This document shows positions 1-64,000 of a DNA stretch of 64,000 nucleotides, one piece after another. Both the position numbers and the translations under genes were made by a program. The notes beneath the pieces are model-generated. The model did no database searches. It had not been told where the DNA came from and was given only the letters and a program-made list of their open reading frames with translations. The stretch covers positions 159,507 to 223,506 of IMG/VR virus record IMGVR_UViG_3300038465_000091. One strand, given 5' to 3'. The number at the start of each line of letters is the position of its first letter. Within the stretch, counting starts at the first letter, position 1.

Positions 1-1
1 G

Positions 2-1036
2 TTCACAACCGCAAAACAGGCGGCTGATTACGCGATCCATCTTTACACCGATCCAAAGGTTGCTTACGCGAACTATGGTCAGCCGAGCACAGTCAACCGC
101 GTCTCTCTCGCCATCCAGTTGATGGCCGCTAACGGCGTGCAGACCTTCGGCGTCATCCAAGTCCCAGTGGTCCCGGGCACCAATCAGGGAACCTCGCAAG
201 ACTTCATGAACGCAATCCAAACTCTCACCATAGCCCTGCCCGGTTACACTACAAAGGCAAACATCATTTGCCCTCTGAGCACCGATCCTACAGTGCACCA
301 GTTCTTGAGCCGTCAGTTGACGACTCAGGCGAACGTTCGTCAGAAGGGCGAGGCTATCGGCTTCGTCGGCTACGATCAGTTCCAGACACCCGCCACGATG
401 CGTGCAAACGCTCGTGGTTTGGCAAACAAGCGCATGATTGCAATCGGTGCCCCAGTCGCAGGTATCCTCATCACTGACCCGAACACGGGTGTGGCGGTGG
501 AATACGCGGTAAGCGGCGAATTCATGGCAGCCGCCATGATGGGCTTGAACGCAAACCCCTCGAACGACGTGGCTCAGTCTCTCACGTTCCAGAACTTGGT
601 GGGCTTCAGCCGCTTGCTTGTGACCTACGACGACCCGACAATGGACTCGATGGCTGCGGATGGTCTGACCGACCTGTTGAACAACAACGGCGCTCTGCTC
701 ATCCGCCACTACAAGACCACTGACCCATCGAACCCGCTCACCAGCGAGCCGACAGTTACCACGATTACGGATTACGTTTCGCAGATATTCCGTACAGACC
801 TCAACCAATTCATCGGTCGCAAGCTGCTCGACTCGCTTGTTACCGACATTCAGGTGGTCTGCAACGCCCGCCTGTCGTCCTTGGTGAACCAGCAGATCAT
901 CAGCGGTTATCAGAACTTGTCGGTTGTGCAAGACTCGACCGATCCGACACAGGCCGACGTTACCGTCACCTTCAAGCCGATGTTCTGCTTGTTGTATGTA
1001 CAGGTCACATTCATCGTCCAGACGCAATTGAGCTAA
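2..1036 (+). CDS. Contractile tail sheath protein, C-terminal part (5' truncated)
   Basis: Frame is open from the window start. Sheath C-terminal signature: IRHYKTTD...TITDYV...LNQFIGRK...LSSLVNQQIISGY...DPTQADVTVTFKPMF.L.YVQVTF. Tube gene lies 2.2 kb downstream. Confidence 0.85.
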   Translation, partial: FTTAKQAADYAIHLYTDPKVAYANYGQPSTVNRVSLAIQLMAANGVQTFGVIQVPVVPGTNQGTSQDFMNAIQTLTIALPGYTTKANIICPLSTDPTVHQFLSRQLTTQANVRQKGEAIGFVGYDQFQTPATMRANARGLANKRMIAIGAPVAGILITDPNTGVAVEYAVSGEFMAAAMMGLNANPSNDVAQSLTFQNLVGFSRLLVTYDDPTMDSMAADGLTDLLNNNGALLIRHYKTTDPSNPLTSEPTVTTITDYVSQIFRTDLNQFIGRKLLDSLVTDIQVVCNARLSSLVNQQIISGYQNLSVVQDSTDPTQADVTVTFKPMFCLLYVQVTFIVQTQLS

Positions 1037-1052
1037 ACCGAGGGGTTAAGGA

Positions 1053-1487
1053 ATGCTGATAACACCACAGGTAACGCAGGCGAACGGGATCATTAAGTTG
1101 AAGCTTGTTGCCACGTTCGTCGGTGACCTGACTGATGCGAGCGACAAGGCGAATATCGCGGCTTTTGGCGATCCGCAAGTCAACATGGCGGGGTCGTTTC
1201 AAGACCCGCTCAATCCTGCCTTCACGTTTTTGTTTCCCGCCACTGATGTAATAGTGGGAATCACGACGCAGATGAGCACGAAGACGACACGTTTCATGCT
1301 GGCTTTGCCGAATGGACAGAATCCAAACCAGCCCGCCCCGATTCAGGGTGAGTTGGATTGCATCACGACGAACCCGAGTGAGGCGTGCGAGGCGTATTAC
1401 ACGGTCATGTGCCAGCGCATCACACAATCAATGTTGATCCTCCGACAGAAAATGTTGGTGCCACAGCTTCAAAACCAGACGATTTAA
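1053..1487 (+). CDS. Hypothetical virion-module protein (144 aa)
   Basis: ORF with AAGGA RBS directly after the sheath gene; no recognised motif. Confidence 0.7.
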   Translation: MLITPQVTQANGIIKLKLVATFVGDLTDASDKANIAAFGDPQVNMAGSFQDPLNPAFTFLFPATDVIVGITTQMSTKTTRFMLALPNGQNPNQPAPIQGELDCITTNPSEACEAYYTVMCQRITQSMLILRQKMLVPQLQNQTI

Positions 1488-1495
1488 GAGGAACG

Positions 1496-2947
1496 ATGAG
1501 CAAGTTGATGGAGCAACGCAAAGCGGCACGAACAAAGAAGTCAACGGTTCTTTTGTCCATCGATACGGCTAAGGATGCAGTCAATATCGGTAAGTCGCTG
1601 TTGAACGCAACCCAAGCTGAGGGTCAAAATGATCCGCAACTGGAACAAGCTGTAAGGCACTTGGAAGGGCTGTTAGCTAGTCAGCCAGATCAAATGCAGT
1701 CAGAAGGGGCAGTGAACGTCGAAGATTATTTCGACGATACTATTTTGCCTGAAGTAGCACGTCAAGCCAAAAACGAGGTAGATATGATCGCACAAAAACG
1801 CAGGGAAGCACGTCCCGCACAAGGAACTCAGCAACAGCCAGCTTTGGCATCGGATGAGAAATCCGCAGCCACGGGCACCGATGCTTTCGTGACCGACCGC
1901 GACGAATCGGGTAACCCCAAGACCCCCGAAAAGGCCGAAGTTCCCCGTCTCGCAGCCAAGAAGAAAGAAGCACAGCCCGAAGCTGTGCCCCCAGTCCCTC
2001 CCGTCGCAGCCCCAGCCGTTGGTGGGGGTGGTGGTTCGCTCGACGCCCTCTTCGCCAAGCTGCCGTCTGACTTCCTCGCCGATCTGGTGAAGAAGCTGAC
2101 CAGCCTCGAAGGTTTTGAACAGGACAAGGACGTACAGGCAGCCGTTGAGAATTTGGCTGGAAAACTCCAGCAACGTCCTGTTGAAGCGGCTCCCGTTCCC
2201 GGTGCTCCTGCCGCTGCTCCGACCGCCTCCGTAAAGAAGGGCGGCGACTTTGGCGGTAAGCAAGCTCCTCCGTTCGGTAAGAAAGACGATGACAAAAAGG
2301 ACGACAAGAAAGCATCCGTTGCCCGTCTTGGTTTGAATTTTGTCGCAGCCGAAAAGGTTGCCGTAGCCCCTCCGGGTCGCGAAGATCAGGTGAAGGCACT
2401 CAAGAAAGAAGACGTAGATAACCCCTACGCCGTGGCATGGGCCAGCTACAACAAAGGCGACAAGCAGGGCGCTCTTCGGGCCGCTCATGCGGTGATCGCG
2501 AAGTTCGCTGCCGCTGGTTTCTTCACGTGGGATCAGGCAACTGGCGACGTAACTGAGTCTGGCGGACGCACTCCAGAAGTTCAAGAAGCACACAGCAAGA
2601 TTGATGAAGCTCCCGCCCATCTGGAACGTCCTGATACGACGCTCCCGATCAAATTAGCAGGCGAGATGACGGCTCAAAAAGCTGTAAAGGAGGCGGAAAG
2701 GCTAGGCAACGAGCTTAAAAAGACCTACCTTGACGCCAAATCAATCTGTACGGTGAACGATAGCCGTCCAGTACGTGAGTTTGTAGAGAGTATCTTCCGT
2801 GCGGGCGACATGGCTGATGAGGCGGTTAAGACCCTCAACAAGCAAGTCATGCAGGAAGAATCCGAAGAAGCGGCTGCAAAAGTCCGTGAGAAGAGCAATA
2901 AGAAGTCCGCTCTCAACGATTTAACGTTGGCAGCTTCGGCTGAGTAA
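1496..2947 (+). CDS. Putative internal head protein with K-x-A motifs
   Basis: GAGGA RBS then ATG at 1496. Charged/Ala-Pro-rich; contains EKSAA, KKKEAQ, KKAS, EKVAV, DKQG, KKSA and the motifs DAFVTDRDESGNPK and APPGREDQVKALKK..VDNPYAVAW. Confidence 0.65.
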   Translation: MSKLMEQRKAARTKKSTVLLSIDTAKDAVNIGKSLLNATQAEGQNDPQLEQAVRHLEGLLASQPDQMQSEGAVNVEDYFDDTILPEVARQAKNEVDMIAQKRREARPAQGTQQQPALASDEKSAATGTDAFVTDRDESGNPKTPEKAEVPRLAAKKKEAQPEAVPPVPPVAAPAVGGGGGSLDALFAKLPSDFLADLVKKLTSLEGFEQDKDVQAAVENLAGKLQQRPVEAAPVPGAPAAAPTASVKKGGDFGGKQAPPFGKKDDDKKDDKKASVARLGLNFVAAEKVAVAPPGREDQVKALKKEDVDNPYAVAWASYNKGDKQGALRAAHAVIAKFAAAGFFTWDQATGDVTESGGRTPEVQEAHSKIDEAPAHLERPDTTLPIKLAGEMTAQKAVKEAERLGNELKKTYLDAKSICTVNDSRPVREFVESIFRAGDMADEAVKTLNKQVMQEESEEAAAKVREKSNKKSALNDLTLAASAE

Positions 2948-2950
2948 AGA

Positions 2951-3171
2951 TTGCGAGCATCCAGAAATCCCCCAAACCGGGCAACCGCAGAGGGGTCAGT
3001 ACGGGATGAGCGGCAAATTGAATAGCCGCTTGTAAGCACCGAGGTGAATGCTCGGCTCGCAAAGATTCGGGGAACGAAAAACGCCGGGTCATCGTGTGGT
3101 GAATTTCACTGCCTTAGGTCCGTTAAGGTTACGAGCGATGAATTGGAACGAAGGTAGTAACGTTCCCCGAG
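2951..3171 (+). ncRNA. Putative structured ncRNA with two multibranch domains
   Basis: Nested complementary stems: 2951-2958/3055-3062, 2958-2962/3004-3008, CGG-GCAA-CCG (GNRA loop), 3009-3014/3025-3030, 3066-3076/3161-3171, 3089-3094/3136-3141. Confidence 0.55.
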
Positions 3172-3239
3172 TAGTAATTTCAGTTTTCTGGATTTCGCAA
3201 CTGTAGTGTAGAAACCCCTTTTATAGGTGGGAGGCAAAC

Positions 3240-3905
3240 ATGTCCGAAGGTGGATACGTATATCGACAGGGTACATCACCCAACACTGAGACTGTAATCT
3301 CGTCTCGGTTCAAAATCTTTACAGATGCCGTTGATGTCGGCAAGTTCGTAAAGCTGGGCGTAACCTCGTCCTTCACTTACTCAGAATCGAAGACTGTCGA
3401 TGCGGTTCGCGGCCTCGGCTACGGCGATCAGGTTGCGGAACTCGTTCCCGGCGTGACTCAGCCGCTCAGCATTTCGATCACCCGTACTTGTCTGTATCTG
3501 GCGAACCTCATGCAGGTTGTCGGCTACAAGGCAGGCGTGAGCGGTGCAGTCCGCTCTCTCAAGCACCACCGCTGGCCGTTCGACATCAAGCAGGAGATTG
3601 TATTCTCCCAGCTTGCTACCGAAGACCCGAACGTTGGTCAGGCAACTCTGGCTGACATCCCGAATGAAGGTGGTCTGAACAACCTTGGCAACCCCGGGCT
3701 GCTCGCAATCGCGACAGTGTACGAGGGCTGCTGGATGGAGTCTTACAACACGGCGTTCACGGTTGACACCGCCGCCGTCACCGAAGATTGCACCATCACT
3801 GTCACCGACATTTTCGATGTCGCTGGCTCTGTCTACGGCGAGTTCCTTGACGCAGGTCTCAACACTGGGGATGCCACTGGACGTTCACTCCTCTACAGCA
3901 CCTAA
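3240..3905 (+). CDS. Tail tube protein
   Basis: GGGAGG RBS; near the sheath gene; tube-like pattern LGVTSSFTYSESK..AVRGLG..ELVPG..ISITRT.LY..YEGCWMESY. Confidence 0.75.
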   Translation: MSEGGYVYRQGTSPNTETVISSRFKIFTDAVDVGKFVKLGVTSSFTYSESKTVDAVRGLGYGDQVAELVPGVTQPLSISITRTCLYLANLMQVVGYKAGVSGAVRSLKHHRWPFDIKQEIVFSQLATEDPNVGQATLADIPNEGGLNNLGNPGLLAIATVYEGCWMESYNTAFTVDTAAVTEDCTITVTDIFDVAGSVYGEFLDAGLNTGDATGRSLLYST

Positions 3906-3917
3906 CGAAACTAGGCT

Positions 3918-3950
3918 GAGGCGGGTACTGGTTATCCGCCTCTTCCTCTT
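3918..3950 (+). terminator. Probable intrinsic terminator after the tail tube gene
   Basis: GAGGCGGGTA-ctggt-TATCCGCCTC followed by TTCCTCTT. Confidence 0.5.
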
Positions 3951-3961
3951 GAGGACCGTGA

Positions 3962-5653
3962 ATGACGCCTAGAAACCCACTCCTACAAAAAAGAGCACTC
4001 GACGAAACCATGGTCATGTGGAACGACCCTGATTACGCCGAAAATCAACACCACTCCGATCCCAGCTACACCACTCAAAACGGCAAGGATTACGCGGGAC
4101 GCGGCACCACTGAGAATGAAGAGGGTGCGCTTAAAGATGGCATCCCCGCAGGTCTCCTGTCGGTTGAACTCGGCAAAGAAGCCGCAGGCAGTACGGACCC
4201 CGTTGACTTGTTAAGGCGAGCGGCGGATACCCTGCAAGGATATTGCGCCGAGGTCAATGGCGACATGAACGATAGCTTGGCGACGGAGATAGAGGAGTAT
4301 CTCGCCCAACAGTCTCAACCCAAGCAAGCCGATACGGGCAACCCTCACGTCACTACGATGCCAAGTGCGCCAGCCCCAGTCGATCCCGATAACGCAACGT
4401 TCTTTAAGGAAAGTGAACCGAGTTCGCCGTTCACTGACGCTGAAGAAAAAATTAACGCCGCAGCCGCAGGTAGTGGTTTCCACTATGTGGGTCGCGTTAC
4501 AGACGGGACTACACTGTGGTACAGGGGGAAAGACGAACGTTTGTCGTTTGACCCTAAGACTGGAAACGTCACGCACCTGAGGGACGGGAAAGTTGTATCG
4601 GAATGCCCCATTAACCAACTCGGACGTATTAAGTCTGCCGCCGATAGCTTTCATGCGGCCCTGAAGAAGGGACTTAAGCAGGGCGCAATCCGCCCATCTC
4701 CCCACACTGTGTTTGAAAACAAAGTTGACAATGCCACGGGGAAACAGCCCATCGCACCCACGGAACCTTCCGATGATGAGGTGATGAAAGCTCAAAAAAC
4801 CCTCGAAAACGCTGGGGTTGGCGATCAAATTGGTGTCAACGCTTCGAAGACCGTCGAGGTTAAGGAGCTTGGAACCAAGATGAGCGGCTTCACTGGCGGC
4901 GGGCCGTTTAGCTGCATGGATTGCGTGCATCGTACTCCGCACTCTAAGAACGCCAAGGGCGAAGAAGTTGATTCGTGCAAGCATCCCGATGTGATGGCCG
5001 ATCCCGAGCTTGCAGATCGCAAACTCCCTGACGGAACTATCGAAGTTGACGCTGATGATTGCTGCCGTTTTGTAAGGCCGACGAAGAAAGAATCCGAGAA
5101 GGAAGCGGCGGTCACCAAGACCTACGGCACTGGCACACCTCCGGGCGGAACGCCCAATGATCCGAGTATCGACGATGAAGACGCGGACGAAGGGAAGACC
5201 TCTAGCCAAAAGCGAGCGGATGTTGATATTCACGAAACGCCGAAGTTCCTCCCGCCTCGCGATGACATTCGTCGGCACCTCGACAAGGATGTGCAGGATG
5301 AAATCACCGATGAGGTGATGGAAGGCGTGAAAGACGCATCGGAAGAGGGCGAATACTACTTGGATAAAGTTCGTGACATGAAGAACGAGGCCAAGGAAGC
5401 GTTCATGCAGGATGGTTCCATGCAACAAGAGGCTCAGGATGCGGGTATGAGCATGGAAGACCTGTGGAAAGAAATCGGTGGGGAGTTCACCGAGAACTAC
5501 TATATTTCGGCCTACTCCAAGCAGGGGTCGATTGCGGTTGAAGAGGGGTTTAAGTGCCCTAACTGCAAGAGCCTGAAGGGGAAACCAGTCGAAGATGGTT
5601 TGGACGACACGGTAAGCTTGCGAGAGTGTTTAACTTGCGGGAGCTTTTACTAA
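3962..5653 (+). CDS. Mosaic putative internal head protein (K-x-A delimited modules, Zn ribbons)
   Basis: 563 aa with QKRA, GKEAA, PKQAD, FKES, IKSAA, EKEAA, QKRAD, VKDAS, SKQGS separating unrelated segments; CxxC motifs (CMDC; CPNC...CLTC). Confidence 0.6.
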   Translation: MTPRNPLLQKRALDETMVMWNDPDYAENQHHSDPSYTTQNGKDYAGRGTTENEEGALKDGIPAGLLSVELGKEAAGSTDPVDLLRRAADTLQGYCAEVNGDMNDSLATEIEEYLAQQSQPKQADTGNPHVTTMPSAPAPVDPDNATFFKESEPSSPFTDAEEKINAAAAGSGFHYVGRVTDGTTLWYRGKDERLSFDPKTGNVTHLRDGKVVSECPINQLGRIKSAADSFHAALKKGLKQGAIRPSPHTVFENKVDNATGKQPIAPTEPSDDEVMKAQKTLENAGVGDQIGVNASKTVEVKELGTKMSGFTGGGPFSCMDCVHRTPHSKNAKGEEVDSCKHPDVMADPELADRKLPDGTIEVDADDCCRFVRPTKKESEKEAAVTKTYGTGTPPGGTPNDPSIDDEDADEGKTSSQKRADVDIHETPKFLPPRDDIRRHLDKDVQDEITDEVMEGVKDASEEGEYYLDKVRDMKNEAKEAFMQDGSMQQEAQDAGMSMEDLWKEIGGEFTENYYISAYSKQGSIAVEEGFKCPNCKSLKGKPVEDGLDDTVSLRECLTCGSFY

Positions 5654-5681
5654 CTACAGCCCTCTTTAGATAGGGAACCCT

Positions 5682-6584
5682 ATGCCTTTTACGAAGATAG
5701 CTAACGCTGCGTTACAAGAACCAGTCATCGCACCCGAGGACTGGATCAAGCTGCATGGAAAGCACGTGTTCGGGCAGAAGTCCGCCTCGGGCTCCGCAGC
5801 CGCCGCTACCTTCAGGAAGTCCGCTGACACCTCGAAATACCTCTTGTCCCACTGCACCATTATGGCAAGTGTGATGGTCGAGGCCGACCCTTACGATTAC
5901 CTAATCAAGCCAGAATGCAGTCACCTCGTCAACAACAACGATGACGCATGGACGAACGAAGTTCTGAAGCTCAGCCACAGCAGCTTTGTTGGTGCTTTCA
6001 ACTTCGTGGAACATTTCCAGAATTCCAAGTATGCGAAGGGTCACATTCTCGACGCCATTCTTCGCAAGATCAAGTTGAACGGCGATGGCTCTGTGTGGGT
6101 CTATTTCTGCGATATCCTTGTCGCCACGGACCTCGGACACGAGAAGCTGATTGACGACATCCGCAGCGAAAAGGTCAAGTACCTGAGTATGGGCTGCGTG
6201 ACCGACCTCGTAATTTGCAGCTATTGCGGTGCTCGCGTCACCGATCAAAATACCTACTGCAACCATCTGTCGTATCAAAAGGGCATGTTCCTGACCGACG
6301 ACGATGGCATTGCACGTCGTGTCGCCGAGCTTTGTGGGCACAAGACAATGGAAAACGGCGGCGTGAAGTTTGTGGAAGCTTCGTGGGTTGCTACACCAGC
6401 ATTCCCCGGGGCTGCAAAACGTAACACGGTCTCCGAAGAGTGGGAAGGACCCCGCACCAAGTACACCAAATCGTCCACCGCTGGGAAGATGGCAAAAATT
6501 GCCAGTGTGAATGATGAATTCGAAACCCTTAATCTAGGTGATGCGTTAATGAACGCGAATTTGCACGGAAGGTTGACTCGGTAA
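5682..6584 (+). CDS. Prohead (capsid maturation) protease with Zn-binding insert
   Basis: VNNNDDAW...FNFVEH...KGHILDA...YLSMGC...CSYC...CNH...FVEASWVATPAFPGA fits the HK97/herpes-type Ser-His protease pattern; sits directly upstream of scaffold, decoration and capsid genes. Confidence 0.75.
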   Translation: MPFTKIANAALQEPVIAPEDWIKLHGKHVFGQKSASGSAAAATFRKSADTSKYLLSHCTIMASVMVEADPYDYLIKPECSHLVNNNDDAWTNEVLKLSHSSFVGAFNFVEHFQNSKYAKGHILDAILRKIKLNGDGSVWVYFCDILVATDLGHEKLIDDIRSEKVKYLSMGCVTDLVICSYCGARVTDQNTYCNHLSYQKGMFLTDDDGIARRVAELCGHKTMENGGVKFVEASWVATPAFPGAAKRNTVSEEWEGPRTKYTKSSTAGKMAKIASVNDEFETLNLGDALMNANLHGRLTR

Positions 6585-9043
6585 TGGCCGATCAGAAGAC
6601 AACGCACTACAATGGCTACACTCTGAGTTACGCCAGTCAGCATGAGTCAGTGATTATTAAGTTGGACGGCAAGAAAGTTAAAACAGCACCAAACCTAGAA
6701 AAGGCGAAGGCGTGGGTGAATCAAGCGCCGGGAAGCTTTAGTAAGGGCGAGAAAAAGGCTGGTACGCTAATGGCAAAAGAAATAGTTCATTGCACAAAGT
6801 GCGGCAACATGATCGAGTCGCTCAAGCCTGAAAAATGTGAGCATTGTGGTGGCAAAGCAAAAGTTAAGAAGGGCTCTATGAAATCAAAACTAGCAGCAGC
6901 AAAAGCGGCACTTGACCGCAAGCAGGCCGATTTGGACGCTATTGACGACCAGATCATGGGTCTGGACTCTGGTATCCCAATGGATGCCCCATCTACCCCC
7001 GAATTTGACCTCCTCACTGCGAAGCGCGAAGAGCTTGAAGAAGAGATTCGCACGATGCGCGAAGGCGTTCAGTTTATCTCCGAGTGGGAAAAATTGAAGG
7101 GCGGACAGTGGTCGGAAGGTATCAAATCCCAGTTGGACGGCCTCGACTCAGAAATCGCCAATATAGCTGGCAGCGAGGGTGCCGTTGAGTCGGGTATGGA
7201 TATGGGAGCCCCGATGGGCGATCCCCTAGCCGCCCCGCCAGTTCCCGAAGCCCCAGTAGCACCAATGGGAGACGTGGCCCCTGAAGCCGCCCCAGCACCA
7301 GAAGTGGCACCCGATGCCGCCGCACCAGAAACACCCGCACCTGCCTTGGAACCTCCGATGGCGAGCGCAAAATCCGCAGTAAATAAGAAAAATAACTATC
7401 AAACCTCTCAAAAGAGGGGCAATATTGCCTCTCCCCAGATGAAAAAGGAAGGCTCCAACATGGCAAATCCTACAGCTACCAAGCCCTCGAACTTGAAAGA
7501 GAAGCTTGCTGAACTGAAAACGAAGCGCGAGACGATCAAGAGGGAAGCACAGGTTCGCACCGCTGCGGCGTATACAATCGCCAACACGATGCTGCCGGGT
7601 GCCCCCGTCGAAAAGCGTCAGGCATTCGCCTCTTCGCTACTCCAAGGTAACGACACCAAAGCCCTCGTTGCTGCCCTCCGTCAAACCGCGATCAACGCCC
7701 ACTACTCCAAGGTCGCCGAACAATTCAAGGAAGTCCACAAAGTCGAACTCAATGATCTCCTCGAAGACCCGTCCGTTCTGAAGTCCGAGCGTTCGGCTGT
7801 CGAAAAGGAAATCAAGGGTGACGCGAAGTCGGCTACCTCGAAGAAGGCCGATGACCGCAAGGACGCAGGTCCGCAGACCGAGACGTACAACGACGGTCGT
7901 GGTTGCGGCGGCGGGACTCACTCTGAGCCGAAGGAAATGGAAGCCTCGAAAGCTGGCGACCGTCCCGACGCTGGCGAGAAGCCCGGTCAGACCGTGAACC
8001 TCAGCGACGGCAAATCTGCCGCCGCAAAGAAGTCAACATGCAAGGACGGCGAGAAATGCGCGGGTTGCGAGAACTGCAAGTCCGCCGCCAAGAAAGCCGC
8101 CGAGAAGAAATGCGACAAGTGCAAGGGTGAATGTAAGTGCGCTTCCAAGGTCGTTGCCAAGGCAAAGAAGGCCGACGAGCCGCCGATGGACGCCCCCGCA
8201 CCAGATGCAGGCGCACCGCCGATGGAAGACGAAATGGGCGATGCAGGTGCTCCGTTGGATGAAGTTCCTCCGATGGACGGTATGGAAGGTGAAGCTCCAG
8301 TCGATGACGCTGGCGCGATCCTTACCGACGAGAAGAAGATGGTCGTTCAGGAGGAAATCGACACCGTTAAGGATGCCGTTCAAGCTCTTGAGCAGGAACT
8401 TCTTGAAGAGAACGAAGAAGAGATTCCGCTTGCTCTTGAAGAAGGCGAACCCTCCGAAGAAGAGCTTGACCTTTCGTCCGTGTTCGATCAGGGCGAGATG
8501 GAAGACAAAGCCGCTTCGCTTGCCAACGAAGGTGAAGATCACACCGCTGGCGACGACGGCGATGGTAACTTCTTCGCCCCAACATCTGCCGCAGGCATGG
8601 AATCAGTGCTTGACGACAGCGGTATGCAGGTAGCCAGTATCGAGAGCTATTTCGATATGCAGGGCTCCGATGCCGACCCACTGTACAGCTTGATCGCATC
8701 TGAAACCAAGGAAGCAGCATCCGTCGCTGGTTTTGACGTGCTTGAGTCCTTCACTGGTGAAGTGGCGAACAAGATGAAGCAGGACACCACTGGCGAAGCC
8801 CGCGACAACGAAGGCGACCACGACGAAGACCTCTTCGTCGAAGCAATGAAGGACATCAAGCCTGAGGAACAGGGTGCAAAGCGTACCCCGCAGGATGCAC
8901 GTCCCGAGTTGCAGGCTCCGAAGTCCGCAGCCGCAAAGACCGCAGCCAAGGCTCCCACAGGCAGCATCAAGCGTGTCCGCCCTGTCGTAGCCTCACCGAA
9001 AGCCGTTGACATCGCTACCGCGTTGTTCGGCTCCGAAGAGTAA
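6584..9043 (+). CDS. Capsid scaffolding / prohead core protein
   Basis: Coupled to the protease gene (TAATG); very acidic, coiled-coil and low complexity; canonical position between protease and capsid. Confidence 0.65.
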   Translation: MADQKTTHYNGYTLSYASQHESVIIKLDGKKVKTAPNLEKAKAWVNQAPGSFSKGEKKAGTLMAKEIVHCTKCGNMIESLKPEKCEHCGGKAKVKKGSMKSKLAAAKAALDRKQADLDAIDDQIMGLDSGIPMDAPSTPEFDLLTAKREELEEEIRTMREGVQFISEWEKLKGGQWSEGIKSQLDGLDSEIANIAGSEGAVESGMDMGAPMGDPLAAPPVPEAPVAPMGDVAPEAAPAPEVAPDAAAPETPAPALEPPMASAKSAVNKKNNYQTSQKRGNIASPQMKKEGSNMANPTATKPSNLKEKLAELKTKRETIKREAQVRTAAAYTIANTMLPGAPVEKRQAFASSLLQGNDTKALVAALRQTAINAHYSKVAEQFKEVHKVELNDLLEDPSVLKSERSAVEKEIKGDAKSATSKKADDRKDAGPQTETYNDGRGCGGGTHSEPKEMEASKAGDRPDAGEKPGQTVNLSDGKSAAAKKSTCKDGEKCAGCENCKSAAKKAAEKKCDKCKGECKCASKVVAKAKKADEPPMDAPAPDAGAPPMEDEMGDAGAPLDEVPPMDGMEGEAPVDDAGAILTDEKKMVVQEEIDTVKDAVQALEQELLEENEEEIPLALEEGEPSEEELDLSSVFDQGEMEDKAASLANEGEDHTAGDDGDGNFFAPTSAAGMESVLDDSGMQVASIESYFDMQGSDADPLYSLIASETKEAASVAGFDVLESFTGEVANKMKQDTTGEARDNEGDHDEDLFVEAMKDIKPEEQGAKRTPQDARPELQAPKSAAAKTAAKAPTGSIKRVRPVVASPKAVDIATALFGSEE

Positions 9044-9069
9044 TCACGAGCTAAACCGTAACACCCAAC

Positions 9070-9101
9070 AGGGGTCGCCAAAAGCGGCCCCTTCATTTTT
9101 T
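9070..9101 (+). terminator. Intrinsic terminator after the scaffold gene
   Basis: AGGGGTCGC-caaaa-GCGGCCCCT followed by TCATTTTTT. Confidence 0.6.
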
Positions 9102-9254
9102 GGGGGCGTAGATGGTACCCAGATAGCCGAGCAAAACCCATTTCATTTTCTTCTCGTCGTATTCGTCGGATCGGAGTTCCATCTTCGGACAAATCAAACC
9201 TATCGTGTGTGCAACCTTCATCTGCCCGCAATTGGCGCACCGTGGTTCAGTCAT
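9093..9254 (-). CDS. Small Cys/His protein (53 aa), leaderless, absent from the ORF track
   Basis: MTEPRCANCGQMKVAHTIGLICPKMELRSDEYDEKKMKWVLLGYLGTIYAPKK*. ATG lies exactly 6 nt after TATAAT (9266-9261), as at other promoters here. Confidence 0.6.
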   Translation of the reverse strand: MTEPRCANCGQMKVAHTIGLICPKMELRSDEYDEKKMKWVLLGYLGTIYAPKK

Positions 9255-9289
9255 CTTCCCATTATATCACTACTACCCGAATCTTTTAT

Positions 9290-9814
9290 ATGACGCCTCC
9301 AGCCAAAATTCTAGCAGTGCAACTCTCTACTCCTGAGCTTAACGTACAGCCTACGGGCGGGGTGGAGCAAATTGGATACAGATGCATTTTGGCCGTTGGT
9401 TCCATTTTAGCTAAGGTCCAAACCACGGTCCTGTTTGGCAGTGATCTGTTTGGCATCGGACGGATGAGCAATTTCTCTGAGGAAACCATATTCCCACGTT
9501 TTGTGAATTCATTCAAGGACAAACCTTGGAAATGGGCGCAGTTGAATGCGATTCCCAACCCCCCTATTCCGTATCCCCAATATCTAGCCGCCCCGCAGCC
9601 TCCAGTAGCGACTGGAATCTGCACGGTGCTGAACGCGGGTTGGGATGCCATGTACGGATACTGGGTTGAATTCAAGGGGAATTACTTCCTGCATTTCCCG
9701 CTGTTCAAGGACTGGGCGAACATCGTCATTCGCGACGGCCCAGACTATAAGGGGTTCCAACGCTCTGCGTATTCGGGCTCGGGGTCGGGTTCATCAGGCA
9801 ATCGCAATTGCTAA
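9290..9814 (+). CDS. Hypothetical protein
   Basis: ORF starting MTPPAKILAVQ; fills the gap; no recognised motif. Confidence 0.6.
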   Translation: MTPPAKILAVQLSTPELNVQPTGGVEQIGYRCILAVGSILAKVQTTVLFGSDLFGIGRMSNFSEETIFPRFVNSFKDKPWKWAQLNAIPNPPIPYPQYLAAPQPPVATGICTVLNAGWDAMYGYWVEFKGNYFLHFPLFKDWANIVIRDGPDYKGFQRSAYSGSGSGSSGNRNC

Positions 9815-10242
9815 ATCGGCGGTTCCATGTTGACCACTGCGTTGAGTAGGTCCTGAGATATTACGGTGTCTTTCTTTCGTTTCTTTTTAGGTACGAATGG
9901 CGTGTAGGGGACCCACAGACTACCAATTTTGACCTGCCATTGCCCATCCACTTGACGACGCTCTTGTCGAGGTTCCGCCCATTTTCGCTTGATCCAATTG
10001 CAGTTGGCGCACAGAAGTTGGTACTTTTTTGTAAACTCGGGGTCTGAAAGCATTTTGTGGTATTTCCATCCCCCCATCCTTCGGGGCAGCGGGTCACCAT
10101 CGCTTTGAATTATCTGTAGACAACGAATATCGGTACAACCCCGGCTTTTGTTCTCATTGATCCATTGACAATCGGGGGACTGACACTGCCCGCCTAAGCG
10201 TCGTATCGCCTCTTCTCTATTCCCCGCACAACGGTATTCCAT
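9811..10242 (-). CDS. HNH-type endonuclease, possibly degenerate
   Basis: LGGQCQSPDC...DIRCLQI...YQLLCANCNWIK. The usual 'IDH' His appears replaced (LQIIQ). Start at 10242, 6 nt after TATCAT. Confidence 0.65.
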   Translation of the reverse strand: MEYRCAGNREEAIRRLGGQCQSPDCQWINENKSRGCTDIRCLQIIQSDGDPLPRRMGGWKYHKMLSDPEFTKKYQLLCANCNWIKRKWAEPRQERRQVDGQWQVKIGSLWVPYTPFVPKKKRKKDTVISQDLLNAVVNMEPPI

Positions 10243-10396
10243 AAAGCCATGATACCACAAAAATCGCTAATGAACGAGTTTTCTTGATACCAAACCCTTA
10301 TTACGAACGCACTTTTCTATAGTCCTTCGCCCCCAAAAGGCCGGATTGGAATTGGGCAATCTGTTTCAAATTTGCTTCACAATTCTGGAGAACTAA

Positions 10397-10966
10397 ATGA
10401 GCGTAAAGCTTCATTATCTGGGTCAGAACGATTCCGTTAACTGCACCCCAGCTTTGTTCCTCACTGGCGATCCGGGAACTGACCAACAGACGTTAGCTGC
10501 TGGCGGGTATGTGGGCGGTGTGATTGTTGCCATCACTGGCGCGAGCACAAACGCAGCGTATCCAGTCCAGTCGGCGAACCAACCTGCTTTCGGCCTCATC
10601 GGTAATATCGTTCCGTGCGACACGGACGCTACGACCTATGGCTCGACGAATGGCGGCGTTCCCTTCGCGACACTACTCAATAACGGCGGCGAATTCGCTG
10701 GCGCTATTGGTCCTTCCGGTTCCAAGAAAGCCCCCGTTGTCCGTGCCATGTGGCAGGGAATGGTGGGTAACTCGGACGGGAAGTGCTACGACACGGCGGC
10801 AACATTCGTCCTCGGTGCATACCTGTACTGCGGCGGCTCAGCCCACACGAACGTCGGACAGTACACCGATGCGGCACACAGCAATGCGTCCGCGATCAAA
10901 GTCGGCATCTGCACCCACGTTCCCACCACGACCGAAGCTTGGCTCGGCGTAGCGTCGTTACTGTAA
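10397..10966 (+). CDS. Head decoration / capsid cement protein
   Basis: GGAG RBS; 189-aa Gly/Ala-rich beta protein immediately upstream of the major capsid gene; GSKKAPV...Y..GAYLY...VGIC..P pattern. Confidence 0.65.
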   Translation: MSVKLHYLGQNDSVNCTPALFLTGDPGTDQQTLAAGGYVGGVIVAITGASTNAAYPVQSANQPAFGLIGNIVPCDTDATTYGSTNGGVPFATLLNNGGEFAGAIGPSGSKKAPVVRAMWQGMVGNSDGKCYDTAATFVLGAYLYCGGSAHTNVGQYTDAAHSNASAIKVGICTHVPTTTEAWLGVASLL

Positions 10967-10982
10967 AGGAGAATGAACTAAC

Positions 10983-11942
10983 ATGGCAAATCTTTCTCGT
11001 ACACAACAGCAGACGGCTATGCTTGGACAGTTGCTCAAGACCGCAGGTGGTCGTCAAAAATTAGCGGCGTCGTTGGGACCGTCCCTCCGTCGTCGTCGTG
11101 ACTATATGAGCATTGCTCGTAAGGCTCTTATGGTCGAAACTCTTCCCGATGGCGCACTCCCCATCTACGACAAGGAATTCGATGTTAGCGCGATGACTGT
11201 GGGCTCGACCCCCGGCTCGTCTTTCGTTGAAGCCTTTGTGGTCGGTGAAGAAGGCGGCGACATTGTGCGTGTGACCAAGCCAAAGCGTGTCACGGTTCCG
11301 ACGTTTGAAATCGTGTCCAACCCCATGATCCCGATCACCCAGATCAAGGAACGTCGTTTCGATCTCGTTGCTCGCTCACTCAACCTCGCAAAGGCTGAAG
11401 TAGGCGCGGCAGAAGATGGTTACGTGTTCAATCTGTTTGACGGTGTTGCGGCGGGCGCAGTCGGCCATGCACCAAACGATCCGGTTTACAACCCCGACAT
11501 TCCAATCAACGCCCCCATCGACATCAACTCGCTGGCGGATGGATTTGGTCAGGTTGCACGCCACGATCTGTCGGTTGCTTTCATCTTCTTCAATCCTCGC
11601 GATTACACGGATTTGTTGAAGTGGACGCAGCAAAACATCGACCGTGAAACACAGCGCAAGCTGTTGAAGACGGGCGTCATGGGCTATCTCTGGGGCGCAA
11701 CGCTCCTCCAGTCTCGTAAGGTCGGCTACGGCTGCATCTATATTCTGGCGGACGCTGAGTTCCTCGGCGTAATCCCAGAACGTATTCCGTTGACCGTGAT
11801 GAGTGCCGACCGTCCTGATTTGAGGCAAATCGGATTCTCGATATTTGAGAATTTGGGCTTCCTCGTCTTCAATCCTTCAGGCGTTCAGCGGTTGACCGTT
11901 AACGGTCGCTTCAACGCGGCTGCCAACTTCGGCGAGAACTAA
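10983..11942 (+). CDS. Major capsid protein (HK97 fold)
   Basis: AAGGAG RBS; RRDYMSIARKALMVETLPDGALPIYDKE...RVTVPTFEIVSNP.I...KERRFD...AAEDG...GYLWGA...GFSIFENLG; followed by a strong terminator. Confidence 0.88.
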   Translation: MANLSRTQQQTAMLGQLLKTAGGRQKLAASLGPSLRRRRDYMSIARKALMVETLPDGALPIYDKEFDVSAMTVGSTPGSSFVEAFVVGEEGGDIVRVTKPKRVTVPTFEIVSNPMIPITQIKERRFDLVARSLNLAKAEVGAAEDGYVFNLFDGVAAGAVGHAPNDPVYNPDIPINAPIDINSLADGFGQVARHDLSVAFIFFNPRDYTDLLKWTQQNIDRETQRKLLKTGVMGYLWGATLLQSRKVGYGCIYILADAEFLGVIPERIPLTVMSADRPDLRQIGFSIFENLGFLVFNPSGVQRLTVNGRFNAAANFGEN

Positions 11943-11967
11943 CCTTCTCGTTGTTTTGGTACAACTT

Positions 11968-12001
11968 AGGGGCACGGGAAACCGTGCCCCTTTTTCTTTT
12001 T
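11968..12001 (+). terminator. Intrinsic terminator after the capsid gene
   Basis: AGGGGCACGG-GAAA-CCGTGCCCCT plus T-tract. Confidence 0.9.
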
Positions 12002-12049
12002 CCCCAATATCCTTCTCTCTTTTGGGTATTAAACAGCTAGGGGTAAAGA

Positions 12050-12520
12050 ATGCAAAAAATTTATGTAGCCAAGTCCCCGATCAATTTTGTTCAATTTAGC
12101 TTCCGAGTTAACGCGGGGGATATTCTCGTTCACGATACCGTCAATCAAAAGCTGACCGTGTTTCGCAATGGACAGATCGTCAAGACCCTGAAGCAATCTT
12201 CGCTAGGCATGAGTGCTCTCCTCAAGGACCATGCCGAGGAGGTGGTCACTAAGCCGACGCCCCAACCGATTGATCCCGCAGAGTGCCAGCGAATGCTGAA
12301 GCTCTCGTTGCCAAAACTCAAGCCTGACCTACCAAAAACTCCATCAACACCGCAAAAACCGACACAGGAAGAGATTAAACAGAAGCGGAAGAAAGCCCAA
12401 CCGACTGAAGTCTCTACCGATGACCCCGTGTTCCGCGAGCGGATGGGTCTCAAAGACGGTGAGGACCTCGAAGACCCGAAGGTGCGTAAGCGTCTCGGCC
12501 TCAAAGATAAGACGTTCTAA
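12050..12520 (+). CDS. Hypothetical protein
   Basis: 156-aa ORF with a C-terminal tandem motif DPVFRERMGLKD / DPKVRKRLGLKD. Confidence 0.7.
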   Translation: MQKIYVAKSPINFVQFSFRVNAGDILVHDTVNQKLTVFRNGQIVKTLKQSSLGMSALLKDHAEEVVTKPTPQPIDPAECQRMLKLSLPKLKPDLPKTPSTPQKPTQEEIKQKRKKAQPTEVSTDDPVFRERMGLKDGEDLEDPKVRKRLGLKDKTF

Positions 12521-12694
12521 ATGCCAAACCGTAATAAGCCTACCAGCCTACAGACTGAGCCCGCATACCCAGACCATGAAACAGTGTGCTTCTGTATGGG
12601 TGCCCCCGATTTAACCTGTCATTCCGCATCAAGTCGTTGCCTCATTGAGGAGCCGCACCTGATCGTGGGATGTGGAGAATTTGACCATGAATGA
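12521..12694 (+). CDS. Small Cys/His-rich hypothetical protein (57 aa)
   Basis: ATG directly after the previous stop; MPNRNKPT...CFC...CH...C...H...CGEFDHE*. Confidence 0.35.
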   Translation: MPNRNKPTSLQTEPAYPDHETVCFCMGAPDLTCHSASSRCLIEEPHLIVGCGEFDHE

Positions 12695-12732
12695 AGTTAT
12701 TCATCTACCTAACCATTAGGTGGGGGCGTCTT

Positions 12733-13629
12733 GTGATTGTCTACCGCATAACCAACAAAATAAACGGCAAGGTTTATATCGGCAAGACCGTTAAGCCGCT
12801 TACCAGACGTTGGCAACACCACAAAAGAGATGCTCGTGGTGAGAGTCAAGTGTACTTTCATCGCGCTATCCGCAAACACGGTCCGGAATCTTTTATAGTT
12901 GAGCCTGTCTATGTAGCCAAAACTGAGAAAGAGTTGGCTGCGATGGAGACGTTCTTCATTGTCCTGCATCAGTCTTACAAACCAGAAAATGGCTACAACG
13001 GAACTCTTGGTGGGGATGGTATCGGACTTCTCACGGACGAAACCCGTCAACGGATGCGTGATGCTAAAACTCCAGAAATTAGGCGTCGTATGAGTGAGCG
13101 GATGATGGGTGTTCCTCTCTCCATAGAGCATTGTAGGCGCATCGGGGATTCGAAACGTGGTGAAAAAAACCCGCATTGGGGCAAACCACGTAGTGAAGAA
13201 ACCCGTCGCAGGATTGGGAAGGCTCAATTAGGAAAGAAACTATCCCCCGAGCACCGCGAAAAAATAGGTAAAGCGCACCAAGGAAAGGCACTGTCAGAAG
13301 AACATCGTCTTGCCTTGAGTGAGGCCCATAAAGGGTTGGTGTTCTCCGATGAACACCGCAAAAATCTTAGTCAAGCTCTCTCGGGGGAGCGAAACGTTGG
13401 GTACGGCACGAAGTGGGTATCCAAAGATTCCGAAACAATCAGGATTCCTTCCCATCTTCTCGATTCTTATGTAGAACAGGGCTGGACGGCGGGAAGGGCG
13501 TCTTTGTTGGGCAAGAAACCACCTAAAGAACGGATTGAGAAGGTGTTGGCGTACTGGACTCCCGAACGTCGAGCACAGCGGTCGGAGGACTATACTATGC
13601 GACGGGAGAATCAAACACAATGTTCGTAA
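12733..13629 (+). CDS. GIY-YIG homing endonuclease with NUMOD3 repeats
   Basis: IVYRITNKINGKVYIGKT...GYNGTLGG plus repeated S.EHR.KI/LS.A.KG units. Confidence 0.9.
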   Translation: MIVYRITNKINGKVYIGKTVKPLTRRWQHHKRDARGESQVYFHRAIRKHGPESFIVEPVYVAKTEKELAAMETFFIVLHQSYKPENGYNGTLGGDGIGLLTDETRQRMRDAKTPEIRRRMSERMMGVPLSIEHCRRIGDSKRGEKNPHWGKPRSEETRRRIGKAQLGKKLSPEHREKIGKAHQGKALSEEHRLALSEAHKGLVFSDEHRKNLSQALSGERNVGYGTKWVSKDSETIRIPSHLLDSYVEQGWTAGRASLLGKKPPKERIEKVLAYWTPERRAQRSEDYTMRRENQTQCS

Positions 13630-14639
13630 CGATTCCCCTGTCAAAACTGCAACAAAAGTTCGGGGTAAAAACAGCCATCAGTCTTCCCGACTTGGTGCGT
13701 CAAACCAACAGTTTTTCTAAACGCTATAGGCCCGGGTGTACCCCGACTCTCCTTGATTCAAACCCCAAAGCCTTGTTTCTTCACTACAACGTGAAGTGCA
13801 ACAAAGAAGATTCCGACCCGGCGGGACACGATGTGCGTGTTCAATTTGACACGACAAAGGTGCAGGAATCTAGCCAAGCGAAAGACCTCGACGTGCAAAT
13901 TAGCTGCTCCTGCCCTGCGTTTTTGTATTGGGGTGCCCAGTGGAACCTCCACCAGCGAGATGGGCTGCTAGGGACGCCCAGACCGCAGCTACAGGCACCT
14001 ACAGAGCGGCTTGACCTGCGGGGCAACTTCGTTATCTGCAAACACGTCCATTCGGTGTTCGAGCGCATCCTGCCGAGCGTGCAGCACAACATCGTGAAGA
14101 TATTGCGTGAGCGGACGATGCAAGAGAAGAAGGACGAACTGGACAAGACGCCCGAGCGCCTCCAAGAGAAACAGGAGGAGATGAAGAAAAAGAAGGAACT
14201 GGAGAAGATCAGGAAGGTTAAGGACAAGGAGGTTCAGGACAAGCTGTACGAAGCCCTCCGCGAGCAAGAGGAAGCCCGCCTGATGCATGAAGAGGACTTG
14301 GAGGATCAGGTAGAGCCCGTGGTCGAGCGCGACAAGCCAGCGACCGCGCCTGCCGAGGAAAAGCCGAAGCCTGCTCCAGTGCCCGCACCAGCACCAAAGC
14401 CTGCCCCGAATGGAGAAGAAGAGGCGATTCAGAACCTTTATCAGAACGAGCAGGAGAGTATTGAAGAGAAGCACCGTAAGGGCGAGCCTCATTTGCATCA
14501 AGGGCTGCCATACGAAGAAACAGAGGCAAAACCCGTGAAGGAAAAGAAGTCACCTGAGTACATGGAAAAACTTCGAAAGGTCTGGAAGTACGTTAAGGAC
14601 CGCGCAAAAGAACTGGCTCTAAGCGAAGAGGGAAAGTAA
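13620..14639 (+). CDS. SWIM-type Zn-finger protein
   Basis: VQISCSCPAFLYWG...ICKHV (CxC...CxH) followed by a charged coiled-coil tail. Confidence 0.7.
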   Translation: MFVTIPLSKLQQKFGVKTAISLPDLVRQTNSFSKRYRPGCTPTLLDSNPKALFLHYNVKCNKEDSDPAGHDVRVQFDTTKVQESSQAKDLDVQISCSCPAFLYWGAQWNLHQRDGLLGTPRPQLQAPTERLDLRGNFVICKHVHSVFERILPSVQHNIVKILRERTMQEKKDELDKTPERLQEKQEEMKKKKELEKIRKVKDKEVQDKLYEALREQEEARLMHEEDLEDQVEPVVERDKPATAPAEEKPKPAPVPAPAPKPAPNGEEEAIQNLYQNEQESIEEKHRKGEPHLHQGLPYEETEAKPVKEKKSPEYMEKLRKVWKYVKDRAKELALSEEGK

Positions 14640-14779
14640 TGTCTACGCCTTGGACTCGCGGCGATGTGCTCGATCTGCACATCTTCATCCTGCTGTTGAT
14701 CTGGTTCACACTGGACCGAAGCAACATCTATTTCACAGATGTGATCGCATTTGCAAAGAGGCTGTTCAAGAGGAAGTAA
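14639..14779 (+). CDS. Small membrane protein (46 aa)
   Basis: TAATG-coupled on both sides; MSTPWTRGDVLDLHIFILLLIWFTLDRSNIYFTDVIAFAKRLFKRK. Confidence 0.55.
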   Translation: MSTPWTRGDVLDLHIFILLLIWFTLDRSNIYFTDVIAFAKRLFKRK

Positions 14780-15579
14780 TGCAAATCGTAACGGCATTCA
14801 CGAATGGGGCGTACCCGAACAGAGTTCAGCTTGTGGTATCGCCGCCGTTTGTCGGCCCGTTTACACAGCCCGGACCTCTTGGTGCGTTCAACCCCGTTCG
14901 TGATCTGAGCATTTACGCGGATGGGGCGCTTCAGACCATCTCATCCTTCAGTTTCGATACGAATAACAGTCGGTACCTGATCTACTTGATTCAAGCTATC
15001 GATCCTCAGAGTTTTGTTCAGGTCGTCCACCACGTGCCTAATCCCCCCTTCATGGACTTGGTAGCTGGCAGTATCCCCGACTCCTTTGTGCTACTAGAAG
15101 ACGGCTCCATACTTCTTCTTGAGGATGGCGGGGTGGTTGAACTGGAATCGTCGGTCAGCGAATTGCCCAACGTGCCCGGATTTGCGCTGGTTGCTACCTT
15201 CATTCCAGCGGGAGACATCGTATCACCTGAAATGGCATTGACCCCCGTCCCGTCAACTGCCATCTTCGCTGGCGGTACAATAACGCCAAACGTCATTGAC
15301 CTGTTGTGGCTGACGGCGGGTGTGGCACAAGTCATTATAACGGGCACTAATGGGCTCGATACGGGGTTCTTGGGACCTTCGGGCGTCTATTTTTTAGACC
15401 TCACGGGCTCTGGCTCTGGGTGGGGTGTAAGTTGGGGGAATTTTTGGGGAGGGGGAACGCAAGGACCGGGTACCATCATTCTGACGATGACGGGGTACGA
15501 TGCCGTGGGAAACCCGATTTTGGTGGGCTCGCCGCCAATCCTTTTGACGGTTACCGCAACTATAACCATAACCACGTAG
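14779..15579 (+). CDS. Putative virion structural protein
   Basis: Beta-rich; LLEDGSILLLEDG and WGVSWGNFWG motifs. Confidence 0.55.
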   Translation: MQIVTAFTNGAYPNRVQLVVSPPFVGPFTQPGPLGAFNPVRDLSIYADGALQTISSFSFDTNNSRYLIYLIQAIDPQSFVQVVHHVPNPPFMDLVAGSIPDSFVLLEDGSILLLEDGGVVELESSVSELPNVPGFALVATFIPAGDIVSPEMALTPVPSTAIFAGGTITPNVIDLLWLTAGVAQVIITGTNGLDTGFLGPSGVYFLDLTGSGSGWGVSWGNFWGGGTQGPGTIILTMTGYDAVGNPILVGSPPILLTVTATITITT

Positions 15580-15673
15580 AGGGACTACAAATCCGTTATA
15601 TAGGTGCCGATTAGAGCGGTTGGGAGAAAACAGATGGCTAACGAATTTTACACCTACCTGTGGGAGCATCATA

Positions 15674-18600
15674 ATGCCTAATGGAAAAATCAGTCAGCTT
15701 GCCTCAGGCATCCCCGCCCAAGGTGGAGACCTGCTCCTCATAACACGCATTGGCTCGCCCAATCAAAGCCTTTCCGTGTCGGCGGCGAGTGTCGCGGCTC
15801 TGGGCGGTGGATCGTTCACCAATCTTGCGACTGGCACCAACACCGCAGCCACATTTACGATAGGCAACGGAGCATCACTCACGTTTTCGGGTATCACATC
15901 CCCAGTCATTACGCAATTAGCTACGGCGTCAGCTTACGCCATCCTCGGTGCATCAGCAGTCACGAACTCGGACGGTGCAAGCACCATAATCAGCGGCGGG
16001 AACATCGGCTCCTTCCCGACCAACACAATCACGCCGGGAAGCCCGCCATGGACTCTTTCGGGTGCAGCAGTGATTACGGCAGTTGCTCAAAACCAGACAG
16101 ACTTGGCTACAGCAATCGCAACTTACCAAGCGATGGGGCCGGGAACCGCCCTTGGTGTGGCTCTCGACGGCCTAACCCTCACCCCCGGCGTTTACAGCGG
16201 CGGCACTTTCACCATCAGCGGCGGAACACTAACTCTCAACGGCGCGGGCGTTTACGTTTTCCTCGCCTCAACTACGATTGGCTTGACGAGTGCTTCAACA
16301 ATCATTCTGGCAGGTGGTGCAACAGCCGCGAACGTTGTTTTCGTTTGTGGCAGTTCATTCACCGCAGCCGCCAACGCTGGCACCGTGTTCAACGGCAACA
16401 TTCTCGCACATACCTCCATTACAGTTGATGGCGGTATTTACAACGGTCGGTTACTTGCCAATATCGGAGCAGTCACCATTTCTACCGCTACCACCATCGC
16501 TACACCAGTGGGCTCTTCTCTTGGCATAATCAATGCGAATGAAATTTTCGGCGTGGTTGTTAGCGGGATAGCCCCAACCGCAGGACAAGTTCTCACAGCA
16601 ACAAGTGCCACAACAGCGAATTGGCAAACTCCCAGCGGGGGCGGCGGTTCGGGAACAGTGACCTCAGGCACCGTGGGACAAATCGCTATTTATGCAGCCA
16701 GCGGCACTACGGTTAGCGGCTTTTCCAATGGCGTGTTTTACCCCGAGACGTATGGCGCGGTTGGCAACGGTATCCACGATGACACTACAGCCATCCAAGC
16801 AGCAATCACAGCCGCTTCAGCGAGCGGTGGAACAGTTCAGTTTGGTGTCAAGACCTACCTTATCACTGCTACGCTTGTAATCACCTCCTCTAATGTCGGC
16901 ATGGCGGGATTGACCGCAGGTACTCCCGTTGGGGGAGGCGCTAGTGGAACCATAATCACTTGCAACAGCGCAACTGTCGATATGGTAAATGTCGGCAACG
17001 GCGGCACACAGGTTCACAGCAATCTTCTAAAAGACTTCTGCCTTGCACGATCCGTCACTCCCACCACTGGAAACGGACTCATACTGAACAGCGTGATCGA
17101 TGCCAAGCTGGAAAACCTCTGGGTCTTCGACAGCATCTTCTGCTTCTATCACCAGAATGCCCAGCTTTGCACGTACACTAATTGCTTAGCTGAATGGACG
17201 GCCCTCAGCAACGGCATCACGGGATACGGCTTTAAGATGGTGGGAACAAACACTACGGGGTTCTTCTCTACGCGAATGACGGACTGTATTGCCATCAACA
17301 AAGCGTCCTCAGGAACTTTCCATGGAATGCACGTAAGCACTTCGGGGGCTGGAGTATCCGATCTTTTCACCGAGGGTTTCGAGACGGCCTCATGCACGTA
17401 TGGAGTGTACATCGACGGAGCTTCATCTAACTTCAACGAAGATATTCATTTCTTAAGAACCATCCACGACGCTTCAACTGTGAGTGCTTTTTATATCACA
17501 GGTTTGAACGGGCACGACGCTTACGTAGAAATAAACGGCGGGTACACAGCTAATCTTGGGTCGGCACCCGCTATCGACATCGAGAACAGTTCTGGAGTTG
17601 TAGTTAACAATGTCAATTTCATCGGGCTCAACGCCGGTACTGGTCCGTGCGTCCTAATAAATGGTTCTAGCTCAAAAGGTAATATCGTTCAGTCGAACGT
17701 GATGTACTGTAGCTCTACGTCGCAGACCGTGATTAGCCTTACGGGGAGTGCCGCGAATAACAACGTCAGCAGCAACATCATAGTTGGAGCCGTGCACAGC
17801 TTCGCCGTTGGTATCGGTCTGGCTTCGTCGTCATACAACACGGTTGACGGAAACACGTTGTCAGGTACGGGCACAGTAGGAATTTCATTGGACACTGGCA
17901 GTGGGCACAACGGTGGAGTCAACGTAGTCGATCCCACATCTATCACAACCCCTCTATTGGATCATGGCACGGGGAATTTCGTTACGATCACTGGAGGCGG
18001 CGGTTCGGGAACGGTCACTCACACGGGTTCGTTGACTTCAAATGCCATCATTCTTGGCAATGGCTCTGCGGATATTAAACCGGGGGTAGTTCTTCCCGGC
18101 AGCGTGACGGTCTATTATGACGGTACGGGAAATTTCAGCGTGCCGGGAGGTGGAGGGGGAAGTCCGGGCTCCCTATTTGCTAAAACGTGGTTTACAACGG
18201 GGCTGGCGGGGCAGAGAGCAATAAATACTGTCTATCAGAACACCACGGGGCAACCCATCATAGTGTTTGGGTGGATGGTGGGAAATAACAACGATCTTCA
18301 AGCCGTGACCGATGCATCTCCCACCCCGTCTACAGTAGTGTTAGACCAGTATGCCCAGTCGGGATTTGGCACCAATTTCTTTTTCATGGTGTCTAACAAC
18401 GATTACTACGAACTCATCTGCGTTGGTGGTACTTCTGTAGCTTGGGTAGAGTTGGAGATTATCACAGGGAGCGTTACATTTTCAGGAGAATTGTCGGGCA
18501 GTCGTTCGCTAAGTACGGTTTACCAAAACACCAGCGGCGGAGCAATGCTGGTGCTGGTCGATCTTTCAAGCGTCGGTGGTGGTACAACCATCCAAGGTAT

Positions 18601-19102
18601 AAGTGACGCTGGCGCTTCCCCCACAAACGTTGTTTGGCAGTCCGATGGGGTCTCCACGGGAAGCCAGACGATCTGGATGATGATTCCGAACAATCATTAC
18701 TACGAAGTGACTTGCTCGGGGGCGTCTGTTGGACATTGGAATGAGTATTCTCTGCCATTCAATGCTTCCAAGTCCATTGATTATTCGATTGCTCCAGTGC
18801 TGAGAAGTCTTCAAGCCATCGCGGGTTCCGCCCCATCAACCACAGGCGTTCAGATAGCGAGTGTGGGCAAAGATATGTTTGTATCGGTGTCATCCCTGCC
18901 TTCAACGACGGGAAATTTGATTATAAACTCCAGTTATTGTTCCCCTCCGGGAACTACTCCGTATGATACCACCACTATGTCGAACACCAATTCGCAACGT
19001 AGTGCGGGGGCACTGTTTGTATCACTTGGGGAATTCTATACCGCTCGACAAAACAGTGGTTCGCCCACGTTGGCTCACTGGTGGGAATATACACTCGGGT
19101 AA
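15674..19102 (+). CDS. Fibre/spike protein: DUF3494 ice-binding-like domain, pectate-lyase-like beta-helix and C-terminal NTVYQNT repeats
   Basis: YAILGASAVTN...LTPGVY...GGATAANVVFVCGSS...GNILAHTSIT...GRLLA (about 15914-16508); YGAVGNGIHDDTTAIQAAI beta-helix start; three C-terminal repeats. Confidence 0.8.
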   Translation: MPNGKISQLASGIPAQGGDLLLITRIGSPNQSLSVSAASVAALGGGSFTNLATGTNTAATFTIGNGASLTFSGITSPVITQLATASAYAILGASAVTNSDGASTIISGGNIGSFPTNTITPGSPPWTLSGAAVITAVAQNQTDLATAIATYQAMGPGTALGVALDGLTLTPGVYSGGTFTISGGTLTLNGAGVYVFLASTTIGLTSASTIILAGGATAANVVFVCGSSFTAAANAGTVFNGNILAHTSITVDGGIYNGRLLANIGAVTISTATTIATPVGSSLGIINANEIFGVVVSGIAPTAGQVLTATSATTANWQTPSGGGGSGTVTSGTVGQIAIYAASGTTVSGFSNGVFYPETYGAVGNGIHDDTTAIQAAITAASASGGTVQFGVKTYLITATLVITSSNVGMAGLTAGTPVGGGASGTIITCNSATVDMVNVGNGGTQVHSNLLKDFCLARSVTPTTGNGLILNSVIDAKLENLWVFDSIFCFYHQNAQLCTYTNCLAEWTALSNGITGYGFKMVGTNTTGFFSTRMTDCIAINKASSGTFHGMHVSTSGAGVSDLFTEGFETASCTYGVYIDGASSNFNEDIHFLRTIHDASTVSAFYITGLNGHDAYVEINGGYTANLGSAPAIDIENSSGVVVNNVNFIGLNAGTGPCVLINGSSSKGNIVQSNVMYCSSTSQTVISLTGSAANNNVSSNIIVGAVHSFAVGIGLASSSYNTVDGNTLSGTGTVGISLDTGSGHNGGVNVVDPTSITTPLLDHGTGNFVTITGGGGSGTVTHTGSLTSNAIILGNGSADIKPGVVLPGSVTVYYDGTGNFSVPGGGGGSPGSLFAKTWFTTGLAGQRAINTVYQNTTGQPIIVFGWMVGNNNDLQAVTDASPTPSTVVLDQYAQSGFGTNFFFMVSNNDYYELICVGGTSVAWVELEIITGSVTFSGELSGSRSLSTVYQNTSGGAMLVLVDLSSVGGGTTIQGISDAGASPTNVVWQSDGVSTGSQTIWMMIPNNHYYEVTCSGASVGHWNEYSLPFNASKSIDYSIAPVLRSLQAIAGSAPSTTGVQIASVGKDMFVSVSSLPSTTGNLIINSSYCSPPGTTPYDTTTMSNTNSQRSAGALFVSLGEFYTARQNSGSPTLAHWWEYTLG

Positions 19103-19126
19103 GACCGTTAAGTAGGAGAAAAACAA

Positions 19127-19789
19127 ATGTCCGTTTCGTTTGGTCCTAAAATCCCGCAACTTTTCGTCAGCGCAGCCCTCGGTGATAACTACTACACTGC
19201 GGGTGAGGCAATGCTTCGTAGTTTTCAAGCATTGATTCAGCCGAATGTCATCGGCGTCGGGCTGAACACACCGCCCGGCTCACCTGCCAACGGGGACTCC
19301 TACGTTGTTGGGACTGCTCCCACGGGTTTGTGGACAGGCCAAGCCAACAGTATCGCCTATTGGACTACGGATGATCCCACCAACATACCGGGCTACTGGA
19401 TGTTCTTTGTCCCTAAATCGGGATGGATTGTAGGGAGCGCAGGTCAAATCTATATCTTTGGCACATCGTGGGGGCTCATCTCCTCAGGAGTAGCGATCAA
19501 TAATCAGACAGTCAACTACGTCGCCGCCTTGTCCGACAACAACAACATGACGGACATGAACATGGCTACACCCGGCACGTTCACGGTTCCACCGAACTCC
19601 AGCGTGGCTTTTCCGATTGGCGCGGTTCTGACCGTGGTTCAAGCGGGGATAGGTCAAATCACGTTTGTACAGGGCGCTGGTGTGACCATTAACACCCCCG
19701 CATCGCTGGCAACCCGTACTCAGTTTTCAACAATTGCTGTGACTCAAACCGCCGCAAATGTTTGGCTGGCTAGTGGAGACCTCGCCTAA
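19127..19789 (+). CDS. DUF2793-like tail-associated protein
   Basis: NTPPGSPANGDSYVVGTAPTGLWTGQANSIAYW...W.F..PKSGW; C-terminal VPPNSSVAFPIG...W...GDLA fibre domain. Confidence 0.75.
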   Translation: MSVSFGPKIPQLFVSAALGDNYYTAGEAMLRSFQALIQPNVIGVGLNTPPGSPANGDSYVVGTAPTGLWTGQANSIAYWTTDDPTNIPGYWMFFVPKSGWIVGSAGQIYIFGTSWGLISSGVAINNQTVNYVAALSDNNNMTDMNMATPGTFTVPPNSSVAFPIGAVLTVVQAGIGQITFVQGAGVTINTPASLATRTQFSTIAVTQTAANVWLASGDLA

Positions 19790-20713
19790 ATGAATACGAC
19801 GTTCAAACTATTTCCACACCGCCACAAATGGTTCTCCAAGTATAATTACATTCCGAGTCCGGGAGGTCGTGTTCTTAACACGGTTTATCAGAACACAAAT
19901 GTGAAATCCCTCATCGTTATAGGAGCCGTTAGCGGAATCATGACTATCTTAAGTGATAGCTCTCCGACTCCAACCACTACAATTCTTCAAGGACATGGGT
20001 TTCTGAATCAATGGTTTCCCTTCACTGTCATCGTTCCTCCGGGTGACTACTATGAGATCGTGGGAACGCCTCCTAATTTGCAACTAGAAGCCGAGCTAAC
20101 GGTCAACGGCAGCCCTGTCGTGTTTTCAGGTGATCTCGGTCCAGCAGGCGCAAACACTCGCGCAATGAACACCGTTTATCAAAACACGGCAAGCAAGGCA
20201 AAACTGATCGTGGCGAACATCGGCTCTTCCACTAGCGGTACCATTGGCTTGATCTGTGACGCTTCACCGACTCCAACGACAATAATCGGCGATTCCGTCA
20301 TGTCCAACGGCAGCACATATCAGTTTCCGATGGTCATGATGGTGCCTCAAGGATACTATTACCAAGTAACGGGGTCAGCGACAGTTTCGAACTGGAATGA
20401 GTATACGCTTCCTTTTGGAGCAACGCAGTCGATTGATCTTGTCGGGAGCCGATCCTACGACACGCCCTACTCCGCAGGCGTGAAGGATATGTGGATCACC
20501 GCTTCAGGTAATGTGACGGGTGCGGGTCAAGTCTCTTCTTCTGGCGCTGGTCAACCGGATCCAGTCGGGCAAACCGCATGGTCAACTTGGCTGGGACTGG
20601 ATGCCATGTCTTGGGCACTCGTCCAGCCAAATGACGTGTATGTTCAGACAGCAGTTCAGACAGCAGGAGTGGACGGGACGTTAACACACTGGTTCGAGTA
20701 CGTTTTGGGTTAA
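19790..20713 (+). CDS. Fibre-tip-like protein, paralog of the C-terminus of 15674..19102
   Basis: R..NTVYQNT repeats, WNEYTLPF, and C-terminal TLTHWFEYVLG versus TLAHWWEYTLG. Confidence 0.7.
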   Translation: MNTTFKLFPHRHKWFSKYNYIPSPGGRVLNTVYQNTNVKSLIVIGAVSGIMTILSDSSPTPTTTILQGHGFLNQWFPFTVIVPPGDYYEIVGTPPNLQLEAELTVNGSPVVFSGDLGPAGANTRAMNTVYQNTASKAKLIVANIGSSTSGTIGLICDASPTPTTIIGDSVMSNGSTYQFPMVMMVPQGYYYQVTGSATVSNWNEYTLPFGATQSIDLVGSRSYDTPYSAGVKDMWITASGNVTGAGQVSSSGAGQPDPVGQTAWSTWLGLDAMSWALVQPNDVYVQTAVQTAGVDGTLTHWFEYVLG

Positions 20714-20800
20714 GAGAGCTTTATTTATCAGTAGTTTACTGGATTATTTGACTTTAGTATTCAAAGATAGGGGACGATTTCCCTCCATGGAGAATCAAAA

Positions 20801-21037
20801 ATGTCGAAAAAGATAGCAGCACAAGATGCCACAGCAATGAACAGCCTGTATGCTGGCGAACTCGGTCGCCTCGGCCTCAAGGTCGCACAGAAGGACGCAA
20901 AGGACTCAGCCGCAGGGCAGTCTCACGACCCTCAGGCTTTCGCCGACCACCAAAATTATATGGATATCCTCGAATCGGTTCTGAAGGAAGACGAAAAGAC
21001 GGACGGCGAAGCCGCTAACGACCCGATCACCGACTAA
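20801..21037 (+). CDS. Small putative head protein (78 aa)
   Basis: GGAG RBS, upstream late-type motif, SKKIAA and LKVAQ sites. Confidence 0.65.
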   Translation: MSKKIAAQDATAMNSLYAGELGRLGLKVAQKDAKDSAAGQSHDPQAFADHQNYMDILESVLKEDEKTDGEAANDPITD

Positions 21038-21046
21038 GGAGGAAAG

Positions 21047-24000
21047 ATGAAGCTGGACGCCACACAAGCGGCGGCTGCCAAGCTTTCCCACCTAATCGAG
21101 CCCGGGCGAACCGTCTATTCCACAGACGGCCACGCCTATAGGGTCTTGTCAAAGATCGCCGCTGGCGGCTCCTTGAGCTTCCGACTTGCGAACCTTCAGG
21201 GACAGCCGGTTCCAATCCCCGCAGACTTCTCCCCGATTGACGGGGCTCGGATGCGTTTCGCGTCCTTCCTGAAGTTCGCATTCAACAAAGACCTCACTGC
21301 GATTGTCAACTCACTGATTGAACAGGCGGGGCTCCCCACTGACCCAGCGATGAACTGGGCTGGGTGGTTTCAAAAGGTCTATGGCGAAATCCTAGCATCT
21401 GTTACCCCCAACTTTGATCTCCAAGACGAGATCATGTACAACACCGTCATTAAGCTCCTGATGATGCGTAAGGACAAGGACGGAAAAACACTTCTGGAAA
21501 ACGCTGCCGACAAAATTTCAGGTTTGTCCAGCGGCATTAACAAGATAAAGCGTCAACTTCGTGATCCGAACTTGACTCCAGACGAAAAGAAGACGCTAGA
21601 GAATCGACTCCACTGGCAGGAAAAAGTTAAGGCTGATCCTGTGGAGAAACAAGTCAGCAGCCTCCTGAAGAAAACTTTCGAGTATTACGCACGACATCAT
21701 GCTCGTGTGGATGCGAAAAATTACGCCTATTCGGTGCATACCCCCAGCCATCGCCTCGAAACGGAAAATATCGAAGACGTTGCTATCGAACAACCCACAC
21801 CATCTGGAGAGGGAACGTATAATATCCTTGATACCGAGGAACACGGCGTGGCTCCGGGCGTCGGACTGGGCGAGTCCGAACGCGACATCATGCAGTTCAT
21901 CGATCAATTCCAAGAGTGGGTGAGGGGCAAGGAGACCCCGAAATCCGCTCCTAACTATGCCGAATTGCTCAGGATTTACTGGGATCAGGCACAGCGAATT
22001 GACGATGTTAAGATCAGCGATCTGACTCAAGAGTGGATTCGCCGCACAGGTTTGAGCTTTGACTCCCTGAAGCAGTATCGGGATAAGCTCGGCATCCTGA
22101 TTCGAGATTTCGTCTACGAGAACAAAGTCCAACTGGGCAACTCCTACAAGTTCGTGGACTTGCTAAAGCACATGTTCCCGCCGCCAAAGCAAAAAGCACG
22201 TCCCGCCAAGGCTTCGTCCGACCACCATCACGACCGAACCGAATGCAGAAAGTGCGGCAATGTCCAGACTTGCCGTTGCCCTGCGACCAAGGTCACGTCC
22301 TATGTGGCTTCCTGCGACAACTGCAAGACGGCGGATGGTTTGGAAGCACGAGTGCTTGATCCGAACTGTCCTGAATACAAAAAATACGCCGATGATTTGA
22401 TCCGTCGCTTCGGTCAGACATCGCAGGTCTCCGAGATGCTGGGACAATTCGAAGATGAGCATTTCCCCACTTGTGTACACTGCCAGCAATACAATCAGGA
22501 TTGGCGGGCAGGTAAGGTATCAGCGGCAAAACCCAAGTGCCCCCATTGTGGCTCTGACGATTACGGCTTGATGCCCACGGACTTCGAGACCGCCAAGTGC
22601 AATGGTTGCGGCAAGAACTGGAATCATGGCATCGTCAAGGGTATCAATGATCCGAAGGAAGCTGCTCGCACGGCGGATGATGAAGGAGGGGGTAAAACGT
22701 GCGAAAATTGTGGGAGTTATTACGGTGGGTATACATGTCTTAATTGTGGGCGAAAAAAGAAGCTGGAAGAAGAGGTAGATCGTACCAGCAAGGAACTCAA
22801 GAAGTTCCCCAAGGGACCAACAGGCATGACGCCCGACGATGTGAAGGCTACTCCCGAATGGCAGGCGGCTAAACGTAATTACGGTCAAGCCTTCGCCAAG
22901 CTGCGAGAGTTCAATTCCAAAAAGTGTGCTGCCGATGATCCGACTCGTGACACCCTTGACGAGACGCTGAAGTATGACAACCCAGACAAGGACACCAAGG
23001 GGTTCCACGACCCCGCCGACCTCGGTCAATGCGCCTGTGAGTGGGATGAATGTCCGCTGGGTCACCAAGCGGGTGGGTGCCAGAATCCCGCAGCCCACAT
23101 GCTTGAAATCTATGGATACAAAACCCGCTACTGCCAGCCATGCACCGACGCAACTATCGAGTACATCCGATTGGAACAAGGCACTGGCGATCCCGATGAC
23201 ACGGTTAAGATTCTGTCCTCCGCACATACTGCTGGTGCCCCGTACTGCGACGGTTGTGATCGTCTGAAGGCAAACTGCATCTGCGAAGGCTGCGAGTGCC
23301 CAGAAAATAAAAACGCAGGCAAGTGGGGCGATAAAATCAAGAAGATGGAAGCTCGACGTGGCGAGTTCATCGAGAAAACTCTTAAGAATGCCGTAGGGCC
23401 AACGGAAGAGGATGATCTTGAGATGGCTAGGCGTGGTCCGATTCAATACGAGGAACTACCCGAAATGGAAACCCGAATTCGCCCACGAGAAGAACAGTCG
23501 AAATTTCCGACTCCTCGACCTACTACACGGCGTAAGGAGGGGATGCTCGGTCATGATTTTGTGGATGCCGATCAGCAAGCGATTCGCCCCGACATTACGC
23601 CGGGTGACACTGGGCGCTTACCTCATGGACGCACGCAGGGATCAGTTAAAGAATCTGCGGAACTTGCTGGTCGCGGCGGGGATAAAGATGACGTGCGCGG
23701 TGCGGGCGATCTGTGGCGTGAAGAGTTTTACCAAAGCGGCAATGCGCCCCCAAAGATTGCGACATCAGGTAAATGGAAAGTTCTTCTGCGGGATTCCAAG
23801 GGGAATCAGCGTGAGCAGGAGGTTTCAGGCGTAAATTACGGCTCTGCCGAACGTGCTGTGAGAAAATATATGAAGAATGGTGAAAGGGTTGTGTCGATGA
23901 CTATCGCAAGCAAGACGGCTGCCCCCGCTCCTGCGGCACCCGCACAGGCACAAGCACCAGCGCCCGCCCCAGCACCAGCAGCCACTCCCGCCCCTCCAGC

Positions 24001-26950
24001 GCAAGCGCCAAGCGCGAACACGGTAGTTGCCCCACCGCCCGGAACGCCGATTGCTCTTCCCTCGGGACAAGGAGAAGATACACCGGAAAAAAGAACAGTT
24101 CCGCCAGAAATCCCGAACAGGAAGTACCACATGACAAGTAAAAATTCCGCACTTAAAACCGAACAGAATACGCCAGAGATGGAAGCTCAGGTAGCTCAAC
24201 TGGCACAAACGAACCCGCTCACGGAGATTCACGAGAACTGCAACCCGTACTTCGAGCACGGGCAATGGTGGGTTGTCTGCGGGCCGTGCGGAGCCACTTG
24301 GTCGGTCGTTGATGTGGGTCAGTTCATCGGAGATGAGGGCGACATCGACCTTGAAGAGATTGATAACGGTGACGGTTCTTGTGCGGAGAATTTCCACGAG
24401 TCTGCCGATCACAGCAGCCCACGTCAGGGCTTCATCTATCAGGCGGAAATGTGGTGCCCGACTTGTGCGAAGGAGATCGCCGCCGACATTCAGAAGAACT
24501 ACCCTAAGCAGGTCCCCGCCGATCCAACGGATGAGTATTCTTATGATTCCGACAGCTACCCGAAGGGACCGTTCTTCGAGGAAGAATCAGACGCTCCTGA
24601 GCACTGCGCGGGCTGCCACATTTTCCTTGAGAACCCTCTGACCACGCATGGTCAGGAGTACATGCAGTCGATGGTTGACGAAGCTCTGGCGAAGGGACGC
24701 GGCGAAGAGCCGCACATCAAGGAATGGATGGACTTTTACGGCTATCATCCTGACACTGAGGGAGCCGAAGACGAACATGAGGCGTCCGCCGCTTCCGACA
24801 GAATCAATGCGATGCCGCAGCGTGGCAAGCCAAAGACTCCCGAAGAGTTGGGGCTGGTTGAGAAATCCGATACGGAACTCCGTCTTGAGGGGATTCCTCC
24901 GCGTCCTAAGAAAACCGCCGATGGCGCTTCGTTGCTTGAACCAGAAGTTAGCTTCGAAGATAAACCAGACCCCTTGCTCGACAACAGTAATAATTTGCAA
25001 AACTACAGCTATGCACCGCAGAAAGACACAACAGATAGTAGGGACACGGCCACGCTGGACGACAACATCGAAATTTTGAAACGTTACGGCTATGCCCTTT
25101 TCAGTGGTGGAAAATCGGGTGGGAAACAATTCTGGAAAAGTCCCATTGGAACTGTAGTTATCATGTCCACCAGCGGTGAGTGGATGTTTGGTGCGGACGG
25201 TACCAGAGGAACGACCAGCACGGATTTAGACAGTAAGCTTTTGAAATACCACCACAAAATGGTCCCAAAAGCGGGGGCGTCCAAAACCGCCGAAATTGAT
25301 ATGGGTCAGCTTGAGAGCGTGCAGGATCGAAAAGATCGCCTGAGCAAGCCCGACAAGAGTCCGATGTACGGCGTGACACTTCTTCGCGAACTTTCAGCCC
25401 CCGGCATTCCAAAGGGTGAAGTGATCGTGTTCGGTTATTACTACCCAGATGGGCAATGGGGCAAGCAGCAGCTTCAATGGTGGACAACGATGGCGAAGAC
25501 CGAGTATGATAGCACCGTCACTCAGGTCAAACGTCGCAGTCGCGGTACGAATCAGGAAAAGTCAACGGCCCTGTACGAGTCGTTGAAAGGACGTGGTACG
25601 GCGGTTGAGCCGGGTACGTCGTCTGACGCTATCATCGAGCAATTCAAGACGCAGAAGGAATCATCCATGGAAAACAAACAGGCTGCAATCGCACAACCCA
25701 CGTCTGGCGAGGACGAAGGCTATTACGTCAAGGTCACCTACACTAAGGGCGGTATTGATCTGAGCCCGACTGAGAATCTTCTAAGGGAAGTCGCCGAGGA
25801 GCAAATGCAGGATGAAAGCGGCAACTCGACTTATGAGTTCGCCCACAACATTGAGCTTGACGACATCTGGGAAATGATGGAGGATTTCTTCACCAATGGC
25901 TGGGAGAAAGTAAATCCCGAGGATATTGGTGCGCTAACTGACGGAGAAATCTTCTCCGATCCCAACGGCAACGTCTACTGGCATGAGCGGTATCAGATCG
26001 AAAGCATGACCGATGAACTGAAGGCAGGCAACACGGTGTTCATGCAGTACGGCGGCAATCTGTTCGATGAGGAAGATGAAGAAACGCCTGCTCCCGATCC
26101 GAACCAGATGAACCTCCCACTCCAGTCTTCCAAGAAGGAAGCCACGGGCGAGATGAGTCAGTCCGAGGCTGATGACCGTGAGGCATGGCCGATGCACCAC
26201 GCTATCGCTGACGCTCTGGGCGGCACGGTCAAGGCTTTTGACCAGTATCAAGGTCCGTACGTTCTTGTGGGCTCTGAGGCTCGCGGACAGGGCACCTATG
26301 CTCCCGCAATCCCGATGAAGGGTACCGTGCGCCTCTGGGTACAGGCGGACGAGGGTAGTGACGGGGCATTCCTGACCGTCTACAACGAAGACAACGATAA
26401 AGTTAGCGAGCCGTTCCATTGGGAAGACATGGAAGGCGCGGTCAATGCCGCCATGAGCGTAATGGGCGATGAGCCCGAGACAATCGAAGCCTCCACCAAG
26501 CAGGCGGAACTTGACATCCCCAAACCGGACAGTTGGGGGTGTACTTGTTCAGATAAAGGAGCACGCGGACAACACAAGTCCAATTGTCCTAAGGCTCCGA
26601 AGCAACGTGGCGAGTACCACGGCGCGAGTAAGCAAGCAGCGCCCGGCGACGGTGGACTACAACGCGACGTGCAGAACCAGTACGAGAACCACCCCCTGAT
26701 CGAAATGCTGTGGGGTTCCCTGAAACGTGACCCAGCGAACAAAGATCGCGTCCAGACGGCATGGGGCACCAAGACGAAGCAGGGTTTGGTGCTCAGTGTA
26801 GCTCGCGCCATGAAGGAAAGCCCCGTCTCGGGTAAAGAAAGCAGTCAGAAATGCAAATGCGGCAAACCGACAGCTAAAGGCGATCACCGCTGCGAGGACT
26901 GCCGCTCAAAACAGCATTCCGAGGCAGAAAAAGCGACTGGCGTAGAATAA
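21047..26950 (+). CDS. Giant mosaic polyprotein 1 (1967 aa), putative virion cargo
   Basis: AAGGAGG RBS; about 390-aa helical N-terminal domain followed by more than 20 short unrelated modules (many CxxC) separated by KTA/KEA/KQA/KES/HES/HEA. Confidence 0.75.
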   Translation: MKLDATQAAAAKLSHLIEPGRTVYSTDGHAYRVLSKIAAGGSLSFRLANLQGQPVPIPADFSPIDGARMRFASFLKFAFNKDLTAIVNSLIEQAGLPTDPAMNWAGWFQKVYGEILASVTPNFDLQDEIMYNTVIKLLMMRKDKDGKTLLENAADKISGLSSGINKIKRQLRDPNLTPDEKKTLENRLHWQEKVKADPVEKQVSSLLKKTFEYYARHHARVDAKNYAYSVHTPSHRLETENIEDVAIEQPTPSGEGTYNILDTEEHGVAPGVGLGESERDIMQFIDQFQEWVRGKETPKSAPNYAELLRIYWDQAQRIDDVKISDLTQEWIRRTGLSFDSLKQYRDKLGILIRDFVYENKVQLGNSYKFVDLLKHMFPPPKQKARPAKASSDHHHDRTECRKCGNVQTCRCPATKVTSYVASCDNCKTADGLEARVLDPNCPEYKKYADDLIRRFGQTSQVSEMLGQFEDEHFPTCVHCQQYNQDWRAGKVSAAKPKCPHCGSDDYGLMPTDFETAKCNGCGKNWNHGIVKGINDPKEAARTADDEGGGKTCENCGSYYGGYTCLNCGRKKKLEEEVDRTSKELKKFPKGPTGMTPDDVKATPEWQAAKRNYGQAFAKLREFNSKKCAADDPTRDTLDETLKYDNPDKDTKGFHDPADLGQCACEWDECPLGHQAGGCQNPAAHMLEIYGYKTRYCQPCTDATIEYIRLEQGTGDPDDTVKILSSAHTAGAPYCDGCDRLKANCICEGCECPENKNAGKWGDKIKKMEARRGEFIEKTLKNAVGPTEEDDLEMARRGPIQYEELPEMETRIRPREEQSKFPTPRPTTRRKEGMLGHDFVDADQQAIRPDITPGDTGRLPHGRTQGSVKESAELAGRGGDKDDVRGAGDLWREEFYQSGNAPPKIATSGKWKVLLRDSKGNQREQEVSGVNYGSAERAVRKYMKNGERVVSMTIASKTAAPAPAAPAQAQAPAPAPAPAATPAPPAQAPSANTVVAPPPGTPIALPSGQGEDTPEKRTVPPEIPNRKYHMTSKNSALKTEQNTPEMEAQVAQLAQTNPLTEIHENCNPYFEHGQWWVVCGPCGATWSVVDVGQFIGDEGDIDLEEIDNGDGSCAENFHESADHSSPRQGFIYQAEMWCPTCAKEIAADIQKNYPKQVPADPTDEYSYDSDSYPKGPFFEEESDAPEHCAGCHIFLENPLTTHGQEYMQSMVDEALAKGRGEEPHIKEWMDFYGYHPDTEGAEDEHEASAASDRINAMPQRGKPKTPEELGLVEKSDTELRLEGIPPRPKKTADGASLLEPEVSFEDKPDPLLDNSNNLQNYSYAPQKDTTDSRDTATLDDNIEILKRYGYALFSGGKSGGKQFWKSPIGTVVIMSTSGEWMFGADGTRGTTSTDLDSKLLKYHHKMVPKAGASKTAEIDMGQLESVQDRKDRLSKPDKSPMYGVTLLRELSAPGIPKGEVIVFGYYYPDGQWGKQQLQWWTTMAKTEYDSTVTQVKRRSRGTNQEKSTALYESLKGRGTAVEPGTSSDAIIEQFKTQKESSMENKQAAIAQPTSGEDEGYYVKVTYTKGGIDLSPTENLLREVAEEQMQDESGNSTYEFAHNIELDDIWEMMEDFFTNGWEKVNPEDIGALTDGEIFSDPNGNVYWHERYQIESMTDELKAGNTVFMQYGGNLFDEEDEETPAPDPNQMNLPLQSSKKEATGEMSQSEADDREAWPMHHAIADALGGTVKAFDQYQGPYVLVGSEARGQGTYAPAIPMKGTVRLWVQADEGSDGAFLTVYNEDNDKVSEPFHWEDMEGAVNAAMSVMGDEPETIEASTKQAELDIPKPDSWGCTCSDKGARGQHKSNCPKAPKQRGEYHGASKQAAPGDGGLQRDVQNQYENHPLIEMLWGSLKRDPANKDRVQTAWGTKTKQGLVLSVARAMKESPVSGKESSQKCKCGKPTAKGDHRCEDCRSKQHSEAEKATGVE

Positions 26951-26992
26951 CCAGTAAAATCCAACTTTTTGACTCATTAACAGGAGTACACC

Positions 26993-28147
26993 ATGGCAAA
27001 CAAAGTGAAGAAGGCAAATCGTGAGACCGTCCGTAAGGCTATCGTAGCCCGTCGCGAAGCTCGCAAGCAGGAAAAAGCCGCGAATTATGCAAAAATGCGC
27101 GAATGCGCGAAGTCTCCAGCGAAGTTCGCCAAGGCCCTTGACGAGCTTGTAGCGAAGACCGCACGTCAAGCCTACAGCATGGACGCCCTCCGCGAAAATC
27201 TCGGATTGGTGAAATTTGCCAAGGAAGTTCCCGCCAAGGTCCGCATCGCCGCCGCTAAGAATTACGGCAAGAAGTTTGTCCGTATCGCCGAAGAGCAGCC
27301 AGACATTCTGGCTGACGCCCTCCAGCAAGCCTACAAGGGCTTGGATGAGCAGGCAGCGGCCATGGAAATCGCCGCCGAAGCTCTGGGTATCGATCTGGGT
27401 GCCTCGCCTGCTGAGAAGGCATTCACCGACGAAGGCAAGCACGAACTTGAGCTTGGCGAAGACAAGGGCGAAGAGAAAGCGACAGAAGAAGGTCCTGATT
27501 TCGGAGCCGAAGAAGAGACCGAAGCGGAAGAAGGGGCCGATAAATTTGTATCGGATTCTGAAGCGGAGGCCGAACCTTTGCCCGAGGAAGATAAAGAAGC
27601 CAGTGGTTCCGACGCTTTTAGCACCGACCGCGACGAAGGTGGGTCGCCGAAAGCACCACAAAAGACTCAGAGCCCACAGGCTCAGGGCGAAGCGGCAAAG
27701 CAGTCGGCAGCGCAAGGCGCTGGCAAATTCGTAAAGGAAATCCCGCAGGCTCAGGGAAAGACAGCGGTCACCGAAGCAAAGCATTGTCCCGAGTGTAAAT
27801 ACCCGGGGAGAACGGTTGAACCTGAGACTGGCAAATGCCGTCATTGCAAAAAGAAAGTGATGGAGCCGTTCGACAAGAAGGCCGCAATGGGCAAGAAAGA
27901 TTTCATCGCCTTGGCGGATGCAATCAAGAACATGAGCGTTGGACCTGATGAGAAGCGAAATATCGCTGAAGGTCTGTGCGAGACGTTTCGCGCATCCAAC
28001 CCACGTTTCATGAAAGATCGTTTCATGGACTACGTTATGGGCCTCGGCGGTTCGAGTGGCGGTAAGGTGAAGCCGCAAGGAACGCCACGCCCGCGCAAGG
28101 GCGTCATTGATCCGTATGCTAGTGCTGGTGGGCATCCTTTGGAGTAA
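26993..28147 (+). CDS. Putative internal head protein
   Basis: AGGAG RBS; shares DAFSTDRDEGGSPK with ORF 1496; after KKAA carries the module MGKKDFIALADAIK...NPRFMKDRF. Confidence 0.65.
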   Translation: MANKVKKANRETVRKAIVARREARKQEKAANYAKMRECAKSPAKFAKALDELVAKTARQAYSMDALRENLGLVKFAKEVPAKVRIAAAKNYGKKFVRIAEEQPDILADALQQAYKGLDEQAAAMEIAAEALGIDLGASPAEKAFTDEGKHELELGEDKGEEKATEEGPDFGAEEETEAEEGADKFVSDSEAEAEPLPEEDKEASGSDAFSTDRDEGGSPKAPQKTQSPQAQGEAAKQSAAQGAGKFVKEIPQAQGKTAVTEAKHCPECKYPGRTVEPETGKCRHCKKKVMEPFDKKAAMGKKDFIALADAIKNMSVGPDEKRNIAEGLCETFRASNPRFMKDRFMDYVMGLGGSSGGKVKPQGTPRPRKGVIDPYASAGGHPLE

Positions 28148-28156
28148 TCATGTTTT

Positions 28157-28549
28157 ATGACCTCCAAGAAAAACGCTAAGTCGTCTCCCGCGCCATCTGA
28201 ACCGCTTCCCACCCCGACTAGTCCCGCACCTGTGGCGGTCGAAGAAAAGCTCGGGCTTCCGCACAGAATCATCAAGTTCATTGCCGCCGCATTCTCCGAA
28301 AAGGGGGAGCCTAGCAGCGCCCGCATTCTTAGTGGTTGGTTGAGTGTGTCCAGTATGGCGTTGATTTGGTTTATGGTGCGGCACATTTTCTACACCGATA
28401 ACCCAGAAAAGCTCATAACGTGGGTTGGCGGGATGCCAGCGATTATCTATGCTCTGGCGGCGTTTGCCATTAGCCCGTTTGGTCTGGCGAAGATCAGCAG
28501 TATTTGGAACAAAGATAAAGATAGGGACAAAGACGAGAGCAAAGGATGA
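28157..28549 (+). CDS. Two-TM membrane protein, holin candidate
   Basis: SSAR followed by two hydrophobic helices and a highly charged C-terminus (KDKDRDKDESKG). Confidence 0.5.
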   Translation: MTSKKNAKSSPAPSEPLPTPTSPAPVAVEEKLGLPHRIIKFIAAAFSEKGEPSSARILSGWLSVSSMALIWFMVRHIFYTDNPEKLITWVGGMPAIIYALAAFAISPFGLAKISSIWNKDKDRDKDESKG

Positions 28550-28642
28550 AGAAGTATTTCAAAAGCGTGATCGTCTGGTGCTGGGCGTGGTAGTAGTGGA
28601 CAGCAACCTGTTCGTCATCATGCGTTGGGTTAACCCGTAGTC

Positions 28643-29299
28643 TTAACGGCTTACCCACACCACTTCGGTATTGGTTTGAACCATTCCCTTATGCGTCACC
28701 AGCAGGCGGAAGGGTAACCACCTTGCTCCTCTGTTCTCGCACACAATTGCCTGTCCCTGACGCTCGCGGCACCAGCCGCCCAGATGTCTAAAATCCATGT
28801 GCTGGAATCCGTTGTACCACTTTCCAACCTTTTGATACGGAGGATCGACAAACCAAGTCGCTTTGCGGTTGGGAATGTCCGCATAGCTTTGCTGAAACAC
28901 CTGCCAGTGTCGCACCTTGTAGAGATTAGCGGCGATCCAAAGCTTCTGTTGATTCCAGCACACACGCTGGGTTGCTGTAAGCTTGGGTCGGGTTGAGGCT
29001 GGGTTGAGATGGTAGCCGATAAGGTATCGTTCCTCAGTCGATAAAGACTTGAACTCGGTGAGGGTCTGTTTGGGTTGAATGTCCGGAAGGCTGAGGATGT
29101 CCTTCTTCGACGCAGAGATCAAGTATTTCCATGTCGCTACGATCTTGGGATTGCAGTCGAAGAGCATCACGTTGCGTTCCCAATGATCGCCGTGTAAAGA
29201 GTAGCCCGCCGCCCCCGCAAATGGCTCGATGAGGGTGTCGAATTCTGGCGGTGCGTACAGTGGAGCCAACCTCTTTTTACTCCCGTAGTAAGAGAACAT
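28643..29299 (-). CDS. DNA adenine methyltransferase (Dam/D12-like)
   Basis: FSYYGSKKRLA, IEPFAGAAG (motif I) and FVDPPY (motif IV). Confidence 0.88.
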   Translation of the reverse strand: MFSYYGSKKRLAPLYAPPEFDTLIEPFAGAAGYSLHGDHWERNVMLFDCNPKIVATWKYLISASKKDILSLPDIQPKQTLTEFKSLSTEERYLIGYHLNPASTRPKLTATQRVCWNQQKLWIAANLYKVRHWQVFQQSYADIPNRKATWFVDPPYQKVGKWYNGFQHMDFRHLGGWCRERQGQAIVCENRGARWLPFRLLVTHKGMVQTNTEVVWVSR

Positions 29300-29303
29300 A
29301 GGA

Positions 29304-29861
29304 CTAATCGGGCTGTACTAGCCGCATCCCTTCTTCAACCATGTACCAGAACAACAGCTTGGAGTTGATGGTAAGGCGTCCCGCACCGCCAGCGCCGTAG
29401 CTTTGATAGCTGGTGCAAATCTCGGGAAGTTGGAACGGTGGGACGGGGAATGTCACACGGTATTCGTGTCCCCAGCGGTCCTCCCAGCAGCGAACGGAGG
29501 CGCTGTTTACGGGAGGTACGGGTAAGCCTGTCTTGTCAAAATATTCAGCGGCGAAATTGACTCCCGCTTTGTCGCCTAATTCAATAATCAGCGAGCCTTC
29601 CGCCAAGATGAAATCCAAAAACTCTTTGTTTGCGCCCTTCTTAAACAGGGCGACAAGTTTTTTGCCGACTACCGCACTGGTGACTTTAGGTGGTGGGGTG
29701 TATGTTGCGGCTTGTTCAGGTGTGGCGACAGACAAGAAGTTGCCCCGTATGGCTTTCTTGCCAATCTCGAACTCCACTACAACGTTGCCGTCCCGAAGCT
29801 TTTTAACAGGTCCCACTCCAAAGGCGGGGCTGTAGACCAAGGTATCGACCTGAAATGTCAT
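29304..29861 (-). CDS. Hypothetical protein (SH3/Tudor-like N-terminus), paralog of 30880..31584
   Basis: VYSPAFGVGPVKKL..G.VVVEF; RWGHEYRVTF...LFWYMVEEGM; leaderless TATAAT-N6-ATG. Confidence 0.7.
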   Translation of the reverse strand: MTFQVDTLVYSPAFGVGPVKKLRDGNVVVEFEIGKKAIRGNFLSVATPEQAATYTPPPKVTSAVVGKKLVALFKKGANKEFLDFILAEGSLIIELGDKAGVNFAAEYFDKTGLPVPPVNSASVRCWEDRWGHEYRVTFPVPPFQLPEICTSYQSYGAGGAGRLTINSKLLFWYMVEEGMRLVQPD

Positions 29862-29900
29862 ACCCCCATTATACCAGCCCGGGGACCAAAATGGCTAGTT

Positions 29901-30860
29901 TTACAGAAATTTGTTGTATCCACCCGTCAGGGTGTGGTCGCAGCGGTATTTCGCAATGACGTTGTATTCGGGCGTCAATTCGACCCCCAAAACCTCATCC
30001 CACCCCGCCATTAAGCAACCGATTATTTCGGACCCTGAGCCAGAGAAGGGGACGATGATCCTGCGGGTGCCCACGGACGCAGGCGGCAGTAGCAGCTTGG
30101 CGATGTAGGTGGTGAGTGAGACGGGCTTGAGCGTGGGGTGGTCATTGCGTGTGCCCTCGGGCATTCCCGCGTTACGCTCTGCGGGGTTGCTCTTGGCCGC
30201 ATAGAAGAATCTCGCTTGATCCCCGACCATGACCGCCGCCTCTTCATCCAGCAGCACATTTGTTGGGTAGCGGCCCGTGCGGGCGGGTGTCACCATATCG
30301 TTACGGATGAAGGTGCCGAGGCGAGATTGCCCCGCTTTCGTTTCGGGTAGCTCTTCGTCGCCGACCCGCGAGCCCTCAATGTTCAGTGCCCCCGAGCCGT
30401 GTTCGAGGATAGTGTCTACGTACTTTCCCTCGAAGGATTTCTTGAAGCAGACGATGGGTTCCCAGCCGGGTTTGAGCATACTCGGCCTGTAGCCTGTCCA
30501 CGTGGCGGCATTGGCCGCGTCCCCCCTCTTGCCGATCATCTTCCCGAGATCAGGGGCCTTGGGGAACCCTGTGCCGTACAGCCATGTCATCGTGTCCCAG
30601 ACCTCGAAGCCAGCGTCTTCCATGCCGACTGCCAGCCTGTGCCATGTGCGCGTGCCGCCGAATACCAAGGCGAGTGCTCCGGGCTTGAGGACGGGCAACA
30701 GAGACGCCCCCCATGCCTCGAATTGAGCATTGGTGTCCCATTTCTTGCCCATAAAGCCTAGATCGTAGGGGAAGTCGGAAAAGAGAGCGTGGAACTGAGG
30801 TCCCGAGTAGGACTTAGCCCACTCGACCACATCAGAAGTTACGAGTTTGTAGGTTGCCAT
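29901..30860 (-). CDS. DNA N4-C/N6-A methyltransferase (beta class)
   Basis: SDFPY.LGFMGKKWD (motif IV variant), WLYGTGFPK, HPTLKP, VPFSGSGSE (motif I). Confidence 0.88.
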   Translation of the reverse strand: MATYKLVTSDVVEWAKSYSGPQFHALFSDFPYDLGFMGKKWDTNAQFEAWGASLLPVLKPGALALVFGGTRTWHRLAVGMEDAGFEVWDTMTWLYGTGFPKAPDLGKMIGKRGDAANAATWTGYRPSMLKPGWEPIVCFKKSFEGKYVDTILEHGSGALNIEGSRVGDEELPETKAGQSRLGTFIRNDMVTPARTGRYPTNVLLDEEAAVMVGDQARFFYAAKSNPAERNAGMPEGTRNDHPTLKPVSLTTYIAKLLLPPASVGTRRIIVPFSGSGSEIIGCLMAGWDEVLGVELTPEYNVIAKYRCDHTLTGGYNKFL

Positions 30861-30879
30861 CCCTACTTAATACGGCATT

Positions 30880-31584
30880 TCAGGCGTTTTCGACGGGGAT
30901 ATCGGCGAGAGGAATGCCAGCGGCTCCCGTGTCGAAGAACTTCTTCTGGGCGTCGTCGGGCATGAATTCGCGGATGCGAGTAGCGTCCTGCTTGCCATTA
31001 AACGAGAATCCGTGCTCCATGAGATACCAGAACAATCCCCCTGTCCCGCCTTCGCCCGCTCCACCACGAATAAATCCGGGTTTGTTTTCTTTCCCCTTGA
31101 GAGTAGAGGGTATCGTATCCGTGGGCTCAAACTTGATCTCAGCCTGTAACCCCCACTTGCCCATAGCGGGCACTAAGTGGATGTGCGGATCGCCCGTGTA
31201 GTTGACGCCTGTCAGACTGTGCAGGTCGTTAACGACGTTGTTTTCTATCCGTTCGGGCATTTGAAGATTAAAGGTTACCCCTCGGGTTAAGTGTCCGAGA
31301 AACCATGCCGTGACGCCAGCGGCGTCGTAGGTAACATTGCTTCGCTCAAGATATGATGGGATGGATGGGGCTCTGGGGGCGGGGATGGGTCTGAGATCAG
31401 TGGTTTTAACAGAGAAGGAATCCCACTCGGGATCAGCGCCTTCTCGAAGAACCTGTGAGAGGCTTCCAGTCTGGCCGACGATGGTCACGACGCTCCCTTT
31501 GTAGATTGCTTTTTCGGGATCAGCTACAGTTTCGGCAACTTTGAGTAGATCGCCATAAACATCGCCCGTACCGCTTATACTCAT
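30880..31584 (-). CDS. Hypothetical protein, paralog of 29304..29861
   Basis: KWGLQAEIKF...LFWYLMEHGFSF; GAGGTG RBS and TATAAT at 31606-31601. Confidence 0.7.
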   Translation of the reverse strand: MSISGTGDVYGDLLKVAETVADPEKAIYKGSVVTIVGQTGSLSQVLREGADPEWDSFSVKTTDLRPIPAPRAPSIPSYLERSNVTYDAAGVTAWFLGHLTRGVTFNLQMPERIENNVVNDLHSLTGVNYTGDPHIHLVPAMGKWGLQAEIKFEPTDTIPSTLKGKENKPGFIRGGAGEGGTGGLFWYLMEHGFSFNGKQDATRIREFMPDDAQKKFFDTGAAGIPLADIPVENA

Positions 31585-31647
31585 TTCTCACCTCATCCCT
31601 ATTATACCAATTCAAAAGTTCTTTTGGGTAGGAACTCGCAAATATTT

Positions 31648-31696
31648 ATAAACCATTGAAAACAAACGAAATAAACCATTGAAAACAAACGAAATA
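31648..31696 (+). repeat. 23-bp tandem duplication ATAAACCATTGAAAACAAACGAA
   Basis: Exact copies at 31648-31670 and 31671-31693. Confidence 0.95.
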
Positions 31697-31746
31697 TAGT
31701 CAAAAATTCCTATCGATTCTGACCCATTTTTGGGTATAATAGACCC
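31678..31746 (+). promoter_or_regulatory. Early promoter cassette, copy 1 (leaderless)
   Basis: ATTGAAAACAAA.AAATATAGT...ATTCCTATCG...TTTTGGG-TATAAT-N6-ATG. Confidence 0.8.
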
Positions 31747-32412
31747 ATGAGCAAGCATGGTTGGGAACGTGGGGAGATTAAGCTGCCGAGCACGGAAGCC
31801 GTTGCCTTTCGTCACGATCTGGTCAACACCCACAATCAGATTCAAGCCCGCCTGTTCGAACGCGCCCAAATCATCTACACCCAACTCAAAGCCGCTGGTA
31901 AGGGCAAGCGGAACTTCGATTTCTACGAGGAATTCACTAAGATCATGCAGGGCGGCGTTTGGCACATCAGCGCCATCGACACGGACGGTTACGACGAACT
32001 GAGCAGCGCCCTGTTCCCCTACGACGCGAAGATCGGTCGCGAACAGCGCAAGCCAAGCGTCCCGAAGAAGAAAGATTTCAAGCAGGCGAAGCTGAGCGCG
32101 AAAGGTCTGCCTGTCGGCGGCGAAGCTGGAATTGAATTCAAGGGCAGTACCGTCCTCTGGGTGGTAGCCGAGAATAACCACAGCGTTGAACGCGCACATG
32201 ACCATGCGATGGGTAAGGCGTTTTTCCGTCGTTTGGCACAGGTAAAGTGGACGAACCGTAGCGGCGGCGAGATTGTCGGCAACGACGAATACAACCGCGA
32301 CAACGAGTCGTCGGGCAGCGGCGGAAACTACGTGACCATGCGGTTCGGTGCGGCTGAGACACAATTCAAAAAATCGTTTGGGCGTAAATTTTGGTCGGAG
32401 CGAATAAACTAA
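31747..32412 (+). CDS. Hypothetical early protein
   Basis: 221-aa ORF; W.V.ENNHSVE.AH...W...SGG...GNDEYN motif. Confidence 0.8.
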   Translation: MSKHGWERGEIKLPSTEAVAFRHDLVNTHNQIQARLFERAQIIYTQLKAAGKGKRNFDFYEEFTKIMQGGVWHISAIDTDGYDELSSALFPYDAKIGREQRKPSVPKKKDFKQAKLSAKGLPVGGEAGIEFKGSTVLWVVAENNHSVERAHDHAMGKAFFRRLAQVKWTNRSGGEIVGNDEYNRDNESSGSGGNYVTMRFGAAETQFKKSFGRKFWSERIN

Positions 32413-32579
32413 TGAGATATCAAGTGCATGTCGTGTACCCTGATCGTACCATGGTGCTGCCGCAAGAATTTGTCAGCTTTGCTGCCGCCGCAACCTCCGC
32501 AGGTCCATTGGCGAAGAACCTACAGGGCAAGGCCGCGATCCGAATCGAGCCGATGCTTGACGCCAAGGCGGGACGCTAA
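32412..32579 (+). CDS. Small hypothetical protein
   Basis: TAATG-coupled; starts MRYQVHVVYPD. Confidence 0.6.
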   Translation: MRYQVHVVYPDRTMVLPQEFVSFAAAATSAGPLAKNLQGKAAIRIEPMLDAKAGR

Positions 32580-32836
32580 TGGAACAAGTCATCATCGAAC
32601 ATCGGTTAGGCAAGTGGACCATAACGGTGCACGAAAGCTACAACTCCGTGCCTGCGAAGACGATCACGTTCGCCAACTCCGACCGTGGCTTCCCGAGCAA
32701 GGGGCACGCCATCGGTTACATCAAACGTGTCGCCAACCACACGCCTGACCGCTCCAGCGAGTTCCATATCTACCCCTACACCAACCACGAGAACAAGATT
32801 CGTTGGGACGTGATGATCTGCGACTCTGGCAACTAA
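32579..32836 (+). CDS. Hypothetical protein (85 aa)
   Basis: TAATG-coupled ORF. Confidence 0.7.
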   Translation: MEQVIIEHRLGKWTITVHESYNSVPAKTITFANSDRGFPSKGHAIGYIKRVANHTPDRSSEFHIYPYTNHENKIRWDVMICDSGN

Positions 32837-32914
32837 TTGAAAACAAACCAAATATAGTCCAAAATATTTCAAAATTCCTATCGGTTCCCGTCCAGTTTTG
32901 GGTATAATAGGGAC
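32836..32914 (+). promoter_or_regulatory. Early promoter cassette, copy 2 (leaderless)
   Basis: ATTGAAAACAAACCAAATATAGT...ATTCCTATCG...TTTTGGG-TATAAT(32903-32908)-AGGGAC-ATG. Confidence 0.8.
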
Positions 32915-33172
32915 ATGAACGCTTACAAAACAACGTCCTTACGCGGAGCATCGAGCGTCTCGCAAGACGGTGCTGGTAAACGTCTCACTTCTCAGGATGG
33001 CACCCGTTGGGCGATCAGCCGCAACCAAAAACGTGCCCTTGCCAACCACAAATTCGACGTTGTTGAATGCTGGACATTGAAACAGCGCGTAAATGGCAAG
33101 GTCGAAACTGTCGCTATTCAGCGATGCGAATCGGATGCCCGAGTTTTCTGCGGGTTGTCGGAAGGCAAATAA
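32915..33172 (+). CDS. Hypothetical early protein
   Basis: ATG 6 nt after TATAAT. Confidence 0.7.
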   Translation: MNAYKTTSLRGASSVSQDGAGKRLTSQDGTRWAISRNQKRALANHKFDVVECWTLKQRVNGKVETVAIQRCESDARVFCGLSEGK

Positions 33173-33282
33173 TGGTGCAATGTCCAAGTTGCGGAGCGTG
33201 GGCTGGTCGTTACGAAGGCTTCGCGATTCTCCGTAGATGGTTCAAATGTTTATCCTGTTTCAATATTTGGAGCGTGGGATAA
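33172..33282 (+). CDS. Tiny Zn-ribbon protein (36 aa)
   Basis: MVQCPSCG...FKCLSCFNIW; TAATG-coupled on both sides. Confidence 0.6.
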   Translation: MVQCPSCGAWAGRYEGFAILRRWFKCLSCFNIWSVG

Positions 33283-33839
33283 TGGAAAAGCTTCGGACGG
33301 TCAAAAACGATGTTACGACCACGCTGTGGTGCGGCCCAGCCGCGATCAGCGCCGTGACGGGGGAGTCCGTCAGTAAGATCATGAATATCATGCGGCAGCT
33401 ATCGGGTCGCCAGACCATCAAGAGCGTACCTTACTGGCTCCTACAGCGCACTCTGGCAACTCTGGGGTGGGAAGCTGTCACCCTCCACAAATTCGACCGC
33501 AGGAAGGTCGAGCCGAAGGTTGAACGGCTCAGCGCCAGCATCACAGTCACGTCAGGGATCGGTTCGGAGTGGGTTGAGGCGAAGCAGCGCCCCACGCTGG
33601 CACGCTACTGCCGCGAGCATCGTCAGGACTTCCAAGAGCACGCTTGCATCGTTGGCATTACGGGGCACTACGTCGCCGTCTACGGGCGGCGGTTCTGCGA
33701 CAGCCACACCAGCGAGCCCGTGTTCCTCCGCAAGTCTCCGCACCGCCGCACGCGGGTGGAGCAGGTGTTTCAAATCCGAAAGATCGGCGGGCCGAATTGG
33801 GTACCATGGAGCGGGTTGGTACCGAAGAGGAGTTTATGA
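33282..33839 (+). CDS. Papain/C39-like cysteine-peptidase-fold protein
   Basis: WCGPAAISAVTG...ITGHYVAV...FCD (Cys-His-Asp). Confidence 0.55.
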   Translation: MEKLRTVKNDVTTTLWCGPAAISAVTGESVSKIMNIMRQLSGRQTIKSVPYWLLQRTLATLGWEAVTLHKFDRRKVEPKVERLSASITVTSGIGSEWVEAKQRPTLARYCREHRQDFQEHACIVGITGHYVAVYGRRFCDSHTSEPVFLRKSPHRRTRVEQVFQIRKIGGPNWVPWSGLVPKRSL

Positions 33840-34057
33840 CAACATTCGACATCATTTGGGCACCGGAGGGGCGCTGCATCGCTACCGTTCAAGCCAACAC
33901 CATCGCCCGAGCGAAGCGCATGGCTCCGAAACCATATCGCCAGTATCTCGGCGAGCTTTACGTGCTCGAAGTTCAGTACACGCATTGCAACGGGAAAGAA
34001 ACGAAGTGCTCAGTCTTGCCGGATTGTATTCGGCACGACGGTGGATGCACTAAGTAA
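33836..34057 (+). CDS. Hypothetical protein
   Basis: GAGGAG RBS; starts MTTFDIIWAPEG. Confidence 0.65.
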   Translation: MTTFDIIWAPEGRCIATVQANTIARAKRMAPKPYRQYLGELYVLEVQYTHCNGKETKCSVLPDCIRHDGGCTK

Positions 34058-34077
34058 CTTAAAACGGGGTGTGCAAC

Positions 34078-34233
34078 ATGATGACCATCGCAGAGAAGAT
34101 TCTACTGGCGGCCAAAATCGCCGAAGCCGTCCAGAGCAAGTACAGCCTCACCACGGGGTCGCAGTTCACCGAGGAGAGCGTTGACACCATGGAACTCACC
34201 TTGACCATCGTTCAAGCGATGGACGGCATCTAA
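34078..34233 (+). CDS. Small hypothetical protein (51 aa)
   Basis: MMTIAEKILLAAKIAEAVQSKY...; not in the ORF track. Confidence 0.55.
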   Translation: MMTIAEKILLAAKIAEAVQSKYSLTTGSQFTEESVDTMELTLTIVQAMDGI

Positions 34234-34238
34234 CGCCC

Positions 34239-34321
34239 GCGAGGAGGACTCGCACCAACGGGACGCGGTAAGCCGTCCTTCCACCCGTAGCGGGGGAGCG
34301 AAAGCTGAGAACCCGCTACGG
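34239..34321 (+). ncRNA. Structured RNA element with a kink-turn
   Basis: Three hairpins. The last has a 10-bp stem (34285-34294/34312-34321), three G-A pairs, a UGA bulge and a GC/GC stem capped by GAAA. Confidence 0.55.
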
Positions 34322-34327
34322 TATATT

Positions 34328-34396
34328 ATTGAAAACAAAGCAAATATAGTGCCCAAATCCTAGCGATTTGAACATCTTTTGGGGTATAATAGGGAC
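34328..34396 (+). promoter_or_regulatory. Early promoter cassette, copy 3 (leaderless)
   Basis: ATTGAAAACAAAGCAAATATAGT...ATCCTAGCG...TTTTGGGG-TATAAT(34385-34390)-AGGGAC-ATG. Confidence 0.8.
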
Positions 34397-34975
34397 ATGA
34401 GCGAACGAGAGTACATAAAGTACCCAAACGAAGTCGTGATGGACACCCCTATTGGTCAAGCGAAGCTGGCGATCACCGACGCCAACCACATCCACATTTC
34501 AGCCGACATTGTGACGATCAGGGGCAAGGAAGTTCGCTGCTCCCTGCATGTCAACGACTATGGGTGCGGCGTCGGATTCGAACCGAGCCGTGAACAGTCC
34601 TGCCCTTCGTCCTCCTACAATTCTCTGTACGCGACCAAGGTGGGTTCGATGGGCAATTCCGCGACCTCCGCGCAGCGTGCGGCGATCATCACCGCGTGGG
34701 TGCCCGCCGTCAATGCTTTCATGGCCGCTCACCCCGAACTTCGCACCGATGCCTCGGAAGCCGACAAAAATAACTCCGCGTTGTGCATCGAGCACGATAT
34801 TGAGAAGCTCGAAAAGCAGATCGCCGAGAAGCGCGAGGAACTCCGCAAAGTGCATATCTCTGGGCGGCAGGCGAGCGGGGTCGTACAGTTTCCGTGCTGC
34901 AAGGCTTACGGTGTGGTCAACAAGAATCACGTCTGCCCCGAGCGGATGACCTTCGACAACGAGGTCATCAGCTAA
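34397..34975 (+). CDS. Hypothetical early protein
   Basis: Starts MSEREYIKY; C-terminal coiled coil and Cys cluster. Confidence 0.7.
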   Translation: MSEREYIKYPNEVVMDTPIGQAKLAITDANHIHISADIVTIRGKEVRCSLHVNDYGCGVGFEPSREQSCPSSSYNSLYATKVGSMGNSATSAQRAAIITAWVPAVNAFMAAHPELRTDASEADKNNSALCIEHDIEKLEKQIAEKREELRKVHISGRQASGVVQFPCCKAYGVVNKNHVCPERMTFDNEVIS

Positions 34976-35069
34976 TGAGCCGACGCACAGACAGAATGTG
35001 GAAAGCCGCCGCCCGCGTGACGGCGCTCCCGATCAAAGAGGAGCCCAAGATGGCAAAGGAGGCAACAAA

Positions 35070-35771
35070 ATGAAGAGAGTTCTAATCGTACTTCTGATGG
35101 GTCTGGTGCTGGTAGCGGTAGCGATGGCTGCCCAGACTCCAACTGTCGAAATCACCAAGCATGACATCAAAACAGCAAAGCCGATGTCCGAGTACATGCA
35201 GCAGGTTGGATTGCTGTATCTTGAGACGGCGGAAAATCTGGAAAAACTTGACGAGTCTGGGCAACCGCCCGACTACTGGCGTAAGGAAATGGATGGTTTA
35301 GAGAATCGCATTCAGATAACTCTGAACAAACCGCCTCGTCCCGCTGGTGACGCTCTATACTATGAGTTGCTTCGTTCGGCACGTTATGCTCGTGAGGCGT
35401 TGATTCAGGCAGACAAAAGTCAAAGCAAACTCTGGGTTCAGGCTTGGGCTGCGTGCGATGCATATGGTACGACTTCTGCCACAGAAGGTACTTTTATTAA
35501 AGCACAAGCTGACGATTGTGACGCGAAAATTAAGGCAGCGACGGCTCAAAATGAAGTCACAGCCGAGACACAGCAACAACCAGCCGCTGACCCGGCCAAG
35601 ATGCAAGCCCTCGCCGACAAGTTCAACGCCAAGGTCAAGAACACTTGGCTTATGGTCAGTGACGGCACAAACATTGGTGGCTCTAAAGACGCTTTACGGC
35701 AAGCAGGATTCACTGCCGTCGTCTTTAGCGGCGGCAAAATTGTAGATTTGGTTACGGGCACCGAAAACTAA
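35070..35771 (+). CDS. Secreted/periplasmic protein
   Basis: AAGGAGG RBS; Sec signal MKRVLIVLLMGLVLVAVAMA|AQ. Confidence 0.75.
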   Translation: MKRVLIVLLMGLVLVAVAMAAQTPTVEITKHDIKTAKPMSEYMQQVGLLYLETAENLEKLDESGQPPDYWRKEMDGLENRIQITLNKPPRPAGDALYYELLRSARYAREALIQADKSQSKLWVQAWAACDAYGTTSATEGTFIKAQADDCDAKIKAATAQNEVTAETQQQPAADPAKMQALADKFNAKVKNTWLMVSDGTNIGGSKDALRQAGFTAVVFSGGKIVDLVTGTEN

Positions 35772-35935
35772 TGAACCGCGAGAACCAGTCCGACGACATC
35801 CTGTTCGACCTGAAATTAAAGGGCGTGGTTGTCGATCCTCCGTTCCTCGGGGTAGACGTGGGATTCACTGAACTGGTGGAATTCGAGGACGGGGAAACCC
35901 GCGAAGTCAGCGTTCATCTTTTGGAGGCCCTGTAA
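35771..35935 (+). CDS. Small hypothetical protein (54 aa)
   Basis: MNRENQSDDILFDLKLKGVVVD...; overlaps the previous stop. Confidence 0.5.
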   Translation: MNRENQSDDILFDLKLKGVVVDPPFLGVDVGFTELVEFEDGETREVSVHLLEAL

Positions 35936-36601
35936 ATGCCTCTCACCACCTACTCCTGCTCGAAGTGCATGACTCCGTTCAAAGAGAATCCCGAGGTCGT
36001 CATGGATGGCGGCAACGGTCTGTGGTGCCCTCGCTGCTCGTACCAAGCCTCGGTTCGCAGCCTCAGGAACGAACTGCCGAAGGAATTCTTCATTGAGCAC
36101 ATGGCGGTGAACCCGCCGCGATGGGCTAGTGTCGGTAAGGAAAAGCCGTCTCCCGCCGCCGTCCTACTGGACGTGTGGGTGGTTCGCAAGCACAGCCGCA
36201 TCACCGATGATGTGGGCTACAGACAGTGGCCCGGACCCCAGAAGGATGTTCACTGCTGGTGGGAGTTGGAGAATGGCAAAGCTGTGGGCTGGAACGAATC
36301 ACCCTCGAAGGGCTGGAGCTTCCCCGTCATCACCCTGCACAATCTCAAGATTTGGAACATCCGTGGCGACTGCTCGGATTTCGACGGTCGGTTCTACGTG
36401 TGTGCGGAGACCAAGAAGCGGGCGGTCGAGTTGCTGGCGCAAGCAGGTCGCCGCTTCACCAGCCTGAATGAGTTCACGAAGTACGCCTCGCCCGCTTGGG
36501 GCATTGCGATGCGGAACCAGAAGCGCGAAGAGGGCGTATGGTTCACGCCTGAGGGTCAGGACGACGTGATGGGCGGCTACCGCCCAAAGAGGTTGATTTA
36601 A
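35936..36601 (+). CDS. Mosaic hypothetical protein with an N-terminal Zn ribbon
   Basis: GGAGG RBS; CSKC...CPRC; WWELENGKAVGWNESP module. Confidence 0.7.
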   Translation: MPLTTYSCSKCMTPFKENPEVVMDGGNGLWCPRCSYQASVRSLRNELPKEFFIEHMAVNPPRWASVGKEKPSPAAVLLDVWVVRKHSRITDDVGYRQWPGPQKDVHCWWELENGKAVGWNESPSKGWSFPVITLHNLKIWNIRGDCSDFDGRFYVCAETKKRAVELLAQAGRRFTSLNEFTKYASPAWGIAMRNQKREEGVWFTPEGQDDVMGGYRPKRLI

Positions 36602-36810
36602 TGGCGGGCAACTCAGGCAAGATGACGAACGAGGCTCTCGCCGCACGCGGCCCACGCATGGTGCTGGCACGGGTAGGCGCGAACGGTCAAGCCTATCGCG
36701 GCTTGGTGATCTACCGCGAAGGGCAGTGCCCGATCAGGGTGCCTTACTCGATACTTGCAAAGTCGTACTCGCTGAGCTATCTTAAGAGAGTAGGAAAGGG
36801 AAATTTATGA
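36601..36810 (+). CDS. Hypothetical protein
   Basis: Coupled ORF. Confidence 0.55.
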   Translation: MAGNSGKMTNEALAARGPRMVLARVGANGQAYRGLVIYREGQCPIRVPYSILAKSYSLSYLKRVGKGNL

Positions 36811-37088
36811 TTAGTATGAAGCGACTGAACCTCAGAGATCGAGAGTGCCCGAAGTGCGGCGGCAAGATCGGCATGATCCGCCGTGGGGGTATGCCAAAAG
36901 ACGTTCTCTGTGAACTACCACTGTACGGCTGCGTGGGCAACACGCACGTGCAGGTGAGTGGCACCTACGGCTACAGCCCCAACGATTTTCCAAAGAAGGT
37001 GAAGCCGCCTACCGCCAAGGAAATCAACAAGTTCATCGGTAGCATTCGCCGCGAAGAAGTGGCCGAAGCCGAAGAAAAGAAAATTTAG
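36807..37088 (+). CDS. Hypothetical protein with CPKC motif
   Basis: ATGA-coupled ORF. Confidence 0.6.
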   Translation: MISMKRLNLRDRECPKCGGKIGMIRRGGMPKDVLCELPLYGCVGNTHVQVSGTYGYSPNDFPKKVKPPTAKEINKFIGSIRREEVAEAEEKKI

Positions 37089-37092
37089 TCCA

Positions 37093-37213
37093 TTCCTATC
37101 CTTTTCGGCTCCGAATCGGGTATAATGGGGTGTGACATCGTTTGCTGGTAGCGAGGAATAACCAGCACCGGGGCGGACGGTGTTCCAAGCCCGTCCGCCC
37201 TACTTCCTTCTTT
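37093..37213 (+). promoter_or_regulatory. Promoter plus structured leader with a terminator-like hairpin
   Basis: TTCCTATC...GGG-TATAAT(37121-37126); hairpins 37143-37149/37161-37167 and 37171-37180/37191-37200, then a pyrimidine tract. Confidence 0.6.
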
Positions 37214-37225
37214 CAGGAGCCCATC

Positions 37226-37378
37226 ATGTGCTATATCGGTGAGCACGTCCGTACCGTCGTAGTTGACCCTCTTCAAGCCCCCGCCCCACTTCCCGGCCAA
37301 GAGCCCGAGATCGAGCCGTCATACGAGCCCGTGTTTGACGACCAGCCTGTGCTGGTGCCTGTTTACGTTAAACGGTAA
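37226..37378 (+). CDS. Small Pro/Glu-rich peptide (50 aa)
   Basis: AGGAG RBS; MCYIGEHVRTVVVDPLQAPAPLPGQEPEIEP... Confidence 0.65.
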   Translation: MCYIGEHVRTVVVDPLQAPAPLPGQEPEIEPSYEPVFDDQPVLVPVYVKR

Positions 37379-38139
37379 TGTTAGCCCCCGACTACATCTC
37401 GCCGTTCACGGCTTACCGCACGTGGCATTGGGAAATCCCAACAGGCATAACATCGCTGAATAGTGTCTCGTGGACACCACGGGAAGCTCACGTCGCCGTG
37501 TGCAGAAACAACAGACCGCATATCGCCCCTGACCTCGGTTGCACGTGCGGCATCTATGCGGCGAAGCACTGGAAACACCTGATTGACATTGGCTACGGCG
37601 GCTACGGCATTCACGGGGAAGTCGCCCTGTGGGGGATAATTGAAGAGTGCCGTCTGGGATACCGTGCTCAGTACGCCTACCCAAAATTCTTCTGCGTCCC
37701 GCCAATGATGCTCACCATGGACATGAAGATTGCTGAAGCAGGTATGGAAGCTCTCATTGCCTATAACGTCGATATCTTCGTGCTGGCAAGCAGCAAGCCC
37801 CAGCCAAATGTTGAAAAAGTTCCGCTGTGGGTGAAAGATTTCGGCTACTCCGCTCAGGGGATTGACTTCGTTGGAAAATACATTCAGCGGCTTTACTTAT
37901 TCAAAGGTGACCGTGCGGACGAAAACCCAGAAGTTGGCGACCGCCTGTGCATCAAGGGCGTGGGCATCGCCGTCGTCAAATCAGTCGCCCAGAATGAAGT
38001 CACCATCACGCTGTTCAACCAGACAATCCACCGTATCCCACGTGAGAGAATCACTTGGAATTTCCAGAATAACCGTTGGGAGTCGGACACCACAGGATCG
38101 AGCGTGGCGCTCTCCCGTGCGGCTGCTCGCGGGTTCTAA
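37378..38139 (+). CDS. Conserved-looking hypothetical protein with CTCGIYA motif
   Basis: PDYISP..AYRTW...C...H.AP...CTCGIYA...GEVALWG...GYRAQYAYP. Confidence 0.75.
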   Translation: MLAPDYISPFTAYRTWHWEIPTGITSLNSVSWTPREAHVAVCRNNRPHIAPDLGCTCGIYAAKHWKHLIDIGYGGYGIHGEVALWGIIEECRLGYRAQYAYPKFFCVPPMMLTMDMKIAEAGMEALIAYNVDIFVLASSKPQPNVEKVPLWVKDFGYSAQGIDFVGKYIQRLYLFKGDRADENPEVGDRLCIKGVGIAVVKSVAQNEVTITLFNQTIHRIPRERITWNFQNNRWESDTTGSSVALSRAAARGF

Positions 38140-38145
38140 GCCCCT

Positions 38146-38886
38146 TTATCTGTTAGCGCGAGAAACGAAATATTGATCGAAATCGGGATGATCGATACGA
38201 ATTCTAAACTCACCTAGTATAGGAGAGTCGCAACGATATATGTTCCCGAGCTTCTGAACCTTCCGCTTTGAAAATCCCGTCCCGCTCGGGTTGGCCTTGT
38301 CAATCAGACTGTGGATGAACGCACCCAACGCCTTCTCCTCAGGGTCCTTGGATTCCAGCAGTTGCTTACTTGACCTACTCATTGCACGGCGGATGTCGGG
38401 GCGGTGGAGTTTGTGAATCTCGGCTACCCGCTGGAATGAACGAGTCTTGATGTACAGGTCGATGATCGTGCTCAGGGGCACGCTCTTGATACTGTGCTCA
38501 AGCTTTGCCTGCACTAACACATCCTTCATCTTCCCCTCGGTAAACTCCTCCCCATACAGGATGAACGCACACAGCACCTTGACCGCCATGCGGATACGGA
38601 ACGAGCACACCGTCTGCGTACTGCGGTGGATGATCGCCAGTGTGTTCTGGGTCTTGCTCAACAGGTAGTAGCTCAGCAGGAGTTCCTGATCCTCTTTCTT
38701 CAAGAGGCGCAAAATCTTCAAGAACATTGGGAAATTCTCCTGAATGTAGGTGAGGATTTTTTGGTCTTCTTTTTTCTTGGGATCGGACTCTGCACTGAGA
38801 AGGGTCTGCCCTTCGAGGGCTTCTTCATCGGTTAGGAGCATTGCTCGCGAGGCGCAAATCGAATCCATATAAGGAGTATTTTCCAT
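38146..38886 (-). CDS. Sigma-70 region-4-like double-HTH protein (putative transcription factor)
   Basis: LRLLKKEDQELLLSYY...KTQNTLA..H..TQTVCSFRI..AVKVL and IIDLY..TRSFQRVAE.....RPDIRRAM. Confidence 0.55.
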   Translation of the reverse strand: MENTPYMDSICASRAMLLTDEEALEGQTLLSAESDPKKKEDQKILTYIQENFPMFLKILRLLKKEDQELLLSYYLLSKTQNTLAIIHRSTQTVCSFRIRMAVKVLCAFILYGEEFTEGKMKDVLVQAKLEHSIKSVPLSTIIDLYIKTRSFQRVAEIHKLHRPDIRRAMSRSSKQLLESKDPEEKALGAFIHSLIDKANPSGTGFSKRKVQKLGNIYRCDSPILGEFRIRIDHPDFDQYFVSRANR

Positions 38887-38929
38887 GTGTTATAATACTA
38901 AACCCCGTGACATTTTTAGGGATTTTTCC

Positions 38930-38959
38930 AAAATAAAAACGGGCTCCGAAGAGCCCGTT
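38930..38959 (-). terminator. Intrinsic terminator of the minus-strand fibre operon
   Basis: Minus strand AACGGGCTC-TTCG-GAGCCCGTT-TTTATTTT. Confidence 0.85.
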
Positions 38960-39008
38960 ATGCCTGCGGTCGGACCAAAGAAGGAGCCGATTCCGTTACC
39001 GCGCAGGG

Positions 39009-40409
39009 TTAATCATGCCAAGCGGCGACGTGAACGTGACCTGTGTGAGGAATGGAATCATTGTTTGAAACCCAAACGTTCAAGCCTACGCCAGCAATCG
39101 TCTGAAAAGCGACGTAACTGACCCCGACGCTCGGGAACTGCGTGACGGTGGGTGTGCCGGGTGCCACTTCATCTCCAAGTACGGTGACTTGTACCGTGTA
39201 GTTGTTGTCCGCGAATGCCGAGGAAAACGTCATTGCGATGGGGCCTGTGACCCCACCCTGAGTAAAAGATGTGGCGGTGGAACGTACAGTCTTAAATTTA
39301 CTGCCGCCCGTCGCGGCGTCCACGTAGGCTGTAGTTGCGATCTGGGTGTTATTCGTGAGCGGGGCCGCCGTGGGAGCAGTCGGAGTACCACTGAGTGCGG
39401 GAGACGACAACAGAGCGTAACCCGACAAGGCTGCGACAGTGATGAAGCCCTGTGAAGTAGCAAATGTCTCCGCGTTAGATTGAGCCGTAGCCGCTGCGCC
39501 AAATGCGTCGTAGAACGCCGAGTAATCCCCCGTCAGAGGTATTACCGCCCCCACACGACCGTTGAAGGAGCTTACACCCCCGCCCCCGCCTGCGGGAGTC
39601 AACCAGCTTGCTTTTAGTGGCACGATGATGGTTGTTGCAGCCGTAATGGTTACCGCACCAGTCAAAGCGATGGCCTGACCATTCAAGGTGCCCCCGCCTA
39701 ACGTGACACTTGTGTGGGCTAGAATCGTGCCGACCATGTTGCTAGTTGCAACTGATGTGAAAGAGCTACCGACTAGCCAGATGACAGTCGTGTTAGAGGA
39801 TGTTGCGAAACCTGAGAAACTTACGGATTGACCAGAAGCCAAATTTACCGTGCTTACGGCTTTGAAGATGTATGTGCCGGGGGCTGTGAGTACGATACCC
39901 GTTGGCATCGTCATCGAGCTTGTGGATGAGTAATTACCGGGAGCATACGTATTGCCGCCGCCGATACCACCTATGCTCAGATTGGTGCCGAGCGGTGTGA
40001 AAGTAAGCCCGCTGTAGTACGTGTATGCTGCCTGAGCCGCCGTTTGAGCCGCCGATGCATCGGCGCTGTCCACTATTGCTGGGGGTGGATTGAAGCCCGT
40101 GATTGTGGCGGTGGGAAAGGAGCCGATGGTTCCGCTAGTGACGACGGACGATGACCCTGTGTTCGTGATTCCGCTACCGGCGAGGATGGCGTAATTTGCC
40201 GCCGACCCTAACTGGGAATTTGCGATTATCGTCGTGAGGACCTGTCCGGGAATGGGGGCAACACCATCGAATGCCACGCCGCCGTTTATCACGGCGTCAA
40301 GTGCTCCCCAGTTGAAGTTATACTCGCGGTGTTCCTGATCGTCGTACCGCGATAAGATCAAGCCGAGGACTGGCGTGATTGTGTTGCCAAGTTGGGAATT
40401 ATAGCTCAT
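39009..40409 (-). CDS. Fibre protein with a DUF3494 ice-binding-like domain
   Basis: LGSAANYAILAGSGITNTG...VIWLVGSS...GTILAHTSVT...LNGQAIA; VSSFNGRVGAV and SPALSGTPTAPTA...TQIATTAYV fibre motifs; ATGA overlap with the upstream gene. Confidence 0.8.
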   Translation of the reverse strand: MSYNSQLGNTITPVLGLILSRYDDQEHREYNFNWGALDAVINGGVAFDGVAPIPGQVLTTIIANSQLGSAANYAILAGSGITNTGSSSVVTSGTIGSFPTATITGFNPPPAIVDSADASAAQTAAQAAYTYYSGLTFTPLGTNLSIGGIGGGNTYAPGNYSSTSSMTMPTGIVLTAPGTYIFKAVSTVNLASGQSVSFSGFATSSNTTVIWLVGSSFTSVATSNMVGTILAHTSVTLGGGTLNGQAIALTGAVTITAATTIIVPLKASWLTPAGGGGGVSSFNGRVGAVIPLTGDYSAFYDAFGAAATAQSNAETFATSQGFITVAALSGYALLSSPALSGTPTAPTAAPLTNNTQIATTAYVDAATGGSKFKTVRSTATSFTQGGVTGPIAMTFSSAFADNNYTVQVTVLGDEVAPGTPTVTQFPSVGVSYVAFQTIAGVGLNVWVSNNDSIPHTGHVHVAAWHD

Positions 40410-41131
40410 AGATGCGTTTCCGTGTGCTTCCCTCTCGTGCAGCCACAACCTTTTGTGTGCCCGTTTCGCAGACTTGTACCTTCAGCGTTGAAGGTATTAC
40501 CACATCGACAACGACAGTGCCATGCCGCCTTTCCAGATTTTGTGTTGCTAACCCTGTCCATTACTGCGACACCGTTGATAATTACACCGAACATGTCTTT
40601 AGCGGGCTTAGGTTTAAGTTCTGGATGACTTCTAGATTGCTGGGCGATACACATATTGGCGATTGCTTCTGGGCCACGTTTGCGTCCAAGCCTAGCGTCT
40701 CTCAATTTTTTCCTACATTCTTCAGTATTAAGCGCAAATTTAATCTTAATAATGGTTTCAGGTGATACTTTACGCCCATGCTGTGCGACACTCATTTTAC
40801 GCCGACTCTCTTCAGTGTGAGGTCCAGTGAAACCTTCCCCACCTCGACAAATGTTGTAACCGTACTCGGGGTCTTGGGATTTGAGGAAGGCGATGAAGTC
40901 TCGTTCGTAAGCGTCAAGTTCTGGACGGGTCTGGATGTCCGACAGAAGAGCGTGGATGGTGAAGGCTTCAATGGGGCACTCTCTTAAAGCCTCGTACAGT
41001 CTAGACCGTTTCGATACTCCCTTTCTGGCGTGTCCAAATTTCTGCTGAAGATATTTCCTCAAGTTGTCACCCTTGTGCTGCCCCACGTAATATTTTCCTG
41101 TAGCATGGTTGACGATAAGGTAGATGTACAT
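40406..41131 (-). CDS. GIY-YIG homing endonuclease
   Basis: MYIYLIVN..TGKYYVGQ...GYNICRGG, NUMOD3 repeat, C-terminal W.CRCRCG...L..G.TKGCGC. Confidence 0.88.
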   Translation of the reverse strand: MYIYLIVNHATGKYYVGQHKGDNLRKYLQQKFGHARKGVSKRSRLYEALRECPIEAFTIHALLSDIQTRPELDAYERDFIAFLKSQDPEYGYNICRGGEGFTGPHTEESRRKMSVAQHGRKVSPETIIKIKFALNTEECRKKLRDARLGRKRGPEAIANMCIAQQSRSHPELKPKPAKDMFGVIINGVAVMDRVSNTKSGKAAWHCRCRCGNTFNAEGTSLRNGHTKGCGCTRGKHTETHL

Positions 41132-41181
41132 GAAACCCCTTAATGAGTTGATGTTCACTAAGGGGTTCAATAGTTGTTTTT

Positions 41182-43695
41182 TTAAGAATGGCTGATCGCT
41201 ACCGCAGCGATGAGGGTCTCATAGCCGAGTGGGTTCGCGAATGATGGTGTCCAAGAGCCGGGTGCTCCCTGAACGCCCCACTCCACAAGGTAGTGAGCTT
41301 CAGAGCCGACCAGCTTACCATTGCTGGCTCTGCTGTAGCCGCCGTTGGTGATGCTGCCGCTTCCGCCGGGAGCCGTGATGACGGTCGTAGCCGTGACGGT
41401 GACCGCTCCGTTACCACCACCCACGGCAAGTGCACGCCCATTGAGGGTGCCGCCGCCGAGAGTGATCGAGGTGTAAGCCAAGATGTCGCCGACCATGTTG
41501 CTGTTGGCAACTGAAGTGAAGGAGCTTCCAACCACCCAGACCACGTTCTGGGCCTGTGCGCCGTTAGCGAGGATGATGGACTGACCGCTCTCAAGCGTTA
41601 CAGTCGATGCCGCGACGAACACAAAGACCGCGTTCGAGTTGCCTTGAGCGTCGAGAGTGATGGAGGTCGGAATGTCCAACGCCCCACCTTTATAGACGCC
41701 AGCGTGGTACACACCTGCCCCACCACCACCGTTGTTGGTGCTGAGGTTGGCAAGACCCGACTGGGTTGCGGTCAGACCGCTGTAGTAGCCAAACGCCGCG
41801 TTACCCGCGAGTCGCGCTGCCGCCGCATCTGCGTTGTCCACGATTGCCGCTGGGGGATTGAAACCAGTGATGGTCATGGTCGGGGCCGAACCGATGTCGC
41901 CGCCCGTTATTGAAGTCGAGGACGAAGCGTTCGTGATCCCGCTGTATGCCAACAGAGCATAGTTAGCAGCCGAACCCAATTCAGCGTTGACAGAGGAACT
42001 GTAGGCTATCAGCGTAGAGTCCGTGCCGAGGCCGAGACCGTTGGCGTTCTTCTGGAGACCTACTACGATGACAAGATCGCCAGTTGGCGGCGAGCCGCTG
42101 CCGGACGTGACTATCGCGGCGGTAACAGCGGGATTAGCCGCCGTGATTGCCGTCTGCGAGAAACTGGCTGGAGAACCACCATCTTCGATTGCCACGCCCG
42201 TCATGCCCGTCCAATCAATCACTTGGAAGTTGATGCCGCCGTCGAATACTGGCTTGCCAGCCGCGAGGTCGAGCGGAGCCGTAATACCGTTCTGATATAC
42301 GGAGTTGAGGTTGACTGGGTAAGAGCCGCCGATTGCCGAGGCGCAGACCCAAACGTAGAGACTTGGGTAATAGCCGTCGATGTTCCAATCCGCTGCTGGC
42401 CATGGGAGGTTAGCAGCGGGAGGAATCGAATACCCGCTGTAGTCCGCGTCCGCGAGGTTGATGCTTGCCACGAGTACCCAGTTGTTTCCTGCGGAAACCG
42501 TTCCCCCACCCGGCGAAGTGACAGCCGTGGCGGTACTGATGCTGATTGCACCAGACGTTACCACGATGCCCGCGAGTGCGCGACCGTTGAGGACGCCGCC
42601 GCCGAGAGTGATGCTGGTGTTGGCGAGAATCGTACCGACCATTGTGCTTGTTGCAACGCTGGTAAAGGAGCTACCGACGATCCAGACTACGTTAGCCGCC
42701 TGCGCCCCGTTGATGAGGGTCACAGCCTGCCCGCTTGCTAGATTTACTGTTGACGCTGATTTGAAGATGAACAGAGCGCCCGAGTTGCCTTGAGCGTCAA
42801 GAACGATGCCCGTGCTCATTGCCATGCTGGAGGTAGCGGAGTAGTTGCCTGCTCGGTAGACGTTACCGCCTGCGATACCCGACGTACTCAGATCGACCAC
42901 GCCGCCGAGTGACGTAAAGGTCAATCCTGAGAAGTAGTTGTACGCCGCGAGAGCGTCAGTTTGAGCCTGCGCTGCGTCTGCGTTGTCAACCACTGCGGGA
43001 GGAACGAGAACCCACGCGCCCGGTGTGATGGTCGTGGTCGGGAATGAGCCGACGTTACCACCCGTGATGACGGACGAGCCCGAGTTCGTGATTCCAGCAG
43101 CCGCCAACAGTACGTAGTTCGCTGCCGACAGTAAGTGCTGGTTGACGACGGGAATCGGGGTGGTGGAGTTGTGGTCCGAGATTGTCGGAGCAGGCGGCAT
43201 GAAGTCGTTCAAGCCCTGAAGGTAACCGAAATTGGGGGACAAGCCGTGAAGCTGATCGAACGGGTCGAGACTCTTGAGGCCGAATGCGATGGCTACAAGT
43301 GTATCGCCAGCCAATGGGCTGACATAGACGTTATCGCCTTGGTCGTTTGCCCACATGTTCGAGACTTTTGAAGCGTACTGCAAAGGTGTGCCCCATCCAA
43401 CAACCAGTTGGACCTGACCAGCGGCAACTACCGCCATGCCATTGCGGTTGTTGAGGACGAGGGTCGTTGCGGAAGATTGGAGGCACAGGAACGTGCCATT
43501 GTTGCTCGCATTGGCGAAACCGCTGACGGTAAAAGCCTGACCTGCGTAGGCTCCGTTCGGCTGTGTTGCCGTGACTGCCCCACCAGTGATGGTTCCAGTG
43601 TAGGTTGTGCTGGCACTTGGCGACCCGGGAAACGGGTAAACTGCATTGCCGACCTGCGTCAATACGAAAACTGGACCGATTGTTGGTACGCCCAT
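41182..43695 (-). CDS. Virion appendage protein with two DUF3494 ice-binding-like domains
   Basis: Two copies of SAANY.LLA..GITN...LDAQGNS.A.F.F...NGAQA.NVVW.VGSS...G.ILA.TSITLGGG.LNGRALA (about 43137-42510 and 41983-41370). Confidence 0.85.
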   Translation of the reverse strand: MGVPTIGPVFVLTQVGNAVYPFPGSPSASTTYTGTITGGAVTATQPNGAYAGQAFTVSGFANASNNGTFLCLQSSATTLVLNNRNGMAVVAAGQVQLVVGWGTPLQYASKVSNMWANDQGDNVYVSPLAGDTLVAIAFGLKSLDPFDQLHGLSPNFGYLQGLNDFMPPAPTISDHNSTTPIPVVNQHLLSAANYVLLAAAGITNSGSSVITGGNVGSFPTTTITPGAWVLVPPAVVDNADAAQAQTDALAAYNYFSGLTFTSLGGVVDLSTSGIAGGNVYRAGNYSATSSMAMSTGIVLDAQGNSGALFIFKSASTVNLASGQAVTLINGAQAANVVWIVGSSFTSVATSTMVGTILANTSITLGGGVLNGRALAGIVVTSGAISISTATAVTSPGGGTVSAGNNWVLVASINLADADYSGYSIPPAANLPWPAADWNIDGYYPSLYVWVCASAIGGSYPVNLNSVYQNGITAPLDLAAGKPVFDGGINFQVIDWTGMTGVAIEDGGSPASFSQTAITAANPAVTAAIVTSGSGSPPTGDLVIVVGLQKNANGLGLGTDSTLIAYSSSVNAELGSAANYALLAYSGITNASSSTSITGGDIGSAPTMTITGFNPPAAIVDNADAAAARLAGNAAFGYYSGLTATQSGLANLSTNNGGGGAGVYHAGVYKGGALDIPTSITLDAQGNSNAVFVFVAASTVTLESGQSIILANGAQAQNVVWVVGSSFTSVANSNMVGDILAYTSITLGGGTLNGRALAVGGGNGAVTVTATTVITAPGGSGSITNGGYSRASNGKLVGSEAHYLVEWGVQGAPGSWTPSFANPLGYETLIAAVAISHS

Positions 43696-43814
43696 GGTAG
43701 TTGTCCTTGGAGGAAATATCCTCTACATAAGATGGATTCCGTAGCGAAAATATTTATTCGCGATTATTCCATCAATCATTTAATGACTTCAACAATCCCT
43801 AGTAGGGGACATCG

Positions 43815-44333
43815 ATGGCGTTGCTGAGGGGCTATTTATACGTGATCGCTGATAAAGGTCGGCAGTTTGCAAAAATAGGCATGTCACGGGATGTAATTTC
43901 CAGATTCAAGGGATTGCAGACCGCCTGTCCGCTTGATTTGGAGGTGGTGAGTGCCCATCCATGTACGTATGTCCGCTTTCGGGAATTCAAGGCTCATGAA
44001 CAGTTAAAGGATTTGCGCCTTAGAAATGAGTGGTTTAGTTGGGATGAGGTTAGGATAAATACGGCCATTGAGAAGGCTTTGGCGATTCCCGATGAGGTCA
44101 TAAAACCCAGTTTAGAAAAATTGTGGATGTCGAAACCAAACCCAGAACCAGAGGTTAAAGTTAGAGTCCATAGCTACCCTGTAAAACGGGTGGACACTGG
44201 GGAAGTATTTCCCACCGCTCAAGCGGCTGCCGAGGCGGTATTAGGTTCTAAGAGGCTCGCCAAGAAAATCAAGCAAGCGATCAGGGATGGGGCGAAATGC
44301 GGACCCACGTTCTGGGCAAGGGGAGATACATGA
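43815..44333 (+). CDS. GIY-YIG family protein (T5orf172/MUG113-like) with NUMOD1-like tail
   Basis: GYLYVI...AKIGMS...RFKGLQTACP..L...H..L..LRLRNEWF; DTGEVFPT...AAE. Confidence 0.8.
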   Translation: MALLRGYLYVIADKGRQFAKIGMSRDVISRFKGLQTACPLDLEVVSAHPCTYVRFREFKAHEQLKDLRLRNEWFSWDEVRINTAIEKALAIPDEVIKPSLEKLWMSKPNPEPEVKVRVHSYPVKRVDTGEVFPTAQAAAEAVLGSKRLAKKIKQAIRDGAKCGPTFWARGDT

Positions 44334-45040
44334 GCGTAGCACTTATCTTCATCTGCACGGGAGCCAACTATCACAAATACATCGAACCCGCAGTTGCCAG
44401 CGCGAAGAAGTATTTCCTGCCGCAGCAAACAGACATCCTGTTGTTTACGGATAGCGAGCGGCAGTACGACGTGGCGAAACAAGTCCAGTCGCCTCATCTC
44501 GGCTGGCCCAATGTCACGTGGCGCAGGTTTCATACGTTCTTGGGCGAGGAAGTTTGGCTGTCCGAGCATGACTTCCTTTGGTACATGGACGTTGACTCGG
44601 AGATCGTGGCCCCTGTGGGGGAGGAAATCTTTTCCGATGGCATCACCGCCACGGTACACACGTCGTTCATCCTGAGTAAAGGGACGTACTGCACTCCCGA
44701 GGAGAATCCGCGATCCGCCGCCTGCTTGAGCAAGAAAGACATCCGCAAGATGTACACGGGAATGTCCTACGGTGGAACATCTAAAGCTTTCCTCGCGTTG
44801 TGCCGCGAGTGCGCTACGATTGTGGACATCGACACCAAGAATAATTTTGTTCCCATTTGGCACGACGAAAGCGTGCTCAATAAATATCTGTACGACCACC
44901 AACCAGCCAAGGAGCTTGGAGAAGATTACAATGCTTGGAACAGGAAACCCAGCACCAAGGTGTTTCGCGTCCCCAAACCCGGTGCTCCGAATCGTCCTGC
45001 CGTCAACGGAGTTCAGCCGTCCGATCCGAGGAATGCATGA
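44330..45040 (+). CDS. GT6 family glycosyltransferase (ABO-like alpha-1,3-Gal/GalNAc transferase)
   Basis: ICTG.Y..Y......AKKYF...FTD...WP..T..RF...YMDVD...YGG...WHDESVLNKY. Confidence 0.85.
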   Translation: MSVALIFICTGANYHKYIEPAVASAKKYFLPQQTDILLFTDSERQYDVAKQVQSPHLGWPNVTWRRFHTFLGEEVWLSEHDFLWYMDVDSEIVAPVGEEIFSDGITATVHTSFILSKGTYCTPEENPRSAACLSKKDIRKMYTGMSYGGTSKAFLALCRECATIVDIDTKNNFVPIWHDESVLNKYLYDHQPAKELGEDYNAWNRKPSTKVFRVPKPGAPNRPAVNGVQPSDPRNA

Positions 45041-45744
45041 GGGTATTAGTAGCTATTCTCGCCTGCCACAGGTACGTCGCAATAAATGGTCGGGGTTGGG
45101 ATTGGACGAATAGGGATAAGCACCGCCTCATTCCCGTAGACGCGCAGATAGCCGCGTGTCGGGAGACTTGGGTCAAAGGTTTGGCGACGTACCCCAATGT
45201 CGATGTTAGATTCTTTTATGGACGCGGGGCGAACCGTCAGCCGCTAGCCGATGAGGTATTTTTGGATGTCGCGGACGATTACAAAAATCTACCATACAAA
45301 ACGAAAGGTATCTGTGGGTGGGCAAACGGGCATTACGATTTCACATTCAAAACGGACGACGACACCTTTGTTTGGACGAACAACCTCATGAATAGTGGGT
45401 TTGAAGGTTGCGATTACGTGGGCTCCGTCAACGACACCAGACCCCAAAGCCTCTATGCAACGGGGCTGGGGTATTGGTTGAGTGCAAGAGCAGTGAGATT
45501 GGTTGCTGGCGCAATCCCTAATACTGATTTAGAAGACCATTGGGTGGGGTCGGTGCTTCGTAAGTCGGGGATTGTTCCAAAACACGATAAGCGATACGTC
45601 AGTATAGGCAGCAAATTTGTGGGGGTAGATGCGATGCCTCGAAATTCCGAATTCATTGCCGTTCATCCGTGTAGTCCAGATATGATTCATACTTATGATT
45701 TCGAGGAATGTCCTCGGGGTCGTCCTTGGAGCCAAAATGATTAA
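45037..45744 (+). CDS. GT31-like galactosyltransferase
   Basis: RETW...LDVADDYKNLPYKT...FKTDDDTFV...DYVG...GLGYWLS...EDHWVG. Confidence 0.85.
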   Translation: MRVLVAILACHRYVAINGRGWDWTNRDKHRLIPVDAQIAACRETWVKGLATYPNVDVRFFYGRGANRQPLADEVFLDVADDYKNLPYKTKGICGWANGHYDFTFKTDDDTFVWTNNLMNSGFEGCDYVGSVNDTRPQSLYATGLGYWLSARAVRLVAGAIPNTDLEDHWVGSVLRKSGIVPKHDKRYVSIGSKFVGVDAMPRNSEFIAVHPCSPDMIHTYDFEECPRGRPWSQND

Positions 45745-46531
45745 CGTCACGCTAGATGGTGGGTTGGGTAATCAGCTTTTTCAATATGCCCTCGGTCGCA
45801 GATTCGCGGCCAATGGGCATGATGTTACGTTTGACAGAACACGTGTGGTCGATTATGATGGTGCCGCCCACCATAAAACTCGCGCTCAGTATGGTCTAGA
45901 CGGGTTTAATACTACAGTAAAGTTCGGTAGCCCCATAGGTCCGATCTTCAGCGACTACAATTTCCCGGGGGCTTTACCATTTCGACCTGAAGTCTTGAAT
46001 TTGCCCGCTCCCCACACCTTGAGGGGGCATTGGCAGAGTGAGCAATATTTTGCGAATGTGGGTGAGCTTCGTAAGGAATTGACACTCAAGGTCCAACCCA
46101 GTAGTGCCGTTCAAAGTGTCGCGGAACGAATTAAAGCTGGTAACAGCGTGTTCCTGCACGTTCGTCATGGTGATTATCTGATAAAGGAAAACGTGACGTA
46201 CCATGGTCTGATGACCCCCGAATACTACACTCGTGCATTGGGGTTCATCTCAGCCCGTGTAACTGATATCAAGCCCTTCATATTCTCGGACGACCCGGAG
46301 TGGTGCCGACAGAATTTGGCAGGGGAAGTTATAGCTGGGAATAATCAGTTTGAAGACCTGTGGTTGATGAGTTTGTGTCAACACGCCGTCATCGCCAACA
46401 GCACATTTAGCTGGTGGGGTGCGTGGCTAGGTGATACACAAGAGCGCATAGTGGTAGGACCCGCCCAATGGTTTTTGACACCCCATTTAGACGCACGTGA
46501 CATCATCCCGACACGTTGGGTAAAACTATGA
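45737..46531 (+). CDS. GT11 alpha-1,2-fucosyltransferase
   Basis: GGLGNQLFQYA, GHWQSEQYF, HVRHGDY, FSDD, DLWLMSLC.H.VIANSTFSWWGAWL. Confidence 0.92.
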   Translation: MINVTLDGGLGNQLFQYALGRRFAANGHDVTFDRTRVVDYDGAAHHKTRAQYGLDGFNTTVKFGSPIGPIFSDYNFPGALPFRPEVLNLPAPHTLRGHWQSEQYFANVGELRKELTLKVQPSSAVQSVAERIKAGNSVFLHVRHGDYLIKENVTYHGLMTPEYYTRALGFISARVTDIKPFIFSDDPEWCRQNLAGEVIAGNNQFEDLWLMSLCQHAVIANSTFSWWGAWLGDTQERIVVGPAQWFLTPHLDARDIIPTRWVKL

Positions 46532-47439
46532 TGACCGATCTTGTTATAGGGATTGCATCCGGCTATACATGGCATGAGCTTTATCCTTTCGTGGTCAGCC
46601 TACGGCGCTGCGGCTATGAAGGTCGTGCGGTACTCATTATTGGCGACGGACCACATGACGCGGGGCATCCCATTATCTATGAACGTGGTGAGGTGAAAGC
46701 CGACTTGTCCTCCAAGCTGGAGGATCACGGAATCGAGACCATCAACCTCGGAAACTTCCCCGAACATCCGATTCTTGCGAGGTTCCCCACGATTGCCGAC
46801 GCAATAGACAAGTCGAGCGGCTTGCGCTATGCGCTAAGTATGGACACGAAGGACATTGTGTTCCAATACGATCCCACGAAATGGTTGGAACGACATCTCG
46901 GCGACAAACAGATCGCGGTGCAGTCCGAGGAGACGACCTATGCTAAGAGTGAGGGAAACAAAAGAAACTGCATCCTCGCCTTCGGCGAGGAGACGTTCGA
47001 ACGAATGCGAGATGAGGATGTGCTGAATGCGGGGGTCATCTGCGGCACGCCGTCGTGGGTAAGCCGCCTGCACCGCGACATCTACAATCTCACGTTGACC
47101 GACATGCGGATGAAACGTGGCGAGAAAATAGGCTACGAACAGATGATCGCCGACCAGACGGCGCTGAACATTCTGCTTCGGCAGCCGCCCTATTCCGATG
47201 TAACCAAGATAGTTCACAACCACGAGGGTTTTGTTTACGAAGGTTGTCTCTACGGCAGTATTGCCCCCCACACATTGATGACCTCCGAACAAGTCGTCGA
47301 GCTTGCCAGTAGGACGAACTTGAGATGGGACGACGACATGACGATGACCACGAACGATGGCAGCCCGTATGCCGTTGTTCACCAGTATTTCGCCGTGTCT
47401 GAATGGATTCACGGCTTGCGGGGCAAGTTCGAGGGGTGA
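46528..47439 (+). CDS. GT-A fold glycosyltransferase-like protein
   Basis: PFVVSLR..GY.G...MDTKDIVFQYDP...LNAGVICG...DQTALN...VVHQY. Confidence 0.7.
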   Translation: MMTDLVIGIASGYTWHELYPFVVSLRRCGYEGRAVLIIGDGPHDAGHPIIYERGEVKADLSSKLEDHGIETINLGNFPEHPILARFPTIADAIDKSSGLRYALSMDTKDIVFQYDPTKWLERHLGDKQIAVQSEETTYAKSEGNKRNCILAFGEETFERMRDEDVLNAGVICGTPSWVSRLHRDIYNLTLTDMRMKRGEKIGYEQMIADQTALNILLRQPPYSDVTKIVHNHEGFVYEGCLYGSIAPHTLMTSEQVVELASRTNLRWDDDMTMTTNDGSPYAVVHQYFAVSEWIHGLRGKFEG

Positions 47440-47477
47440 GCAAACAAAGAACTTAAGGAACGGTACAGGGTAGAATA

Positions 47478-48737
47478 ATGGATTTGAATAACCCAGAAAT
47501 CAAACGCTGGACAGACAGTGGTACTGCATGTTGGGGCGTAACCGACGAATACAAGGGCGAACTGATCCTTGATTATGCGCGGCGTTTCAACCTGATGACT
47601 TTCGTCGAAACTGGAACATGGCACGGCGGCACCGTGGAGTATGTCAAGCAGCATTTCGACCAGATTCACTCCATAGAACTGTCCCCGGAGCTTGTCGAGA
47701 ATTGCAGAAAAAGATTTTCTGGTTCGCCCAACATCCACTTATATCAGGGTGACAGTGGTGAAAAGATCAAGGAGCTTTTTGGTGGTCTGAAAACTCCGAC
47801 GCTATTCTGGTTGGACGCACACCCGTCAGGCGGTGACACTGTTGGAACCTACAGTCCCTTGGAGAAGGAGCTTACGGCTATTTTTGAGAGCGGCGTCAAA
47901 GGCGTTATCCTGATTGACGACCTACAGGATTGCTGGGAACACAATTGGGCAGAAGTGGCGATGCGGACAGTCGCCAAATACAGCGGTTGGCGGCATGAAA
48001 TAACCCACGGCATCATGAGGATCGTATCCGTAGACGCCAGTGTCATCATCCCCCTGTACAACCTGCAAGACTTCGTGGGGCAAACCATCGAGTCCGCGCT
48101 CAATCAGACTCACCGATTTTTTGAAGTTATCGTCGTCAACGATGGGTCCACAGACGGGAGTCTCAATGTAGCGAAACGCTATGGAGATCGTATCATATTG
48201 ATAGATCAGCAGAACGCTGGATTGAATGCATCGCGTAACGCCGGAGCCAGAGTGTCAACGGGGACTTTCCTACTGCCGTTGGACGCCGACGACTGGATCG
48301 AGCCAACGTACCTTGAAAAGACTATCCCTTTAATGACTGAGGGCATTGGTGTAGTGTCTACCGATATGGACATATTTGGCGAGGTCAGTCGGGCGGACAT
48401 ATCTGGCGAGGTCAATCGGTTGCAGCCTATTGGTAGACCTACTCTCGAAATTCAAAAATGGGCGAACACGATGCCGTGCTGCTCCCTAATACGGCGCACA
48501 GCGTTTAACCAAGCTGGCGGCTATAGCGCCCGCCCAGACATTCAGGCTTACGGAGATTGGAATCTTTGGATTGACATTCTCAAACGCGGTTGGAAAGTCG
48601 CCTCACTAGCGGAACCCTTGTTTCACTATCGTGTGCGCCCGATATCAATGAGTTTAGAAGTATCATCAAAGCACGCTGAACTGGCGAAGGCTATTCGCCG
48701 TAATCACCCCGACCTGTTTAGGCTGGAGGAAAGATGA
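47478..48737 (+). CDS. SAM-methyltransferase-like and GT2 glycosyltransferase fusion
   Basis: FVETGTWHG...SIELS...GDS...FWLDAH...ILIDD, then SVIIPLYN...VVNDGSTD...LDADD. Confidence 0.85.
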   Translation: MDLNNPEIKRWTDSGTACWGVTDEYKGELILDYARRFNLMTFVETGTWHGGTVEYVKQHFDQIHSIELSPELVENCRKRFSGSPNIHLYQGDSGEKIKELFGGLKTPTLFWLDAHPSGGDTVGTYSPLEKELTAIFESGVKGVILIDDLQDCWEHNWAEVAMRTVAKYSGWRHEITHGIMRIVSVDASVIIPLYNLQDFVGQTIESALNQTHRFFEVIVVNDGSTDGSLNVAKRYGDRIILIDQQNAGLNASRNAGARVSTGTFLLPLDADDWIEPTYLEKTIPLMTEGIGVVSTDMDIFGEVSRADISGEVNRLQPIGRPTLEIQKWANTMPCCSLIRRTAFNQAGGYSARPDIQAYGDWNLWIDILKRGWKVASLAEPLFHYRVRPISMSLEVSSKHAELAKAIRRNHPDLFRLEER

Positions 48738-49732
48738 CCAAAATTCTCGTTACTGGCGGTGCTGGCTTTATCGCCAGCCATTTTATTGACCATGTTCTAC
48801 GTACCACGGACTGGCACATTACGGTGCTTGACAAGTTCACCTACGCCTCGAATGGTCTGACTCGGCTAAAAGAGATCGGTGCGTATGATAATCCACGGGT
48901 TAAAATCCACGTCCACGATTGTGCACGACCTTTCGGCTCCTGTTTGGAAAACGAGATCGGTCATATCGACTATCTATTGCACATGGCGGCAGGCACCCAC
49001 GTGGACAATTCCATAGCATGTCCGAGAGATTTCGTCGAAGCGAACATTTTCGGCACCTTCGAGATGCTGGAATACGCTCGCCGCATACCGGGGCTCAAGA
49101 AATTCGTCTACTTCTCCTCGGATGAAGTCTACGGCCCGGCAGCCGTTGGTCAGAAGTTTGAAGAGTGGGACAGATACAACTCTTGCAACCCGTATTCCGC
49201 TACCAAGGCTGGCGGCGAGGAGCTTTCTCTCGCATGGGCTAACACTTACGGGGTGCCCGTAGTCATCACCCACACTATGAATGTGATTGGTGAAAGACAG
49301 CACCCCGAAAAATTCGTGCCGAGGGTTGTTCGTAGCGTGCTTGCGGGCACTGAGATTCAGATACACACAGACCCCAAGACAGGTAAGCCCGGGAGCCGCC
49401 ACTACCTGCATTGCCGAGATGTTTCGGACGCCGTGATGTTCCTGTTGCCTCGCGCTGAAATTCGCCAGAAGTACAACATAGCAGGCGAAGTGGAGATTTC
49501 CAATCTTGAAGTCGCACAAGCGGTAGCCGAAGTTTTGGGTAAAGAACTCAAGTTCAAGCAAGTTAACCCAATCGACGTGAGACCGGGGTTTGATGTGCGC
49601 TATGGGCTTAGTGGCAAGAAGATGGCCGAGATGGGTTGGACGCCCGCTCACAGTTTTCGGGAGAACATCAAGTACCTCGTGGAGTGGATGGTCGCTCCCG
49701 AGAATTCTCACTGGCTGAAAGTCGGGGATTAA
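48734..49732 (+). CDS. rfbB: dTDP-glucose 4,6-dehydratase-like SDR enzyme
   Basis: VTGGAGFIASHF, LDKFTYA, HMAAGTHVDNSI, SSDEVYG, PYSATKA, QHPEKFVP. Confidence 0.8.
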   Translation: MTKILVTGGAGFIASHFIDHVLRTTDWHITVLDKFTYASNGLTRLKEIGAYDNPRVKIHVHDCARPFGSCLENEIGHIDYLLHMAAGTHVDNSIACPRDFVEANIFGTFEMLEYARRIPGLKKFVYFSSDEVYGPAAVGQKFEEWDRYNSCNPYSATKAGGEELSLAWANTYGVPVVITHTMNVIGERQHPEKFVPRVVRSVLAGTEIQIHTDPKTGKPGSRHYLHCRDVSDAVMFLLPRAEIRQKYNIAGEVEISNLEVAQAVAEVLGKELKFKQVNPIDVRPGFDVRYGLSGKKMAEMGWTPAHSFRENIKYLVEWMVAPENSHWLKVGD

Positions 49733-49733
49733 C

Positions 49734-50339
49734 ATGAACGAACTCTGCACACTCGGAGCGAAATACAGGACGGATAAACATAACGCCAAAAACTTCCCTG
49801 AAGAAGGCGATCTGACATCCGTCTACCACGGTCTTCTGAAGGACCGTAGGGATGATGTTCGGAAGGTTCTGGAGATCGGGATTGGGCACACCGTGGCGGG
49901 GCGAGAAGGTTGGATGGGAACTATAGACGATTACCACGCCGGGGCTAGCCTGTTCATGTGGGAAGAATATTTCTCCAATGCGGAGATTTTTGCGTTGGAT
50001 ATTGTCACTGAGGCGCTCATCAATCAAGGTCGCATCCGCTCTTTTTGGTGCGACCAGAGCAGTGAAGATTCCCTGCGAAGTATTATGCCCACGCTCGGAA
50101 CTGATTTCGATCTCATTATAGACGACGGTTCTCACCAAGTTGAGCATCAGATTTTGACAGCTAACACCTTCATGCCCCTACTGGGTCCGAGGGGAATCTA
50201 CGTCATCGAAGACATCCACCTGAAAGATAGGGAGATGATAAAGAACGGAATCAAGAATCCGTCCGAGTTTAGGGAAGTTATAGACACGGAAGGTCTCATC
50301 GGCGACCTAATGCTGATCTTTAAGAAGGAGAGTGTATGA
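49734..50339 (+). CDS. Sugar O-methyltransferase-like (class I SAM, MycE/TylE-like)
   Basis: TDK...VLEIGIG...ASL.MWEEYF.NAEIFALDI...CDQS...FDLIIDDGSH...YVIEDI. Confidence 0.8.
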   Translation: MNELCTLGAKYRTDKHNAKNFPEEGDLTSVYHGLLKDRRDDVRKVLEIGIGHTVAGREGWMGTIDDYHAGASLFMWEEYFSNAEIFALDIVTEALINQGRIRSFWCDQSSEDSLRSIMPTLGTDFDLIIDDGSHQVEHQILTANTFMPLLGPRGIYVIEDIHLKDREMIKNGIKNPSEFREVIDTEGLIGDLMLIFKKESV

Positions 50340-51316
50340 GCAACATAATGGTAACAGGCGCAGGCGGTTTCATCGGGCATCATCTGGTCAAGCGGCTGAA
50401 GGCAGAGGGACACTTCGTTCGCGGTATCGACATCAAGTACCCCGAGTTTGAAAAGACGGCGGCGGACGAGTTCTGGCTTAAGGATTTGCGTTGGGACTAT
50501 AACGCCATCCACGCTTTCAACGGTGAGCCATTCTGTGTTCGCGAGTTCGACGAGGTTTATCAGCTTGCGGCTGACATGGGCGGCATCGGGTACATCACGA
50601 AGTATCTCGCCGACATCGCTCGTAACAACATTCTGATTAACGTCAACATGTTGGAGGCGGCTCGGAGATTTGGCGTCAAGCACTACCTCTACACGTCCTC
50701 GGCCTGCGTGTACAATCAAGACAAGCAGCGAGATGCCAACGTAGTGCCCCTGAGGGAAGAGGATGCTTACCCCGCGCTACCCGAACGCGGCTACGGCTGG
50801 GAGAAATTGTTCGCTGAGCAAATGTGCGAATACTACCAGCACGATTACAACCTCGACATTCGCATGGTGAGATTCCATAACGTCTATGGTCCTCTCGGGA
50901 CATACGACGGCGGTAAAGAGAAGTCCCCCGCAGCCATCTGCCGCAAGGTTGCACTGGCACGGGATGGCGGGGAGATCGAAGTTTGGGGCGATGGGTTGGC
51001 GACCCGTAGCTACATGTACATTGATGACTGTGTGGAGGGACTGAGACGCCTTATGAACTCGGGTTATCAGAAGCCATTAAACCTCGGCACTGATGAGCTT
51101 GTCACGGTAGATGGTCTGGTGGACATTATCAGTGGTGTTGCTGGAAAGACCTTGACCAAGCGCCATGACCTCACCAAGCCGCAGGGTGTGCGCGGACGAA
51201 ACAGCGACAATAATCTGCTTCGCCAGATTCTCGGATGGGAACCGAAGACACTCCTCGCGGATGGATTACGGCCAACATACGAATGGATTAAGGATCAAGT
51301 ATGTCCGAAACTCTAA
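50336..51316 (+). CDS. GDP-mannose 3,5-epimerase-like SDR enzyme
   Basis: GAGGFIG, LAADMGGIGYI, SSACVY, YGWEKL, RFHNVYGP.GT..GGKEKSPAA.CRK, PQGVRGRNSDN are hallmark GME motifs. Confidence 0.85.
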   Translation: MSNIMVTGAGGFIGHHLVKRLKAEGHFVRGIDIKYPEFEKTAADEFWLKDLRWDYNAIHAFNGEPFCVREFDEVYQLAADMGGIGYITKYLADIARNNILINVNMLEAARRFGVKHYLYTSSACVYNQDKQRDANVVPLREEDAYPALPERGYGWEKLFAEQMCEYYQHDYNLDIRMVRFHNVYGPLGTYDGGKEKSPAAICRKVALARDGGEIEVWGDGLATRSYMYIDDCVEGLRRLMNSGYQKPLNLGTDELVTVDGLVDIISGVAGKTLTKRHDLTKPQGVRGRNSDNNLLRQILGWEPKTLLADGLRPTYEWIKDQVCPKL

Positions 51317-53028
51317 TAGCGATAATTACTTGCAAGAAGTACGCCTATCGAGTCCAGATGCAGTTGGACACGTGGGTTCCGCAAGCAATTGCCGCAGGAT
51401 TTGACGTTGAGGTTTTTGACGGCGAGAGGCTAGGTGTCCCCGACGACTACTTGTCCCTGCCGCTTAAGACTAAAGCCCTGTGCAAGTGGGCTGCTGACCG
51501 TGGGTACAAGCGTCTACTAAAGCTTGATGACGACGCCTACATTCGAGTTGCAAATTTTCATACTGTTTTTGATGACTATGCGGGAATTTTCATCTTGAAA
51601 AATGACTGTGGGCTGCGGAACAAGGACATTAAAGATTTCCCAAATGGTACGTGTCCCTTCCCATACGCCAGTGGCGGCGGATACTGGTTGTCCGAACGTT
51701 CCATGAAAATTTTGATAGACGCGCCTTTTTATAGTGATTGGGCCGAAGACAGATGGGTGGGTCAGACGTTGGGGCGGGCAGGAATTTTCGTGACCGTACT
51801 TCCAAACTACTACATGTTCATTCCTTGGGCAAACGCGGCTCACCCACTGGATTATAAAAATACGAAGGAATACACTCATATCCCCATACAGCAAGTGATT
51901 GCCTCGGAAGATTTGATTCTACTCACACAAATCACCAAAGCCGAGGAGTTCAAAGCCCTCCATGCGTGGCAACCTAAAGAACAAGTTGCGGCTGGCTCTC
52001 CCCCAACCCTAAATTCTACGGCATTGATCGTCATAGCCACGGGAGTTGTGTATCAGCACTATGCAAAAGAGCTTATCGCTTCAGCGAAACAGTTCTTTGT
52101 TCCCCATGATGTGTTTCTGTTTACGGATAGTCAAGAGCCTTTTGATGGTGTGAGTGTTCAACTTCACCACGCCCATCTCGGTTATCCTGGATCGACCCTG
52201 ATGAGATACCACGCTATCGTATCGCAGCGTGAAGCTCTCTCCAATTACGACTACATATTCTACGTGGACGCTGACATGAAGTTTCTTTCTACGGTCTCGG
52301 CGGGTGAGGTGTTTTCTGCTGGTATCACCGCGACCGAACACCCCGGATTTATCGGTGGTGGGGGATCGCCTGAGACTAGACCAAAATCTGCGGCTTACGT
52401 TCGAGAACTCAAAGTGTATTATTGTGGCGGATTTAACGGCGGTACTGCTAAGGCATTTTTAGCTATGGCTGAGGAGCTAAAGCGGGGAGTGGATACCGAC
52501 AAAGCCAACGGCATAACAGCGGTCTGGCATGACGAATCTCATCTCAATCGTTTTTTGTTTTATAATCCCCCATCGCGGGTTCTCTCCGTGGAATTTTGTT
52601 GGCCCTCTGTGGAATGGCGATTAACTTCGTACCTTAAAGAATGGCGAAAAGTACGAGGTGAAACGTATGGGCAGGAGCTTGTTCCTAAGTTGATGGCTAT
52701 CGACAAATCGTCAAGGACGGAATACTCAAGTATAAGTCCTCAACCCCCACCCCCGACCCCGCCACCTAATGTGATCGCGGCACGGTGTAACCGTCACAAT
52801 GTGTCGGCTTGCAGTGTATGTATAGCGCACGGTTGGCAATTTCGACAGCCTATCACCCCTGCGCCCACACCGATATCGCCACAAGCCACAACCCCGCCCG
52901 CTCCCCCTCCTCAACCGAATCCGCAAGTGCAGGCGGCAGCGGCGAAGGCTCTTACGGCAACTTTGAAACCAAGTCAAGGGGCTTTGTATCGTAACAGGAA
53001 TGCGGACAATCAGAGGAAGTTGAGATAA
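51301..53028 (+). CDS. GT31-like and GT6 bifunctional glycosyltransferase with Pro-rich tail
   Basis: N-terminus DDYLSLPLKT...KLDDD...GGGYWLS...EDRWVG; C-terminus IATG..Y...FTD...YVDAD...YYCGGFNGG...WHDESHLNRF. Confidence 0.85.
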   Translation: MSETLIAIITCKKYAYRVQMQLDTWVPQAIAAGFDVEVFDGERLGVPDDYLSLPLKTKALCKWAADRGYKRLLKLDDDAYIRVANFHTVFDDYAGIFILKNDCGLRNKDIKDFPNGTCPFPYASGGGYWLSERSMKILIDAPFYSDWAEDRWVGQTLGRAGIFVTVLPNYYMFIPWANAAHPLDYKNTKEYTHIPIQQVIASEDLILLTQITKAEEFKALHAWQPKEQVAAGSPPTLNSTALIVIATGVVYQHYAKELIASAKQFFVPHDVFLFTDSQEPFDGVSVQLHHAHLGYPGSTLMRYHAIVSQREALSNYDYIFYVDADMKFLSTVSAGEVFSAGITATEHPGFIGGGGSPETRPKSAAYVRELKVYYCGGFNGGTAKAFLAMAEELKRGVDTDKANGITAVWHDESHLNRFLFYNPPSRVLSVEFCWPSVEWRLTSYLKEWRKVRGETYGQELVPKLMAIDKSSRTEYSSISPQPPPPTPPPNVIAARCNRHNVSACSVCIAHGWQFRQPITPAPTPISPQATTPPAPPPQPNPQVQAAAAKALTATLKPSQGALYRNRNADNQRKLR

Positions 53029-53029
53029 A

Positions 53030-53150
53030 GGGCTGCGACTTAATGCCCGCCAGCCGCAGCCCATGCAAGGTTCCAAAACTGTCATGACAGTTCCAGAGAG
53101 CGGCCATGCCCGCAAACCCAGCAAGAGCCGGGTTATATGGACGGCGGGAA
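53030..53150 (-). ncRNA. Putative structured RNA between convergent genes
   Basis: Minus-strand stems close with G-U pairs (53134-53127/53122-53115; 53062-53052/53040-53030); palindrome at 53077-53092. Confidence 0.4.
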
Positions 53151-53154
53151 TTAC

Positions 53155-53457
53155 TTAAGATTTTGGTAGCTGGGAATTTTCTAGCTTGGCGATGCGATCC
53201 TCAAGCTCGTGGAACTTCATGCGTCCAAGGTTGAGAGACGACGACATGCCCCGTTGTGCGGACAGCAAGTCGGCTATGTGCTCGGTCACTGGACGGGATG
53301 CTACAATCGCTTCCCATGCACGGTCACGGTTAGCCCATGCCGCGTCAATGGAGTCGCCATCGCCGGGGTTCGCGTTGAACAGGACACGCAGGCAGCGTTC
53401 ACCAGCCTCGTCTAACAGCGCCATCGCTTGCTCGTAAGTTAACTTCGCCTCACTCAT
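53155..53457 (-). CDS. Hypothetical protein (100 aa)
   Basis: ORF downstream of and co-oriented with 53493..54398. Confidence 0.6.
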   Translation of the reverse strand: MSEAKLTYEQAMALLDEAGERCLRVLFNANPGDGDSIDAAWANRDRAWEAIVASRPVTEHIADLLSAQRGMSSSLNLGRMKFHELEDRIAKLENSQLPKS

Positions 53458-53492
53458 GGTTCTTTAATTTAATTACAATAAAGTTTCCCGAC

Positions 53493-54398
53493 TCAGCCAT
53501 TTTGACCGAATAAATAAACTTGAAGATTCGTAGTGCCGTCTCCACCTTTGACGCACACACGAACGTAGTTGAAGTATAGGCAGGATGGCGACCACATGAC
53601 CGATGTGGGAGAACCAGTGTACGACGCCCCACCCCCAAACAGTCCCGTGACCGTATCGTATGAAATCGCAGCCTCATTGTCCGTACCAGTCACAGCCGCC
53701 ACATTGAGATTGCCAGTAATGTTTGTCCCCCAACTTGGGGTGCCCGTCGTGTTGGCCGCTGGCGGCACGATCAGGTTGTTCTGCCATGCGTACAGCATGA
53801 ATGCCTGATTGACGCTGATCGGGCCTGTGGCGACGGCAAGGTTGCCGAATGTCTGACCTGAGTTAAATGGAGGATTCTGAAGGACATAGGGTCCGCTGTT
53901 GACGCTGACGTACACATTATAGGCTGTGGCGTATCCACCCGCGTCAGGACCGGGGGCCGCGACCGAAATAGTTTTACCTGCGGCGACAGCAAGCGTTGTC
54001 GCTGCGCTGGCTCCCGTTTCGCCCTGAAGATTGACGTAGGTCAGCTTCACCCCGTAAGTAGCTGCTGGATAGGTGAAAGCCTGATCGCCCCCGCCAGCGT
54101 TGGGAGACTGCCCGTGTCCCGCGCTCGTGGGGGTAAATGCGGTGAGAACTGGGGCCGAAGGAGCGGCAATCTGAGTGGCGGCGGTGAGGTTATCGGTTAA
54201 GACATTGGGGTCGTTTGAAACTTCAATCCAAATAGACGCTCCCGATGGAAGAGTTGCTGGTACGCCAGTCGAAGCGTTGCGAGCGGCAACCTGTATCGAT
54301 GAAGCCACAAAGTTCGAGACGTTCCGCCACGGGCTGTTGATTTGGGTCGTACCCGAGGGACAGATAATATTGAGGAGCGTATTGTTGATAGTCTGCAT
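53493..54398 (-). CDS. Putative virion structural protein with an Ig/FN3-like insert
   Basis: AAGGAG RBS; AAPSAPVL...YGVKLTYVN..GET..S...YNVYV inserted between IEVSND and YVRV. Confidence 0.7.
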   Translation of the reverse strand: MQTINNTLLNIICPSGTTQINSPWRNVSNFVASSIQVAARNASTGVPATLPSGASIWIEVSNDPNVLTDNLTAATQIAAPSAPVLTAFTPTSAGHGQSPNAGGGDQAFTYPAATYGVKLTYVNLQGETGASAATTLAVAAGKTISVAAPGPDAGGYATAYNVYVSVNSGPYVLQNPPFNSGQTFGNLAVATGPISVNQAFMLYAWQNNLIVPPAANTTGTPSWGTNITGNLNVAAVTGTDNEAAISYDTVTGLFGGGASYTGSPTSVMWSPSCLYFNYVRVCVKGGDGTTNLQVYLFGQNG

Positions 54399-54513
54399 GA
54401 GAACTCCTTGCTAATTAAAGCACCCGAAAGTCGATAACTCTGGTTAATACCCATCAGAAAGCCGTTTGTTTCCCGAAAATCAACTATCGGATGCTACTTC
54501 AGAGGGTAACAAC

Positions 54514-54831
54514 ATGGGCAAGCTTCGTGCGGCGACAACTTTCGGATTAGGGGCTCAAAAATCCGCTGATTCCAGCGTTTTCACGGTTAATCACTTCATT
54601 TCCAGCACCCCCGTACCCCCCGCCCTCAAGCAAAAGATCGCCAGCATGGGACTTGAACGGATAGCTGGCAATATATATGAATCACCGAGCACTCGGGATT
54701 TTTGGAAAGTAAAAGGAAACAGTATCATAAAGCTAGTTGGCGATGAGGTAGACAATGGAGAGTCAATCGCCGCCGCCCCTAAAAACGACCCTATGGGTTT
54801 TATGGGTGCTTTTGACGATATCGAGTTCTAA
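54514..54831 (+). CDS. Conserved-looking hypothetical protein
   Basis: QKSAD, QKIAS.GL.RIA.N.Y.SPST.DFWKV; upstream late-type motif. Confidence 0.7.
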   Translation: MGKLRAATTFGLGAQKSADSSVFTVNHFISSTPVPPALKQKIASMGLERIAGNIYESPSTRDFWKVKGNSIIKLVGDEVDNGESIAAAPKNDPMGFMGAFDDIEF

Positions 54832-54832
54832 C

Positions 54833-55453
54833 ATGCTGATTTACAAGCTCACAAATCGAATCAACGGTGGGGTCTACATCGGCAAATATGTCGGAGATGA
54901 GGCAGACGCTCGTTTTCAACAGCACGTTCGCGAAGCGAGACGGGGTGGGGATCGTTACCTATGCCGCACTATTCGCAAGTACGGCTCGGATGCCTTCAAG
55001 GTCGAAGTGATTTATCGTGCCAAGACCGCTGATGAACTCTCCAAGATGGAGACCTTTTTCATCGTTCTCCATCAAAGTCATAAAGTTGAGAACGGCTACA
55101 ACATGACGCTGGGCGGTGAGGGAACTGTGGGCCGGATTATTTCGGAAAGAACAAGACAGCTTTGGAGTGAGCAGCGTAAAGGAAGACCTGTCACAGCGCA
55201 ACAGTTGAAAAACCTAGCTCTTGGGCATCATCGACCGAAAAAAATAGTTGCGGTTAAACCCGCCGAAGAAGTGGAAGCCGCAATGAAAGCAGCGATGCGG
55301 GCTGCATGGACTCCCGAACGTAGGGCAGCACAAGCACAGCGGATAGCAAATCGGAATCGTCTTCGTGTTGGAAAACGTGGAGCATTATCTACGGAATGGA
55401 AGATGGCGATTTCAAATGCAAAGAAGGGGAAAGCAGCTTCGGCTGCGGCATAA
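54833..55453 (+). CDS. GIY-YIG homing endonuclease
   Basis: LIYKLTNRINGGVYIGK...METFFIVLHQS.KVENGYNMTLGG. Confidence 0.88.
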   Translation: MLIYKLTNRINGGVYIGKYVGDEADARFQQHVREARRGGDRYLCRTIRKYGSDAFKVEVIYRAKTADELSKMETFFIVLHQSHKVENGYNMTLGGEGTVGRIISERTRQLWSEQRKGRPVTAQQLKNLALGHHRPKKIVAVKPAEEVEAAMKAAMRAAWTPERRAAQAQRIANRNRLRVGKRGALSTEWKMAISNAKKGKAASAAA

Positions 55454-55457
55454 ACCT

Positions 55458-57545
55458 ATGGCAGACGAGAAGAAACCGTACAGCAGCATCGTTGACGCAT
55501 TCTTGGACGACCGCGAGCCCGAATGGAAGGACCTCGGCTTGAAGGACGCACAGGACTCAGGCGAGGAACAGTTGGATCGCTCTCACCAGTACGTCGATAA
55601 AGAGTTTGTGGACGAGATCGCGGAATCCGCCTCTCACCACACCCCTCTGTGGCCCGCTCGCACGGGCTCTGCCGAGAAGAATGCTCAGCGAGAACGTCTG
55701 GAGCGTGCCCGTGGCACCCACTTGGACCGCATGACAGCCAAGGATCAGCACTTTAGCGGCGTCGGTGGTTCGGATCAGAACTGGCGTGTACAGGCTACTC
55801 AGCACCCCGAAGATTACAGCACGAAGCTGGGCGACGACGATTCGCTGTTCGCGGAAGTTACGGAAACGTTGGAATCAGCAGCCTCATCGGGCAAGGTTGA
55901 GAAGAAGAACGTGTCGGACGCACAGGTTCAGAACTACGTCCACGCCCTGCTCAATCAGGGCATGGCACCTTCGAAGATCGCCGCGAAGCTCAAGAAGCTG
56001 GCTGAGATTGAGTTATTCAATCACCAGATGGCGACTCAGTACCTACAAGAAAATGCGGGACTCGTTGGGATGGCGTTCCTAGAGCCCAATACCTACATGG
56101 ACAAAAACTCCCCGACTTATGAACGAGAGAAGCACGGCAGCGCAGGTGAGAACAAGGAATTTGATACAAGTACAGTCGAAGGTCTCAAGGCAGCGGAGAG
56201 CTATAAGTCGAGGCTAGAAAATAAATACGATAGCGTTATCACTAAGTCTATCGGTCTCGACCGCGTTCGAATTACTGGAGGTCCATCCAAACAAGCAAGT
56301 TCGAGCAACGATTGCGTTCGTCAGCACGAGCAGTGGAAGAATGCGGGCATCACACCACGGGCGGCATCTGTAAAGCAGATCAGCGCGTGTACCGGATGTC
56401 AGTATTTCTCGAAGAACGGTAGCTCCAAGACCTGTGGTCTCTACCACTTACCAGTGGTGGGCAACACGGCTGAGCTTTCACCCATCGTGAACAAGCTGAC
56501 CGCAGGCGTGCCGAACAAGCAGAAGCGGGCGGCTTTGGTCCAGATCGCCAATGGCAATGGCACCAAGGTTGGTTCCATGCCCATCGCTCCGAAGACAAGC
56601 GCATCTGTCTCTCGTCACCCGAGTCTTGGCAGCGTAGAAGCGCAGGCGAAGCGCGTGGGCCGCACAGTAACGGCGGACTTCGATTCTTCGCACGTTGCAG
56701 CGTTGCATGAGAAGGGTCATTCGCTAAAGGCTATCTTCCGTGCGGCTGATAAACAGTTCGGTGCGTTTGCAGCAGGCAAGGCGCTACGTGAGTTCGTTGG
56801 CAGCCTGAGACCAAACGTCAATGGGCAGATCGTTCTCGCGAAAGTTGATGCGGAATTCCTCGCCAAGGCTGGGATGCATAATCAGAATTTTGTGGCGGGT
56901 GCAAAGTGTGCATCCTGTGCGACACATTCGGCGGCGGTGCAGAAGCACAAGTCAGCGGCGAATGTCGATTACATCTCTCGGGTTCCGCACACGGGATTCC
57001 AAGAGAGTAACCCCGATCAGGTACGTCACGCACACCGTGCGAGCAAACCCGAGCTTGATGCCAGCGTCATCGAGCGGTATCATAAGAAGGGGCACCCGCT
57101 GGAAAAGATTTACAAGCAGGCAGCGTCCAAGTTCGGCACCGCCCAAGCAAGCAAAGCCGTGAAGGAATTCATCGCCAGTCTGAAGCGTAAGCCAATCAAG
57201 GTTGCGCTGAGTCAGATCGACTGCTCGTTCCTTAAGAACAAACTGGCCGATCACAATCCGATTATTGGGGCACATAAGTGCGGCTCTTGTACGTATCGCA
57301 AAGGAATGCACTGCGGTCTGACGGGTGGTACGCTCTTGAGCTTCCCCGGTATGGACAAAACGTCGTCCAATCACAAGATTGGGGAAGGTGCGCCAGAGGA
57401 TGGGCGTACCATTCTTGCGGAGTTTGACTTGATGTCGAATTCAGGGCGTCCGGGCGACACGAAGATGGCCGACATCGAAATGAACACGGACAGACCCGAT
57501 GATACTCATCTGGGGAGTCATTTTGAAATGGGAGACATAGAGTAA
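55458..57545 (+). CDS. Putative head protein with a duplicated Zn-binding domain and K-x-A sites
   Basis: Internal repeat HEKGHSLKAIF..A.KQFG...A..EFV.SL...GAKCASC versus HKKGHPLEKIY..A.SKFG...A..EFI.SL...GAHKCGSC. Confidence 0.7.
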   Translation: MADEKKPYSSIVDAFLDDREPEWKDLGLKDAQDSGEEQLDRSHQYVDKEFVDEIAESASHHTPLWPARTGSAEKNAQRERLERARGTHLDRMTAKDQHFSGVGGSDQNWRVQATQHPEDYSTKLGDDDSLFAEVTETLESAASSGKVEKKNVSDAQVQNYVHALLNQGMAPSKIAAKLKKLAEIELFNHQMATQYLQENAGLVGMAFLEPNTYMDKNSPTYEREKHGSAGENKEFDTSTVEGLKAAESYKSRLENKYDSVITKSIGLDRVRITGGPSKQASSSNDCVRQHEQWKNAGITPRAASVKQISACTGCQYFSKNGSSKTCGLYHLPVVGNTAELSPIVNKLTAGVPNKQKRAALVQIANGNGTKVGSMPIAPKTSASVSRHPSLGSVEAQAKRVGRTVTADFDSSHVAALHEKGHSLKAIFRAADKQFGAFAAGKALREFVGSLRPNVNGQIVLAKVDAEFLAKAGMHNQNFVAGAKCASCATHSAAVQKHKSAANVDYISRVPHTGFQESNPDQVRHAHRASKPELDASVIERYHKKGHPLEKIYKQAASKFGTAQASKAVKEFIASLKRKPIKVALSQIDCSFLKNKLADHNPIIGAHKCGSCTYRKGMHCGLTGGTLLSFPGMDKTSSNHKIGEGAPEDGRTILAEFDLMSNSGRPGDTKMADIEMNTDRPDDTHLGSHFEMGDIE

Positions 57546-58070
57546 ATGGCAACTCGATACAATTACGAAGTCGGCACGGACGGCAGTACCAAGGAAGATC
57601 GCATTCCGGGCAAGCGTGAGACTAGCTCCAAACTGAGTGAGATTCGGGCAAAGATCGAAGACCCGAATGTCAGTCAGGCTGAACTCAGCAAGCTCATCGC
57701 TCTTGAAATGGCGGCGATTCTGGATGGCATGAACGAGCATCTGGACAGCCCGAACTCATCTATCAAGGGCATGGAATCTAACTTCGCCATCAAGAGTCTC
57801 AGCGAACAACTGAAGGGTGTTCGCGAACTCGGTCGTCAGATCATTGAGATGGACAACCAAGCGAAGCGCGATTTCATCAACTTCGACGGCGAGAAATTCC
57901 AGTTCGTCGCAGGTCAGTGGATGCAGATGGGCGTTGCAGCCCTCCGTGCTATGGGCTGGGATGAGCACACGGTCACCCAGTACGTTAAGCAGTTCCGTAG
58001 CCAGATCGAATTGAACGAACTCCGCATTCGTCGTGAAGCGGAAAACGTCGGCACAAACAAACAGAAGTAA
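57546..58070 (+). CDS. Helical hypothetical protein
   Basis: 174-aa ORF coupled to the previous gene. Confidence 0.7.
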   Translation: MATRYNYEVGTDGSTKEDRIPGKRETSSKLSEIRAKIEDPNVSQAELSKLIALEMAAILDGMNEHLDSPNSSIKGMESNFAIKSLSEQLKGVRELGRQIIEMDNQAKRDFINFDGEKFQFVAGQWMQMGVAALRAMGWDEHTVTQYVKQFRSQIELNELRIRREAENVGTNKQK

Positions 58071-58085
58071 CGAAGGGGAACGAGC

Positions 58086-61000
58086 ATGGCTAATAGCGTT
58101 AGTGGCAACTCAATTGCAAGCAAGAGCTTTCAGAGTCTAGCTATCTCAGAAGCATTGCTGAGCAAGACTGTCGAAGCGATTAAAGCGGGCGAAAAGGAAG
58201 CGCGGTCCACCGGGGTCCCTCAATCCTTCGAGGCCATGTATCGCGGGTTCAGGCAGAATATTGCCATCGGTAAAATTGTAGTTGTTCCTCCCGCCGTCGC
58301 TGACAAAAAGGGGCAGGATTTCCCCACGGCGCTTCTTTACGGCTGCCTTGTTCGCACTTTCGGTGGAGAAGAGATGGGCGATCTCATTTCTCACAAGATT
58401 GGTGATAGCGAATGGGACGAATATTCACAAGCTTCGTACAGTTCCATTAAAGAAGAACTGTTCGGCACGGAGGATGGTAAGTTTGCTTGCCTTGTGCTAT
58501 TTATTCCCAATTGGGTCAACAAGCGTGAGTACGTCGGCTTCCAGTTTCCGAAAGACGACAACCAGCTTACGAACCTGACACGCCATTTGGTCTTCAGTTC
58601 GTACTTCGACCCCCGCCTGTCTTCGGCATTCGATGCTATGATGACTGACGTGGAGACCTCGAAGTTCGATGTCACAGACATCACGCCGAAGCTGAATTTC
58701 CCAGCCTTGGCTGAGAATCCGCTGAAGGAATACCCGTTGCTCACCAAGGAAGGTTCACAGAAAAAGCCCCGCCTCGGACTGACCATCAAAACCGCCGATG
58801 AAGTCACCAAGGCTGTCTTGGAACCGCAGGAGATGGATGTGTTCGAATCTCTGGACACGGCTCTTCGCAACAGCCTCCTGCCAAGCGATTCCAAGGGCGT
58901 TGAGGATGCTTCCGAGGGTAAGGCTCCGACAAAGGGTGAAATGGTTCCGCGTCTCTCATCTAAAGAGGCCGAGTACCAGCCAAAAACAGGTCAACCCTGC
59001 ACTTGCCGCCCGGGTGTCCAACGTGACAACTGCCCGCAATGTGAAGGCACGGGACAGCGTATTGACTTCGCCGCTATCCGAAAGCAGAATGGTCCCAAGA
59101 GTGGTTCCACCAAGGTTGCTCACGGCTACATCGCTTTCTACGGCAACAAGCGCGTAGAAGTTCAGGCTGACACTCTCTGGGGCGCAAAGCAAAAAGCCAT
59201 CGAGATGTTGAAAGTTCCGAAGTCTAAGCAAGGGTTGCTCGCCATAGAACTTGCCGAAAAAGACGGAGAACAGGTCACCACAACAATCACGTCGTCCGCC
59301 ACTGCGGTATTCGAGACCCCGATTACAAACGTTGGTCCGGGCACCGAAGCTCACGACGAAGCCAACCAACGCACCGAAGGCTACAAGGATGAGAAGGACA
59401 CGCCAAAGGCTGTCATCAATAGCGCACCGATTGGTATCGCTCTCGACGAGACTGGCGTACCACGCCGTGCCGAGGAAGAGCGTAAGGAAAAGTCCGCCGC
59501 TCGGAATTTTTACAAACCGCCTACCGACCCTCAGGCCGAGAACGTCAAGGTTGTGGAGAACCACAAATACACCCAGTTTAACGAAAAACCAGACGGAACC
59601 TCGTACTGGAAGAGCCCCATCGGAACTACCGCTGTCCTGTACCCGAACGGAAGCTGGATGCACACGGGCGGCAAGGGAGATGGACCCAACGCTCTTAGCG
59701 AGCTTCTCATCAGCTATCACCACGAGAGGGTTCCGAAGGTCGGGAAGACTGCCGCTTATGGCGACCGTCGCGACTATCCGAAGATCGACCTATTCGTTAA
59801 CGGTGAGTACGTCGCAAGCACGACATGGGCGAGCAACATCAAGGAAGCGATCCAAAAGTACGAGGAAAAGAACCCCGGCCCGTGGGCTGGTGAAGTCAAG
59901 GCTCAATACGACAAGCGGGCTTCCGATAAGCAGGCGAAGCGCGTCGAGGGTCTCACTTCGACGGGGGATGTCGAACGTCTCGCGGCACAAACTCAGGAAG
60001 ATGATCTGAGCGCATCTGCAAGTGCGGCATGGGATGCAGCCCGCAAGGGCGGTAAAGAGGCTAAAGAGGGTCTCGAAAAACACGCCGACAAGATGAAGGA
60101 GTACGCTTCCAGCTTGAGCCAAGACAATCAGGCTCATCACGCGGTAGCCGATCACAAGAAGGAGATTGCCGCAGGTAAGTACGGGCCGACTCCACTGTCA
60201 ATCTCATCCTCGGAAAAGGATAAGGCGACCGATCCCCAAGCTGTCCGCGACCACATCAAGAAGAACGTCAGTCAGGCTCGTCAGGGTCAGGACGCTTTGA
60301 AGGATCACCATGCGTCCTTCGACGCCGAAAAATGGGGCGGGCTGGGCAAGAAGCAAGCCTCCGCTCTGTGGGTAGGCTCTGCTAAGAAAATCGCCGCTGA
60401 ATTCGACGAATTCACTCATGGCTATATCGAGACCGCTTTGTGGTCTTCGAATGATGAGTCCGATCCTAGCGGCGGACAGCCGTTGGATGCAAACTACGAC
60501 ATTCGCGACCTATCTCCGTCTTGCTTGCAGGCGATGACCGAAGATTGCGCTAAGTTCCAAGCGGAGAACGCCGAGCTTTTGGCTGCGGCATCCGAACAGG
60601 ATGGTCAGGACGGATTCCGTCAGGGTCATGATTTCTGGCTCACCCGCTGCGGTCATGGTGCGGGCTACTGGGATGGTGATTACCCGACAACGGGTGATGG
60701 CTTGACCGAGGCGTCCGAGGCATGGGGCAACGTGGACATCTACGTTGGCGACGACGACATGATCTATCAGTACGGTTCCGAAACAGGCGTAAGTGAGAAG
60801 TTCCCATCACACCAAGGACCCATGGCTAGTTCCAAGAAGGCTTCCAAGAAGACCGCTTCGCAAAACGATGCGTCCTACATTGCCAGCTTGATCGGTGGTG
60901 GATTTGGCGGCGAAGATTACGACGCTCGCTCGCAGCACTCCAAGACGGCTGCACAGAAGCGTGAAGACGAGATGGCTCGCAAGTATTCCTCTCAGCGCAA

Positions 61001-63773
61001 GAAGTTCGCCGACGTTCCTCAAGACATCGACGATATTTGGTCCGAGACGATGGAAGACATGGGGCCAGCCCCCGAGATTAGACTCCCGGGCGAAAGTATG
61101 GACAATGAAAAGTCCACCACGGGGGAACACGAGATCGAAGCTCCTGAGATGAGCGCAGACTCAAGAAGTGACGTTCCCGAGCAGGTCAAGGGCGATCAGG
61201 AAGAGCCGACCGTAAAGGTTGAAGAGGCTCTTGAGAACGATACCACCAAGTCCGAAGAAGACGAGCCGAGCACGGGCGACGATGGGGCATCGGCGGACTC
61301 GAAAGAACCGAAGTCCGAAGGTGGGAAGTCCGAATGGTCGAAGAATCGCAGCAAGGGTAAGTCAGAAAAGAAAGACGAACCAAAGGAAGAGAAAGAGTCC
61401 AAGGAAGCTTCGAAGATGGCAGCCGCCAACTCCAGACCCCGCCAGCGTGTCCATTGCGACCGCTGCGAGATGCTGAGTATTAACGGCACCGCAACCCACG
61501 AAAGGGGTTGCCCCAACCAGAATTCTCGTTGGGATTCCACTCGACAGGACTGGGTAAAGCAACGTAGGTGCGCTGAATGCGGAATGGACGTTGACGCGGA
61601 CGATCCGTGTTGTTCTGCGGAGCCTTCATTCGATGAAGACGAGGGACGTTTCGCTGGACTCGACACCATCCTTGCCGATGGTAACGAGACGGCACTGGAC
61701 CAAATGGAAGAAGCTCAAGCAACGGCACCCGCAGTATTCTACGAGTGCGGTGCCTGTGGCGGCGTTCACCCATCTTTAGAGACTTCTGAGAAGCTCGGAC
61801 TCGGCTGGAATGGCGACTGTCGCGATGAGAATGGTCATTTCGAAGAGAGTGACGTTCCTTTCGGAGACAACACCCAGCTCATCTCTTTGGATGAACAGAT
61901 GGCTCCAGATTTCGACGACACGATTCTGGCGTCGGGAGAATCCAAGACGGCGGACGGTGAACAGTTCTGTACCGAATGTGGACGCCCGATATCCCTCGAT
62001 ATGGACAGTGAGGGTGTCTCGCACCACTTAACCGATCTCGGTGAGATCGATTTCAATGCGGACGCTGACCATGTGGCTTTGGCAGAACAATTTGATGGTG
62101 GGCTTGAACAGTTCATGGAGCCCGGACACGAAGAGTCTGAGAATCCGTTAGCTGAACTTGACCAACTCATGGAGCCCCAGCACAAGCGTCGTCGCTCGTC
62201 TGAGGAAAAGACGGCAGATTATGCCGAAGATGATTTCGCATCTTACTTCGGAGAAGCGGGGAAAATTCAAGCAAATTACGCGGAAGGTGATGAGTTTCGG
62301 CTGTCTGAAGATGCCCTTGAAAATTACGGGGAAGAATATCGAGATGGGGTTTTTACAGTTGATGCAGTGTACGACCATTATGTTCCTTCATCATCGATGG
62401 GAAATGATCGGACAGGATCGCCCGGTTTCGATGAAAGTGCAGGCACCGCTCTTTACGGGTCAGAGTTGAATTTCGACGTGTATGAGTGGGAAATGGAGCC
62501 CGCAAACGCTGGGCACGAAGCATCCATTAAGCAGGCAGATACCGCTGACAATCCAGCAAACGAAGCGGACGGCGAAGGTGCCATCGAGGTCAAGACGGCT
62601 GGTCGCTCCTCTACACCGAAGTACGTGATTCGTATTCCGGGCTCTACCGACGCTGCGTGGAACGTGACTGGTTACGGGCAACAGCGCGGTGCAGGTCAGC
62701 CAAATCAAGCGAACCTCGCACGGTACATGGAAGCTCTTCTGAAGAGCATGGAACCCGGTGGGCATAACGAGCATCTGGTGGGGCATTTCGATCCAACCGA
62801 AGCTGCGATTTACCCCAACAACGGCACCTACAAGGACCCATTGGCTACATGGTCAAAGGAAGATGAGATTTATCCCAGCGATGCCGACAACGACAAAGCT
62901 CTCAAAGAAATTGAGAGTTCTGATGTAAGCGGCGACTTCTCGGAAGCTAATTCTGAGGTTGAAAGCCCAGACACAGTTGACACGGACATCAAGCAGCCGA
63001 CTGAATCGGTAGGCGAAGCTGGTAAGCACGCGGCTGACATCTCGGGGGATATCTCTGAGGCTAAGTCGGAAGTTGATTACAACAAGGCGGACGTTGCGGA
63101 CGAGGCACAGGCGACGGATACAGTTAACCCAGACCATTTCGCCGCTGAGCAAGAGTATTGGGATAAAGAAGCGGCGGATGGGTACGAAGTCCCTTCACAA
63201 TACCGTAAGGATTCCGCTGAGGACGATGCGGAACCCGCTGATGAGGAACCAGACGAGCAGCCCGCTGAGGTTGAGGACTCCGATGAGGGACCTGCCGATG
63301 AGGACAAGCCAGCAGCTAAGCCCGCCGAAACTGAAGACGAGCCTGCTGTGAAGAAGCAGACTGATGAGTCAAAGGGCAAGAACAAGCCCGCCGAGACTCC
63401 GGCTGCGGACGCGAAAGCGCCTGCGGCAGCACCAGCCGCACCCGCAGCGGCTCCAGCAGCACCAGCAGCAGTGGCTCCAGCGGCAGTAGCCGCTCCAGCA
63501 GGTGCGGGTGGAAATGGAACCTCGGAAACTTCGGGCAACGAAACATCGACCGAAACTGGCGGCTCAAGTCCGGGCGGTGCATCAACCGGCGGCGTAGGTA
63601 GCGGCATGGGTGGTGCAGTGGTCGCGGAACTCGGCACCGATGCACTTAACGCACATCAAGCTGATGATAAAACAGCGTGTGCAGGTTACGGCGATGAGGA
63701 AGATGAAGAACGCCGCATCGACTCGGGACTCGGAGACCTTGGCGATTTAGTTGTGGAGAAGGAAATCGACTAA
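58086..63773 (+). CDS. Giant mosaic polyprotein 2 (1895 aa), putative virion cargo
   Basis: About 230-aa globular N-terminal domain followed by many modules split by KTA/KEA/KVA/KSA/KQA/KIA/KFA/KMA/KHA; acidic tail. Confidence 0.75.
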   Translation: MANSVSGNSIASKSFQSLAISEALLSKTVEAIKAGEKEARSTGVPQSFEAMYRGFRQNIAIGKIVVVPPAVADKKGQDFPTALLYGCLVRTFGGEEMGDLISHKIGDSEWDEYSQASYSSIKEELFGTEDGKFACLVLFIPNWVNKREYVGFQFPKDDNQLTNLTRHLVFSSYFDPRLSSAFDAMMTDVETSKFDVTDITPKLNFPALAENPLKEYPLLTKEGSQKKPRLGLTIKTADEVTKAVLEPQEMDVFESLDTALRNSLLPSDSKGVEDASEGKAPTKGEMVPRLSSKEAEYQPKTGQPCTCRPGVQRDNCPQCEGTGQRIDFAAIRKQNGPKSGSTKVAHGYIAFYGNKRVEVQADTLWGAKQKAIEMLKVPKSKQGLLAIELAEKDGEQVTTTITSSATAVFETPITNVGPGTEAHDEANQRTEGYKDEKDTPKAVINSAPIGIALDETGVPRRAEEERKEKSAARNFYKPPTDPQAENVKVVENHKYTQFNEKPDGTSYWKSPIGTTAVLYPNGSWMHTGGKGDGPNALSELLISYHHERVPKVGKTAAYGDRRDYPKIDLFVNGEYVASTTWASNIKEAIQKYEEKNPGPWAGEVKAQYDKRASDKQAKRVEGLTSTGDVERLAAQTQEDDLSASASAAWDAARKGGKEAKEGLEKHADKMKEYASSLSQDNQAHHAVADHKKEIAAGKYGPTPLSISSSEKDKATDPQAVRDHIKKNVSQARQGQDALKDHHASFDAEKWGGLGKKQASALWVGSAKKIAAEFDEFTHGYIETALWSSNDESDPSGGQPLDANYDIRDLSPSCLQAMTEDCAKFQAENAELLAAASEQDGQDGFRQGHDFWLTRCGHGAGYWDGDYPTTGDGLTEASEAWGNVDIYVGDDDMIYQYGSETGVSEKFPSHQGPMASSKKASKKTASQNDASYIASLIGGGFGGEDYDARSQHSKTAAQKREDEMARKYSSQRKKFADVPQDIDDIWSETMEDMGPAPEIRLPGESMDNEKSTTGEHEIEAPEMSADSRSDVPEQVKGDQEEPTVKVEEALENDTTKSEEDEPSTGDDGASADSKEPKSEGGKSEWSKNRSKGKSEKKDEPKEEKESKEASKMAAANSRPRQRVHCDRCEMLSINGTATHERGCPNQNSRWDSTRQDWVKQRRCAECGMDVDADDPCCSAEPSFDEDEGRFAGLDTILADGNETALDQMEEAQATAPAVFYECGACGGVHPSLETSEKLGLGWNGDCRDENGHFEESDVPFGDNTQLISLDEQMAPDFDDTILASGESKTADGEQFCTECGRPISLDMDSEGVSHHLTDLGEIDFNADADHVALAEQFDGGLEQFMEPGHEESENPLAELDQLMEPQHKRRRSSEEKTADYAEDDFASYFGEAGKIQANYAEGDEFRLSEDALENYGEEYRDGVFTVDAVYDHYVPSSSMGNDRTGSPGFDESAGTALYGSELNFDVYEWEMEPANAGHEASIKQADTADNPANEADGEGAIEVKTAGRSSTPKYVIRIPGSTDAAWNVTGYGQQRGAGQPNQANLARYMEALLKSMEPGGHNEHLVGHFDPTEAAIYPNNGTYKDPLATWSKEDEIYPSDADNDKALKEIESSDVSGDFSEANSEVESPDTVDTDIKQPTESVGEAGKHAADISGDISEAKSEVDYNKADVADEAQATDTVNPDHFAAEQEYWDKEAADGYEVPSQYRKDSAEDDAEPADEEPDEQPAEVEDSDEGPADEDKPAAKPAETEDEPAVKKQTDESKGKNKPAETPAADAKAPAAAPAAPAAAPAAPAAVAPAAVAAPAGAGGNGTSETSGNETSTETGGSSPGGASTGGVGSGMGGAVVAELGTDALNAHQADDKTACAGYGDEEDEERRIDSGLGDLGDLVVEKEID

Positions 63774-64000
63774 TGGGCGAGTTTTACACCTATGTATACG
63801 TGCGACAGGATGGAACGCCGTACTATGTTGGTAAGGGCGTTCGTCGTCGAGCATTCATCGGTTATGGTCGGAGAGCACATAGACCTAAAGACGATGCTCG
63901 CATTTTTATGCAGCATTGGCCCGATGAGGCAACCGCTTTCGAGATGGAAAAATACTACATCCGTTTGTTTGGCCGTAAAGACAATGGGACTGGAATTCTC
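63773..64000 (+). CDS. GIY-YIG homing endonuclease (3' truncated)
   Basis: MGEFYTYVYVRQDGTPYYVGKG..RRAF...AFEMEKYYIRLFGRKDNGTGIL. Confidence 0.85.
   Translation, partial: MGEFYTYVYVRQDGTPYYVGKGVRRRAFIGYGRRAHRPKDDARIFMQHWPDEATAFEMEKYYIRLFGRKDNGTGIL

Follow-up and report, generated by a model that had tools for sequence, protein, structure and literature searches.

Here we describe a 1,895-residue protein of a soil jumbo phage that strings together at least six small units, each matching a free-standing mini-gene of other phages or plasmids, and in which the units are joined by a recurring Lys-x-Ala (K-x-A) motif that is probably a capsid-protease cut site, suggesting that these proteins are delivered ready-made with the DNA. 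The protein is encoded by ORF 58086..63773 (+) of the 64,000-nucleotide stretch analysed (hereafter, the window), which is a single uninterrupted frame with an ATG start. The phage is a jumbo myophage related to Tunturiibacter phage Tunturi_5 (PP885688) and, more distantly, to phage G. The original prediction held that five compact units begin right after K-x-A in this ORF, and this observation is confirmed at all five places (a slash marks the junction): KVA343-345/HGYIAFYG at nt 59121, KTA554-556/AYGDRRD at nt 59754, KIA768-770/AEFDEF at nt 60396, KMA1110-1112 nine residues before the CDRCEMLSING unit at nt 61422, and KTA1503-1505/GRSSTPKY at nt 62601. The parts of the polyprotein and the related features of the window are as follows.

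58086..63773 (+), the whole polyprotein ORF, 1,895 aa, a homologue of Tunturi_5 gp350.
58086..58796 (+), conserved N-terminal domain (aa 1-237), the family signature, which ends in KTA/D in 48 of 57 relatives; proposed carrier or targeting part.
58971..59120 (+), small zinc-finger unit (aa 296-345) with a DnaJ-like CxxCxGxG, lying between KEA and KVA; absent from the relatives L003, L007 and L010, while another relative, P0021, has Pfam DnaJ_CXXCXGXG.
59121..59285 (+), HGYIAFYG module (aa 346-400), a member of phrog_19202 that matches 61-aa free-standing ORFs of N4-like phages; preceded by K-[VT]-A in 4 of 4 relatives and in a different position in L007.
59499..59753 (+), ARNFYK module (aa 472-556), bounded by KSA/ and KTA/; among close relatives it occurs only in the window and L003.
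59754..59921 (+), AYGDRRD module (aa 557-612), which matches free-standing 57-64-aa ORFs in other viral contigs; absent from L007.
60396..60770 (+), AEFDEF module (aa 771-895), a member of phrog_1915, co-extensive with 114-128-aa free-standing phage proteins and predicted to fold as a compact helical domain.
61002..61085 (+), conserved motif KFA/DVPxDIxDIWSExxEDMGPAP, shared with Tunturi_5 gp350 and found in 37 family members.
61422..61646 (+), cysteine-rich module (aa 1113-1187) that follows KMA and matches many 52-180-aa free-standing proteins.
61953..62216 (+), DGEQFCTECG zinc-ribbon-like unit (aa 1290-1377) between two KTA sites; absent from L003, L007 and L010.
62274..62507 (+), NYAEGDEF...YEWEM module (aa 1397-1474), which comes after a 16-aa spacer and the junction GKIQA/ and matches 79-87-aa free-standing ORFs over their full length.
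62601..62861 (+), GRSSTPKY module (aa 1506-1592), in which residue 1506, the first after KTA, aligns with residue 2 of 78-99-aa free-standing ORFs; K-x-A lies directly upstream in 5 of 5 relatives.
63618..63770 (+), conserved acidic C-terminal tail (aa 1845-1895), following low-complexity Asp/Glu- and Pro-Ala-rich spacers.
5682..6584 (+), head maturation protease and candidate processing enzyme, with K-I-A at aa 5-7 and KMA-KIA near the C-terminus.
6584..9043 (+), 819-aa ORF in the scaffold position, between the protease and capsid genes.
11037..11045 (+), KTA at residues 19-21 of the major capsid protein (LLKTA/GG).
25061..25291 (+), paralogue of the ARNFYK module inside the first polyprotein (ORF 21047-26950), which also ends ...VPKxGxxKTA/.
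55365..58070 (+), two upstream genes (726 aa and 174 aa) that accompany the polyprotein in every relative (Tunturi_5 gp348 and gp349).

To examine whether K-x-A is more than a product of composition, we compared its frequency with that in shuffled sequences. K-x-A occurs 30 times in the polyprotein against 15.1 +/- 3.6 in 2,000 shuffles, none of which reached 30, and K-[TS]-A occurs 9 times against 2.1. Across 73 family members, K.A is the second most enriched X.Y pair (1,404 observed, 771 expected), with Thr and Gln favoured in the middle position, Asp, Cys, Ser or Ala favoured after the Ala, and Ser favoured at the two positions before the Lys. The edges of BLAST homology blocks pile up on the motif, with block starts falling on the K 304 times against about 80 for random positions, and block ends falling on the A 235 times against about 110. 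Not every K-x-A is a junction, however, one junction reads K-I-Q-A, and the Lys and Ala of the motif are only modestly better conserved than other Lys and Ala residues (55% versus 41% and 56% versus 51%, respectively). The codons at the motif vary (for KTA: AAA-ACC-GCC, AAG-ACT-GCC, AAG-ACG-GCG and others), indicating that the signal is in the protein and not in the DNA, and a DNA-level recombination signal at the junctions was rejected on this basis.

To determine whether the units correspond to independent genes, which had been set beforehand as the test of the prediction, we searched the inter-motif segments separately. Six segments, comprising all five named units and the NYAEGDEF unit, match free-standing ORFs of about 57-130 aa end to end, and these ORFs start within 0-14 residues of the position after K-x-A, whereas the opposite outcome, matches only to internal parts of equally long proteins spanning the motif sites, was not seen. 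In the clearest case, the stand-alone M-GRSxTPKY aligns with KTA/GRSSTPKY. For the AEFDEF module, aa 771-894 match positions 7-139 of the 141-position phrog_1915 profile (E=2e-23), and the module is co-extensive with a 127-aa Klebsiella phage protein. For the HGYIAFYG module, aa 347-391 match positions 16-60 of the 61-position phrog_19202 profile (E=4e-8 on the isolated piece), and the module is co-terminal with a 61-aa ORF of an N4-like phage. A tblastn search of aa 925-1649 against isolated phages gave no match, and the free-standing relatives of the modules in this region appeared only in a library of 1.84 billion proteins, where, of 147 new representative hits to aa 1113-1605, 137 are 200 aa or shorter and 139 start with Met. 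Word-seeded searches for free-standing relatives of the AYGDRRD and ARNFYK pieces found nothing, and their Atlas hits were at chance level (0.63-0.72); the AYGDRRD relatives were then found by a pattern scan of viral contigs, while no free-standing relative of ARNFYK was found. The stand-alone relatives sit in arrays of tiny same-strand ORFs typical of phage accessory regions, and one, a relative of the Cys-rich unit, sits in a conjugative element.

A nucleotide search of the ORF against isolated phages gave no match. In Pfam, no hit at E<=0.1 for the whole protein or at E<=1 for the ten pieces scanned reached a curated cut-off, and nothing was found in NCBIfam or PADLOC. The AlphaFold2 model of the AEFDEF module predicts with high confidence a compact stand-alone fold (pLDDT 94.9, pTM 0.89) but has no fold match in PDB. 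The N-terminal domain gave only a moderate model (pLDDT 64), with no significant Foldseek match in PDB or BFVD.

Comparison of relatives that are 80-95% identical in shared parts revealed whole-module insertions and deletions and one reordering, with breakpoints that fall on K-x-A. Pfam-defined domains in other family members (Xre_MbcA_ParS_C, DUF7249) also follow K-x-A. The capsid protein is 86-100% identical across 80 contigs, while the polyprotein N-domain is only 63-87% identical in some of the same contigs and the polyprotein length ranges from 1,061 to 2,249 aa, which fits an arms-race cargo.

Analysis of the other genes of the window linked the motif to the head proteins. K-x-A is located at aa 19-21 of the capsid protein, where Tunturi_5 has LLKSA/AG at the same place, although phage G has E-T-E there, so that this site is not universal, and the capsid N-termini of 80 relatives were too conserved to be informative about the motif. 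In the protease, K5 and A7 of the N-terminal K-I-A are invariant in Tunturi_5 and phage G, and the final Ala of the C-terminal KMA-KIA is invariant in all three, with K at P3 in the window and Tunturi_5. The scaffold-position ORF contains 23 K-x-A against 12.2 expected and 7 K[TS]A against 1.4, and the larger of the two genes upstream of the polyprotein contains 14 against 6.5. Taken together, the motif is enriched 1.86-fold in seven head-module or cargo candidates (111 versus 59.8), a grouping that was partly post hoc, but 0.93-fold in the other 44 ORFs (39 versus 41.8). The pattern repeats in the independent genome of Tunturi_5, in which gp332 in the scaffold position (16 versus 5.6, z=5.0), gp328 annotated as a DNA ejection protein (z=3.9), gp348 (z=4.4) and gp350 (P=0.013) are enriched, while the tail sheath gp326 and the tail fibre gp337 are not (z 0.5 and -0.6) and the second fibre gp342 is only weakly above expectation (z=1.5). 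In Tunturi_5, the polyprotein gene lies at the end of the same-strand virion-gene block. The protease, a candidate processing enzyme of unassigned class and specificity, had no Pfam match and no PDB sequence match, and the literature on phage G gave no experimentally mapped cleavage site for comparison.

With moderate confidence, we interpret the ORF as a fast-evolving cargo polyprotein, with a conserved N-terminal domain of about 235 aa, a conserved acidic C-terminal tail and, between them, a variable string of at least ten small units of 50-130 aa, each joined to the next by a spacer ending in K-x-A, preferably Ser-Ser-Lys-Thr/Gln-Ala followed by Asp, Ser, Ala or Gly. In this view, the precursor would be made late together with the virion proteins and taken into the prohead, where the head maturation protease would cut after the Ala of K-x-A, which for the GRSSTPKY unit would recreate the N-terminus that the free-standing protein has after loss of its initiator Met. 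The released small proteins would then be ejected with the DNA and act before any phage gene is expressed, with counter-defence or host takeover as the most likely role. The analysis itself establishes the ORF, its modular architecture, the homology to small free-standing ORFs, the junction motif with its enrichment and distribution, and the gain, loss and shuffling of modules at the motif, whereas cleavage, packaging, ejection and module function are inferred. There are no proteomic, N-terminal sequencing or structural data for any family member, and the paper on Tunturi_5 reports none. The original prediction, that early accessory genes were recruited in frame into a packaged carrier and delivered as protein, is thus partly supported. 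The free-standing families are far more widespread than the polyprotein family, which favours capture into the polyprotein, although this direction is inferred and some free-standing AYGDRRD relatives themselves begin MNRK-T/N-A. Packaging and protein-level delivery rest on indirect evidence only, namely the motif shared with head proteins and the location in the virion-gene block, the "early" nature of the source genes is only an inference from context, and an anti-defence role remains a guess, as no module has a known function; none matched a known anti-defence family.

Most small phage accessory genes have no known function. The occurrence of the same units both as free-standing genes and as in-frame beads of a probable capsid cargo suggests that they act at the very start of infection, marking them as strong candidates for counter-defence or takeover factors; one family member carries an antitoxin-type toxin-binding domain. 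If the K-x-A rule holds, it would define the specificity of a new prohead protease clade, provide a simple sequence rule for predicting virion cargo in soil jumbo phages and show a natural design for packing many different small proteins into a capsid, and the cultured Tunturi_5 with its Tunturiibacter host makes the idea directly testable. A further possibility, which we consider somewhat less likely than not, is that this clade has a general plug-in route that turns any small accessory gene into pre-made, injected cargo, in which insertion in frame behind a K-x-A spacer, between a fixed carrier and tail, lets the capsid protease release the protein with its native N-terminus. Dozens of different small effectors would then be swapped in and out of several such polyproteins (this one, ORF 21047-26950 and the gp328-like protein) on the time scale of strain divergence, forming a natural, programmable multi-protein delivery cassette and a catalogue of proteins that a phage needs before its first gene is expressed.

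Among the closest known systems are the polyvalent proteins of phages and conjugative elements (PMC5512222), which are likewise very large, mosaic and fast-evolving, combine two to fifteen otherwise independent domains that recur as stand-alone proteins or in shuffled combinations, are predicted to enter the host with the DNA and have been proposed to release domains by proteolysis. None of their hallmark domains was detected here (zincin-like metallopeptidase, ArdC-N, SNF2 helicase, methylase, ART or LPD families), there is no embedded peptidase, the units are tiny and non-enzymatic-looking, and the junctions carry a discrete short motif shared with the head proteins, which points to processing in trans by the prohead protease. 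The T4 internal proteins (IPI-III, Alt) and the phiKZ/201phi2-1/SPN3US inner-body or ejection proteins are packed in the head, cut by the prohead protease at a three-residue motif (L/I-x-E in T4; A-x-E or S/A/G-x-E in giant phages) that also marks the capsid, scaffold and protease proteins, and ejected into the cell, and T4 IPI is an anti-restriction protein (PMC10052503; PMC3012670). Those are separate genes, each with a propeptide that is removed, while here many cargo units with free-standing homologues in unrelated phages are concatenated in one precursor with a junction site before each, and the motif has Ala, not Glu, before the inferred cut. Phold labels Tunturi_5 gp350 as DarB-like; DarB of the phage P1 Dar system is also a large protein encoded with virion genes and proposed to be packed in the head to protect incoming DNA, but no methyltransferase or helicase domain and no sequence or fold match to DarB were found in the Pfam, PHROG and Foldseek searches, the last with the moderate N-domain model, and the label appears to be an over-extension. 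By analogy only, MuF-fused polymorphic toxins of temperate phages also join a cargo to a head-targeted carrier, but carry one C-terminal toxin domain, and polyproteins of RNA viruses and retroviruses release units at short protease sites separated by spacer peptides, but RNA-virus polyproteins encode the replication and structural core rather than swappable accessory genes. Herpesvirus assemblin, which shares a fold with phage prohead proteases, cuts after Ala with a defined residue three positions earlier (V/L/I-x-A followed by Ser), as is inferred here, although the residue at P3 is Lys in this phage rather than a hydrophobic one; the in-vivo C-terminus of PrV assemblin is Ala225 (PMC4498786).

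Among the alternatives, an uncleaved "beads on a string" polyvalent protein, packaged or not, whose modules act while tethered and in which K-x-A is only a preferred linker or capping sequence or a scar of module joining, is unlikely but survives best. Several polyvalent proteins, such as N4 virion RNAP and ArdC, are transferred unprocessed (PMC5512222), the linkers here are rich in Lys, Ala, Ser and Thr, and conservation of the motif residues is modest. However, the motif has position-specific preferences on both sides, homology-block edges fall on it exactly, it also occurs at the capsid N-terminus and the protease termini and is enriched in the scaffold-position gene, where a linker role makes no sense, and the cut would reproduce the native N-terminus of the free-standing GRSSTPKY protein. 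A cytoplasmic polyprotein that is never packaged, translated as one unit to co-express many small proteins in fixed amounts and cut in the infected cell by the phage or a host protease, as in RNA viruses, fits the modular architecture and junction motif equally well and is contradicted by no direct evidence of packaging, but it is doubtful given the motif shared with head proteins, the virion-gene block in Tunturi_5, the normal action of prohead proteases inside proheads (PMC10052503), and the conserved N-terminal domain and C-terminal tail around a variable middle, which look like handling or targeting parts.

A structural internal head protein, such as core, inner-body or DNA-organising material, whose modules have a structural role and from which the small ORFs would be shed fragments rather than captured accessory genes, is also improbable. 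In its favour, the N-terminus of the first polyprotein resembles Tunturi_5 gp345, annotated as a virion structural protein, one of its modules matches part of gp328, and the MNRK-T/N-A starts of some AYGDRRD relatives could be a relic of a polyprotein origin. Against it, phrog_1915 occurs in about 180 phage records, including phages of Mycobacterium, Escherichia, Caulobacter and Klebsiella, 91 of the 100 nearest Atlas clusters are small proteins with no common Pfam family (the three shown being viral), the Cys-rich unit also occurs in a conjugative element, and module content changes between phages with nearly identical capsid proteins, which is unlike a structural requirement. Finally, an artefact, in which separate small genes are fused by sequencing or assembly errors or a long ORF arises by chance, has no evidence in its favour and is refuted, since 73 homologues of 1,061-2,249 aa from independent samples, including a cultured phage isolate, keep the frame open, the modules lack start codons at their junctions, and no excess of promoters or terminators occurs inside the ORF.

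To define the architecture of the second polyprotein, we analyzed its reading frame and the distribution of the Lys-x-Ala (K-x-A) motif within it. The gene is a single 1,895-aa frame (58086-63773, + strand) with an ATG start and no internal stop. The observation in the original prediction, that compact units begin right after K-x-A, held, and all five of the junctions it named were found in place. K-x-A occurs 30 times against 15.1 +/- 3.6 in shuffles of the same protein, and K-[TS]-A occurs 9 times against 2.1. The codons used for the motif differ from site to site, indicating that the signal is selected at the protein level and is not a DNA recombination signal. In addition, the ORF shows no excess of promoter- or terminator-like sites, and there are no start codons at the junctions.

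The window has no nucleotide match among isolated phages. Its major capsid protein is 71% identical to that of Tunturiibacter phage Tunturi_5, a 309-kb jumbo myophage of an Acidobacteriota host from Arctic soil, and 35% identical to that of Bacillus phage G (PMC11924767). Comparison with Tunturi_5 revealed that the gene order matches, with the following features in the window:
5682-6584, head maturation protease, upstream of the capsid gene
6584-9043 (+), 819-aa ORF in the scaffold position, between the protease and capsid genes
10983-11942, major capsid protein
55365-57545, 726-aa ORF corresponding to Tunturi_5 gp348, and 57546-58070, 174-aa ORF corresponding to gp349 (together 55365-58070, +)
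58086-63773 (+), the polyprotein, corresponding to gp350
In Tunturi_5, gp350 is the last gene of a long same-strand block that holds the sheath, 'DNA ejection protein', protease, capsid and fibre genes. Phold labelled gp350 a 'DarB-like antirestriction protein', but we found no support for that label, as there was no Pfam or PHROG hit of that kind and no fold match for the shared N-terminal domain.

The source contig is a 223.5-kb IMG/VR contig, and eight further viral contigs carry homologues of the polyprotein. The large protein database holds 73 members of 1,061-2,249 aa, some on contigs of up to 894 kb. All members share the N-terminal domain of about 235 aa (34-86% identity to the window protein), and in 48 of the 57 relatives where the boundary could be read, this domain ends in K-T-A followed by Asp. 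Many also share a short DVPxDIxDIW...EDMGPAP motif and an acidic C-terminal tail, while the middle is highly variable. The capsid protein is 86-100% identical across the 80 contigs kept, whereas in some of the same contigs the polyprotein N-domain is only 63-87% identical and the protein length differs by hundreds of residues. The 726-aa and 174-aa genes precede the polyprotein in every relative examined. The larger of the two has two internal repeats with Cys motifs and is K-x-A rich, and both genes are candidates for packaging adaptors or further cargo.

To examine how the modules change, we aligned the window protein with three relatives that are 80-95% identical in shared parts, including those of the viral contigs L003 and L007. 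The differences are whole-segment insertions and deletions whose edges fall on K-x-A. The HGYIAFYG unit follows K-V-A in the window and L003, while in L007 it sits in a different place, again behind T-K-V-A. The ARNFYK unit, which begins after KSA and ends in KTA, is present only in the window and L003, the AYGDRRD unit is missing from L007, and the DGEQFCTECG unit between two KTA sites is unique to the window. L007 has an extra unit behind K-I-A. L003 and L007 (aa ~1180-1240) each have three tandem 17-residue spacers of the form KTA followed by DYAEGDLETYFDEG, each starting after KTA, and this spacer occurs once in the window (aa 1378-1393). Spacers of the ADISGDISEAKSE type also recur behind K-x-A in 36 members, and these may be extended recognition elements or spacer peptides.

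Family-wide analysis agreed with these comparisons. K.A is enriched 1.82-fold (1,404 vs 771) and is the second most enriched spaced pair, with Thr/Gln preferred in the middle, Asp/Cys/Ser/Ala after the Ala, and Ser before the Lys. BLAST block starts peak on the Lys (304 vs about 80) and block ends on the Ala (235 vs about 110), although the Lys and Ala of the motif are only modestly better conserved than other Lys and Ala. The named modules are preceded by K-x-A in other members, in 4 of 4 for HGYIAFYG, 5 of 5 for GRSSTPKY and 25 of 37 for DVPQDI; for AEFDEF, 7 of 18 are exact, and at least three of the others have K-[IV]-A 4-7 residues upstream. Pfam-recognisable domains were found in three other family members: an Xre/MbcA/ParS C-terminal toxin-binding (antitoxin) domain, DnaJ CXXCXGXG zinc fingers and DUF7249 (P0019 aa 949-999; P0021 aa 498-552 and 836-873; P0072 aa 1575-1667). 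The antitoxin and DUF7249 domains lie behind a K-x-A, which was not seen before the DnaJ fingers.

To determine whether the inter-motif segments have free-standing relatives, we searched them separately. The AEFDEF unit (aa 771-895) matches phrog_1915 over profile positions 7-139 of 141 (E=2e-23) and hits small hypothetical proteins in about 180 phage records, including phages of Mycobacterium, Escherichia, Caulobacter and Klebsiella. A 127-aa Klebsiella phage protein lying between promoters is co-extensive with it. Of the 100 nearest Atlas clusters, 91 have no common Pfam family, and they include 114-128-aa viral proteins. The unit is predicted to fold as a compact helical domain (pLDDT 94.9, pTM 0.89), with no relative in the PDB. 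The HGYIAFYG unit matches phrog_19202 and is co-terminal with 61-aa ORFs in small-gene runs of N4-like phages. For the three units in aa 1113-1605, an exhaustive phmmer search gave 343 hits, and of 147 new representative hits, 137 are 200 aa or shorter and 139 start with Met. Among these units, the Cys-rich unit matches dozens of proteins, most of them under 130 aa, the NYAEGDEF...YEWEM unit matches 79-87-aa ORFs over their full length, and the GRSSTPKY unit matches 78-99-aa ORFs whose residue 2 aligns with the first residue after K-T-A ('M-GRSxTPKY' against KTA followed by GRSSTPKY). The AYGDRRD unit matches 57-64-aa ORFs in other viral contigs. Some of its free-standing relatives (contigs L027, 3980-4174, and L029) begin MNRK-N/T-A-P and therefore carry a K-x-A just before the conserved core, which could be a relic of a polyprotein origin or a coincidence. 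The free-standing genes lie in arrays of tiny same-strand ORFs in phage contigs, and for the Cys-rich unit, one context is a locus with VirB8- and TraG-like genes, that is, a conjugative element. Matches only to internal parts of long proteins that span the motif, which had been named beforehand as the refuting outcome, were not observed.

No free-standing relative of the ARNFYK unit was found in our searches, but the unit has a paralogue (25061-25291) inside the first polyprotein of the window (21047-26950, +; 1,967 aa). The two copies share 35% identity, and both end ...VPKxGxxKTA. The N-terminus of the first polyprotein resembles Tunturi_5 gp345 'virion structural protein', its aa 1600-1666 match part of gp328 'DNA ejection protein', and K[TS]A occurs in it 5 times vs 1.4 expected. 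Several cargo polyproteins may exchange modules.

We next asked whether K-x-A is a protease site, a role that is inferred here from sequence alone, without proteomic data. The capsid protein has K-T-A at residues 19-21, and Tunturi_5 has K-S-A at the same place. The protease has K-I-A at residues 5-7, with K and A invariant in Tunturi_5 and phage G, and also KMA-KIA about 25 residues from its C-terminus; autoprocessing at the ends is usual for prohead proteases (PMC10052503). The 819-aa ORF in the scaffold position has 23 K-x-A against 12.2. This ORF is itself mosaic, with small Cys-rich and helical segments and Pro/Ala/Glu-rich spacers, and it may be a scaffold that also carries modules. Seven head-module or cargo candidates together have 111 K-x-A against 59.8, whereas the other 44 ORFs have 39 against 41.8, although this grouping was partly post hoc. 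The same grouping applied to the independent Tunturi_5 genome gave the same picture, with enrichment in gp332 (z=5.0), gp328 (z=3.9), gp348 (z=4.4) and gp350 (P=0.013), but not in the sheath (gp326, z=0.5) or one fibre (gp337, z=-0.6), while the second fibre (gp342) is only weakly above expectation (z=1.5). A short motif shared by capsid, scaffold, protease and internal cargo is the known signature of prohead protease substrates in T4 and in phiKZ-like phages, where it is A-x-E or L/I-x-E (PMC10052503). The related herpesvirus assemblins cut after Ala, and an Ala C-terminus is documented (PMC4498786). Against this reading, the class of the window protease could not be established, and where the capsid protein of this clade has K-T/S-A, that of phage G (gp27) has E-T-E, which may reflect a different protease specificity in the G lineage.

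In the most likely mechanism, the precursor would be made with the virion proteins and taken into the prohead, with the conserved N-domain, the C-terminal tail and the two conserved neighbouring genes as candidates for targeting. The head protease would then cut after each K-x-A, and the released small proteins would be ejected with the DNA to act before phage transcription. The sequence analysis itself establishes the modular frame, the homology to free-standing small genes and the changes of modules at K-x-A, while cleavage, packaging, ejection and the function of the modules are inferred. The interpretation in the original prediction, that early accessory genes were recruited in frame into a packaged carrier and delivered as protein, is therefore supported in part. 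We are highly confident that the segments are homologous to free-standing small genes and that K-x-A marks the junctions, and we consider it more likely than not that K-x-A is the prohead protease site and the protein is packaged cargo. A role of the cargo in counter-defence or takeover is a tentative suggestion. The only hints to the function of the modules are the antitoxin domain, which hints at neutralising host toxin-antitoxin defences, and the DnaJ-type zinc fingers in other members. The proposed mechanism combines the concept of polyvalent proteins (PMC5512222) with that of protease-processed internal proteins, and it differs from both in four ways: no hallmark polyvalent domains were detected and no embedded peptidase is present, many tiny accessory-gene-like units are concatenated in one precursor, a discrete junction motif is shared with the head proteins, and module turnover is rapid between phages with nearly identical capsids.

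Further genes were identified elsewhere in the window:
12691-13629 (+) and 54755-55453 (+), two GIY-YIG homing-endonuclease genes
47478-53028 (+), a cluster of two nucleotide-sugar epimerase genes, a methyltransferase and glycosyltransferases (GtrB-like hits)
The cluster lies upstream of the cargo genes and may modify host surface or phage components. The second homing-endonuclease gene is 100% identical at the protein level to the copy in L003, while flanking genes are only 66-87% identical, suggesting recent mobility.
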